A stretch of 63,608 nucleotides of DNA, the filler included, from Diploschistes diacapsis (taxonomy: Eukaryota), in the NCBI GenBank assembly GCA_023645945.1. It is 11 parts of 11 records of this genome, joined end to end, with 100 filler letters (N's around TTAATTAATTAA, not from the genome) between each part and the next. Parts side by side here need not be neighbours in the genome. Positions count along the whole stretch, not along the records: positions 29,081 to 34,766 come from JALAIB010001496.1; 10 more parts are not named here. One strand, 5' to 3'. The notes below the pieces were generated by a model, which was given only the letters and a program-made list of their open reading frames with translations, was not told the origin of the DNA and did no database searches. Shown piece after piece: positions 1 through 63,608 of this stretch (position 1 is the stretch's first letter; every line of letters starts with the position of its first letter). The translations under genes and the position numbers were made by a program.

Positions 1-332
1 AAGGAGGAGTGGAAGGGGTTGTGGGGAGGTGTTGGTGGAATTGGAGGATGGAGCGAGGGGTGCGGGGATCTTGGGCGGGCTGAACGTTGCTGGTAACGGC
101 GTGGGGACGGAAGCAGCTGGGAAAGGAGGAAGTGGGAAGCCGGAGGTGCAGCAAGCAGCGACGGACGTCGAGAGGGATGTCGATGCTATTGGGCCTCATA
201 GGGAGGGAACCTGTTCTTAGAGATATCCTTGGTACTATTTGTCGTATTGGAATACTATGATGCTTTCGGTGTATCTACCACGATGATTCGTGATTTGCTG
301 GTACATGTCTGTAGATAGAATCCATCCCCTCC

Positions 333-2429
333 CTACACAAAGCCAGCAACCAACTTCTCCAATTCCTTCGCTCCGCCCCTAACGTCCTGGCTAAAGTGGC
401 ATTTCAGAAGCTCCCCCTCCCATACGCTGCCGCAGTACGGCTTGCAGTTCTCCATGTCACCAAGCGGATCATACTCGCCATCGCCTCTCCTCTCTTCGCT
501 GTTCCACAACGGATATATCTTCCGCCCTTGCGAGCGCACGATTTCCGCTAGGAGGCCGATGACGGCACGACTTGTCTTTTCGGGGGTATGTAGGCACGCG
601 CTCATGAGGCGATGAGTGAAAGAAGCGAGGCGTATTGGCGGCGTGGAGCGCGGTGTGAGCGTAGCTGTGAGGGCACGGAGGAGGAGGGTTGAGTTTGCGG
701 AGACGTTGATTTTGGGAGAGGATTGATCTTGAAACGATTTCTGTGCTTTGCCAAAGCTGTGAGGGTCGGAGAGGCGTAAGGTTTTGTGAGAGAACTCTAG
801 ATCTGGGTGGAGTGGTAATGTCGGTAGCAGCAGGGTGTACAGAAGCGCCGTAAAGGATGATAAGTCTAGCGAAAGGCGGGAAGCGTCTTGTCTCGAAAGA
901 AGACTGAACGCTGTAGTGGTACAAAGTAGCGCGGTGCGTGTCGGATCCATTGGGAGCGTTACTTTCTTCTGGTCGAGATCTTCTACGTCGTCCGTTGCCT
1001 TAGACGAGAATGTAGGGTCTAAAGAAGCGACAGCTTTTTCGGTTAACTCTCTAAAGACTTCCAAGAGGTCTCCAAAGAAGTCTTGATTAATCAGATGCGC
1101 GAACTTGGCAAGTCCTTCAAGCACCGCACCTGTTAGGTGTGGCGACCTTGCTTTCAAGATCCTAAAATAGGTTGTGAATACTAGCTTAAGGGTCTCACCC
1201 TGCAAGCGATCTCGTTCCTCATGGCTTACAACAGCGTCTGCTTCCCGAAAGTCCTTTTCGACACCCTTGAGCTCTTTGAGAGCCTTCCGCTGCTTCTTGG
1301 TGCGGAACTCGCGCTTCTGTTTGGGCTTTTTGCCTTTTGAGCCGCCTTCTCCATCCTTATCAACGGCATCCTTTGAGGCTTTGGACGAGAGTTCGGTCAG
1401 CAATCGAAGTTGTAGAAACGTATTGAGCACGGATTCATCGACCCTGTAGTTTCGGACTTTCATCATCTTTGTAAGGGCTATGACCGCGTCGTGAGACGCG
1501 TTGCCGTCTTCATCTTCTTGGAATAGAGTCTCGAGCGTAGTACAGCATCTTGTAAATTCATCGTCAACGATCCGCTGGCCAAGCTTGTTAGCTAGGACTT
1601 GGATTAAGTCGGCACGGAAATTGAAGTGCGGAACAGCAAGCAGTAGTTCGCACGCACACGAAAGCGCAGTCCTAGCCACAGCACTTGTCTCTGCAGACTG
1701 AGCTTTACAACCTTGAATCACGCAATCATTGAGTGTGTCAACATATTTTTTGTAAGAGCGGACAAGTGCCTGCTCAGAGGCTCTTCGCTGCTTTACTTCT
1801 TTCGACACTTTTTCTGTCATGTCTTTATCGCTTAATGGTCTGATACGATAACCTGGAATGGCATCTTTGAACACGCTTAGCAGCGTCGCGATGGCGAGCT
1901 GCTTAACAACGTGGTTTGGCGATTGTATCCACTGCACAAGACCTCTAAAGGCGCCAGCATGCTCCTCTGGATTTTGGTTGATAGACAAGGCCAATCGTGC
2001 TAGCTCCTCTTTGGCTTCTAGGACCTGCTCTCGACTAGATTTTTGCGGTTCTTCACGAATCGCAACCTCTTCGGTACTTTTGGCATCTTCTGCGGCTTCT
2101 TCCTCGGAAGCTAGCCAACTATCGCCGTCCTCTTCTGCTTCGGCTAGCGGTTCAACCTGCTCGATCCTCCCTTCTGCGGTTTTTATTGGTAGTCTATTGT
2201 TTACCTTTTCCTTCTTGTTAAGCTGTCTTGGCTTTGACTCATATGCTTGCTCAAGATTCCAACGAGATGCATTCGCGAGATAGTTGTCCAACTTTAGCGG
2301 CGTTTGTGTAGCATTGTGACCGTCTGTGAAGCCATCGAAGCTCGAGTTGTCCGGTGGCGAAAGTCTCCTCCTTTTTCGTAGTCGTTCAGGTACCATACTG
2401 ACTTGCCCAGTATTTGCACGAAGTGACAT
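333..2429 (-). CDS. NOC3: Nucleolar complex-associated protein 3 (60S biogenesis)
   Basis: Intronless ORF with Noc3 motifs (RLPIKTAEG, VFKDAIPGYRIRPL, PHFNFR, VLEGLAKFAHLINQDFFGDLL, WEGELL). First ATG at 2429; an alternative ATG is at 2396. Confidence 0.93.
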   Translation of the reverse strand: MSLRANTGQVSMVPERLRKRRRLSPPDNSSFDGFTDGHNATQTPLKLDNYLANASRWNLEQAYESKPRQLNKKEKVNNRLPIKTAEGRIEQVEPLAEAEEDGDSWLASEEEAAEDAKSTEEVAIREEPQKSSREQVLEAKEELARLALSINQNPEEHAGAFRGLVQWIQSPNHVVKQLAIATLLSVFKDAIPGYRIRPLSDKDMTEKVSKEVKQRRASEQALVRSYKKYVDTLNDCVIQGCKAQSAETSAVARTALSCACELLLAVPHFNFRADLIQVLANKLGQRIVDDEFTRCCTTLETLFQEDEDGNASHDAVIALTKMMKVRNYRVDESVLNTFLQLRLLTELSSKASKDAVDKDGEGGSKGKKPKQKREFRTKKQRKALKELKGVEKDFREADAVVSHEERDRLQGETLKLVFTTYFRILKARSPHLTGAVLEGLAKFAHLINQDFFGDLLEVFRELTEKAVASLDPTFSSKATDDVEDLDQKKVTLPMDPTRTALLCTTTAFSLLSRQDASRLSLDLSSFTALLYTLLLPTLPLHPDLEFSHKTLRLSDPHSFGKAQKSFQDQSSPKINVSANSTLLLRALTATLTPRSTPPIRLASFTHRLMSACLHTPEKTSRAVIGLLAEIVRSQGRKIYPLWNSEERRGDGEYDPLGDMENCKPYCGSVWEGELLKCHFSQDVRGGAKELEKLVAGFV

Positions 2430-2643
2430 GCTGCGTCCACTGTTTGGAACACTCTCAAGATCTGCGGATACAACATACAAAATAAATTACGATATCCCGC
2501 ACTAAGCGGCAGATGATTTGGCGTAAATTACATGCACTATCTTATCTTATCATAATCCCTGTCACCCAGCATCAAGCTCCTAAAAATATAGAACTTCTTC
2601 CCATCGTACCACCATTCATCTTGCTGCTCTCTCCTCCGTCCAA
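2430..2643. promoter_or_regulatory. Putative bidirectional promoter between NOC3 and NIP7
   Basis: About 214 bp separate the divergent start codons of two 60S-biogenesis genes. Confidence 0.55.
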
Positions 2644-3433
2644 ATGCGTTCCCTCACCGAAGAAGAGACACGCACGCTCTTCACCAAACTCGCCTCCTAC
2701 ACCGGTAATTCCCTCAAATCCCTCATCGCTCCTCCAGGTACCAACCCTTCCGACCCCTCCTCAGCCGCTCCCAGTACCACCGACTCTGCCTCCTCTTCCT
2801 CCTCAAAACGCAAATCTCACCCAGAAGCCCGCCTCCCAAGCTCGCAGCAGCAACACGTCTTCCGTCTGCATAATTCCCGCGTCTACTATGTTCCCTTGCA
2901 CATTGCCAACCTAGCCACCTCCATTGCGCGAGAGAATCTTTTGTCGCTTGGCTTATGTATTGGGAAGTTTACGAAGACGGGGAAATTCAGAATGCACATA
3001 ACGGCGCTGGATGTGATCGCGCCGCATGCGCGGTACAAAGTGTGGATCAAGCCGAATGGAGAAGGGCCGTTCACGTACGGAGGGCATGTGGTTAAGGCGC
3101 ATGTTGGGAGGTGGTCGGAAGAGGCGCCGGAGCATCAGGGGGTCGTGGTATGTGGAATGGGGGATACACCTCTGGTGAGTTGGGCTGGCGTAACGTCTTA
3201 GATCTGATTATATAGATGCAAGGAATCGTGGCTGATCTACTGGGTGCGTAGGGTTTTGGCGTCACAGCTCGATCGACAACAGAAGCTAAGAGGCTGGAGC
3301 CAACAGCGATTGTTACATTCAGGCAGGCGGACGTGGGGGAGTATCTACGAGAGGTAAGGCAAGCGATCAATTGTGCCGTTTCGTGCCGCTAACTTCCAGC
3401 CAGGAGGACAACCTATTCTCCACGACTACCTAG
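2644..3433 (+). CDS. NIP7: 60S ribosome biogenesis protein Nip7 (PUA domain); exons 2644-3174, 3252-3353, 3404-3433
   Basis: MRSLTEEETRTLFTKLASYTG...GKFTKTGKFRMHITAL...PL|GFGVTARST...QADVGEYLRE|EDNLF; both introns are GT-AG. Confidence 0.93.
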
Positions 3434-3506
3434 CCGAGCCTCTATCGCCAAAGTGCTTCCTTGGCATGTTGAAATAAGCTAAAAAAAGAGAGCAAGTCCC
3501 AAAAGC

Positions 3507-5578
3507 TCACTTCTTCTTGTTCTTCTTTTTCGACTTTCCTCCGCCACTTGATGCGGTAACCACAGTCGACCTGGCCTGCTCCGCCCCAGCTATTTCGGGA
3601 GCTTTCTCGCTCGAACCTTGAGTCAAGGTTGCCTGCTTCTGCTTGCCCTTTTTACCCTTGGGCTTGTATGTTGATCTATCTCTCAGCGGCAACCATCGCT
3701 CTGGATCTGGTTTCTTATTAGGGTCGAAATCCTTGGGTAACTTGGATTTTCGTACGCGCTTCTTCTTGGGCTTAGAAAGGGGAGCGTCTACACGCTTGCG
3801 TTTGAGAAGTGTGCTGGCAGCAGATGTACCGGCCGGGGGTATTCCTACTTTCTCCAGAGCCGCAACATCAATTCCAGCTGTCAGTCGCTCGATTGCAGTT
3901 AGTGACTCGGAGTCTGCAGAGGCGCTTGAAGGGTCAAAAGTCGCAAATGATGCGACCCAGCCAGCTCTGGCATAGCGATCATTAGGGTTAGCTTTACGTA
4001 GCTCTTCGAAAATTTCTCCTGCAACCTTTAGGTCTTCGTTGGATGTGCTTCCAAGTAACGATAACCCTGCTGATCGTAGTAAACCAGGAGAGGCTTTCGA
4101 TCTGTGCTTCCAGTACGACGCTGCTTTCGCTAGTTCTGTCCGTATGTGCGATTTGCGCCCCTCTAACGAGTAAAGAGACACAATCATTGCAACAAGACCT
4201 GGGTTGTACCTCACCTCTTGCTCGGCTGCAGAATTTGATTGGTCGAGATGCCTCAAAAGCTTTTCCACTATTTGAATCGCTGCACCTTGATTGTGCGTAA
4301 GCAGGTATATCTGGACTATTGTTGCAACTAAGCCGATGTCTTTCGGTCTTTTTCCCAGAAGAGGCAAAATGGTCTTTAATCCCAGCTTTCCAAGCTGATT
4401 CCGAGCATGAGCGGCTGCATTGGCGCAAGATACACCGTTGACTCTTGGGGAAATCGAAGGGGGTGAATGCGTCTTTAGATACTTTTCCGTGCTTCGTGCG
4501 ATGCCAGCAAACTTTGAGCTAGCGAGGTCGGCAGCCATCCGGTTCCTCTCCATCGCCAGTTTCTGAAAGTTAAATAATTTATCACTTCTGGTCAAAGTTG
4601 TGGTCGAAGAAAGCAGCCGCTGTGTTATGTAAGGATTTACATCTCCGATTGTCGAGGCAAGCTTGTTGGCTTGAGCAATTTGTCTAGTTGACAGGTCGGG
4701 TATTCTGTTTGGGTTTAGCACCTATCCCTCACAGATGCAATTAATGTCATACTTGTCAATCGAAATATCTGTTGAGATTGACTGTGCTTCCTCATGCTCC
4801 CCAAGCAAGTTCAGAACGTAGACCTGCTGAACGCTAATTGGTAGCAACTCCTCCTGTTTTTGTTCGGATGTGAGCTCTTCGTGAGCCTCACAAAGGGCTA
4901 AAGTCGTCAGTTCCTGCTCCATGAGCTAATGATGTTTCACCGTACCCCTGGCTTGCTTAAGAAGTATTCTTGCCTGAACCAGCTCTCCCTGTGCGATGCT
5001 GATACATGCAGCATTGTATGCAGTTTCGAAAGCTTCTAGGTCTTCCCTTTCCGCCTTCCTCTTTGTTTTCAAGCTTCCTTCCTGCTTCCACAATAACTGA
5101 GCAGATGTTGCACCAAGATTAATTCGCACATCGTTCTCTTCCTCTTGCGGCTTCTCAAGCAGCTTATGGTAAATGGCCTCAGCATTGGCGAAGTTCTCAA
5201 GCCTATATGACTGGACTCGGTAAGCACATATTAGATGAGTCATGAGAAAGAGCAGCCGCTTACCGCTTGACCTTCAAGATGCTTTGCGCCTCTTGAGTCG
5301 ATCTCCCCCGCTACCTGCTCGGCTTTCTCAAGATCCCCGGTTTTATAAAGCGCATATGCATATTCCAGCTGCGCTTCCCCCCTTAGCCTTTCGCCACCTT
5401 CTTCAAATAATCGGATCACATCGTCAAAGCGATTGAGGTGGAGTAAAGCCACAGCTTTTACGTGCTGCGTACGAATATTGCTTCTCGACTCCTTCAGCGC
5501 CGCGTTGCAAGCCTTGACTACTTCTTCGTGGTCGTTGATGGTGCTTTGCTCAAGTAGAGAACTCAAAATACTTGTCAT
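3507..5578 (-). CDS. SRP72: Signal recognition particle subunit SRP72 (4 exons)
   Basis: TPR-like N-terminus (EYAYALYKTG, AFETAYNAAC) and the C-terminal RNA-binding motif KPDPERWLPLRDRSTYKP; three GT-AG introns join the listed ORFs. Confidence 0.93.
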
Positions 5579-5734
5579 GACGCTTTGTTCAGGAGCTCAC
5601 CTGCGCCCATCGCAGCATGGATATAGGTACCTACCCCACAAAGCATTAAATAGTATACAGTACGTTATAAAAGTCAAGAGAATTCGCTTAGCATTCTTGT
5701 CGTAAACATCGATTATTAAAATATCGAGTAAAAT

Positions 5735-5834
5735 NNNNNNNNNNNNNNNNNNNNNNNNNNNNNNNNNNNNNNNNNNNNTTAATTAATTAANNNNNNNNNN
5801 NNNNNNNNNNNNNNNNNNNNNNNNNNNNNNNNNN
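5735..5834. other. Artificial contig spacer (first of ten)
   Basis: 44 N + TTAATTAATTAA (stops in all six frames) + 44 N. It recurs at 11569-11668, 17379-17478, 23187-23286, 28981-29080, 34767-34866, 40545-40644, 46319-46418, 52083-52182 and 57846-57945. Confidence 0.98.
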
Positions 5835-6538
5835 GGGTTGGGTTTGCAACCTGGCGTTCGTTGAGGGTTTGAACAAAAAAGGGCATTCTTGATGTGGTTT
5901 GATAGCCCGGGTGGACAAGGCTCAAGGCAGGACGAAATTATGCCTTGACGGATGTAGCCTTGACATTTTGCTAGAACTAGACTACTAGGCTTCGCTCAGC
6001 CATCATGGCGGCGATGGCTATTTAGTGCCCAGCATAAAGACGGGTTGGCTTGATTAACAGCGTACGCAGTTCCTATTATACTTCAGGCGCAGAACAGCAG
6101 GAACTGGCTCACAACTATAACATAGACCTACCATGGGAATTTTCGATAACGGAATATCTGATTAATTTGTGCCTTTTGAGATGAAGTGAGGTCGTCGTCG
6201 TCGTTGGTGGGCACCAACGCTTGCTTGCCGCTCGCCGATTGCTAGCATGTCATTGACCAGCTTGACGCGCAAGCTGTCTTTGACGCGGATTTGGCCTGCG
6301 GAGCAGTTGATTTGTTAGATAGTTTTTGTGCGGTGGTGAAGTCGCGTCCAACTTTTCCTTCTTAAATTTACTGTTATCCATCAATCAGAGTCGCTTCGCC
6401 TTAAATCACAACCCATAATTGACAGCTGATTACATGCTGCTTTAACGATTGGTCATAGCCTCTGATAGAAGAAAGTCCAGGGCGAAATATTATCACTTTA
6501 CCTCGATTCTTCGCCTGAAGTTTATTCCTGCGGGCAGG

Positions 6539-9398
6539 ATGAAGTTCAATATCGAGTGCTACGATTCTCCAAACGTTGGGTCCAAAGCTAACTCTGATAC
6601 TAGTGATCTCCCAGTTCTCTTCCCATATCCCAGGATATATCCAGGTCAGGAGCGCTTCTTCGCGTTTGCAAAATAAGAGCTGACTCTGAGCCACCTAGAA
6701 CAATATGCGTATGTTATACTCTTGAATTTCCCGTTCGAGTATCGGTTGATCCTTGTCTCGAAGCTACATGTGCGATCTCAAGCGTATGCCTTCCTTCGAT
6801 CCTTACGAATACGGACCGGCTAAGTCTTTTCCAGGTACGTTGGATGCAGGTGGCCACTGCGTCCTGGAGATGCCTTCGGGCACCGGCAAGACCGTCTCAC
6901 TCCTGTCCCTGATCGTGGCCTACCAACAGTACTATCCTGAGCATCGGAAACTGATATACTGCTCACGTGTGTAGAATCATCCCCTCCCGTCAAGCTCTGA
7001 CCTTACAACGGCTACAGGTACCATGTCCGAGATCGAAAAGGCCCTGGCGGAACTGAAAGCCCTGATGAAATATCGAGCGGACCAGCTAGGGTACGTAGAA
7101 GACTTCCGAGGGTTGGGACTGACAAGTCGGAAGAACTTGTGCCTGCACCCTTCGGTCAAGCGGGAGAAAGCCGGGAACGTCGTTGATGCTAGGTGTCGGA
7201 GTCTTACGGCGGGGTTCGTTAAGGAGCAAAAGGAAAGGGGGGAGGATGTGGACGTCTGCATTTACCACGATGTAGGTTTGCACGGTCGGGAATTACGGTA
7301 GGGGTGCGCTGATGGAGCCAAGAACCTGGACCTTCTTGAGCCACACAACCTGGTTCCGGCAGGTGTCTTCACGATCGATGGGATGCTCAAGTATGGAGAG
7401 AAGAACAAACAGTGCCCCTATTTCTCGGTGCGGCGGATGGTAAGGAGGGCATCATCTGATATCGCTGCAACACCTAACATAGCCAGATGCCCTACTGCAA
7501 TGTCATCATCTACTCTTATCACTATCTCCTAGACCCTAAGATTTCGGAACGAGTCTCGAAAGAATTGTCAAAGGACTGCATCGTCGTCTTTGACGAAGCT
7601 CACAATATCGACAACGTGTGCATCGAGTCTCTTAGTATCGATATCACAGAGGACTCGTTACGCAAAGCGACTCGCGGCGCGAACAACCTTGAGCGGAAGA
7701 TCGAGGAGATGAAGACGTCGGACGCGGAGAAGCTACAGAATGAGTACTCGAAGCTCGTCGAAGGTCTAAAGGATGCAGAGGAGGCGAGGGCGGAGGACAC
7801 TTTCATGGCCAACCCTGGTAACGTTTCCTGCTGATTTCGCATTCTGCCAATTCTAACTCGACTAGCTCTACCTGACGATCTATTACAAGAAGCTGTTCCC
7901 GGCACGATACGGAGAGCGGAGCATTTCGTCACCTTCTTGAAGCGGTTTGTGGAGTATCTAAAGAATCGAATGAAGGTGCTGCATGTGATTTCGGAAACAC
8001 CACCATCTTTCCTATCCCATCTGAAAGACTACACCTTTATCGAAAAAAAGCCACTACAGTAGGTCTTTGATCGGTTGCTCCCCCCGCTCAACACTAACAT
8101 AGAATTCTAGGTTCTGTGCAGAGCGACTGACATCCCTCGTACGGACATTAGAGCTCACGAATATAGAAGACTATCAGCCTCTACAGGAGGTTGCTACGTT
8201 CGCTACGCTCGTTGCGACATATGAGAAAGGCTTCCTGCTGATTCTGGAGCCATTTGAATCAGATACCGCGGAAGTGCCGAATCCTATCCTTCACTTTACT
8301 TGTTTAGATGCTGCCATTGCCATCAAGCCCGTTTTCGACCGTTTCTCGTCCGTCATCATCACATCTGGAACTATTTCGCCCCTCGACATGTACCCCAAAA
8401 TGCTCAACTTCAACACCGTCGTCCAAGAGTCTTACGCCATGACCCTGGCTCGAAGGTCGTTCTTGCCCATGATTGTTACCCGAGGCTCCGACCAATCCGT
8501 CGTGTCATCTGGCTTCCAAATCCGTAACGATCCTGGAGTCGTTCGCAACTACGGAAACCTCGTCTCGGAGTTTGCCAAGATCACCCCCGATGGCCTCGTC
8601 GTCTTCTTTCCCTCCTACCTCTACATGGAGTCCATCATCAGCATGTGGCAAGGCATGGGCGTCCTCGACGAAGTGTGGAAGTACAAGCTCATCCTCGTCG
8701 AAACGCCCGACTCGCAAGAAACCTCGCTAGCACTCGAGACCTTCCGCACGGCCTGCTGCAACGGCCGCGGCGCCGTGCTCCTGTGTGTCGCACGCGGCAA
8801 AGTGTCGGAAGGTATCGATTTCGACCACCACTACGGCCGAAGCGTGCTCTGCATCGGCGTGCCCTTCCAGTACACGGAATCCCGCATCCTCAAAGCCCGG
8901 CTCGAGTTCCTGCGCGAAACTTACCGCATCCGCGAAAACGACTTCCTCTCCTTCGACGCCATGCGGCATGCGGCGCAGTGCCTGGGCCGCGTCCTGCGCG
9001 GCAAGGACGACTACGGCATCATGGTGCTGGCGGACAAGCGGTTCCAGAAGAAGCGGAGCCAGTTGCCGAAGTGGATAGGGCAGGCGATGCTCGAGGCCGA
9101 GACGAGCCTGAGCACGGACATGGCGGTCGGGATCGCAAAGAAGTTCCTGAAGACGCTCGCGCAGCCGTTTGCAGGGAAGGAGCAGGACGGGATCAGTACG
9201 TGGAGCTTGACGGACCTGGAGAGGCATAAGGAGATGATGGACGAGGCGAAGATTGTGGAGCTGCAGGCGAGGGATGGGATGATGGATGTCGACGGCGTGG
9301 AGAATGGGGCGAATGGCAACGGGCTGGGGAACGGGAATGGAGTGGACGAGTTTGAGGACGATCTGGACGATGAGGTTATGCTGGGTATCGAGGGGTGA
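6539..9398 (+). CDS. RAD3: TFIIH/NER DNA helicase XPD (Rad3/Rad15), 10 exons
   Basis: Spliced protein [53 protein letters not shown] box, [26 protein letters not shown]; nine GT-AG introns. Confidence 0.97.
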
Positions 9399-10319
9399 AG
9401 GAGGTATCGTTCCTTGTGGTTCGGGATTCCTCAATATGTTTACCGTAACGGCCAGTATTTGATTCGCGAAGCATTGCGCGGCGCTTGAATTGTTGGATGT
9501 ACAGTAGAGGATCTTGCACTTGCACGTCCATCCATCGAGCTAATAGCGCGCTATACTAGGTCCACACAACTTGTTTAGCAAAATGAAGCTCTCCCTGGCA
9601 CTCTACCGCTGAACATCCCCTCCCTTTCAATTTTGCTTGAGTCAATAGTTGGATGTACCACAGCTCCCACTTGAGACTGAGCGAACCTATAGTCACTGGA
9701 GATCTCCCTCGAACATGCCTAACTTTTCAAACATGCATGAAAATCCTGGTCGCGTCTCAGTTCATAATATCTCTATTAACCAATCGAAAGTCCAGCACTC
9801 GAACAAGACATTTTCAAACTGATAGCATTGTCGACTATATATATACATTTAAGCTGAAGATGAAAAACGTTTCGCACTGTTGAACTTCCAGGCAAGCATT
9901 CTCACTTACCTTTCTTTCTATGCTTGGTAAAAACAAAAGCCGCCAGGTATATTACTGTATTAACTTATTATTTGCATCTTGTTTAATAATATACCCAGTA
10001 CCACATATTTTTTCTTCCTTCCCTTCGATATTCTCCAGTCAAAACATCCTTTAACTAAAACTCAGTCAATTTGCTTCTATCAAAATGTTTTATTTACTGA
10101 ACATCGCATCGACCCTGTCCGCGCTGGCCTTGATAATATTCTTTTATTTTTACCGTTGGTGTATAATATAAATTACGTAAAACACGATTCTCTATTAAAC
10201 AGAGAGACGAGGGATTTTTTCGACGATATCGCACGGCGAGGCCCCTTCGACAGGACCAAGTACACCCATCGACAAGGAGACGGACAGGACCCGGTAACCC
10301 CCTCTCGACATATTTAACC

Positions 10320-10530
10320 AAACTGTCCCGACCGCAACTGCGATGGGCATTTGCGATAAGAAAGTCGGTCCGGACCGGGACGTATACAATTGCAGGATTT
10401 GCAATAAAAGATGCAAGTTATAAGAAGGTTTGGTCGCTTCGATTTCGATTGCGAGGTTTACAATAAAAAATGCCTGCCTGTCAATAAATATGCACTGAAA
10501 TTACAGGATTTATAATAGAATATGTTAGAG
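10320..10530 (+). pseudogene. Decayed Cys-rich repeat coding relic (NCxxCxKxC units)
   Basis: Four related units near 10336, 10388, 10447 and 10499 (e.g. AATTGCAGGATTTGCAATAAAAGATGC), separated by stops and frameshifts. Confidence 0.35.
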
Positions 10531-10623
10531 GGCGGGAAGGGATACCTGAGGATTGAGGATCGTAAAGGAATGATATTAGTTTACATCGCATTATTATATA
10601 ATAATTACCGTTAAAAGGGCCTA

Positions 10624-10809
10624 ACGTGTTTCATCATACAACGGAACACACCACAAAGCGGAATATTACATTATAATGTAATTGCGCTAGATCGAGCGTT
10701 TTCATATTTGTACGAAGCTAAATCTGTTCTCAGTTAAGAAATACACTTTACGAAGGTGCAGGGATTGTATTCCGCTTTGTGGTATGTTCCGTTGTGTGGT
10801 AAAATACGT
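10624..10809. mobile_element. MITE copy 1, Tc1/mariner-pogo (Fot1-like) type
   Basis: TA flanks; ~43-bp TIRs, left ACGTGTTTCATCATACAACGGAACACACCACAAAGCGGAATA and right (revcomp) ACGTATTTTACCACACAACGGAACATACCACAAAGCGGAATA; no ORF. Confidence 0.85.
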
Positions 10810-10813
10810 TATA

Positions 10814-11008
10814 ACGTGTTTCATCAAGAAACGGATCACCCCACGAAACGGATCATTACATTATAATGTAATTACGCTAGATCGAGCGCTTCCATATTGC
10901 TAAATCTGTTCTCAACCTTACTACCCCGTTCTTCTTCGGCCTTTTTTTAATTACATTATACTGTAGTGATCCGCTTCGCGGGGTGATCCGTTTCCTGGTG
11001 AAACACGT
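10814..11008. mobile_element. MITE copy 2, same family, different TIR subtype
   Basis: TA flanks; TIRs ACGTGTTTCATCAAGAAACGGATCACCCCACGAAACGGATCA and right (revcomp) ACGTGTTTCACCAGGAAACGGATCACCCCGCGAAGCGGATCA, extending inward through TTACATTATAATGTAATT. Confidence 0.85.
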
Positions 11009-12132
11009 TATATCTATAACTGTAGATACTCGTTTCAATCAGAAGTCATTTCCTACTGACAAAACAATAAACTTTAATTAAAAAATAATAAAATAATAAA
11101 ATAATAATTAAAGGCGGCATGATGGGATGGTGAAGATGATTACTCAGACCTTCTTATCGAAAGGTTATGGGTTATGGGTTCGATTGTCACCTCTCGAGTA
11201 TTATTTTATTCCAGGTTTTATGACCTGGTCTAATCCCAAGCGGCTAAATCCCCGAAAGCTACGGTCGCAAAATAAATATGCTTACATGAGAAAAAGTTTG
11301 TGGTAACTTTATAGCTTTGAACCAGTGGAGTTTTACGGCAAACAAGTTTGTTCCTAAGCGAAGCGCAGGACTATATTATACAAAGTCAAGGGGCAATTCA
11401 GTTTCAGCTGACAATGGGATTCATTCACTATGCATGAAGCTTGACCATGTCCGCCTCGAAAACACATAACCTTCCCAATGGCCGCGGAATTTCTCGCGTT
11501 TCACGGCATCGACCTCCAAGCAGAAATGGACGCCGCCTCCCTTCCGCCCCAGACCCCCGCACCTACAGNNNNNNNNNNNNNNNNNNNNNNNNNNNNNNNN
11601 NNNNNNNNNNNNTTAATTAATTAANNNNNNNNNNNNNNNNNNNNNNNNNNNNNNNNNNNNNNNNNNNNGGGGGATTTTGGGGGGGGGGTTGTGTGTGTTT
11701 CTTGATTCTGGCTAGAGAGGTTAGAGCAAATAAATCAATATTAAATTATTGATTGGCTCTTTTATTACTCTTAGCGAGAAGTTGTAATTGGGGCTTGACT
11801 ATTCAATCACCAACGTTAGTACCAACTAAGATGATTTAAATACATTACAGAGTAAATTACACATTCCTGAAGCATGCAAGTTGCAACAGAGTAGCTGAGT
11901 TACTGAGTTACCCCGTAGCGTAGTGCTAGCGTGGCGCTAGCGTAACATATGGTAATGAAACAACGCACCCAATCAATTAGCTTATCCTCATTCTCTTCTC
12001 TTAACAAGTCTAAGAAATCAGAAATCAACATGGGCCGTGGATCCACCAAGCGAATCCTCTTGTTTCGGAGCATCGTTTGCACCATCCCGTGTCCACTGGG
12101 ACCAATCTTCACTGTAATTGTAATTTGCTGCT

Positions 12133-12161
12133 TATTATTGTTGTTGTTGTTGTTGTTGTTG
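12133..12161 (+). repeat. (TTG)n microsatellite
   Basis: ttattattgttgttgttgttgttgttgtt. Confidence 0.85.
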
Positions 12162-15100
12162 TCGCATTCATTTGCATATAATCCTCATCTTGCCACTGGC
12201 CACAACTCTCTTCTTTATTCCGTACAAGCCTTTGTTTGGCCGAGAACGGAACCATCAACTCTTTCCCGTGCCTGCAAATTTTATCGCACTCTCCATGTGA
12301 CCAGTTGCCTGCACTGCGAGGACCAAACAAAGTTAATCTTCTCTGCTGATTTTCAGTGCAGACTACTACTGCCTTGTAACCTTGTAAGGTATCCGTCAAC
12401 GGGGTGGGAAGTGGAGCTTGCGCAGAGCGGTCAAGCTCGTGCTTGGTCTGTGGCGTGGCTTTTGGTTTTTGACTTTTGGTTTTTCGCTTTTGGGTTTTCG
12501 CTTTTCGCTTTTCGCTTTCGCCTGCCTGGGTCACCCTTGATGCTTGATGGGCCGAGGATATCCATGCCGGCCTGCACATGTCCGTTTCAACGGTTCTGCT
12601 TCCCCAAGATGTTGAAGCCTAAAATTTCCCTTTGGGATACCGTGGGGTGGCGGCCAGTACAGTACTACAGATCGTCATGCCAGCAGCGTGAACCTCCGTC
12701 GTCCCATAGTCCACGGTCTACAAGAATAATAACCTGTCAAGCTACAAAGTACTTTCCATTTGTTATACAGCACACCGGCAAGCAGCGAAGAGGTCATTGA
12801 GAGATCTCGGTGGCCATAGTTGGCGTCCACGCTGTTGAGCCTTTCTCCGCCACCTCCTCAGAGGCCTCCGCCATCTTCCCAAGCAAAACAGCTCGCTACG
12901 GCAGCATGCTATCACGCACGCACACCGATACCAAGCCGATCTTTTCTTGGCTTCACGATCGTGATGACGGTTGTCGAAGGCATCAACCTCTTCCTGTTTT
13001 TGGCTTCAACAGTACCCCACAGTGGGCGTGGAAATGCTCTCTAATCCTGCGCCGTCATGCTGCTGCATTACTCTCTACCACATCTCCGTCCAAAACTATT
13101 TCTGTGGCGAGAGAGGTGATGAGGGGATGCTTTAGAAGACCTTCCTTACTTGGACTGGTCACGCAAGGTTTTTATTTTTCCCAAACGGGTTGCTGCATCT
13201 CCTTTGAACTTTGCGAGGACCACTAAGAAGGGTGTTCTGCTTCTTTCCAGGTTACATTTATTTAGGCTACTATATTTCCTCTCGAACTACACATTCTATG
13301 TATACCAAGCAGGCCAAGGTAAGACCACCAGCACCACTACCAGTACCCATGTGGGTGAACGAACAGCTGCCCCGCCACCAGCTTACAGACGCCGAGAAGC
13401 TCACCGGATCGAGCAACGAGTCAGCCACGGCTGCCACCCTGTCTGCCATAGCACCATGCACCAGCTTTAATACTATTGCGGGCTTTCCTTTCGCGAAAAA
13501 CCGGGGTTAACAAATCAGAACTTCCGCTCTGTTAAGGTCGAATTTCGCGCCAATATTCAGTTATGATTCCGCTATTGGCTGGATCGTCTGAACTACTCGA
13601 TGCACTATACTTTGTGACCCCATACACTAGTTCGGTACAAACTATGGCGGTGGGCCCTTTGATCACAGTAAACACGTTGTACGTTGAACGCTTGGTGATC
13701 AGTGATGGCATCTGCTAGTGTCATTATACTTCACCACGTTACCGAGGGTTTATTACATGATCTTCCTGCTTGGCCTATGAAGGTAGGGATGGACAGTGTG
13801 ACTTTCATGGTTGCCAGGTTGGCTTCACTGTGGATGCCCCGTTGCGCGACATCAAAAATATCAATTTACTACCATAGGAGAATTAACTCTAGTATACGGC
13901 CTGCTATAGAAAACTGAGCTGTCTCACCCTTGACAACAGCCTTTCACTCATGAAACCCGCTTGGTCAAATTATCGGCGCGTGGAGAACTGGTATCTAAGA
14001 ACCGACCAAGAGGACCTCCAGGAGCTACTGGGGCGGGTCCAAGAGCTCGGAAGACACGGCTGCTAAAACCGGACCGGCTCTCGAGAGCACTGAAGGGGTA
14101 TCCGCGATATGCTGCTTCGGGACCTATGGACATTCCACGGCACTCAAAGACAAAGGTGAATTTCTCGCCGTCAAGAGCTCCAGAGCCGAACTGAGTCGAA
14201 TGTGACATGTTATATCCGGAAGCAGCAGCGGACCTAGTCCGGCTCTATCTCCTGGGTCGTTTACTTTTGAATTCGATGCCTGCCCTCGAAAGCCTTTCCG
14301 AGACTATGCGCTGTTGTAATGTGAGACTGCGTCGATATGCTATCGATTCTGAATGGGAATAGTTATCATCAGAGAGGCAGGTATAGGGCTATAAATGTCT
14401 GGAGGATCGACAGACTTGTCTTTGTTGTAAGCCCACACTGATGTTTACAAAGGTTATTGTTTGTCGAACCTTTTGATCCTGCTCTTATTGTCCATGGTTG
14501 CCTCCGTCAATTGTGTCCTTTTTCTTTGGCCCATGTGAAAGGCCTTCTGTTATCGGCCCTTGCCAATTATGTCTTTGCGGCATAGGCATCCACATTTCAA
14601 TATGTGGTGCTAAAGTGCCTTGTTTCAATCTTGATTGTCGGAGAGCTGCTATCTCGAAGGTCAATGCATGCGGTCGATAAGCCAAAGCCATGAAGCGGTC
14701 AAATACGCCTGGTTCAGTCGCAGCATAAGTACTCGAGGTTTTCGCAGAGCAGTCATGAAAGCTGGTACCAGATTCTGTTAGTTCATGCATAACTGTAAGG
14801 TGGTCTTCATTCAGGTCAGTGTTCTCAGATAGCCCTGCATTCACGTCTTTGAAATTCCCATAGTGTATGCGCCCTTGATTTGCCGTAGAGCACAGGCATA
14901 AGTTGTAAGACTTGATGGGAACTCAAGGTGCCATTCATCAGGATACAACAAAGTCCCTACTCGTCTATTGTCCTGCTTGTGGCATTATGCACAAACTATA
15001 CTATTCATCACTTCGCCGCACCAGATCCCACTCACACAATGCATTCTCCAGCAAGTCCTTTGTCTGCATACAAGTGGTATTGTCGCCTTTGCTTGGTTCA

Positions 15101-15699
15101 GGCGAAGGAGTGAATAATAATACTTCTGACACACGAAAGAATACACAAAGGCAGACCCCCCTCCCTACACATGTAAGAGCGATGAGGCATAACTACTCCA
15201 GCAGCGCCATCCCCAATCTCGCACTCCAGCATCAGCAAGTCCCAAGCCATCACTACTGAAGCTTGGGGGACTCTCGAAGGTTTCTAGACTCCGTTCTCTT
15301 TTCGCCGTCCAGAATCGAATTTGCTCCAAGTTCTCCGGACCCCCAAAAAGAGCCGACCAAGGAAGGCAGAATCAGACTACATCCGAATCGAGTCGCAGAC
15401 CAGATACGAATCGAGAAACATATAGAGCTCGAGGGAAGGCACGACCTGTTTACCATAATTGCTGCAATCATACTGGGTCTGGCTTCAAAGTTCAAGTACT
15501 CGCAATCGTTACCCTTTCGACATCAATATCCCCAACATCATCCATCGGCACCGTGAGAAGTTGACTTCACCCGCCAAAGTTTTCACCGCTTTCTTGGTCA
15601 CGGTTGTCCTGGCATGCTTAGCTTTGTATAGCTGGTGCCAAAGTATTGCATCTGGTGGTTGACATTCTCGCCACTCTTCTGTCCCTCTAGGTTATTTGT

Positions 15700-16749
15700 T
15701 TGCGACCGCCCAGCCTCCTCGTCGTCGACTACGTCGCCAAGCGCCTCTGTCCTTTTCTTCGGATCGTTGCTGCTGCAGCTCTAGTTCTCTCGGGATCGCT
15801 TGGTACTTGGAGCGCAAGCTCGCTTGTGCATGCTGTGGTTCCAGCGTCCTTGATTCCCTGTTGGAATCCGTCAAACTTCACTTTGGACCCCGAGCATTCC
15901 TGCTCTCTGCGCAATTGGCTCATGGCTCGCTTCGGCGCTAATCCAGAGGAGCACGTCTCCAACGCTGGGGGAAATGTTGACCAAGGCATGGAGCCCCTGC
16001 CACCCTACACTCCCTCGGCTGATAGCTCAAACCCAAACCCTCCCGCCTACGAAGCCAGCTCTGGAGACGACGGCTCAGAGAACCGGGTCGCTGCCGAAGT
16101 CGAACCCCTAGATAACAACAACCCAGGCCACCACGATAGCGGAGTCGAAAATGTGAACGGTGACTCCCAAGAGTGCCATGACGAGGTTGTCAACGAGGAC
16201 GGCGACGCCTACAACTCCAACCATGAAGCCAATATCTCTTATGACAAGGACGGAGAGGCCCACTACTACGACGAGGACGAGGGCGAGGACGAAGAGTACG
16301 ATTGCCGGCTCGAGTACCCGAACGGCCATCCCTGCTGGGCCGAAATCCCCGACGGCTGCCCCTGGAGCTGCGACGCCGACGGCAAGCTCCACGTCGACGT
16401 CACGCCAACCCCGGACAACCCGGATCCCGCCGCCCTCAAGGCCGTGCCCATCGACGTGTCGCTCCCTGCCTTCGTGGCCGGAGAGCCCGTGACCCTGCGC
16501 CGCCTCTCCCTTACCTGGTGCTTGGTGGACGGCGAGGTGCAGCCGTTCCGGCACCTCGCCTCCACGGACTGGTTCAGCGTCGGCGACCGCTGGCTGACGG
16601 TGACGTTCCCGCCGAAGGATGTGGCGGAGCAGGACGCGGGTGCGAAGTATCGGGAGGGACCAGAGCCCGAGGATGGGGGACGACGGGGAGGACAACGAGG
16701 CAGAGGCCGGTGCGAAGGCTTGATGGGAAGGGCCGAGGCCAGGGCTTGA
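15700..16749 (+). CDS. Hypothetical protein; start uncertain, possibly part of a disrupted gene
   Basis: 349-codon ORF with a GC-rich 3' half, PY-like motifs (LPPY, PPAY) and an acidic tract; no family recognised. In-frame ATGs at 15922 and 15988. Confidence 0.4.
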   Translation: MRPPSLLVVDYVAKRLCPFLRIVAAAALVLSGSLGTWSASSLVHAVVPASLIPCWNPSNFTLDPEHSCSLRNWLMARFGANPEEHVSNAGGNVDQGMEPLPPYTPSADSSNPNPPAYEASSGDDGSENRVAAEVEPLDNNNPGHHDSGVENVNGDSQECHDEVVNEDGDAYNSNHEANISYDKDGEAHYYDEDEGEDEEYDCRLEYPNGHPCWAEIPDGCPWSCDADGKLHVDVTPTPDNPDPAALKAVPIDVSLPAFVAGEPVTLRRLSLTWCLVDGEVQPFRHLASTDWFSVGDRWLTVTFPPKDVAEQDAGAKYREGPEPEDGGRRGGQRGRGRCEGLMGRAEARA

Positions 16750-17029
16750 TGCCGATGTTGGTGCCGGCGCTCAGGCTGCTGGGAAAAGAGCGAGAGGGCG
16801 AGGACGGGGGCTAATTTCTGAACCCCCTTGTGGTGTTTGACCAGAAGGCTAAGGCTGGTTTGGGGGGCTTGTGGGATAGGTGTGGCGACACAGACTGACC
16901 AAGATTCTTTGAGATTGGGGTGGGAATCGGTGAATGAGTGCCTAAGAAAACACGCTCCGTATAGATAAAAGTGACGCGCTTTGCAATGGGATTTGTTCGC
17001 TCAGGATATGCTCTGCTCTGCTGCTCTTT

Positions 17030-17051
17030 GGTGTGTGTGTGTGTGTGTGTG
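17030..17051 (+). repeat. (GT)n microsatellite
   Basis: gtgtgtgtgtgtgtgtgtgtg. Confidence 0.9.
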
Positions 17052-18083
17052 ACGAAATTGCTGTTGCCTGGTGATGGGCGGGCCAAGTGCAGAGGACGAT
17101 GGTTATGATGCCGGCTGGCTGGCTGGCTCGTTCTTGGTGTAATAGGTCGACGACGGCAGGACGCGAGGTGAGGATCTAATGGGCTGCAGGACTTACAGTT
17201 TCGCCTGGGTTTGTTCGCTAGCACAACATGTGTGTGTCTCCAGATGGTATTGGAAATAGCACATTGTTTAAGATATCGGAACTTGGCTACTCGATTGATT
17301 CATTCTTTCCCCGTTGGTTAGACCCTTTCCCATCTTTCACCCCCTCCCCAGATCCACGTCCAAAACCCTCCACATCCCNNNNNNNNNNNNNNNNNNNNNN
17401 NNNNNNNNNNNNNNNNNNNNNNTTAATTAATTAANNNNNNNNNNNNNNNNNNNNNNNNNNNNNNNNNNNNNNNNNNNNAATTAGATGAATTTATAGGATT
17501 AAATATAACTATTATTCGATTTATAGGGCCTTAAATTGATTATTTTTGGAGATATTTCATTTTAAATATTTATTATTGTAGTTTTGTTATTGTATCACGT
17601 GCACGGGTACTAGGGTCTGTGTGGTTTCGCTATATATATCAGTTTAGTTCAATACTGGCAGAATCCAGTATTGTTGGTCTTTTGACTATGTGGCCTAGCG
17701 GTACTAAACTGGCGCTTTGTAATATCACATCTGCTCGGGTACTAGGGTCACGACTCTATATAGCGCATTCAAGGCTCCTGCTGTTCAGAAACCCTTCGCT
17801 GATCCTGTCTCCCAAAAGAAGCACTACAAGAATGCTTCGCACGCTCAAGGCTGATGCTCCGCAGAAACTTGTACTGCTGACTCAACCCACCAACACCCAC
17901 CACCACATCAGCTGCCAATAATGGCTGGACACGTCTTGAGGTGCAGAAGAGCATATCGTTTCCCCACCAAGGCTGGAGCACGCCACAATCGCTGCACTCG
18001 GGGCGTCGAAGGCTTTTTGGCACGATATCTACCAATTTCTCTTTTCCATTCTCTCTAAGTAACATGACAGTTGACTAGCAGCA

Positions 18084-21000
18084 ATGCCCAAACTGCTCGA
18101 CAAGCTGTTCGCGCGGCCCTCGAAGGCCAAATTTAAGCGTCACCGGCCCAGCTCTGCAAAGGAAGACACAGAAGGCAAGCTTGGCAAGGTCAACGCCAGC
18201 GCCGATGCAATCCAAAGCTCAAATCCTTCTGCACCAGACCTGGCCAGCCAAACCGCGTTCGATACTGTCGATAAACCTTCAGATGGCCATGAAAGAGTCA
18301 TTCTGGAGCCCTTCAAGCCCGCAGGGGTGGAGCCTGACTCCGACCTTGCCATTGCCCATGAGTCGTTGCATGTGGCAATGGAGAAGCTGGAGGCCGTATT
18401 ACAGAAAACCAGGCCTTCTGATCGCTACGGCCAAAAGGTACAGGAGGCAATGACGAACGGCCGAGCCTTGGACCCTTCGGTCTTCACAGATCTAGCCAAA
18501 GTCTTACAATCTTCGCACGACGAATCAAAGAAATCGATTCCGTCAAAAGTTGGAGGCTTTATGATGGCCTTGTACCCTGTTTCGAAGCTTGTGCTCGGCT
18601 TAACTGGCAATGCAGGGGGTATTACTGGCTGGCTTCCCCTACAAATCACGGCGAATGGCTTAGCTCAGATTCTTGAAATCCTGGTTTCGCCCCACAGGAA
18701 TACAGAGGCGGTGCTTGGTGGTCTCAGTTCCCTGATGCAAGATCAGCGCTTGTTAGATCGTCTAAGCTGCCTTGCTAAGGTTGATCATGTGGACGAGAGC
18801 ATACTAGTTCGCGCAGTTTATCTACAAACAGCTCTGACGGATTTTCTCCGCGAGAGTGTCTTATGGTTGGGAAGGCCCTACATCTCAAAGGCCAGTTCTG
18901 CCGCTATCGGACGGGAGCCCCAGCAAGATGCCAAGTCCGCTCTTCAAAAGGCACAAGAGGCGTTGCGAGTGTCTATATCGGATGATCTATACCTGACAGT
19001 AAAATGGCGAGACCTTGAAAGTCACAATCGACAAGCCCTGGACAAGGTGTGTGCGTATGAATATCATATGACCCATTTGCTGAAACAAAAGCAATGTCAC
19101 GAACAGCGGCTGCGTAACACAGGGACAGGCATCATGAACCATGCAGCATACCAGCGTTGGTGTAGTGGTGAGCTGTCTACGCTGTGGTGCCCAGGCTTGG
19201 CTGGGGCTGGTAAAACTTTTGCTGCCTCAGCTGTTGTTGAAGACTTGGAGCTGCGGTTCTCTGGATGCAATGTTGGTCTTGCTTTCTTCTACTGTCAATT
19301 CGATATGCGACAACAACAGAACCCGGCTAGCGTCATTAGTGCCATCACTCGGCAACTGATGGCTCGGAACGTGGACCTTTGCAGCAAAATACCAGATACT
19401 GATCAACTTCTAGACTTTGCGGAGCACAAGAAGCTGCTCATGTCAGCAATTAAGTCATTCGGAGTAGTGTTTGTTGTAGTTGACGCCATGGACGAGTTTT
19501 CTTCGGACCACGATCAACGGATCAGGCTTGCGGAACTGCTCGTGAACCTCCGGGTCGAAGCTACTTCAAGTCGCCTTCGGATTTGTGTCACTTCTAGAGA
19601 GGCAAATGATATTTTCGAGGCCCTCTCTCCGGCTAGCAAAGTACCGGTGCGCGCTAGTGAAGAAGAGATAACACAATACATTAGAACGAAACTGTCGGAA
19701 TCTGCCCACGCAAGACGAATGATGGAGCAAGATCCCGAGCTTCTCGAAGACATCAATCGCATGGTTGTGAACAAGTCCGATAAAATGTTAGTCTATCATA
19801 TCGTTTCGAGTCTTTGCTAATGTTTTTAGCTTTAAACTTGCAAGCCTTCAACTCGATCATGTCATCAAAGCAAGTTCTCCGCAGGACGCTAGAGATACTT
19901 TGGCGCATCTGAAGACTGACATCAACTCATACTATAAGATTGCAATCGACAGGATCAATGCAAAGCCAGAAAAGGAGAAGCAACTAATAATCAAACTGCT
20001 GACGTGGGTCTTCTATTTTCGTCGGCGCTTGCTCCTGCCTGAGCTGAGCATCGCACTGGCAATTGGGAAAAAGGTGATGGATTTTGAGCGCCCTGCTCGA
20101 TGGGTCATAAGTGATCTTCATTACTACATAAGTGGGTCTAAAGGCTTATTAATAACCCCGACGGTACTGTACAGGCCAGCACATGTTGTCGTCGAGTCTT
20201 GCATATTCGCTCACGAGACCGTTGAGGCTTTTTTTGGAGATAACAAGGGGCTCTTACTTGCAAACGGAAACTGCGCGATTCTTGAGACCTGCATTGACTT
20301 TCACATGCAAAGTGGGTTGAAGTTCTTGAACATCGGCGGCAGCTGCAACCAGTTTTCAGTGGAAGAGCTGATAAATAGGTGTAGTGATGCTAAAAGCACA
20401 ACTCCCGAATTTTACTCGGACATGTTAGTAACTTTAACGCAGTCGTGGGGCGATTATGCCGAAGCTGCATTATCAGAGGACCCGCAAATCACCATCAAGA
20501 TTGAAAAGTTTCTCAACATGGTAGACGCTGCAGCGAGTCCCCACATTTGGCCTCCATGGAAGGCGATACACTATTGCGCATTTAGCGGCTGGAGTGTACT
20601 CTGTCGCCTTCTAATAAAAGGCGTCGATCCAAATTCTTCTTCAGATTCTATGACGCCTCTATTCGTTGCAATGGAAGGTAAAGGTAACGAGTGTACCATT
20701 AACGTCTTTCTAGACGATCCCAGAACGGACCCAAATCGCAAATGCGGGCATCTCACCCCATTGATATATGCTGTTCAACGCGGCTTGACCTCCGTGATAC
20801 CTTCCTTCCTCGGGCGAAATGACATCGCTGTCAACGACGTGAATGATGAGGGAGAATCTGCTCTAATGATTGCAGTTAAGCTTAGAAATCTAGAAATAGT
20901 CCGCTTGCTGTCAGCACATCCTGAGATTAAAGTAAATAAACGGGCAAGGTCTGGGCAGAGCGTGCTTATGCGGGCTATCAACCCTGAATTTTGGGCCCAA

Positions 21001-21636
21001 GGAAATGAAGAATGCATCCAATCTCTTTTAAGTGTCAAAGACCTTGACGTTAATGCTCAAGACGAGAACGGTCTTACGGCTTTGCATGTCGCCATGATTG
21101 GAGGCAAACAGTTAGCTTTGGATTTGTGCGAAATTAACAAGCAAGAGAGAAACCCCTACCACGTCCGTCATGCGTTTGAAAACGCACGTGATCGGCAGCT
21201 CAGACAACATGTTGCTGCGAAGTCATTAATATCCTGTGGGTCTATTAAGATAAATGTGGCAGACAATGCAGGCCGAACGCCGCTCGACTACGCGGTTGCG
21301 GCTCACAAATTCTCGAATGAGCTGCGTTTGCTGATAGAAGCGGCTGCCCTTGAGTTCGCAGGACAGGATATATCTCGAAAAGACTACAAAGAGGGGCATG
21401 GGTCTATTCGTCGCACCTTGGAGGAGCAAGCTGCTCTCTCCTACAAGACCCCTGTACAGTGGTACATGACACTGAATGGGAGATTCGCTTCCTACCATCG
21501 GGTTGCTTACTACATGACGTTGACATTAGATGAAAGCATACCAATTATAGAGGAAGCAGGAGGAAGAACGGGTTCACCTTTTGAGTTGGAGATTAGATCT
21601 GATTTGGTGAGCTTGATGTTAATTATGAGACGGTAA
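18084..21636 (+). CDS. Fungal NLR-like protein: helical N-terminal domain, NACHT, ankyrin repeats; intron 19787-19829
   Basis: Walker A LWCPGLAGAGKT, Walker B VFVVVDAMDE, CVTSR, winged-helix FAHETV, ankyrin motifs (GESALMIA, GLTALHVA, GRTPLDYA). A 43-nt GT..GCTAAT..TAG intron joins the two ORFs in frame (DKI|FKLASLQLD). Confidence 0.9.
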
Positions 21637-23286
21637 CTTCGAATCTATTGATTTACGCAATTTTTGACCAACCCTGAAGGTTAGTATATATCATAAGGGC
21701 GGTGGAACTGCGTCCTTGGCGACTTGCCGAATGCTCCATATGTCACAAAGGCTTTGAAATGCTATCCCAATCCGGAAACTATGGGCCCAGATATCATCAT
21801 ATTACCGACAAATCGATGGATCGTCTTCCCGTTAATTTGCATTTGGGCTGAGATCCAAGCTTCAGAAGCGTTCTCCCTCGATTGGAGAATCGAAGCTACC
21901 GGCCCTTTCACGAGTGGAGCTCCCCATCACCCTCCAAGAGCAGAAATAGGGTACTCACAGCGTTTGCTTTGGACATCCACACAGAAGATCATTCATGGTA
22001 CCTCTTCTCACAGCGATCTTTCCCCCCGCCCGCCCCTCATCAACAACACAGACTGTCTCCACCAGCTATCAGCCCTTCCTCTACCTCAGCACCCGATCGC
22101 CCTCCCACCTTGATCCCACAGGAAGCAGCAGCACGATACTCCATATCCCACTATAGCCACAATAATCACAACCATGACCATATCTCTTCGGAGCCGGCTT
22201 CAATCTCTAAGACCTCATCACCAAGCCAAAACCACTACAACAACTCAAGAGCCATCTCCATCAACAAGTTATTAGAACCATCCCTGCAAGCACCACAGGT
22301 CGGAGGAAGAGAGTGAAGCCAAGTCGACAGTAGGACGCCCGCACAGGCATCGACGTTTCATTATGGGGTCCTAATAGCACCCCGTCGGTTAGGCTAAATT
22401 GCGTCCGGTCTGTGGTTGGACTTCGCCCTGTTCCCCCGGGAATGAGCTGTTTTGCAATGGTTACGAGAAGGGAGGTGTTTCCCGGCCAAGGTGGATCTGG
22501 ATCGCTTTTGAATCAAATATTGGGGGGGACGCAAGGAGTTTCGGCTTGTTGGTGACGCTAGCTACCGGCGAAGGTTTGAGATTGTGGACGATTTAGCTTG
22601 CACACGAGAAAGTTCGGGAATTTGGTGCCGGAGGTGCTCTCGGCTCAGGGGCTTGAAGGCGGGGAGGGGGGAGGCCTGCGGCCGTTGTACTGCCACGCTA
22701 TCGACAGGCTCAGGAAACTCAACAAGTGGGACTACGAGACAAGATAAAGCCTCTTCCGGGCCCCCCCTGACATCCGCGAGTGCGGGCAGAGACTGACAAG
22801 CGAAGACTTGTTAAGCGGGGATTTATGGATCGACGTTTTGCCGTAGGAAGGATATGGAGCTCGAGTAAAAGGAAGCGATGAGTTTCTACCATGCTATTTA
22901 GATGTCATAGCCTCCCACATATCAACCCGAAACTGGCTTTGTATCCACTCCAACCGTTCCTCTCCGATGCACAGTGGCTATATTATACTATCCGCAGACG
23001 GAAAACCCCCCCTCCAAGCATCGCACACCAAGCGAAGAGACGCACAAAAGATGCCGTCAATGTGTGGCCCTTACTCCAGCAGCAAGCCTCCGCCAAACTG
23101 GCAAGAGATTGGAAAAAAGCCTACCCTCCCTGCTTGCTGCCTTACCTCTGCCATCTCTCATACTGCGCCTTTATTCCCCAATGCCCNNNNNNNNNNNNNN
23201 NNNNNNNNNNNNNNNNNNNNNNNNNNNNNNTTAATTAATTAANNNNNNNNNNNNNNNNNNNNNNNNNNNNNNNNNNNNNNNNNNNN

Positions 23287-24377
23287 CCATGATAGAACCC
23301 AAACCTGCCCCCCTCCCGCAACAGCCCCACCACATACTCCGTAAACAACTCCTTCAAGTCCGCATAGTGCTCGGCAAACGTATCGTAGTACACAGCGTCC
23401 AGCTCGACCGCGCCCTGGGTGAGCAGCCGCGGCAGCACCTCCTGCCAGCGGCCCTCGTGCACCACCACCCCGGGCCTCTCGTACCAGCCCTCGGCGCGCA
23501 TCCGCGCCAGCACGTCCGCGTGCGCCTCCACGATGTGGTGGCGCGCGGGCCGGTGCGACTGGAGCGCCGCGTCGACGATGCCCATGCCGTGCCCGATGTT
23601 CATGACGGCGAGGCCCGGCGCGGGAAGGAGCAGCGCCGCGTGCCGGGCCATGATCTCCGTCTCCCACGACATCATCACGGCGTTGGAGGACGAGTCGAGG
23701 AGCTGCGTCGCGCCGTAGCGCAGCGTCGACCGCAGGAACGCCGCGTTCGAGCTCCAGTGGTCGATGTAGTCGCTCGCCGGCTCCGAGCGCGCTGCCGGTG
23801 CCGCCGCCCCGGCGCCCTCGTTCGTCTCGGGCGCGCGCTTGGGGCCTGCGTCGGCCGAGACGGAATCCTTCGGCGGCGCTGCTGCTGCTCCGTCGTCGCC
23901 GCTTCCGTCGTGTTCATCGCTACCGCCGCCGCCGTCGGCGTCCTCGTCGGTGTCGGCGTCGGCGTCGAGCTCGTCGAGCTTGCTGAGCAGCAGCTCCGCC
24001 CGAACCCCCGCGTCCACGATGGCCCGGTAGACCCTCCTGTAGCCGAGGCGCCAGGCGATGCAGCCCGGGGTCTCGCCGTTCCCGTCCAGATCGTTCCAGA
24101 TCGCGCCGTTCTCGAACAGGAGCTGCACGATTTCAAGGACGGGCCTTTCGTCGTCTTCGCTTCTATCGCCGGGTTTGGCTCCGCTGCTGGCGATGGTGGT
24201 GGCGGGGCCATCTTCGCTTCCCTGCACGGCAGCATGTAGAGGCGTGAACCCCGTGGCGGCGTCCTGGACGTTCGCGGATGCTTTGCGCAGGAGGTTGCGG
24301 GTCGCTGCCACGTCGCGTCTTCTAGCAGCCGAGAGCAGGTTTTGGGCTAGTAGCTTCTCTTCCGCTTCGGCGTCCAT
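23287..24377 (-). CDS. RMT2: Protein arginine N-methyltransferase 2 (ankyrin + SAM methyltransferase), 3' truncated by contig end
   Basis: LFENGAIWNDLD..ETPGCIA, VDAGVRAELLL, NAVMMSWET, NIGHGMGIVD, YYDTFAEHY. Confidence 0.92.
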
Positions 24378-24542
24378 TGTCGGGATGGGATATGGGATAG
24401 GGGGGGATGGGTAGGTGAGGTTTTGTGGGTAGGGGCGGCTTAGGGCAACTTTTGCGGCGGGTCTAGTTAAAAATCTGATCCTTCAACTGCTAATATTGAA
24501 AAGGATTATATCTCAAAGTTATAGCAAAATTGAGACATTAAT

Positions 24543-24628
24543 GCCTGGATGGCTAAGTTGGTTATAGCGTCAGTCTCATACATATATGATTTATCTGAAG
24601 GTCGAGAGTTCGAGCCTCTCTCCGGGCA
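24543..24628 (+). tRNA. tRNA-Met(CAT), elongator type, 12-nt intron at 24581-24592
   Basis: Acceptor stem GCCTGGA/TCCGGGC, D arm GCTA..TAGC, anticodon arm TCAGT-CTCATA[intron]A-TCTGA, T arm GAGAG-TTCGAGC-CTCTC; T7 Pol III terminator at 24634-24640. Confidence 0.95.
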
Positions 24629-24935
24629 GTTGCTTTTTTTATGGTAATTTCCTAATCTATGTAGAAAACTAGGGTCTGGATAAGCTATAACTTACTCCGA
24701 AGCTAATTAATGTGTTGGGAATAGTCTGATACACAACATGAAGGTTGGAAAATCATCTACGGTCAGCTTGGCCGGCTGTAACCTGTCTAGGGAATGGTTT
24801 TATTTGTAGAAATTTTGAACGACTTGATACCATGCCTCTATAGCCTCCAACCCTCTGCTGGGCCTCTGAAGCTCGCGCAGTCGCCACCCTAGTACTATGG
24901 ACTAAGCTACAGCTACGGCCAAATCTGCTTCGGTC

Positions 24936-25691
24936 ATGCCTGCACTGAATAGACCTAACAGGAAACGTCCTCGTAAGGCCTACAGAGCCCAGAAATGTTT
25001 GCTGGGAAAGCATCTTGAGGAGGATTTGAGGGAAGGCGTGCTGTATGTCGGCGGGCTCTGCTCCTGAGCACACTGCAGGCCAGTACTTACTGCGGCCAGC
25101 TACAACGAGAACAGGACATCGTCTCCGCTGCTGAGGCTTCCCTTCGAGGTACGCTCAATGATCTACAAATACCTACTTGGTGGCAAATGTATCCTCGTCA
25201 AACACAAAACTCCTCGGTGGGGGAATTACCAGAAACCTAGCCTCCAGAAACCGGAACGCAGGGCCCTAAAAGGATTCCACTGCACGGTCTACGATGAGCA
25301 CGAAAATCCATTCATGGAGTCTACCGCGGCAAATACTAGTTCATTTCCGGGTCTGCACATACCGGTGGGAGAAGGTGGGTTCACCCTCCTGAGCCCTGTC
25401 TGCCGCCAGCTGTACGAAGAGACGGCCACGCTGCCTTTCGAATGGAATGTCTTTTCCTTCGAGCATCAATCCGTATTTGAGAGGTACATCATGCGCGAGA
25501 AAAGGCTGCCACTTTTCCAGAGACGAGCCCTCAGAACGCTGTTAATATATAATTGGCGGCCTACCGAAGCTGTGGTGAAATATCTTGGCGGCTTGAGCAA
25601 GGTGATCGCGTGTCACTATGAAGGTATGGAGGAATATGATATCAAGAACCCTCGCTGGAAACAATCTCCTACAGTGAAAAAATTCGTCTAG
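24936..25691 (+). CDS. Hypothetical protein with F-box-like motif; predicted intron about 25043-25099
   Basis: SPLLRLPFEVRSMIYKYLLGG motif, typical of fungal F-box-like hypothetical proteins; a GTATGT...CAG intron links an upstream ATG exon in frame. Confidence 0.6.
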
Positions 25692-26469
25692 GGATTGAGG
25701 CAATCCGTCGACCTTTGGATTTCTCTCGTTGGAGTGAAGTTTATACTCATGGATCAGCTACAGGTTCTCGCGGGAGGTTAAAGCCTTGCTGCCTGTCTGC
25801 CTCTACGCAATGGCGTCTTTGCGAACGTAATGGTTCGCGCGTCCATGGTAAGAAGCATTGAAGGAGCGTATAAAGCCTCTCAGATTCTGGATATAGCGGC
25901 CAAAGATGTGTGTAGTGGCAACTGTTTCTGCGCCCATGCACAGCTAATCATAGAGACGAGCCTGTTCAGTTCTAATTCGCGAGAAGGGCCAAGTAGGCCT
26001 GGCACCGTGATTGAACACTAAGGGCATCGAGATTGGATCTAATTTTCATTAAACTCTAGAGTCTCGCACAACATCTTGTGGACGAGGACTGACGAACAGG
26101 CAATGCGGACTCTTCAATTCCGCTATGTTCTATTTCGCTCCAATCTTCTCCAATCAAGCATCCTACAGGAAGATGGGACTACACTGGCCATCCAGAGCTG
26201 GAATATATCCTCTTCCCCCTTTGACAGCTTCATTGCCCAATGTCGGAGTCAGATCTGGGTATTGAACGCGGTCAAGGCAGCCAGCCTCCTTTCCACATTC
26301 GGACGGCCCAGCGCAACGTCGCGTCGCTGCTGCTTTGCTCATGGCTGGCCCTTATTGTCCAGTCAGTCTTTCGGACAAGACAGGTCAGATTACCATTGTT
26401 CGTTGGGCACCTTTCGGAGAAAATCTACTCAAAACTCTGCTATCTATCGCCCCATGACCAGTTAACTCC

Positions 26470-26985
26470 ATTTCTCATATTCTTCACTCCCTCCAACACT
26501 CTGCCTCCACCACCTTCTCTCCCTTCTCTACATTCCCCATTACCCCCTCCTCCCCGCTTCTTACCTTTTCCCTTCCCCTGAATCCATCGGGCCATGCTAT
26601 CTAACATTGTCCACTCGCTCCTCTCCTTCGCCCGCTTCGCAAATCTTCATACGGATCTTCCCCCCCTCGCCACCGCCGCATAGTAGTCCGCGCCCAGCGC
26701 CGGCTGCGAGCGCATCATGCCCGGGCCTGAGTCCGTGAAGCCGAGCATATCGCTTTGGTTGAAATAGCTCAGGTTACTGGAGCCCTATGTGCGGTCAGCG
26801 AGGCGGGTGGCTGCCTTTCCGGTGGAGGGGGATTTAACGAGAGTGGAAGTTGGGGAGGAGGCGGCGGGAAAGGGGAGAGCTTGGGGCTAGTTCGTCCCGT
26901 AGGGGTTGCTGAAGTCGGGGGCGTTGGAGGGAGTGGCAACCGGGAAGGTTGTGGTAGAGGGCCGGTCTTTGGGTTTGGATGACAT
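26470..26985 (-). pseudogene. Disrupted small hypothetical gene
   Basis: ATG at 26985; protein-like text (SSNLSYFNQSDMLGFTDSGPGMMRSQPALGADYYAAVARG) broken by an in-frame TAG at 26887-26889 and a frameshift in a G7 run. The second TAG follows a GCTGAC branch site and is probably a splice acceptor. Confidence 0.35.
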
Positions 26986-29578
26986 GGTGATTGATTGGTT
27001 ACTGTGGTTTTTGGGTTGCGCGGTGATGCCGAGGCGCTGCTGCAGATATATATGATGGTTCCAGATGCGGGTTTCTGAGGCGGTTGAGCACCAGGGCCCT
27101 AAGCTGAGAGGCGTTCTGTGACAAAGGTAGTGTAAGCTGAAACAGGGCCTGTTTTTCTCTAGAGATTCCCTTCCACTAGGGGTGTCTACAATGTCCGCTC
27201 TTCCACCAGATCGGGTCACACGGTCTCTATACTACTCTCGCAAAATAGCGAAATTCATCTTCATCACGTTACTATCCGACCTCATTTACCTGATGATACC
27301 GCTCAAGGAATGCGGCACAGAAAATGCCACGAGCGGAGCGAACCGAGGAGAGATAGATGTTCGAGACGACGAGAACACAGTTCAGCTTCTTGCAAGAAAG
27401 AAGCTCTTTTTATTCGGTATGCAGGCGGTCAGCGCTGTTGCTTACTTACGTAATTACCCTTGAACGAGCTCCCTCGATGTGATTGTATCTGCTCCAGCTC
27501 CAGATTCAAGATGGCTGAGAGGAGGGAATAACTCTTCAACCCTTCCTTCCCCAGCGGAATCGACACGGCGTTTGTGGGGACCTGAAGGGCTTCAACAACT
27601 TTCATATCCGGCTTCCCTATGGCTCCTACTCCATACAAAAAAGCAGCATAGAGATGCGAGTAAGTAGTAAGTTCAGGCTCGAGTGCGCCGCGTCTACGCT
27701 TCGAAACGCTGCACACCCATCATCTTTTACTCCAGACTCCCCCCCGCTTCAAGGTCCGAGAAATTCGCATGTCATAATCTCACCTCTTGCTCTGCTGACA
27801 CATCACATCGCCATGCTTGATTGTCCCGACAACCTCCTTAAGAACGTCGGGCAAAATCTCCGCCGCATCTCCTTGAAGGAGCCAGTTCCCCCTTCCCGCA
27901 ACTTTGTCACCGGATTATCCCGGCCCTCCTCGCTAGGCGGATCGGTATTTTAAACACGGCAACCCTCGGCCCGTGAACCCTAGCGGCACGTATATAGATA
28001 GGCAGCCGGCGGGTACACGACAGCCGTCGTGCGCACCACGAGCATCAAGCCCGGCCTTGGGCACCTCGTCCAGCCACGCGTAGATCCGCTCTCTCTCGCG
28101 CGCCCTCCCTGATGGGCCCCCCCGGACCACACGACAGCCGGCCACAGCATAACCCTCGCGCCGCGGACACCGAGAGGATCTGCGACTTTTGCCACCTCTG
28201 CCCTGGGCCCAACATCTAGCACGAAGCCTGGCTGGCCCCCATCGTCAGCGACAACAACAAGTCCCGAACTCGCACCTCTTCCCGCCGCTGCCCACTTCAT
28301 CGCCGTGCAGCGTTCCGTGCACTGCGATCGATCTGCCAACCGCATGCCCCGCGCGGCTCCGACGGGCCGTCTGTGTTCTTGCGTGATGGCCAGGAAGCCC
28401 AGCCTGCGCCTCGCCAGTTCCGCCGGCGCAGAGTGCGCCCCGGTTCGCCCTCGCGCCAGAAGCCGCCCTTGCCGCGGAAGGTGGGGGGATGCCGGAGGCG
28501 GCGGAGAGGCCGGCGTCGAGGAGGGCGAGGATGCGGGTGCGAGGAAGTGCAGGTGCCGGGCGAAGGGAGGCGCAGGCGTCGACGTCGACGTCGATGTTCA
28601 GGTGCGGGGAGGAGGGAACTCGGCCGGTTTCGAATCTGCAGCGTTGCTGCTTTTCGTAGTAGTATTTGGTGGTGTTTTTGCTGTGCTTGGCGCGCGTGTG
28701 TGAACGTTGTTGTTCGAGGGGGACTTTGAGCTGCGGATGGAATTTTTGCAAATGCCGAGAGATTGTCTGCAGTATATATAACACAATAGTCATGAATGAG
28801 TCACGGGGCCGCGCCCCTTCTAGTTTGCATTTGCGCCGCCGTCGGCGGATTCTTCCTATACCGAGCCATCCATCATCCTCTCTCCCCACGATGGATAGCT
28901 CTTTCAAAAGGAGGGGGGGGGCACGGCCTCATGACGTGAATGAAAACATCCTCTCTGCAGGAGACGCCACGCATTAAATCNNNNNNNNNNNNNNNNNNNN
29001 NNNNNNNNNNNNNNNNNNNNNNNNTTAATTAATTAANNNNNNNNNNNNNNNNNNNNNNNNNNNNNNNNNNNNNNNNNNNNGGAAAGGGGCTGGGGAGGGA
29101 ATGAGGATGATAGTGGAGGAGGGAGGGCGGAAGGAAAGGAAGCAAGGGACAAAAGGGAGGAGAGGGTATGACAATGGAGATAAAAAAGGGAGACGAAGAA
29201 GTCGTGGAGATAAAATAAGTGTGGAGTTGGTTTTGTTGCATGGCGGATGGAATGAATGGGTTGAAGGCACTACTTGTATTAAAATATTTCTTGTTATAGT
29301 GCAGACGGGGAATGGTAATAAGATCGCAGGGATTATACAGAGATGGAAAAAATGATGTCGGAAATGAGAGCGGCCGAGGCCGAAGCGTCGAGTCCCAGCA
29401 CGAGAGAGACAGAGAGATAGATTACCATCCTCATAACTGATCAACGTTTGCACAAGCCTCCCCCAAAGCTGTCTCCTGGCCGGTGTATCCACAGCCCAAA
29501 CCAGAAACACATCTCTTCCGCATCACTCACTGCCTCGCCCTCCCTCTTCCTTCCGCCCACAACAGCCTCCTCCACGGC

Positions 29579-31252
29579 TCAGTTCCCAAACCACTCCCCA
29601 CCAAGCCACCTGTTGAAAAAGTCCACGCTGGCCTCGGGCTGGTTGTACGGCACCATGTGTCCCGCCGCGTGAATCTCCACGAACGTCAGATTCCCCGAGC
29701 TCTTCACCCCACCAACCTTCTTCCCCTCGAGCTTCAGCTCGCCCAGCCTCTCCTTGTTGTACGCCTCCTTTCCGCTCCACTTCAGTTCCTCCGTCCAGGC
29801 CCTGTTGCCCAGATAATTGCAGATGAAATCGGCGTCCCCGGCGTAGATCAGCACGGGAATCTCCTCCAGGATGTCCGGAATGAGCAGGTGGTAGGGCTGC
29901 ATCCAGTCGCCCTGGAACAAGAAGTTGCGGTTGATGTCGAAGTTGCAGCCCTCGTAGCTGTCGACCTCCGCGCCGAGGCCCTCCAGCACGTGGTCCTGGT
30001 TCAGCCAGGAGCTGATCCAGTCAAGCTCCTCGTAGCAGAGGTTGCCGCCCTTGCACTTCTCGCGCACGTCGTAGGGGTTCATGCCCGTGCGCTGGTAGGG
30101 GCCCAGGATGGCGTTGTTGCAGTAGATGCTTGCTGGAACGCACGTCCATGCGCTTTGGCTGTTGTAGCACGACTCGATCAGGCTCTGGCACCTGGGCAGC
30201 GCGTTGTCCATGCTCTGGCACGTCTGCTCGTCCAGCACGGCGGGCCAGGCGCCCTCGCCGCAGGCCATGGGGCGGTAGTACTCGTACTGGATGTAAGGGT
30301 CCGTTAGGCCATTGCCAATCAGGACCGACTGGAGATTGATGTTGCGCTTCTTGTGTGATAGGATCTCCGACGTGAAAACGGGTATGTAGTGGCCCGCGTA
30401 GCTCTCGCCGGCAATGTGAAAGTCCTGCTTCGCGTACTCGGGAAACTGCTTGAAGAACAGCGTCAGCAGGGCGTAAATGTCCTTGCCCGCGGCAACGGTG
30501 TTGGACACGCTGTTGCTGCTATAGCTGAAGCCGACGTTGACGGGCTGATCGAGGAAGATGACGCTGGCGTTGGAGTTCCACGAGGCCGGGTTGTGCTTGA
30601 CTTTGCCGTCCCGAGTGATGGCCGCGGGACCGAGCTCCATGAAGAGACCCGTTAGCGAGGAGCAGCCGGGTCCGCCATTCAACCAGAGCACGACGGGGTC
30701 AGTTTCAGGGTTGTTGCGTGACTCGAAGAACCAGTAGAAAAGATGCTTGTCCTCTTCTTCGTCATCAAGGTACCCAGCATACTGGGTAACGTTCGGGTCG
30801 ACGCCGAGCTCGTTGGGCTGTACACGCTTGCCGCGCAGGTTGTACTGGGCCAGCCGGCCTTCGATCTCGCGCTCTTTCTCGCCTTGGGCGTTTTCAACCC
30901 AGAGAGATTGCAGGTCTTCGCCTTTGGCGATATAGTCCCAGTGACTGTCGGGCTTGCGGTGCGCCTTCTTCGGTTGCGGGAAACGGAGCTTGGAGACCTC
31001 CTCGGGGAACTCTCGCGAGACCTGCTCCCATGTTGCCTTTGCCTCGTCGGAGAGCAGGTGCCACGACTTCCTTAAATCGTTGACGGCGTGTGAAGTGCCA
31101 CCGGCAATCTTGTGCACAGACTCGGACGCCTCATGAGCGAGTTTGTCGCTGAACTTCGAAGCATCAGAGGCACCATGCAGTGGGACTTGCGAAGGCCCAG
31201 CTGCTGCTGCCAGGGTCGCTGCTCCGACAAGGAGCGATGCCGCGACCTTCAT
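29579..31252 (-). CDS. cpyA: Vacuolar carboxypeptidase Y (S10 serine carboxypeptidase), intronless
   Basis: Signal peptide [12 protein letters not shown], propeptide, [16 protein letters not shown] (catalytic Ser), AGHMVP (catalytic His). Confidence 0.96.
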
Positions 31253-31823
31253 AATAGCGTACGACAAGGACAATGATAATCCAATAGATACGGAGCAAAT
31301 AAGAGAAGGAAAGAGGGTGAAGGAGAGTTGAAAAGGATGGGGATGGGATGCATTACTACCCACTTGTTCGAGTCATCTGCCGGGGCTGCCAGTCCCGAAA
31401 AGGTCAGATGCTACGCACTAGGCCCCGTTTTAGACTAGGGGTTCACCTTGGAGCTCCTCGAACTTTGAAGCCTACTTTATGCCATGAACAGATTCAATAC
31501 TTCTTCTTATTAAGACTGTAGGGCGGGGCACATGTTGAGAGATGCAAAAGCTGTGGTCAAAGTGGTCAAAATCCAACTTGAGTAAAGCAAGAAGTCAATC
31601 ATGTTTGATAGCTGTCCATACTCTAATCCAGTCCCTGTGAACGGCCAATAACATGCCTCGTTGCACATCGCATACAAATTCGTATCGTCTGTTTCGTGTC
31701 CTCGTTCAATTCTAGCATTCGTCTATTCGTTTTGATGGGATCAAGTACCCCCTGCAGCTCTCACCGCTAACCCAATGGCCGCACACAAGCCATTGAGAGA
31801 TCGCTCTGGGAGGACATGGCCGT

Positions 31824-33999
31824 TCAGCAGATAGGGTGCGACTTCCCAGCCTTGCCCTGCAGCGAGTGCTTCTCATTTTTGTACTTGTGGTGAGCGTGCC
31901 TGCCGCTGTTCTTGCTAGTATTCTTAGTGTTCTTCTTGACGTGCTCCATATGCGCATCAATGTGCTGTTCGTCCATGTTTTGCAACGTCTTGACTGCCAT
32001 GCCAATATCAGTCACGAGCGAGTCGCAGCGTGAACGAGAGAAGTCCTCTCGGACAACAACTGTGCGCAGAGGGTCAGCAACTTTGCTCCATTCACCGGGC
32101 CGGACACGGTGGCTTATCTCATGAGCTTAAGCTTCTCGGAGTTTGGCGCCATGGTGTAGGCTGGCACAACCCAACCGCGCTCACGAAGCTGGTGAGCAAT
32201 AGCAAACTCGTCAAAGTGGTGCTTGTGCTTTGGGTCGAGACGGAAGGCAACAAGAGGGAGGCCATTTCCACCCCCTTGGCTGTGACCGGGTTAACAAGCT
32301 TACAGATAAGCTGGATGTGGAAACAAACCTCATGATAACGAAACCGAGGGTCTGGAGGCAGGAAGCCAGATAATCAGCCGTGCGCGTGAGGTTCTTCATG
32401 ATGGACCGGTAACCAGTCTGGCCGAGACGGATGAACTGGTCTGAGAAGGGTCAATCGAGAGCTCCTCAAGCAAGGTGGCTAAACATACAGTATTGGCCGA
32501 GGACCTGCGAAGCGCCCTTGGAAAAGTTCAGAGTAAAGCTCGCTTGATCGGCTCCGAGGTAGTTGATGTTGAAGACCAGCTCCTGAGGCAGATACTCCGG
32601 AGAACGCCAAACAGCCCAACCGACACCAGGATAGACCTTCTCGTGTCAGTTCAGCCCATCTAACGTGGGACGGGATGCAATCCTACCAAGCCATACTTGT
32701 GCCCGGAAACGTTGATGGAAACGACCTTCTCGAGGCGGAAGTCCCACTCCAGCTCGGGCTTGACAAAGGGCGCGACGAATCCACCAGATGCGGCATCGAC
32801 GTGGATCGGGCAGTCAATGCCTTTTTCCACCAGGAGGTCGTTGACCTTCTTCGTATCTTCGTACTCGCCAGTGTAGGTCGTGCCCCTAGGAATGAGGTTA
32901 GCGGTGCTCTTTGGTCTGGCTGATCTACATACAAGATCGTGCAAATGCCAATGGTGTTTTCGTCAACGAGAGAGACAGCCTCTTCTGGGTCGATCACATA
33001 ACGGTCAGTCGTGCAGTAGCAGTACTTCTCCTCAACATCAAAGTAACGGGCCGCCTTTCTGCATGGCTCTTAGCTAGTGTCTACCGTCAGTGTTCTTTTT
33101 CCTTACTCCCAGCAGACCTGGACGGCCGAGTTCATGACAATGTTTGGCTTCGAATGGTCCTTGCCCTCTGCTTTGCGTTTGTTTTGCCACCTCTTCTTTA
33201 AGGCGAGCGTGGCGAGCATGATGGCCTGCCGTCACTCAGCGATATCCCTCGTGAGGAGCTAGGTGGTCGATACGAACCTCTGAACTGCCAACCGTGCTAG
33301 TGCCCATTGCGTCTTCGGCTTCGTCGTGGGTTGGAGCACTGTTATCTGATTAGCACAGCCGATGCTTTGCATACTCCACCACATACTGGAAGAGGCGGGC
33401 GATCATGTTTACGCATTTGGCCTGAATGTCGGCTGTCTGAGGGTACTCCTCATAATCGATGAAGTTCTTGGCCTTGGCAAGCATCAGCATCGCCTCCCTA
33501 AATTCCTTTGGCAGTGCAATACAATACCAATGACTCAGTCATGAGCTTCTCGGCCTCTTCCTCCATGCTACAATGCGTAAGCACCGCTGTAGGTTGGTCT
33601 CGAACTTCCCTGCATACTATGTGGTAACAAATCTGGCTCTTGATCAGCTTTGCAGGACTCACACGGCGGGGCGTTTGGACTGACGAGGCCAAGTTGAGCA
33701 CTGGGTTGCCGTCCAAGCTCAGGTGGTCCTTGATCAAGCGATACGCAACATCCCTGGGCCTGGTGGTACAGAGCGAGTCAGCCATTGAAGCTTCCAGACT
33801 GGGGACAAGCTTGGGCCGGGTCTCACATGTCGCCCTCGGGCATGTGGGTGCTAGGCAGCCCCTCAGCAGCGAATCTGCTGCCGTATACAGTTGCGCTGAG
33901 CTCGTGTTCTTCGGGTTGTTCGAGCTTGACATTTTCGAGTTCCTTGATCGGGGGCTTCTGGGCTTCCGAGTCCTTCAAAACTGTGGCAAGGTGCACCAT
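31824..33999 (-). CDS. GAD1: Glutamate decarboxylase (PLP-dependent), 13 exons
   Basis: Spliced MVHLATV...[18 protein letters not shown]...[10 protein letters not shown]...[10 protein letters not shown]...SGHKYG (PLP lysine)...[10 protein letters not shown]...KSHPIC; 11 GT-AG introns plus one AT-AC intron. Confidence 0.96.
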
Positions 34000-34345
34000 C
34001 TTGGATTGACTGCTTGATCAGGGTGGTAGCCAGTGTAGTAACAAAGAATTGGGGGGGACTTAAGCTGGGTCGATGAAGGTGAAGAGGGAAGAGTGGGTAA
34101 TTTGAAAAAGGAATTGGACCACTTGAGAGGTGAAGTAAATACAACTAAAGACGCAGATACTGGGTATGATGCATACACACTATACACCGGTTAATGCGGG
34201 GCAGTTACACGTCCCTTTCCTTTTCCCATCTTTTATTGTGATACCTAGGTAGTGTAGTGGCGCTTTAGTCCAAGTCTATACCAAATATCGACTATAAAGC
34301 TTGTTTTATGGCTTAGCTTGTTACTAAGATAACTTCGAAGATACA

Positions 34346-34684
34346 ACGTGTTTCATCACGGAACGGAACTTACCATTAAACGGAACATAATCCGTGCATT
34401 TTCGTAAAATATATTTCTTAATATTTTTATCTTTCGTACGATAATATTTTTTTATAAATGTTTAAGAAGGCCGAATCGCTTTCGCATTATTTACTTTATA
34501 ATTTGAAGAATATAAATCGTACGATAAATTAATAAACGATACGGAATTTTTTTAATAACGTTCCATCGTCGTCGAAATAGTAAAAAAATGTAAAAAAATA
34601 CGTCGTTATATAATAAAATTGTATAATTATAAAAAAATTTCGTTCGTACGATGGATTTTTATATAAAATAAAAATCGTACGTTA
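34346..34684. mobile_element. Heavily mutated end of a longer element related to the 10.6-kb MITEs
   Basis: Begins ACGTGTTTCATCACGGAACGGAACTTACCATTAAACGGAACATAATCCGTGCATTTTCGTAAAATATATTTCTTAA, which aligns with the reverse complement of the right arm of MITE 1; very AT-rich after that. Confidence 0.75.
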
Positions 34685-35338
34685 TGTTATTAGAACGCCC
34701 CTACAGCAATAGGTGCTACATTACCGGGGGCTGAGCCTGATCCGGAAGGATTACGTGTAGCTGGGCNNNNNNNNNNNNNNNNNNNNNNNNNNNNNNNNNN
34801 NNNNNNNNNNTTAATTAATTAANNNNNNNNNNNNNNNNNNNNNNNNNNNNNNNNNNNNNNNNNNNNAAAGAGAGGGGGGGGGGGCTGTGTGGGATGGCTT
34901 CGGAAATTGGCGCCCGTTGAAGCTTGTAAGTTGCATTCGGGATGGGAAGGGGCAAAAATTGTTTGTGAATGTTGATGGATTTCCATGCGTCCTTGCACCT
35001 CTAAGCCCAGTCTGAGTGACTCTTTTGCCCCCGTTAATAGTACAAATCAAATCTTCATCCCTAAATATCATAAGCAGGATGGTCTGTCTAGGGGCATGCC
35101 CCAGTACCGGGTGGGAATAAAGACAGATCTGATGAATGGACTCGGAGCATTTCCGAAGGTGCTTTCCAAGTGTATATACATGGTTGCACGGGTGATATGG
35201 CGGCACGGTTCTGTTTACAGTAAAGCAAAGAAAAAAGGGAGGTCGGGTGGAATTGCACAGCTGCTTTTGCTAGCGATGTAAATCCGCAAGGGGGGAAGGA
35301 AGAAAAACAAGCGATAGGGGCAACGCAATCACGTTCGC

Positions 35339-38300
35339 TCAAATCACCTCCTCCACCCATCCCCTCAAGTCCACTCCTCTCGGGCCAAAAACCTCCCTGT
35401 CTAGATCAAGCTCCAGCAATCTTCGTGCCACCTCTTGCTGTATTTTCTATTAGCTTGCCCTGCTCAGCTCGTCACGTCCACGGCCAACACAAAGCCTCCT
35501 ACTCACCGCACGCACGCTGTCCTCCACCTCCTGGTCATCCTCCGTCGACGCACAAGCGCTCACAAGGTTCACGCCCTGAGCTTCCAGCAACAACAGCTCT
35601 TCCGCTCGCTCGATGACGCTCTGGTCGATGCCGTTGAGCGCGGCGCAGCTGCGGTGTCCTTGTCGGTAAGTGGTAACAAAGGGCATACGCAAGGGGTCGA
35701 CGGGTGAGCTTACACCGTCCCGAAGCTGGAGGTGCTGCGGCCGGGCCGCAAACTATGCGGAATGTAAGCTGGGAGAAACGGGCAAAAATGGTAGTCGTAC
35801 TTGTAGAGATACGTGACTTGGTCCTCGACGTTCCGCGCCTTCGTGTCCATCCGGATCTCCATATGCGCAAAGGCCAGGTTCGGGTGCTGGCCGACATATC
35901 CGCCCTCGAAGATCTCGTGGAAGTGGGTTGCTGCTAGGACCTTCGGTGTTTCGTCGGCCAGATCGAGGAGGTGAAGAATGATACCGCAGAGAAGACCGGC
36001 GCCGTCTGGGCTTGTTAGCTGCGTCCAGAATGCGCTAGAAGCGAAGCAACGGACCGGCGGCATTCGTTCCCTTCCCAAACTCATCAATGACGACGAGACT
36101 TCGCCTCGTTAAAGAACTCAACGAGGTCGATATCTGCTGTAAGTCTATCATGAATGCACTCTGGACTTTCGACACTGTCTCTCGCGTAGCAATTCGGGTT
36201 AGGATTTGATCGGTTAGTCCGATGACAGCGTGCTCGGCGGGCACAAAGGAACCTACGTGGGCCATATAGGTGATGATAGCTACTTGCTTGAGATAGACAC
36301 TTTTGCCAGAGTAGTTTGGACCGGTGAGTATGAGCATACTTGGGCCGTCCAGGTCAAGTTCATATGTTGCGGCTTGAGCGAGTTGTTGGCTCCTTCTTGC
36401 TTCTGCCGGCTGATCTTCTGTTGGAACTCCGGGACCACCGACAAGGAAGGTATCGTTAGTGATGCAAGAGGATACGACGTTTTTTTGGAGTATATGCCTG
36501 TCGAAAAGTGAGCATGATTTGATTATCTCATTAACGATCCTACCATCCCCCTTTGATCTGGACGGTGTTCTCCACCGTCATCCAAGGTCTGGTGAGCTTG
36601 TACATCCGGGCACCTTGGGCTAAGGCGGTCAAGCTTGATCTATGATCAGTCATCGTGGGATTGGGTAGTAGCTTTGGAGACGAGCTAACCAATCAAGTTC
36701 GGCACAGACTTCAGATATTTCGCATAACATGGTGGCATACTCCAGGACCCTTTGAGCCAGGTCATGGACTATCTCAATCTCTTTATCTCCACGATGTCAG
36801 CTGTTATGTCTCTGAGCCAAGACGCTCAACTAACCACAAACGTCAGCGTAGATATCTCCAACGGTACCATCAAGCTCCTCCATCCGAAAATCCTTGAAAT
36901 AAACACGGTCAGCTGTATGGAATACCTCTCGCCATTCTTCTCCTTCTACTCCTCGATAATCCACTGTCTCTGTGATTGGGTTGATAGGCATGGATATGAG
37001 AAACCCAATCTGAGGGAAGAAGATCACATTCAGATTCAAAGCGTAGTTTTTGGGAATCCCGTGGCCAATTTCTCGGGATAAGTGATTGAGCATATCCTCA
37101 AGACCGTTGTATTGCCTCTTCATTCCGTCTAAAGTCTCATCGACGCCAGGCAGTACGACGGTGCGATGCGTTTCTTGAGATTCAGTAAAGTCAACCTAGC
37201 TGGATTAGTTGAAGTAACGCCCAAGTTTCGTTGGGCGTACAATGTCGGTGATCATCTTGCCAACAGTCCCGAGATGATGGACTTCGAACTTTTCAAGCAC
37301 CTGTAGCACTCCATCAGTATCTAAAGGGATCAAGGGCAAAATGCTCCGACCTTGTTACAAATATCTAAATGTTGCCCATGCTGAAGTTCCGCTATAGCCT
37401 GACGGATATTGATAGTATAGAATGCGAACTGATAGGATCAACTGTCGGTACTTGAAATAAAGCCATTCTAAGCCTTACAGATCGTAGAGTGAACCACACG
37501 CCACTAGCAACGCCTCTGTTCTGACTACTGCCTCCGCTGATCCCCTTGCGTAGATTAGTCACGACATGCTTCATATTTTTGATGGACTTGAGGCTTTTGA
37601 CGATGTCGCCCAGCAATGCCTCGTTAGACGCCTGCAAAAGAATGCTGACTGTATCGTGGCGTTGCTTCAAGGTATCCAGATCCAGACTAGGCCGTAGGAA
37701 ATACTGACGAAGACAAAATTTTCCCTGTGGCGTTCTTGCAAGATGATGGAAAAGGCCATAAACAGAAAGACCTTCTTTCGAACCAGACGAGGTATTCGTG
37801 GGACCTTGATTGTGGGAATGAGGATGGTAGTCTTCCTGCAGAATCTGGAGCGAGATCAATGTATCTGCATTTAGGAACCTATTTTGATGATTAGAACCAC
37901 AGAATACCATCTAGAATTAGTCGCCGTACATGATGCCGTCCAGATTGAACATCTCGAAGGAAGTAATTCTAAAGGTATTAACCGCGTCGGGATCCCCAGG
38001 TAAGTGAAGGACTGCTCGTCGGCGTTGAATATAACTCAAGAGCGCTCCAGCACAGCTTACAGACAAACGGCTTTCCAAATCAATAATTGAAGATAGCTGA
38101 AGAAGGATACCCTGTCTATGACTAAAGCCGGGGTCCAAACCATATCGGTAGCTTTCATGAGGATCTTCGTCCCCGGGAACGACGAAGCTCGTGCGATTTT
38201 CTTGGGAGTTCTCAGTCTGCAGATCTACGAGTTTGCGAAGGCCACCCTCGTAACTGAATTCATTGGAAGGGCGGATGTCGAGGATATAAGGCAGGCGAAA

Positions 38301-38882
38301 TTGACCTTAATCGACGGCGTTAGACGAAGCTTCATTTTGGATATTTGCCACCTACTGTCAATATTTCCACCGTTTCTATTGTTTCGCTCTGGATCCAAGT
38401 GCTCATCTACGCTTTCATCGATCCTTGAGGAGATAAGCACAACAGTGGGATCAGCATAAGCCTTCACTAACGCAGGGTAAGTTTTTGTAAACTTGGAAAA
38501 GGAACTACGCACGAGTGTCGATTATGTCGAGTCCACCAAATCTGACATCACTCAGCATGTAAAGCTTTTCTACCCTGGCAACGTAATAAGAGCAGCCGAT
38601 AGTATCACGGTCCCGCATGTCTATAGCCATAATCACTTCGCTCAGAGAATCCTCCTCTTCAAGACCTTTGGGTGGCTCTTGTGACTCTGGTTGAATTTCG
38701 CCATGGGTAACTTCTGATGACTGGGTAACCTGCGATCTGGAATCGGAGGAATCGTTGAAATGGCGGCTTCGTTTGGAAGATCCATCACGGCTTGAAGGGG
38801 CTTGAAGTCTAACTCGTTTACCCGAATGGCTTGGCTTTGTGAAAGGCGTTGATTGAAAAGGTCGTGGCGTCCCGCTAGCCAT
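35339..38882 (-). CDS. MSH5: Meiotic MutS homolog MSH5, 14 exons
   Basis: [21 protein letters not shown], Walker [35 protein letters not shown]; 13 GT-AG introns give a continuous frame. Confidence 0.93.
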
Positions 38883-39134
38883 GTTTATAGGAGTGCTGAA
38901 TGAACAAAACCATTGGAATACGAAGAGTAAAATATAGAGAAACTTTGAAGGGTATAGGATCCTATAAAGATCTGGTGAAATTCACACGTTTGGAACGTTC
39001 AATGTCAATTTGAAGTTCATTAAGCGTGGTGACAAAGCCGGGACTTCTGCTAGCCGCCACCGTCTCAGCCTTGCTTTTCTCGAGCAGCCCACGCTATAAA
39101 TAAAGAAATTGGTATCTTACACAGTAGAAGCCAT

Positions 39135-40544
39135 TCATTCAAACTGAGACAGGTCCAACGGCACACTACTACCTCTTCCAGCCCTGTACTTCTTTGGTAC
39201 ACCCATAAAATCGCGTGGCTTAGGGAGCTGACTATCGTCCTGAAACCTCCACCGATTATCTTGCACCGTGAAGGAAGCGCTGATGGTGCGTCTTGATCTT
39301 GGCGATGCAGTATTTGATCTTGCGGGACCATTTGATAGAGTGTACGAGCTGGGATCGAGCCTCGATCCAATGGGATGCTGTGAGCTCGTCCGCGAAGGCA
39401 GTGGCGACGTCACAGATGGAGGGGGAGGCGGCGGAGCTGAGGTTGGTGACGTCGGTGATGGTACTCTTCCATTAGAGAAAGCGTTAAGGGCTGCTTGCTT
39501 CGCTAAAGTTCCAGATCCGATACCGTTGGGTTGTGGCGGAGCTGAGGGAGGTGGCGGCGGTGGAGTTGACCTTGAGGGAGGAGATCGAAGAGGTGCAGAG
39601 TTGTCTAATGGTGGTGCGGAAGGGGGTGGAGGTGGAGGAGGGGGAGGGTGACTGAACGAAGCACCAGAGGGGGGTAACGGCGGCGCGGTAGGAGGAGAAG
39701 CTGGAGGTGGAGGGGCAGAGACAGGTGGTGGAGGCGCTGAAGGAACAGGAGGAGCAAGACCAGAAGGTTTCCTCAGCGTGACAGGCGGAATGGAGGGTTT
39801 GGAGCCCGGTAACGGCGGAGGAGCTTTTGCCGCACCGACATCTGCTGACGACTTTGAAAGTACAGGGAAAGGACGCGAAGCTGGTTTGGGAGGGGCCTTG
39901 GCTGCACCCGCTTCGCTTATAGGACGTGATGGTGTTGGCCGTAGCTTTGCAACACCGGCTATTGGAGGTTTCGGTGCGGTACCCACAGGCGGTCTTGAAG
40001 GAGCAAGCCTCGAGCTGTCAGATTCGGGGACATATGGCGAACCCTTGTCCGCTCCTGTATCCACACCTCCACCGCGTTTCTTTAACTTTGGCATTCCGCC
40101 AGCGAAGAGTCCACCTAGTTGTGGAGCCTCAGAAGTGACAGAGCTTGCCCCGGCTCCTGCACCACTGTCACTCCTATCTCTGGTTGCGCCTGGCACAGAT
40201 CCTCCGGTAGATTTTAACATTCCAGGCACTGGAGGTGCACCTGCCGCAGCAGCACCTCCTCCCCCCTTCGATTTGTCCAGCAAAGGGCCCGAGCGGTCAT
40301 TCGTAACTGCTTTTTTGAGACCCTTCCCTTTTTGAATATCTTGGAGTAATGCACCCTGCAGAATCGAATTAGTGTCCTTCTTAAAAGCGACTCTGACCCT
40401 GCTAGAGTAATATCCGGCCTTTCCCAACTGCAGCAGGTGGTCTTACAGGAAGGTTGCCTGCACTTGGAGCTCCGGGCGCTGGAGGTGGTGGTGGCGGTGG
40501 AGGAGCTCCAACGCCACTTGGTGGAGGCGGCGGCGGTGGCGGAG
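39135..40544 (-). CDS. VRP1: Verprolin/WIP homolog (WH2 domain, proline-rich), 5' truncated by contig end
   Basis: Poly-Pro N-terminus, WH2 GALLQDIQKGKGLKKAVTNDRS, LGGLFAGGMPKLKK, C-terminal RWRFQDDSQLPKPRDF..KYRAGRGSSVPLDL. Confidence 0.92.
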
Positions 40545-41275
40545 NNNNNNNNNNNNNNNNNNNNNNNNNNNNNNNNNNNNNNNNNNNNTTAATTAATTAA
40601 NNNNNNNNNNNNNNNNNNNNNNNNNNNNNNNNNNNNNNNNNNNNGGGGAGGGAGGGGGCTTACGAGGATGTGCATGCCGTGGAGGAACGGGGGACTTTTC
40701 CCGCTGGATGTATTGCTGGGAAAAAGAATTTAGGTAAATGTGGGTGGGGGACGTTGCGTCGCTAAGTTGATTCTTTTTGCATCTATGTTCAGGGAAGTGA
40801 TAGTTGCTTTAGAGACCTTGTAGTGCTCCCATTCTTGAATTCCAGTTTGTCTCAATGTCTTGTGAGATGCACCAACGTATTGTAGACAAGACACTTGTGC
40901 TGTTTTAAAAAAAAATTATATATACGAGAACCGAACCTAGAAGGCTACTCTGTATTTATTATTTCGTGATCCGATATTCTATTCTATAGCGCTCAAACAT
41001 GGTCATCTCCCGCTGTGGATTAAACTAGGTGGAGATTTTAGAGCAACCTTCCACTTTACAGCTGGTGAGATCTCCTAAATTAAGAAGCCATTACAACGCA
41101 TGTATGTATTTTATTGGTACAAAGAATTGAAGCCATCGTTGTTGCCACGCACATCGTCGCTTTGCTTTCCCGCAATGTTTCGTATACAGCTCATGCAGTT
41201 CTGTCGGTGATCGGCCGCCTTTACTCTTTACGTCCTGCGCACTACTCTGCAATTTCGTACCGCTTTCCATACCAC

Positions 41276-42626
41276 TCAGTTACCCTTGGTCTTGACCATC
41301 ATACCATCGCCCAAAATGCCGTTGAAATAGGCCTTGCTCTGAGCAACTGCGTCCGCAGCATTATAGCCCAAAGTCGGCACCAGGCCCGTGATGAGTAGGA
41401 ATATGGTGAGAATAACCATGCAAAAGACAACGATTTTCCTCTGTGCGGGATGCTTGACGCCATACTCGGCCCATTTCCTGCTTGCCTCGGAAAAGGCATT
41501 CTTGATGTTGTCCTTGCCGAGCTTGAAGTAGACCATGCCGGCAAGAGCCATGCCGTAGCCGAAGAACTGGAGAAGAGTGACCGGAGTGCCCCAGATGGCG
41601 ATCGAAGCGCAGACGAGCAGGATATCCTTGAGCACACCACAGAGTGTCATGACAAGAACGGACGTTCGGCCAATCTAGATGGAACGTCAGTTAATAGTAA
41701 CGATACAGTGGTAGCGTCTGAGAATATACCAAGAAGACAACGCTAACGTTCAGGCCAAAAGCAATCAGGGCATTCAGAAGAAGAGTAAAGTACCCGACGT
41801 GCGCCACAGCCTCGAGAGAAATCTTGGGCACTTCCAGAAAGAGGGAAACAAGTCCGTTCATGATGGCACAAACAGGAGCAAAGTAGTAGAATGAGACCAA
41901 GGGGTCCATCTTATACTCGGCGGACGACAGAAGCCTTCCGACCATGGTCAGACGGATGGCCTCGAACACAACACCTCCGATCTGGAAGAGGACTCCAGCC
42001 AAGACAAAGTGGATTTCACCGTAAGACGCAATCATGACGCCAAGCACAATGAACAATACGTTGCCCAGCTTCTTCATGTTTGGCGCCTCCATACCAAAAA
42101 CCCAGGAGCAGAGAAGAACGGCGGCGGGCATGGTAGCCTAGATCTACAATAAGCCGAGGGTCATCAGACTCTTGGAAAGAGTACTTGCCTTGAGCATTTG
42201 GATAAAGGACACGCTAAGGTACAAATAGGTAACATTGCCGCAAATCAGAGACAAGCTGAAGAAGAATCCGATGGGGACGATAGCTCTAAGATAGACCCTT
42301 CCGGTCATTTTGACCTTTTTACGCCCATCCAGCAGCGTTGTCGTTCGAGCCAGAATTTGTGTCATGAGAGTTCCAAAGGCCAGATGCCATGTTGTGAGGA
42401 TGATGGGGAAGGGAAATTCAAGAGTGTCTAGGATCCACTTGTTGAAGAGAATAGTCGCGGAACTCATCGCTATCCACGAGGTCACGTAGAAGGCAGGATG
42501 AAGGGCGGTCCTTGGAGGCTCGGGCTTTTCGGTCGCCGGGTTGATTGTAGGCATCTGGATGGTGGAGCCTCCATCGCTGCGTGGGATATCGCCAGAGAGG
42601 CGCTCCTTTTCCTCCATTGCAGACAT
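41276..42626 (-). CDS. glfB: Nucleotide-sugar transporter, probable UDP-galactofuranose transporter (GlfB/UgtA), 3 exons
   Basis: TPT-family motifs (ILFNKWIL, FPIILTTWH, YLSVSFIQMLK, GVLKDILLV); divergent from UDP-galactopyranose mutase as in Aspergillus; first intron is GC-AG (42138-42188). Confidence 0.88.
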
Positions 42627-43582
42627 GATATCCAGCGAGGTTTGAGACTTGTAGAACGAGCGAAGGGAGAACGGTCGTTGCCGCTCGAGACTGGCTACGC
42701 CAACCAGCTTGAGCTTCCTGCGTAGCAGTAGTGACGCACACTGGGAAGGCGTTACGGATTGAACACAGCAGATTCACAATCTTGGAGAAGTGCAATGATT
42801 GAGATATCGCAGTGGATAAAGAATAGACTGGAGGAGATGAAGCCGAGTTAGACAGAGTGTAGCTGAAAGGAAAAGGGAGGGCTCGTTATCGTGATAGTGA
42901 ATAAGTTTACGACACTTTCCCATCTCCTTTCAACCTTTTCCCTTCAGCCCTATTTTCTCCTATCGGAGTTTACCCGCCAAGCCTAACTTAAGGTCACACT
43001 CACTTGTGTTTCCGCAGACCAACATCGTCCAAGTCGCTTCATCTTTCTACCGTCCCTATGCACCTGGCCACATAAATAGCCAATGGCTATTGGTAGGTAG
43101 GTAGGCATAGGTAAGATGTTGCGCAACCAGTTGTATGCACCCAACTATTCTCTTATTGTTGTCATAGCAGGGTGATCATCATCTTATAACGCGGCATGCC
43201 GCATCGTGCAAAGCTCGGATGCAAAGGTACCACCCGCCGGATACGTTAAAATTGCCTGCGGTAGATGTGCTCCAACTCAGTAAGATTTAGGACCAGCCCA
43301 AAATTCGTACTTCATCGGAGCACTTTGGTGATGATTTACCAAGCGGATGATTGCGGCTCGCTTCTACCTAAGCGACTCGCTTAGCGGCCTCTCCGGGGCC
43401 AAATTGGTTATATTCGGAAAAGCTGGACGCTATCGATAAGTCCCAACCCAATCGGAGTAGTCACAGACGAAGCATGGACTACTAGCTGGGTTTCAGACCC
43501 GAGAAAGAACGAGCCCTGACAAGTTTGATAATCTGTAGCTCTGTGTCTGGGTTTTAAAAGGGGTTCCGCGATGAAGCGACGA

Positions 43583-43615
43583 TGGGGTCCCACTGGGGTC
43601 CCACTGGGGGTCCCC
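43583..43615 (+). repeat. Short tandem TGGGGTCCCAC repeat in the glfB-glfA intergenic region
   Basis: tggggtcccac tggggtcccac tgggggtcccc. Confidence 0.7.
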
Positions 43616-43854
43616 AACCCTCGGGCTTCAGGGACCCGTCAACTAACCGTTAGTGGAACACACATGTTGAAATCCTAATGCAGAAGAGTTGTTGCTGCTG
43701 CATCCTTTATTTTACATGTCGTCCCACTGTATCTAGACGGTTTTTCATTTACCTCGTCCATTGTTCTGCAGGGAGCAGCTCTGCAGACTTCTAAGCAATC
43801 GATATCTTGTTGTCAGGCACCCCTACCAAGTGGCTTAGTCGTCTGAATACCATA

Positions 43855-45799
<1,945 letters not shown>

Positions 45800-46418
45800 A
45801 GTGACTGGGAAAAAGAAAATGGTGTATCCGATGCCTTTTTATGTCTATTGCAGATACACAGCAAAAGGTAGATATTCATGACATATGGGACCAATTCAGG
45901 GTGGCTCGACATGTTTCCTCGGGCATAATAGACGCGCTTCGCTGCGCCGCAGCCCGCATGGCTGCTCGTCTGCTTCGACGCCTCGGCAATGTTTGTTACT
46001 TAGATGGAAGCAGCATATCGTTAGTTAGCGATGGGTAGCGCTAGAGGGTCATTTTTTGCAGATAGTAGATAGATAGAACTTTTGAGAATTCTGCTGCTGC
46101 TTTGTTTTTCTCGGCTAGTGCCTTGCATACCAGCGCGGGTTGAAACAATTGTTAAAGCGAGCTGCGCTAGAGAACGTCCCTTGCTTGCAAGTTGTAGTAC
46201 CGCAGAAGGCCGTGTTCCCGTATTTTCCTTTTCTGCGGCACTTTTTTTTCCCTCCCCTCCGAAGGTCGTGCCTGTGCAATCTAGTAACAAAGTTCGCTCC
46301 TACCTCCCTATGTTGCCCNNNNNNNNNNNNNNNNNNNNNNNNNNNNNNNNNNNNNNNNNNNNTTAATTAATTAANNNNNNNNNNNNNNNNNNNNNNNNNN
46401 NNNNNNNNNNNNNNNNNN

Positions 46419-47274
46419 GGTCTGTCGCCCCCGCCGGCGCGGCCCGCCTAACCTCGACGCTCCCATCCTGCATCCCAAAATACACCACAACCGGCTTCTG
46501 GCCCCCCATCCTGCTCCCCCTCGCCAGCGCCTCGTCCCCGTTCTCGCCCGAGAAAATCCCCACGCTCAGCACGCCCTCGATCTGCTTGATCTCCCTCGCC
46601 AGAGCCTGCACCTCCCACACGCCCTTCCTCGGATCCGGCGCCATGCCCGCGGTCAGGTCCTGCGGCAGCAGCAGCGTCGGGAACGGCGCGTCGACGATGA
46701 AATTGTCCTGGTCCGTCTTCAGCGGCGACACCTTCTCGCTGCCCAGCTGCCGGATGCGGGGGCCCGTGCTGCCGAGCTCGTGCGCCAGCTGCTGCAGCAC
46801 CGCGCCGACGGCCAGCGGCTCGACCTCGATCGGCACGCTCGGCCACGAGGACAGCAGCCGCGCCTGCAGCTTGCGGTAGTCGGCCACGCACACGAAGCGC
46901 CGCGCGTGCGTCGCGACCAGCTTCTCCTGGTGCAGGCACGCGCCCCCGCCTTTGATGCAGTTCAGATCCGAGTCCACCTCGTCCGCGCCGTCGAAGCAGA
47001 CGTCCATCAGCGTGCCCGCGGGCAGCGAGTCGAACGTCAAGGGCGTGAGCCCCGCTTGGATCAGCACTTGCCGCGATTGGTAGCCCGTCGGCACGAAGCG
47101 GATGGTCGACGGATCGATGGGCGGCTGCAGCGAGGAGAGGTGCGCTTTCAGCGCCTGCACGACGTGCACGATCGTGCTGCCGGAGCCGATGCCGATGTTT
47201 TTGTGGGACGGCTGGAAGTTCTCGCGCACCGCGCGCTGGGCAGCCGAGGCTTTGGCGGATTCGACGTCCGACAT
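46419..47274 (-). CDS. RKI1: Ribose-5-phosphate isomerase A, last codons cut by contig end
   Basis: IGIGSGST, FDGADEVD, IKGGGAC..QEK, TDQDNFIVD; first ATG at 47274. Confidence 0.94.
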
Positions 47275-47910
47275 GTTGGGAGGGGCCGAGGAAAACAGGC
47301 GCGGATGAGGAAGTGGAAGAGAGGAGGTTCCTGGGCTATGCTTGGGGTAGATGGAGCGAAGAGCGGAAGCTGGGGTCCCAGGTTTTGCGCTGTTAGGCAA
47401 GTAGGAATGGAAGGGCAGGCGTCTGGTGGAGGAGGCGGAGGGAATCAAGGGGTGCCGGGTCAGCACGGAAAGCTGAATAGAGTGCTTAGATGATGCGATA
47501 TGTACAATTGCTTGGTTATGTATGTGTCTGCATTGTAACGGCTTAGCAAGTGGACATTGACGAGGAAGGGTTCAAGTGCACGTAGACTGCAGGTGTAGGT
47601 GCGGAGGTAGGTTTAATGGTCGCATTAGTTCTATGAGGGGTGGGGGGGAAAGCTCTCAGGAGATGGAAGTTTGACAACCCCATGCGCCATGATTCAATTA
47701 TGCCATTCTGATGGTGGGGGCGAGATGTTTATTTACAAGAGGTATCCTGCCGCAGCGTCATTGCACAGTAGGGTTCTCCACTAAACAACCAGACAAAATA
47801 ACCATCTCCAGTAATTTTCTAAAGGGTTGAAGCCGGTCTCTTTTGACTCATGTAGCGTTGCGTCTCCGTATTATCGACTGACTTCCGCCCTTTCCACATC
47901 TCCAACGGGA

Positions 47911-49694
47911 ATGACCGAAAAAGCCGTCACACCACCACCCCTACGAGGACCCACCGCAAAAGAGAAGAAGTATGATCGACAACTCAGACTGTGGGCGGCG
48001 AGTGGGCAGCAAGCTCTCGAGGATGCGCACATTCTGCTCCTGAACAGCGGCTCGGGTGTGGTGGGTGTCGAGACGCTGAAAAACCTCGTGCTACCAGGCA
48101 TTGGCGGCTTCACCATCGTGGATGAGCATACGGTCGTTGAGGAAGACCTCGGTGCAAACTTCTTCCTAGATGAGAACAGTCTCGGAAAGTCGAGAGCGGC
48201 GGAATGCTGCGGATACCTGAGGGAATTGAATCCCGAGGTTGAGGGACATGCAGTGCAGAAAGTGAGTGCCGTGCGATCAAGGTTGGAACATTGCTGAAAG
48301 CATTCCAGTCGCCTTTGGACTTTGATCTAAACGATATGTCTCATGCACCAGAAGTCACTCTCATCCTCCTTGCTGCGCCCGCCTGGTATCTCGATTTATC
48401 CCCTTACATTGTCTCATCGTGGGCAGCAGGAATACCTCTCGTCGTTGTCCGTTCCGTGGGCTTCTATGCGCAGTTTACCATACAGCTTCCTCCGAAATTT
48501 CCCATCGTCGATACACATCCGGATCCTACCTCTACACAAGACTTGCGCCTTTTAGCTCCCTGGGAAGAGCTGTCGCAATACGCGAGAGCACAGACAAAGG
48601 ACCTTGACAGTTTACCAGACCATGAGCACGGACATGTTCCCTACCTCTTGCTACTACTTCATCATTTAGATAAATGGAGAGATGAACACGACGGCCAATA
48701 TCCCCAGAATTACAAAGAGAAGGATGCGCTGCGAAGTGCTGTGAGAGCAGGCGCAAGGACCAACAATCCTGAGGGCGGAGAAGAGAATTACGACGAGGCG
48801 GTCGGAGCAGTTCTTAAGAGCTTAAACCCGCCTTCGATACCGAGTGGACTCAAAGAGGTCTTTGCAGAGCCAGATTGTCAAGCGCCTCAAAGCACGGTAT
48901 CATATTTCATGTCAGGCAGTTGATCTCGCTGACCGCATTAGTCTGCAAATTTCTGGGTCATTGCCCATTCAATATTTTCCTTTGTCGAAGCAAATGGAGT
49001 TCTTCCCCTACCCGGAGCGATACCGGACATGAAGGCCCAGTCTAAAGATTACGTTTCCCTGCAGAATCTCTACCGAGCGAAAGCGCAATCGGATCTCGCA
49101 TCGGTAACGCGCTCAGTTCGCACACTGGAGTTGGGGCTGGACAGAGAGAAGACTATCGACAGCAAAGAGATCGAAGCATTCTGCAAAGGCGCCGCATTTG
49201 TAAAGCTCATCCATGGCCGACGCAGCCTCAAACTACTAACTAAGGGTGACTTTGGCGACAGAGCGGGCTGGGCCGCAAGGGAGTTGGGAGATGAGGAATC
49301 TCTGCTTCCAATTTTCATCGCGCTCATGGCCCTCGATTCAGCCTATGACGCGGCCTACAACTTGAAACAGCCCGTGACGAGCGCAGAAGATCTCCTCGCC
49401 AAAGCTGCCACGGAGGACTTCGCGGGACATATGGCACGCTACATCTCGAAGATTCTGTCGCGTCTCCAGGACGCTCACGCTGAGCTAGAAGTGGAGAACG
49501 TCCAAGAGCGGATAGACAAGGTGGTAGAGGAAGTCCGGCGATCTGGACCAGTCGAGCTTCACAACATCTCGTCACTCACGGGGGGTGTTGTTGCACAAGA
49601 GATTATCAAGGTCATCACGAAGCAGTATGTGCCTGTGGACAATACGTGCGTGATCGATGGTATCCAGAGCAGGTTGGCGGTTTATAGGCTTTGA
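47911..49694 (+). CDS. ULA1: NEDD8-activating enzyme E1 regulatory subunit (Ula1/APP-BP1), 3 exons
   Basis: [63 protein letters not shown]. Confidence 0.94.
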
Positions 49695-49955
49695 CGTAGA
49701 TGAACGAGGTGGTTGCCGACTTTGTCCTTTAAGAAGCAAGCGAGCATTGCGCCGGCGTCAGTAGATGACGAAGACTCCCACGAGTGAGAAAATAAATGAA
49801 GACACTTTCATGACCCTTTGAAAAGCATGGCTCTGTTTATGAATGCAGTTCAAAGAATTCGTAACAATCCCATGTCTTCAAGAGCTCCGGGAGAGCTCCT
49901 AGAATGCCAAGCCCTTGAGCTATGGTGTGGCCCGTGCGTTGAATCTTGAATTAAT

Positions 49956-49975
49956 TTTCTGCTCTCGAACCTTCT
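49956..49975. promoter_or_regulatory. Putative heat-shock element upstream of HSP10
   Basis: Phased nGAAn/nTTCn pentamers tTTCt-gCTCt-cGAAc-cTTCt about 120 bp upstream of a chaperonin ATG. Confidence 0.4.
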
Positions 49976-50092
49976 GTTGCTATACAGTTAATAGAACTTC
50001 CTTAATCCAAGAATACGCCGAAATCTGCTACTCCAGCCCTTCTTGTACTGAATCAGTGTCGCTTAACGTTTGCACAGCATCACATATCCACA

Positions 50093-50770
50093 ATGGTAAG
50101 TGCCATCTCGACTTGGGTCATCTGTGCGCCTCCGCCTCGTCCACCGCAGTTTCGCCCTTGCCCTGGAGCGATCAGTTTCAACCAGCAACCTCCTCCTGCT
50201 TCTCTCCCCTTTCATTACACTTTTCACCCCTTCCCACATCTCAATCCACACTCCTAGGCATCTCCAGCTAACCTCTCTCTCCCCCCTAGGCCACCGCCCT
50301 CAAATCTGTCAAGTCCCTCGTCCCCCTCCTCGACCGCATCCTGGTGCAGCGCGTCAAGGCTGAGGCAAAGACGGCCGGGGGCATCTTTCTGCCTGAGTCA
50401 AGCGTCAAGGAGCTCAACGAGGCGAAAGTGCTGGCCGTCGGCCCTGGTGCTCTGGATAAGGAAGGCAAGAGGATAGCGATGAGCGTTGCAGCGGGGGATA
50501 GGGTTTTGATTCCGCAAGTAGGTTTAAGTCTTCTTCTTGAACTTTGAAGGGGGGAAGTTGTTGCTTGATGATGATATGAGGATGGTATGGGGGTTTTTGG
50601 AAATGGACGATGCTAACGATGGTTGCAGTATGGCGGTAGTCCGGTCAAGGTTGGTGAGGAAGAGTATGCGCTATTCAGGGACCATGAGTAAGTTTCCCGC
50701 TTCATCGTCCTCAGCAACCTGCCGTACTGACATATTGTCCTGCAGACTCCTTGCCAAGATCCAGGAGTAG
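50093..50770 (+). CDS. HSP10: Mitochondrial 10 kDa chaperonin, 4 exons (first coding exon is the ATG only)
   Basis: ATG|gtaagt..ctaac..tag|ATALKSVKSLVPLLDRILVQRVKAEAKTAGGIFLPE...VLIPQ|YGGSPVKVGEEEY..FRDHE|LLAKIQE. Confidence 0.95.
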
Positions 50771-51379
50771 AGCATTCTCAGCCGGAGCGCTCCAGCCTAC
50801 CAATTCCCGAAGCTCGAGAATTTCTGTATCATATGTACCCATAATGTGTCAAGCGGGGGAGGCGGAGAAAAATAGTGGGCAATTGGGGACGTTCCCAATT
50901 TCAGCAGCTACTCTTCTTGTAATTTCATAAGCGCGGTACATTTGCGTCTGCACTCAAGGAGGGTCTTTGGGGGAATTATGAGATTGTGGTCGGAGTGAGG
51001 AGGGCATTGTTCGATTTTAATCCAGATAATCTCCCCTCTATTGCTTTTTTTTTCGGCTTTGAAATTTAGATGGGTGTTATCTTTTGCTACATTATGCGTA
51101 GATTCTCAGTCCGCTATGAACGAAGCACGTCCATAACTCGGTTGTTCGCCAGCTGCTCGTCTTCTCAGTTCAATTTGGGGAATGTTTGCTTCCTCGTTTC
51201 TCTACCCAGTCTTCATACTATGTCCGAGCCTGCTTCTCTATTGCAATCCATTTGCGAGCATGCTCTCTTTCGCTCCCACGACTTATCCCTGAATTATCCC
51301 TTTCAACTTCCTCTCACCCCCTTTCCACCTTCGACCTCATCCCCTATCTCTGTCCCTCACTCCTTCCATCGCCTTCCCT

Positions 51380-52082
51380 CTATCCCGTCTCCTTCATCTC
51401 TGTCGTAGGTGCCGCTGCAGCTCCTTCAGGTATGATCGCGGGTAATACGAAAAACACCATCAGGCACGGCTCCGTCTCGGAGTGGTTCTTCCAGTCATGC
51501 ATCGTGCCCCTATGGATCAGGATGTCGCCCTGTTTGAGGAAGCGGGACTCGCCGGAGTCGAGGATCAGCTCGACTAAATATACAGTTATCATGATGCAAT
51601 CAGCGTCGGGCCAGGTTCTTGATGGTGAGTTTCTTTAAGGGGGGATGATGTGGTGGAGGGTCCAATCCGCTTTCCACTTCTGCTGCGACTCTTGCAGGCT
51701 TCTTCGCTCCCTTCCCTCCTCTTTGCTACCCTCCCATCATTCCATTTGCACGCCCTATCCCATACCCAACGCCCCTCTCGAGCGATGCACAAATTCCAAA
51801 GAAAAACCAACCGCAAAAACAAAAAATAGAAAAAGCACCTACTCTCCCCCGAAACACATACCCCCAAATCCACCGTCCTGGTCCTATGCATCCCCGCCGC
51901 CGCCGCCCCGCCCTTGTCATCCGCCATCCCGTGCCCCGGCGGCGTCACGATCGTCGCAACCGCGCACCCGCCCGGCTTGGGACTCTTGCTCAGGTTCGTC
52001 TCATGCGCGGCTATGTCTGCTTCGTCCTGGAAGGGGATGCGGCCGTCTTGTAGGATGGTGGGGGGGACGCTGTAGATTATGG
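51380..52082 (-). CDS. Cupin-domain protein, 5' truncated; intron 51574-51842
   Basis: MHRTRTVDLGVCVSGE|IELILDSGE..LKQGDILIHRGTMHDWKN cupin signature. Confidence 0.85.
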
Positions 52083-52798
52083 NNNNNNNNNNNNNNNNNN
52101 NNNNNNNNNNNNNNNNNNNNNNNNNNTTAATTAATTAANNNNNNNNNNNNNNNNNNNNNNNNNNNNNNNNNNNNNNNNNNNNACCTTCGGAAGTTCTCTG
52201 CATAGATGCAGAGTTCTGTGGAACAGCTTCTTCGTACCTTACTTTACTTTGCTGGTGGTGCTGGATTGGGGGGGGGGGGGGAACTGGACTCTCTTCTTCT
52301 GATAGACTAGTGCTGACTCCGAACCTTATTCCTGCATGGATTAGTCAGAGGGTGCGCCAAAAAAAAAAGAATCATCAAGAGCCTAATGAGAAATGGATAG
52401 ACACTAGTCGGAATTTTCTCTCACGTTGGTGGACCTTGGTTCTGTTGGGAAATCGATGAGGTATCTACGAGACTAGATCCCTGTTCCCTAGATGAACAGT
52501 TGGCGATCAATAATCGCTTCGACTGTGGATGATAGCAAAAGGGGCGCCAGGTTGATGTTCACTTTGTAACTGTATAACACATATAGCTATAATACGTAGG
52601 CAGTCTAGCATTTGCCGACTGTCCCCAGGTGGCCGTCAACGTTGCCTCTATGTAGAAAGAACAGGCTCCTTGTCTCGCAGTGTGAGCATGGGATATAGGG
52701 TAAGCACGAGAAGGTTGTTGGTGCACAAAGTTCGTCGTAAGGGGGTATCATAAGGAAACATCAGTAAAGACCTTTGGGGACTTTTGTCCCAACGATTT

Positions 52799-54080
52799 TC
52801 ATAACGCCGCACCGATTGCTGGTCCAGAGGGGGACTGGCACGTCGAATTCGTTTCCTTTGCCCCCTCCTGCTCCTCAAATGTGACTTCGATATCCATGCT
52901 CTTTATGATCCCGCATCCTTCCTGCACTGCACGGCAAGTGTTTGAGTCGGTTCCCTGGAGGATGTACATCTCGTCTTCACTGGCATCGCTCGCTCGCTCC
53001 CTACCCCCGTTCAAGCGCTTTCCAATAGTATCCATCGGAACAGAACCCAGATGCCCAGAAAACCGAGAGCGTCGTGAAGGGTGAGATCGTACAGGCGAGC
53101 GCGGACCGTAGTCACCGTAATAGTCAGCAGGGGATATGGTCCGAGCCGTAGCCTCGCTGAAGAGGCGGGGGAAGAGAGCTTGCAGGGGAGCCTTGAGCAC
53201 GGGAATACAGGCGCAGATGATCGCCGTGTTCATCTCGGCCGCGGACCATAGACTCGACTGGCCAATTTCCCACGAGGGATCTGTACTCTGGATGCTGACA
53301 TTCAGTGCAAAGATGCGGACGATGCTGGTTGCCGTCGCAATGGTGCCAACGGCGAAGACAAAGCAGAGGATGATTCGCTGGCGCATGGGTAGATGGAGAG
53401 CCTTGATGATAGGTACAGGTAGCAGCATGATTGCCACATCGGTAGCGATGTTGAAGCCGGCGTTAACAAAGAAGAAGGTCACGGTGTCGATGCAAGTTCC
53501 AGGAACGGTCTTTTCCCACGATTTCCGGACGGGTGTGCACTCGAATATCGTGGCGAGGAGGGCCGCAGTGTAGTACGAAAGGATCAGTCCGACCAGGCCG
53601 TAAAGCGCAATCCTGAACGATCGACCTGCGCGTTCGAAGAGGCGACGATACAAAAGACATATGGAAAGCTTCGTGAGTGGGATCACAAGCTTATAGATAA
53701 TCTGAGCAATCCAAAAACCCTAGACACAGTGGGCTTGCTGTCCGTGACCCGGCCTCATATCTTGCTTACCAACGACATCCCCGGAGCATGAGCCTGTGAT
53801 GGGGTTAAGTCCGCCCTGTGTCTTCCATATCCCCATTGATAGACAGCTGAGTAATAATCAGTACAGGCCCGAGCATCACAAGAAGTAGCATACAGATACA
53901 GTCCACCGCAGAATGGCCCAGCGAGAGGACGACCGCGGCGATGATAAGGGCATCATCCCAACCGAAAGCTTGAGATTTGACACGGTGGAAGGTCCTGGTA
54001 GCGACAAGAATGATGGCCAACGACACTAAAGACAGTGACACTCCAACGATAGAGGGACCGGCATCGGGAAAGCTCGACAT
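52799..54080 (-). CDS. PTH11-like (rhodopsin-domain) integral membrane protein, 3 exons
   Basis: FGWDDALI, KLSICLLYRRLF, IFECTPVRKSW, NIATDVAIMLLP, WSAAEMNTAIICACIP; no CFEM domain. Confidence 0.9.
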
Positions 54081-56304
54081 CTTCAACGAGAAACAGACGG
54101 GCGAGCAGAGTCTTCAAGACTCTGAAAGTGAAGAGGCTCCAATGTGAATAGCAGAGGCAAGGTTGAGGCCTCACTTGGAAGTTGTAAATTACAAGCTAGA
54201 TATACGTAGAAGACCAAAGGAAGAATATTATTGTTGAGCGAGATAGATGAAAGAAATTGAAATGCATGCCGAATATGAAATTCTTGTAATCCCCCTCCCC
54301 TGGTTGCTCTGCTGGTTGGCTCCCAAGTCATAAGGGCAGCAACCTTCCTGCAAGAATGTGAAAGAGAGGTGAAGCATGTGCATGAAACTACAGACCATCA
54401 GAGAATCACCTGGATTCTCGTGCAACATGATTTTCACCTTCTTTATGGCGTATGTTGGGATTTTCTTGAGACGATAGCTCGAACAGCAGAACCCGGTCCG
54501 AGCAATGTCCTTTCGAACATGTTAACATTATTATTCCCATCCATCCATCAATCAATCAGCACCAGCAGAAGAGGCAGATAAAATAACACGAAGCTGCAAA
54601 AAAAGACAAGGCCGTCGTCTGTGCCTATGGCCTATGCTAGACGTAGACGCGATCGAATAATAAATGGCATCGCAGATCCTCGGACGGGGCCCCTTTTGCC
54701 CTTTGCCTTTGGGGAGCAGCGAACGGGATCTGCTGCAAGGGTTCCGCAGCCACACAAAAAGCCAACGACAACAACAACAACTGTATGGCAAACCTCGTAC
54801 ATGGTACATATCATGGTCATGAGGGAAGGGGCGCATGCTTTATTGCGATAGATGTTAAAAGCCCTACAACTAGACTACGTTTTTCTTGTTCTCTGGATGG
54901 CCATAGCCTAAAAGGTGCACAACACGATGTGCCCGGTAATTGCAAGAACCATTGCAGTGCTATCGCAGAGCAGGCATAGAATAACCAGCTTCTACGAGGT
55001 CCCCCGCATGTGACTCATGAGCGACCCCTTGGCAGATATTGTTTGTCTTGTAAAGTGCTGCAGACAGCCGTGTCTGCAGCACTGCGTTATGTTGAGGTGT
55101 GCACCTCGAGACATAGAAGAGAACGATAGGTTGATCCGGCTCCCGTAAAGCTCAAAGGTGTAAACGGACCCAAACTTCCCTTGACTTGAATGCTAAAGGA
55201 CTGGCCCAAGGCAACGAAGCTCTCTGCCTCGGAGTTACGGCTCTTGAATGCAGTCCTGCATTGCAGAATGCGAACAGGCCTAAGGACTCCGGGCATTATT
55301 CATCCAGTTGCTGTCGATCCGTCTTGCTTTTGGTTGAGAACGGGAGCTAGTCATCGGCGGAAAATCCACCCTCAGGAGTCCTTCTGTGAGTAGCTATGTC
55401 CACGGGTATAGTTCTATGCTCGAAGTCGGCCAAGTTCGTGGTGGTAGCTCGTAGAGAAGCAATGCCTTTGGTAACCTTTCTATGCCATTTGAAGCTCTTT
55501 CCCTGATACGACTTGTGTCTGAAGGCATGGTTGTGTCAGTAGAATCGAACTGCCAAGAGGAAAATAAGGTTTGCCCATGATGGAGCCATGCCTCGAAACG
55601 GCGAAAATACAGCGATCACGTAACTTACCGCTCGTTCGGTGTTGCTCGCTCAAGAGTCAAGAACTGATACTCGTTGCTTCTCTAAATCAAAGGAGATCAT
55701 AAAAGGTCCATTCAAAATCCTTGGGGCTCTGCCATTGCGACTCTCACTGTAAGCAAATCGGAGTAAGAAGTATATAGTACAGTGGGGTCTTGTCTCGCTT
55801 AGATCTACAATGGCAGAGCCGCCTATAAAAGCCTCGCTAAACAATATAAAGCAACCTGAGGCAAATACAAGTCTTTACTCCACACACGCTCAAACCTTCC
55901 TGATTTCGTATACCTGTATAGCCCGTCTTTGTGCTCCAGCAGTCCAGCTATTGAAGCTTCGACTCGGCATCTACCGACGTACCTTTGGGGCTCTACGAGT
56001 ACTGACCTGCCGTGGAGCAAGCCATTACCACATACTAAAATGTCAGTAGTGCAATGCGTAGCCATGCAGCTATGGCACGATGCACATGGCCATGTTCAAG
56101 CGATGTCTGGGTGCTCTCCTAATGATCCTGTAGATCTAAGGTGGTATGTCCCATCTTCTTGGCTTCTCTGTTCTCTCAATAGTTGCTCGTTCGTTTGTTC
56201 TTCGCATTCTATACCCAACCTATCCTAGAGATACGGTTGACTGTGTTATTATCATTGCGTCATTGCGTCGCGCGAAGACACTTGGTGAGTCGGCAGGTGG
56301 AACA

Positions 56305-57845
56305 ATGGCGAGCACACTCAGCAAAGCCTACCCCACGGCGGTAGAAGAGACGACGGTGCAAGAGAAGCTCTACCTGAGCGATGGCTCCATTTCCTCGCGC
56401 GACGGGCGCAACAGCGTGCCCATCGCCAAGGAAATGGAGCGCAAGATCATAATGAAGACGGACTTACACGTCCTGCCCATACTGTTCCTTCTCTTTCTCG
56501 TCTCCTTCGTCGACCGGACCAACATCGGCAATGCGAAAATCGAGGGCCTGACGACGGGCCTGCACATGGTGGGCGACCAGTACAGCATCGCCGTCTTCGT
56601 TTTCAACATTCCCTACGTCTTACTTGACATACCCAGCAATCTACTCCTGCGGAGAGTGCGCCCAAACGTTATGCTCGGCACAATGATGTTCTGCTGGGGC
56701 AAGTCTTCATTACATCTCTGCGTCCGGCCTCAAACTGACAGCAACCAGGTCTCGCGACACTCGGCCAAGGCCTCACACAGTCCTACGGCGGTCTCATCGT
56801 CTGCCGCGCGATAATGGGCATCTGCGAAGCCGGCTTCGTCCCCGGCGCCGCCTTCCTGATTGGATCTTACTACAAGCGACACGAGTTCCAATTCCGCTAC
56901 TCCTTTTTCTTCTCCGCCGCCATCCTCGCCGGCGCCTTCTCCGGCTTCCTCGCCTACCTCCTCACCAAGCTCAACGGCGTGGGCGGCTACGCCGGCTGGC
57001 GCTGGATCTTCCTGATCGAGGGCATTCTGACCTGCCTGATCGCCTTCGCCTCCTTCTTCCTCATCGTCCCCTGGCCCGAGGCCTGCACCTTCTTCACGCC
57101 CGACGAGAAAGCCGTCTTTCTCGCCCGCCTCGAAGCAGACCGCCAGCTCGACAGCGGCGGCGGCAGCGGCAGCAGCAGCAGCAGCAACAACAACAACAAC
57201 ATGGGCCACGGCAACGGCGCCGCCGTGCTCGCCTGTCTGCGCGACTGGAAGCTCTGGCTGTTCATGCTGGCCTACTTCGGCGCCGACAACACGGCCTCCT
57301 CCTTCGCCAGCTTCCAGCCGACCATCGTGCAGGGGCTCGGCTACACGGCGTCGCAGGCCAACGTCTACACGATCCCCGTGTACATGGTGGCGCTGGTCCT
57401 GGCGCTGGGCACGGCGTACGCGTCCGACCGGCTGAAGACGCGCTATCCCTTCGCCCTGCTCGCCACCGCGCTCTCCGCCACGGGCTGGGCCGTCCAGCGC
57501 TCGCAGGCGGGCGGCCCGCGCCTGCAGTACTTCTCGCTCTTCCTGACGCTGGGCGGCACCTACGTCCTGATGCCCGTGCTGGTCGTCTGGCTGAGCAACA
57601 ACGTCGGCGCCGGCTCGCGCCTCAGCCGCGGCTTCGCCACCGCCATGCAGATCGGCTTCGGCAACTGCGCCAACTTCGTGAGCAGCAACGTCTTCCTGCC
57701 GCAGCAGGCCCCCAGATACGTGACCGCCTACGGCGTCGGGCTGGGCTTGCAGGCCATGAGCATGCTGTGCTGCACGCTGCTGGCCGCGGGGATGTGGAGG
57801 GAGAACCGGAGGCGGGATAGACTGGCGAGGGAGAGGGGTGGGGAG
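56305..57845 (+). CDS. MFS transporter, anion:cation symporter (Dal5/Tna1-like) family, 3' truncated; GC-AG intron 56699-56748
   Basis: DRTNIGNAKI, GICEAGFVPG, AGAFSGFLAY, GWRWIFLIEG, RENRRRD. Confidence 0.92.
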
Positions 57846-57957
57846 NNNNNNNNNNNNNNNNNNNNNNNNNNNNNNNNNNNNNNNNNNNNTTAATTAATTA
57901 ANNNNNNNNNNNNNNNNNNNNNNNNNNNNNNNNNNNNNNNNNNNNAACATAGATACT

Positions 57958-58016
57958 GTTACGGCCGTGTCCGTGGTATGGACACGGCCGTGTCAGTGTC
58001 CGTGACGGCCAGCCTA
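57958..58016. mobile_element. Probable DNA-transposon end (hAT-like) with subterminal repeats
   Basis: Reverse complement starts TAGGCTGGCCGTCACGGACAC; repeated ACGGCC/GTGTC units include a perfect 12-bp inverted repeat ACGGCCGTGTCC..GGACACGGCCGT. Confidence 0.45.
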
Positions 58017-58065
58017 TATTATACGAGATAGTTATTATTAAAAAAGATCGAATGTAAGATGAAAA

Positions 58066-58120
58066 TAGTGATTTAAGGCGGCTGGAATCTGGGAGTGGCC
58101 GGAATCCCCGTGAAACACGT
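58066..58120. mobile_element. Isolated Fot1/pogo-type TIR
   Basis: TAGTGATTTAAGGCGGCTGGAATCTGGGAGTGGCCGGAATCCCCGTGAAACACGT followed by TA; similar to 58442-58496 in the same orientation. Confidence 0.7.
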
Positions 58121-58127
58121 TATATTT

Positions 58128-58496
58128 AAATCGACGCATATTAAGTTTATAACGTTTCGTAAAAAAAACCGAGAGTAAAAACCGTTTCTTAATAATCGTA
58201 AGAAACGTCAATTAGGTAAACGAATCGAATTAAAAGGTCGTTTTATGTTTAATATAGACGAAATTCTTAAAATAATAATTCGGGTTAAATGGAGTCGGAT
58301 AATTTCGAAACGATCTATAACGCGTAAAAAACGTCGTCGCGTTTCTAAAATCGAGAAGAAAAAAATTTAGATTTAATTTAGATCGATTAGATTCTAATTA
58401 CGACGAATAGGTTGTATTTAAAAACCGTAGAATGTTGGCGGTAGTGATTTGAGGTGGCTGAGTTTTGGGGGTGGCCGAGCTGACCGTGAAACACGT
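58128..58496 (+). mobile_element. 3' end of a mutated pogo/Fot1-type transposon (transposase C-terminus plus right TIR)
   Basis: Frame reads ITFRKKNRE*KPFLNNRKKRQLGKRIELKGRFMFNIDEIL, resembling the GKRxxLKGxFVFST C-terminal motif of fungal pogo transposases; TIR ends GTGAAACACGT-TA. Confidence 0.75.
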
Positions 58497-58898
58497 TAAT
58501 TAAAGAATAAATTAGCACCCCTTACCGTGCATAAAATTTAACGGAAAATTCAACCGGAACAAGGCTTAAGGTCTAAAGCCGGCGAAGCCTGGCGCATTCG
58601 CTATAAATCCAGGTCCTAAAATAACATCTACATTATAATGGCAGTCAGATGCCATAAGGGGTTCCATCACGCTTATCTACTTTAGGCCCGACGGTGACGC
58701 TAGATCTACGGGGTGATGAGCCTTGCGTATACATAAAAGATATAATAATTATATACTTTTGCTGGTGGCTTTAAGAACAAGAAATCTTACGAGGTACAAT
58801 TTATATTCAAACATATTATAAACCTTTATTTATAGACGGGCAGCAGCAGAGACATCCACCTATGCAATGCAGTCTTCCGTACCATCAGTATCCCAGAA

Positions 58899-59352
58899 AT
58901 GACAAGTACGCAGTCTTCCACGGAAGTTTTCTCGACTGCTACCTCTCGAAATCCGGTGCCGCTTTCTGCCGCTCAAGAATCCCAAGTTGTAGAGCTTTAT
59001 CACAAGCGGGTCCGGGCTAAATGCGCGGAGGAAATACGAGGTATTTACGAAGTCTCTGTAACCATTCATTTCCAGCTCTTCAACTAATATTTTGCTAGAT
59101 TTCGCGGCGTGTGCGCACAGTCGCACATTTAGTGCAGCCTGGCAATGCCGCCGCCAACGCCTAGCCATGAACTCGTGCATGGTAGTGCACGCGACTCCGG
59201 ATGAGCAGGACGCTGCGCGTGAGGAATGGTTTGCTACGAAAGAGAAGCGGGCCCAGGAACGGGAGGAAAAGGCCAAGAAGCGGAGTCAGCAAGAGAAAGA
59301 CCACCGAGAGTGGTGGGGATTACCGCCGAAGGAGGGAGACAAGATCGAGTAA
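58899..59352 (+). CDS. CMC1: Twin CX9C cytochrome c oxidase biogenesis protein Cmc1-like; intron 59041-59098
   Basis: RNPVPLSAAQE..RVRAKCAEEIRDFAAC...WQCRRQRLAMNSC..EQDAAREEWF. Confidence 0.85.
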
Positions 59353-59561
59353 AGAAGCTAGCGAGGTTTAGTGAGTTCTACTGCCTCTAGGTTCTGTTGA
59401 TATATTACTTTCCTGAGCTGTGTCACAAGATCAACCATCAGCTATATTGAATGATCAGCCGATCATGGTCATATTCGTCTTGAGATTATTTGGAGTAACC
59501 ATAAACTCCGGCACATGCAACGCTAAGAGTAGACTTCACCATCCTCTCCTACAAAAGCAGC

Positions 59562-60284
59562 TCACTGGTCCTCCATTGCTTGATCTCCCTCGTCGCCTCC
59601 GAAGCTGTCACCGAAGAAGTCCTCCATTTTTTCGTCACCCTCGTCACCCTCCTTTTCGTCCATCATTACCTGATCAACCGCCTCGCTGCTAATCTGGTCA
59701 ACCTCCTCCTCTCCCTCACTTTCCCATTCGTCCTTCAGTCCGAAACTTGCGCCCGTGAATGTATACCGTTCTGGAGGCAAGCGTAGGGTCCAGTCCGGTG
59801 CGATTGGAGGAAGTGATACCTTATTCCGCTCGGCTGCCATTTCCTGAAGCTGTTCTTTGGGCAAGCCGGGTGTGAACTGATAATGCGTACGACTTCCCAC
59901 AGCAAGACGGAGTGAGGCCACGGTAACAGCATCATTGGCCTTGTTGGCCGCGGTACCGGAGGTGTTGTAAACATCCGAAGCAAAGTGGAGAGCATCCTGA
60001 AGTATAGATGAGGTGTGTCTGTAGGCAAAATCCATTAGTTGTAGTGGTACCCTCTCCTGATACGCCGTAACGCCCATGTTGGCAAGTAACATATGCAGTA
60101 TACGGCCATCGCGCGGTCGTCTACTCAGGCCTCCATCGTTCAGAGATACCGCTGGAAGGGACGGATCAGCAGAGGTTGCAGTTGTTGCAGGTTGTGAGGA
60201 TGGAGGTGTATCAGTTTGCACATTTGTGGGTTTCGGATGTTCTTGTAGTAAAGACTTGGGGCTGCCGCCGTCCATCTCTGCCAT
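59562..60284 (-). CDS. TAF9: TFIID/SAGA subunit TAF9
   Basis: RPRDGRILHMLLANMGVTAYQERVPLQLMDFAYRHTSSILQDA histone fold, RNKVSLP, RLPPER. Confidence 0.93.
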   Translation of the reverse strand: MAEMDGGSPKSLLQEHPKPTNVQTDTPPSSQPATTATSADPSLPAVSLNDGGLSRRPRDGRILHMLLANMGVTAYQERVPLQLMDFAYRHTSSILQDALHFASDVYNTSGTAANKANDAVTVASLRLAVGSRTHYQFTPGLPKEQLQEMAAERNKVSLPPIAPDWTLRLPPERYTFTGASFGLKDEWESEGEEEVDQISSEAVDQVMMDEKEGDEGDEKMEDFFGDSFGGDEGDQAMEDQ

Positions 60285-60584
60285 ATTCGGTGCAATGCCA
60301 AGTCCAGCCAGATTTTCTTATTTGCACCTATAGCAATCATGTCAGGCAAAGTAAAAGAATAAAGTGCAGCGAATTGAATCGATAAATCATGTGACAGTTG
60401 CTGTTCATTTGCATGGCCACTGGTAATAGTTGTTCCGCTCCGTTAGACTCTTCTGTTAGAAACCAGCTGGCACAGGTAACAGTTAAAACCCGTCGTGTAC
60501 AGCACAGTCTAAATCGACAACTTGATTGATCAACGTTACTACCACCGATGCCGTCTGTATGTCAACCTTTCTACTGCTATCGCA

Positions 60585-61691
60585 ATGGCAGAGCCAAAAA
60601 AGACCCCACTGCTGGATGACTTGCCTGATATAAAGACACTCAGTCATGCCCTTCATGCCTCTTGTGGCAGCATCTATCAAGCCGAAGCCAAGCTCTGGTC
60701 TCAAGAAGACTTGTTGAATCTGGATATAATCCCTCGCAATGACCTCAAAGTTCTAAACGAGTGCCTTAACAGGCTGGCTGGGCAAAGTCTCCTGAAGGTT
60801 CTACAAAAGGATGGCCGAGCTTACTGGAAATTTGTAAAGGAGGACGATGCCACGAGGTGAGTTTACACGCTGAGCAGATTCTGCATTTCTTTTTCAAATA
60901 TTTCTCGCTGAGAATGAAGCGTCCGGAATCTCACTTCGGACGAGCAAATCATCTACGGCCATATTGCGACCGCTGGACGCGATGGTATCTGGCAAAAAGC
61001 AATACGAACTCGAAGCAATCTGCACGAGGCCGTGTGCAAACGCTGTTTGAAGACTCTAGAAAGCAAGCGCTTGATCAAGTCGTTTCACAACACAAAGCAG
61101 CCCAAATCCAAGTTCTATCTCCTCTTCAACCTGCAACCTTCTGATAACGTGACTGGAGGACTATTCTTCCAGAATGGTGAACGGGATAATGAATTCCTGT
61201 ATCATGTGTCACAGTTGGCTGAAAGGTTCATCCAACGGAAAAGTTGGTGTCGTTCCGCGGCCAAAGATGTAGCTAAAAGGCGGCCGGACCAGCTGCCAAA
61301 GGAAGAGGCAGAAGCAATTCGTGCCGAGGGACTCGACGATCGAAAGCCGCCTACCAAATGGTTGCCTATGCCTCCAAGCTACGATGGGTATCCCACGCTT
61401 TCGGAAATCACCAAGGATATTAACAAGTCTGGTCTCTTCACCGTGACAATGAAAGAAGTAGAGGTAGAAAAAGTTATTGATTTACTATGTTGGGATGGTC
61501 GGATTGAGAGGATCAGGGATGGAACGGCCTATAAAACCATTCTATCTGCACCGGCAAGCAGCGAGGCTGGTAGAGACACTGACCGAGGCGAAGCGCCCTG
61601 TCTTCGTTGCCCCGTATTCGACTTCTGCGATGAAAGCGGTCCTGTAAACGCGCGGTCCTGCAAGTACTTCGCGGACTGGTTGGCATTGTAA
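60585..61691 (+). CDS. RPC34: RNA polymerase III subunit C34/RPC6; intron about 60857-60919
   Basis: AGRDGIWQKAIRTRSNLH, LKTLESKRLIK, LQPSDNVTGG, YPTLSEI, C-terminal PCLRCPVFDFC..C. Confidence 0.9.
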
Positions 61692-62021
61692 GAACGTTGG
61701 GAGCATTACGGACTCTCTAGGCTGCCAGGCCAAGTATAGGGACAGAGGCATTTGGGGTATTTGGGCATCTGGGGCCTTTAGTTCAGAAGTTTGAGAAGCT
61801 TTGCTTCTGCGCACATGTCTAGGGGAAAGGACGCATATTTGATCTGTGGAGGCGATTTTGAACTCTAAAACAGAGGACTCGGTTGCTGCTTTACGATGCC
61901 AACTTCACGTCTCTTCTGGGATTGGTTTGATCTGTATATTGAAAACAGGAAGCGCTTTTCGGCTGCTTTGTTTTCCAATCATTTTCAGCAAACGTTGGGT
62001 AGTGGATTCTGGATTTTGATA

Positions 62022-63608
62022 GAGGGACACCCTATCTATACAGAAGGACACCCCTCGCTAAATTGATCAATAATACTTCATACCCGTCAATGGTACCTCC
62101 CATAAGCTTATTTCTTGATATTGTGATCATAGAAGATTTCTCTCACCTTCAAACCCTAAATATGCTTCACTAAACGATTCCCTTTCGTCTTCTAACACCT
62201 TCGATGCTCGGGATTTTTTCTTGCCTGATAATCATGTCCTGAGCCCTATCCGCTCAATATTCTCCCGATCAGGCAAGATTTGGCTGAAAACTCTGCCGAA
62301 AACACTCTGGCCCCCCCCTGCAGTAAACGGAGACGCGTATGTGAGCTCAAACGAAGCCTTGATAGGCCTAGACGTATTTGCCGCGCAGCAAGGCTACGCA
62401 ATAGTTATAAGACGATCTAGGCATGCAGTGTCCGTGTCAGTATCGGCCAGCCTAAAACGATCTAAGATAGGCAATTGGGGATAAGCTCAATCGCTCCGAA
62501 GAGTATACCCTGAATGCTGCAGGGCGAGGTCCATAGAACTCGGGAGGGAACGAATTCTCATTTCAAAGCGTGCGAGAGAACCCTGGAATACGCCAGGTGG
62601 TTCGAAAAGATTGCCCCTCTCAGGCAAAATCGAGGTATGATAGGGCTTCAGACCGGTGGTTTTCTTGCCGAGGTATCAAATACAGAGCATACTTATAAGG
62701 CTTTAGCAAATGGTATTTATTATCTTCAGAGGCGATTATCTCCTGAGATGGTTCGAGAAATCGAGCAGAGCGTTTCAGCAGGTATTGGTGCTTCTGATAT
62801 CATTAATCAACTATAGCGGAGGCATTAATGAAACTTCACAGCAAGGGATATGAGTAATTTCCGGAATAGTTTGCGATTTAAGCAATTAGGAGGGTATTTT
62901 GCTGCAAAAAATCCCATACCTTAAGCTCAAGGACGACGTTGAAATGGAGGTATTTCATGAGGTGGACTAATGAGATCGCTTGATAAAGCTTTTCTTCTTG
63001 TTTAAAAAAAGCCTGGAGATTGTTAGAGCTAACCCTGATACTTTTATCATTAACGATATTGAATAGCACAGTATTTAAGCGGGCAATAGTCTAATCCTAA
63101 AATTCTTGAAGCCCTAGGCTCGTTTAAGGTTAATATATAACGGTATATACTACGGCCTCATATAGGTATAATCCGGTAATAAAATCATCAGGGTATACAC
63201 AGTGGTTGGCTCTTTGGAATTGTCTGGGCAAATAGCGCATTATGCTATGGGAAAGGTTTATGCTTAGTGAGTGAAGGGTGAGAGGGGCAGCATGGCCGAA
63301 GTCTAGGCGGTGATTAGGGGCATGCAGCCATTAATTACTACGAGAGAACTCAAGGACTACTATGCGCTCACCGGCTTAAAGATTTACAAGAATAAGGGCA
63401 AAAGGTTATCACGGATCACTTTGGTATTCATTAGCATCTTTGCAGAGACTTTAGCGCCGAATTTTTTAGGGGGCAGTTATTCTGACCGAAATAAACGCTA
63501 TTACATAAGTAAATTATCGGAGTTGACACTTCCGATCTTTCTGAATTTTCTATGTCTTCCCACTACATCTCAATATACGTGCACGGTTTATTTGAAGCAA
63601 AGAATATC
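62022..63608 (+). mobile_element. Degenerate Mutator-like (MULE) transposon, transposase pseudogene
   Basis: Fragments FAAQQGYAIVIRRS (FAR1-like), GIGASDIINQL..FTARDMSNFR, DRLIKLFF..SLEIVRANPDTFII and TQGLLCAHRL..HFGIH*HL with many stops; upstream GAGGGACACCC/GAAGGACACCC repeat may be the terminus. Confidence 0.75.

Follow-up and report, generated by a model that had tools for sequence, protein, structure and literature searches.

On its minus strand, at 31824..33999, the window (the whole stretch of Diploschistes diacapsis DNA analysed here, 63,608 nucleotides in length) carries the coding region of a glutamate decarboxylase gene, in which 13 exons, interrupted by 12 introns, encode a protein of 517 amino acids. 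The gene model was assembled by coordinates, guided by tblastn with the Trapelia coarctata protein (P0008), to which the 517-amino acid product is 78% identical. Full-length similarity and conserved motifs place the product among the glutamate decarboxylases (group II PLP-dependent enzymes, Pfam PF00282), and its database matches carry PF00282. Eleven of the introns are GT-AG introns of 47–67 nt with CTRAY-like branch sites located 9–18 nt from the 3′ end. The twelfth has AT at its start and AC at its end, and is the subject of what follows.

The glutamate decarboxylase gene and its micro-exon

The features of the gene are listed below. The introns and exon 12 are taken from the gene model, introns 2 and 3 being given also by a two-intron search.

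31824..33999, minus strand: glutamate decarboxylase coding region (13 exons, 12 introns, 517 amino acids, stop codon included)
33760..33826, minus strand: intron 1, GTGAGA...CAG, 67 nt
33633..33684, minus strand: intron 2, GTCAGT...CAG, 52 nt
33618..33632, minus strand: exon 3, a 15-nt micro-exon with codons for FVTT and partial codons for S and Y
33568..33617, minus strand: intron 3, GTATGC...TAG, 50 nt
33473..33527, minus strand: intron 4, GTATTG...AAG, 55 nt
33339..33386, minus strand: intron 5, GTATGT...CAG, 48 nt
33226..33277, minus strand: intron 6, GTTCGT...CAG, 52 nt
33059..33106, minus strand: intron 7, GTAAGG...CAG, 48 nt
32886..32932, minus strand: intron 8, GTATGT...TAG, 47 nt
32637..32686, minus strand: intron 9, GTAGGA...AAG, 50 nt
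32441..32488, minus strand: intron 10, GTATGT...CAG, 48 nt
32280..32328, minus strand: intron 11, GTTTGT...CAG, 49 nt
32118..32279, minus strand: exon 12, ending in AG, the first two bases of an arginine codon
31824..32061, minus strand: exon 13 (the last), A followed by VVVREDFS...SHPIC and the stop codon, with 57 of 78 residues identical to the related protein P0124

One region of the gene, 33690..33570, had been suspected of containing an indel or of marking a pseudogene, single canonical introns giving there either an eight-residue insertion or a frameshift in NLASFVTTYM, a motif described as lining the substrate pocket of E. coli GadB (PMC9814759). The micro-exon resolves this: it is part of the best of 639 two-intron models and restores NLASFVTTYMEEE exactly. 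As the apparent N-terminal defect is thus a 15-nt exon, the gene is intact and constrained, not decaying. Across 48 full-length orthologues there are 196 invariant columns, of which the product keeps 194, its two deviations comparing with zero to four among the orthologues themselves. In the window, some 15 kb of long, Pfam-supported ORFs (NOC3/CBF, SRP72, helicase, NACHT, ankyrin and carboxypeptidase among them) are without frame breaks, and an Rfam search of the window returned tRNA only.

Intron 12: signals and possible excisions

Read on the minus strand, the region of intron 12 runs ...CTC ATG AG/ATAAGCC...GTTGCTGACCCTCTGCGCAC/A GTT GTT GTC CGA GAG GAC TTC, where the solidus marks an exon–intron border. 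Its features are these.

32062..32117, minus strand: intron 12, an AT-AC intron of 56 nt
32112..32117, minus strand: 5′ splice site ATAAGC, preceded by exonic GAG and identical at five of six positions to the U2-type AT-AC consensus ATAAGT
32073..32078, minus strand: branch site GCTGAC, its branch A (32074) lying 12 nt upstream of the final base of the intron
32062..32063, minus strand: 3′ terminal AC, read directly
32060..32061, minus strand: downstream AG, 2 nt past the AC, comprising the last base of the arginine codon and the first of the valine codon
32114..32116, minus strand: TAA met if intron 12 is retained, the product then stopping at ...KLKLMR, 78 residues short

A sequence-only reading of this DNA had claimed a 56-nt AT-AC interruption of glutamate decarboxylase at 32062..32117, and both the sequence and the excision analysis described below bear this out. 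Retention does, as that reading had it, run into a stop codon at once, AGA being followed directly by TAA at 32116..32114, and the stop-to-stop ORFs of the region include one that ends ...KLKLMR and another, separate, that carries VVVREDFS...SHPIC. The length of the intron falls within the 47–67 nt spanned by the other 11, and GCTGAC is an ordinary branch site for this gene, its distance of 12 nt from the 3′ end lying within the range of 9–18 nt seen in the other introns; both points had been made before and both stand. Pairing of the donor, GAG/ATAAGC, with U1 amounts to six of nine positions by a hand count, as against four to six for the gene's other 11 donors, the reference being the U1-complementary consensus CAG/GTAAGT. 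In its sequence, intron 12 has these features of the U2-type (type II) AT-AC class: an AT start, an AC end, a donor of the U2-type consensus bar position +1 and a branch site that is ordinary in both sequence and distance.

Two further descriptions of the intron were considered. At 56 nt it is too short to house an internal intron, and a nested (stwintron) structure was rejected on this ground. The window and 80 related loci (see below) were searched for extra copies, such as might betray an introner-like element, and yielded none, the only matches being chance ones of 12 nt or fewer.

All single excisions near the site that keep the frame open were then enumerated (n = 1826) and scored against the expected peptide. 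The 56-nt AT-AC excision, with a score of 197, is the sole option of the 1826 to yield the invariant R-VVVREDFS; a TA-CA placement is its equivalent in sequence, an A being present on both flanks. The best GC-AG excision reaches 168, with five foreign residues inserted, and the best GT-AG excision 105. The earlier reading's statement that no GT donor lies between the conserved AYTMAP motif and the stop also holds, the 48 nt that separate the AYTMAP codons from the TAA being free of GT dinucleotides. So too does its statement that the AG 2 nt further on causes a frameshift when used with the same donor: the AG at 32061..32060 does so, and its presence is dictated by the arginine and valine codons. 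There is in addition a GA-AG option, a 59-nt excision (32118..32060) that gives M-I-VV with the arginine lost. This arginine is found immediately N-terminal to VVVRED in all of the 80 related loci, once three introns have been removed, and in 147 of 149 collected proteins that bear the motif; of the other two, one starts at the motif itself. A window-wide ORF-joining scan for further AT-AC introns was not informative, with 19 candidate pairs for AT..AC, 33 for GT..AG and between 13 and 44 for eight decoy end-pairs.

The intron 12 site in related fungi

When the last exon was used as the query, 345 of 363 candidates matched at E ≤0.001. These are fungal glutamate decarboxylases, the best of them 67–69% identical, and those that are named come mostly from lichen-forming Lecanoromycetes and other Pezizomycotina, with the Lecanoromycetes providing the closest named relatives. 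The N-terminal exon gave four matches only. The window's own protein was not among the database entries in either search.

A scan of metagenome contigs produced 80 related loci from 198 confirmed stretches. No intron is present at the intron 12 site in 77 of these, the coding sequence being uninterrupted. The other three (L068, L076 and L080) have a GT-AG intron at the same codon boundary, 213–218 nt in length and in phase 0 between the arginine and valine codons (ATG AGR or CGA/GTAAGT...CAG/GTY). These three loci cluster with a Cladophialophora protein, in what appears as a Chaetothyriales-like clade, and are not nearest to the window. Their introns differ from intron 12 in length, in phase and in having a CAG end, and show no sequence similarity to it beyond the donor core (GTAAG compared with ATAAG). 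The string found in the window is nevertheless that of a phase-0 intron minus both of its terminal G's (AGA/TAAGC...CACA/GTT).

The database was also searched for short ORFs, of a length expected from a prokaryote-style gene caller where an intron breaks the frame. The best match is P0124, an 88 amino acid protein from an ENA contig of 18 kb, which starts MTRAANFPCT and goes straight into VVVREDFS. P0156, at 87 amino acids and from a separate ENA contig, starts MTPLLTFRCT and likewise continues with VVVREDFS. The two codons before the first valine are thus TGY ACN (Cys-Thr) in both proteins and CGC ACA in the window. A canonical phase-0 acceptor yields glutamine before the valine, and this is what is seen in L068, L076 and L080. 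Among the 49 further representatives in the short-ORF search, all others with the motif have arginine before it. The Cys-Thr that precedes VVVREDFS excludes an AG directly before the valine codons of P0124 and P0156, and an AC 3′ end appears to have been kept in these two relatives, which are known from their proteins alone and for which an AT start is assumed. Were their threonine codon to be ACA, a GT donor one base upstream combined with the downstream AG (giving M-I-VV) would be possible there. By the genetic code, the Ala-Asn codons of P0124 and the Leu-Thr codons of P0156 can encode GCTAAC and CTAAC, respectively, 12–13 nt upstream.

With the window included, an AC-compatible, non-AG 3′ end is present in three independent assemblies, whose last exons are 55–73% identical, open and conserved. 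It is hard to reconcile such an end, followed by open and diverged last exons, with an assembly error or with a last exon that is not translated.

Trees were built with FastTree on 78–111 residues and are weakly supported. In the tree of the last exon, the window and P0124 form a pair (support 0.74), and P0156 falls within the window's 13-member clade (support 0.77) alongside members that have no intron. The nearest intron-less relatives (P0001, P0002, P0009 and P0125) show that intron 12 is dispensable.

A probable U2-type AT-AC intron and the alternatives

We consider it probable, at roughly 0.78, that intron 12 is a genuine U2-type (type II) AT-AC intron, with its junction read from protein conservation and its AC end apparently kept in at least two related fungi. 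U1, and then U6, would recognise GAG/AUAAGC in the usual register, U2 would pair with the GCUGAC branch site and the A of AU would be attacked by the branch A. The second step would rely on a contact of A(+1) with C(−1), in place of the non-Watson–Crick one between the first and last G, and given this contact the AC lying 12 nt past the branch point would be chosen over the AG 2 nt beyond. Exon 12 (...ATG AG) would in this way be joined to exon 13 (A GTT GTT GTC...) to give the full-length enzyme with R-VVVREDFS, the predicted junction being ATGAG^AGTTGTTGTC. The second-step proposal draws on suppressor experiments in yeast and human that are cited in PMC1557818 and PMC5029451, the former recording that mutation of the first intron base from G to A is compensated by mutation of the last from G to C. 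Engineered A1/C−1 introns are described in the same source as being spliced less efficiently (PMC1557818), and by analogy some retention or mis-splicing of intron 12 is likely. That inefficiency is also the sole hint of a throttle on entry to the GABA shunt through the competing AG and slow splicing, which the sequence-only reading had proposed and for which we have no support. Its central proposal of a natural U2-type AT-AC intron has fared better, gaining from the gene model, the excision test and the AC-compatible ends of the two relatives.

In 1993, Parker and Siliciano reportedly rescued a yeast intron carrying G1A by changing its terminal G to C. Their intron shares its terminal pair with intron 12, was housed in a host group without a minor spliceosome and provides the basis for second-step compatibility; it was, however, a laboratory double mutant, whereas intron 12 is natural and apparently maintained in several species. 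The type II AT-AC introns of animals (human SCN4A and SCN5A) have the same termini, an ordinary branch site and the U2-type donor ATAAGT (here ATAAGC), and their borders are conserved between species, as the AC end seems to be in P0124 and P0156; intron 12 differs in being a 56-nt intron of a filamentous ascomycete, with splicing that we infer. Type II AT-AC introns are an established but very rare class, of which intron 12, so interpreted, is a further case. In the SpliceRack collection they make up 24 of 608,562 U2-type introns in five species, and Sheth et al. used conserved borders in orthologues to bolster such cases (Sheth et al. 2006, PMC1557818); a strong ATAAGT donor is given as characteristic of U2-type AT-AC introns in PMC5029451.

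Examples from fungi have also been put forward. The nested AT-AC intron of S. cerevisiae RPL30 is likewise endogenous to an ascomycete without U12 splicing, but is described as involving ~1–2% of transcripts, as being unlike the ATAAGT consensus and as not serving the main ORF (Gould et al. 2016, PMC5029451). The conserved protein of the present gene, by contrast, requires removal of intron 12, whose donor agrees with that consensus. Type II AT-AC introns have been hypothesised for xylanase genes from filamentous fungi, according to PMC1557818, and RNA-seq of Trichoderma longibrachiatum is reported to have found AT-AC at 69 of 14305 junctions (PMC4324775). By these accounts both belong to the same class and occur in the same fungal subphylum as intron 12, in different genes. 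Few AT-AC introns are recorded in the fungal annotations covered by PMC7072748, and our search of the literature found no description of the case reported here.

Several other explanations were weighed against a U2-type AT-AC intron. It is distinctly unlikely that intron 12 is rarely or never removed, such that the protein is truncated after ...KLKLMR or the gene is a very young null allele on the way to becoming a pseudogene. The immediate TAA on retention would fit, as would the fact that ends other than GT-AG normally represent splicing defects. Against this, the last exon provides an open frame of 78 codons to a conserved Cys-stop, with 57 of the 78 residues identical to P0124, and two diverged relatives with the same non-AG end have kept their last exons open, which would be unexpected had these gone untranslated since the common ancestor. 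Constraint shows no relaxation elsewhere in the gene, and neutral decay is not likely to have produced two complementary end changes in one intron of an unblemished gene.

Use of another non-canonical junction is very unlikely. The GA-AG option is the example to hand: it would give ...KLM-I-VVREDFS, one residue shorter, and predicts the junction ATGA^TTGTTGTC. It has the merit of using an AG, located 14 nt past the branch A, and P0124 and P0156 would also permit an AG located 2 nt into the valine codon if their threonine codon is ACA. It does so, however, at the cost of the arginine conserved in 80 of 80 loci and 147 of 149 proteins, its GA donor is no less non-canonical and would place U1 pairing out of register with AUAAGC, and no terminal-nucleotide rule is known that favours GA-AG over A1–C(−1).

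An assembly or sequencing error, whether two substitutions or two lost G's (AGA/GTAAGC...CACAG/GTT) in what is truly a GT-AG intron, is highly improbable, in keeping with the sequence-only reading. With one G added at each end, the intron would become a canonical phase-0 one at precisely the position seen in L068, L076 and L080, and there is a GG run at one of the two sites. Two errors would nevertheless be required, precisely at the two ends of a single intron, in a gene whose 13 exons and 11 other introns are free of frame errors, as are ~15 kb of long ORFs in the window, and the independent assemblies that contain P0124 and P0156 likewise have no AG immediately ahead of the valine codons.

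U12-type introns have a rigid donor, ATATCCTT, and a TCCTTAAC-like branch site 10–15 nt from the 3′ end. Removal of intron 12 by the minor spliceosome is scarcely credible: its AT-AC termini and its branch-to-3′ distance of 12 nt, typical of U12-type introns, are compatible with this, but the donor reads ATAAGCCA (its departure from the U12 form had been pointed out before) and the branch region GTTGCTGAC, so that the distance fits and the motif does not, leaving the terminal dinucleotides as all that is shared with U12-type AT-AC introns. The same U12 donor is quoted in PMC5029451. The closest named relatives of the window are Lecanoromycetes and so belong to the Pezizomycotina; U12 introns and snRNAs are listed as missing from Ascomycota, Pezizomycotina included, in PMC2846911, and according to PMC10639083 neither Ascomycota nor Basidiomycota have convincing minor introns.

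How a U2-type AT-AC intron might have arisen at this site can be addressed more tentatively. One doubtful but conceivable scenario is that the AT-AC intron is old in its clade and derives from the phase-0 GT-AG intron that Chaetothyriales-like relatives still have at this boundary, its two terminal G's having been lost (AGA/TAAGC...CACA/GTT in the window, AGR/GTAAG...CAG/GTY in those relatives). With A as the final base of the upstream exon, this loss gives an AT-AC intron displaced by one base. The intron would in that case have slid by a single nucleotide, a shift that the compatibility of A(+1) with C(−1) would make viable, and by a path other than the stwintron mechanism that PMC5587772 describes for 1-nt shifts in Pezizomycotina. 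A possible alternative origin is a phase-2 GT-AG intron that underwent two substitutions. At one and the same codon boundary, some relatives have no intron, some a GT-AG intron and some an intron that appears to end in AC. The intron 12 site is a possible small test case for the origin of type II AT-AC introns.

Should cDNA confirm the junction, intron 12 would be a clean natural counterpart of the classic G1A/G(−1)C suppressor experiment, occupying what looks like an essential position within a conserved gene of metabolism, in a phylum reported to lack the minor spliceosome, and apparently kept by more than one species. Annotation is affected as well. Gene predictors restricted to GT/GC-AG introns would truncate the protein at ...KLKLMR or model its end wrongly, and would overlook the 15-nt micro-exon near the N-terminus in the same way.

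Introns at the NLASFVTTYM motif

Near the N-terminus of the glutamate decarboxylase encoded in the window, the conserved motif NLASFVTTYM is assembled across a very small exon, the positions of which (with introns numbered from the 5′ end of the gene) are as follows.

33633..33684, minus strand: intron 2
33618..33632, minus strand: exon 3, a 15-nt micro-exon supplying the FVTTY codons
33568..33617, minus strand: intron 3

This exon is one that automatic annotation will probably miss. Among related loci from metagenome contigs in which the motif can be seen, 12 carry a single intron, placed immediately past the Met codon and 4 nt further downstream than intron 3 of the window, and 11 have no intron at the motif. 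Three loci (L068, L047 and L041) have an intron upstream of the FVTTYM codons, lying within the Asn codon of ...LN/LAS (AA/GTA...AG/C, slashes marking the splice junctions). This lies ~10 nt upstream of intron 2 in the window and the two positions, though near one another, are therefore different.

Intron number, sharing and the last exon

The decarboxylase gene (31824..33999, minus strand) contains 12 introns, whereas tblastn with the window's protein as query revealed only 0–4 breaks in each of 17 related loci, counts that are approximate as tblastn could miss in-frame or very short introns. Judged from read-through residues, intron 11 is common to the window and two close relatives (P0001 and P0009) and intron 10 is common to the window and a third (P0002).

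Two further metagenome loci seem to possess an additional ~57-nt intron within the last exon, as the last-exon match spans 285 nt rather than 228 nt (L001:3001-3285 and L060:1274-1558) and the ORF is interrupted after ...ERYLE or ...ERYQE.

Surroundings of the decarboxylase gene

Runs of 44 N occur in ten evenly spaced pairs across 5735..57945, one per ~5.8 kb and 880 N in total; their appearance suggests masking, not gaps in the assembly, and none touches the decarboxylase gene. Searching the window against Rfam gave no match besides a single tRNA gene, listed here with two long ORFs.

24543..24628, plus strand: tRNA gene (RF00005, 54.3 bits)
18075..21633, plus strand: two long adjoining ORFs, NACHT/NPHP3_N plus ankyrin repeats

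The paired ORFs look like a fungal NLR-type gene. Neighbours identified using Pfam span 336..31372 and 34814..61688 and include NOC3/CBF, NIP7, SRP72, an XPD-type helicase, a MutS homologue, a WH2 protein, a TPT transporter, ribose-5-phosphate isomerase, a ThiF-family protein, a fungal rhodopsin-domain protein, a TAF9-like TFIID-31kDa protein and RPC34. Adjoining the decarboxylase gene is carboxypeptidase Y, also identified by Pfam, in one 597-aa ORF.
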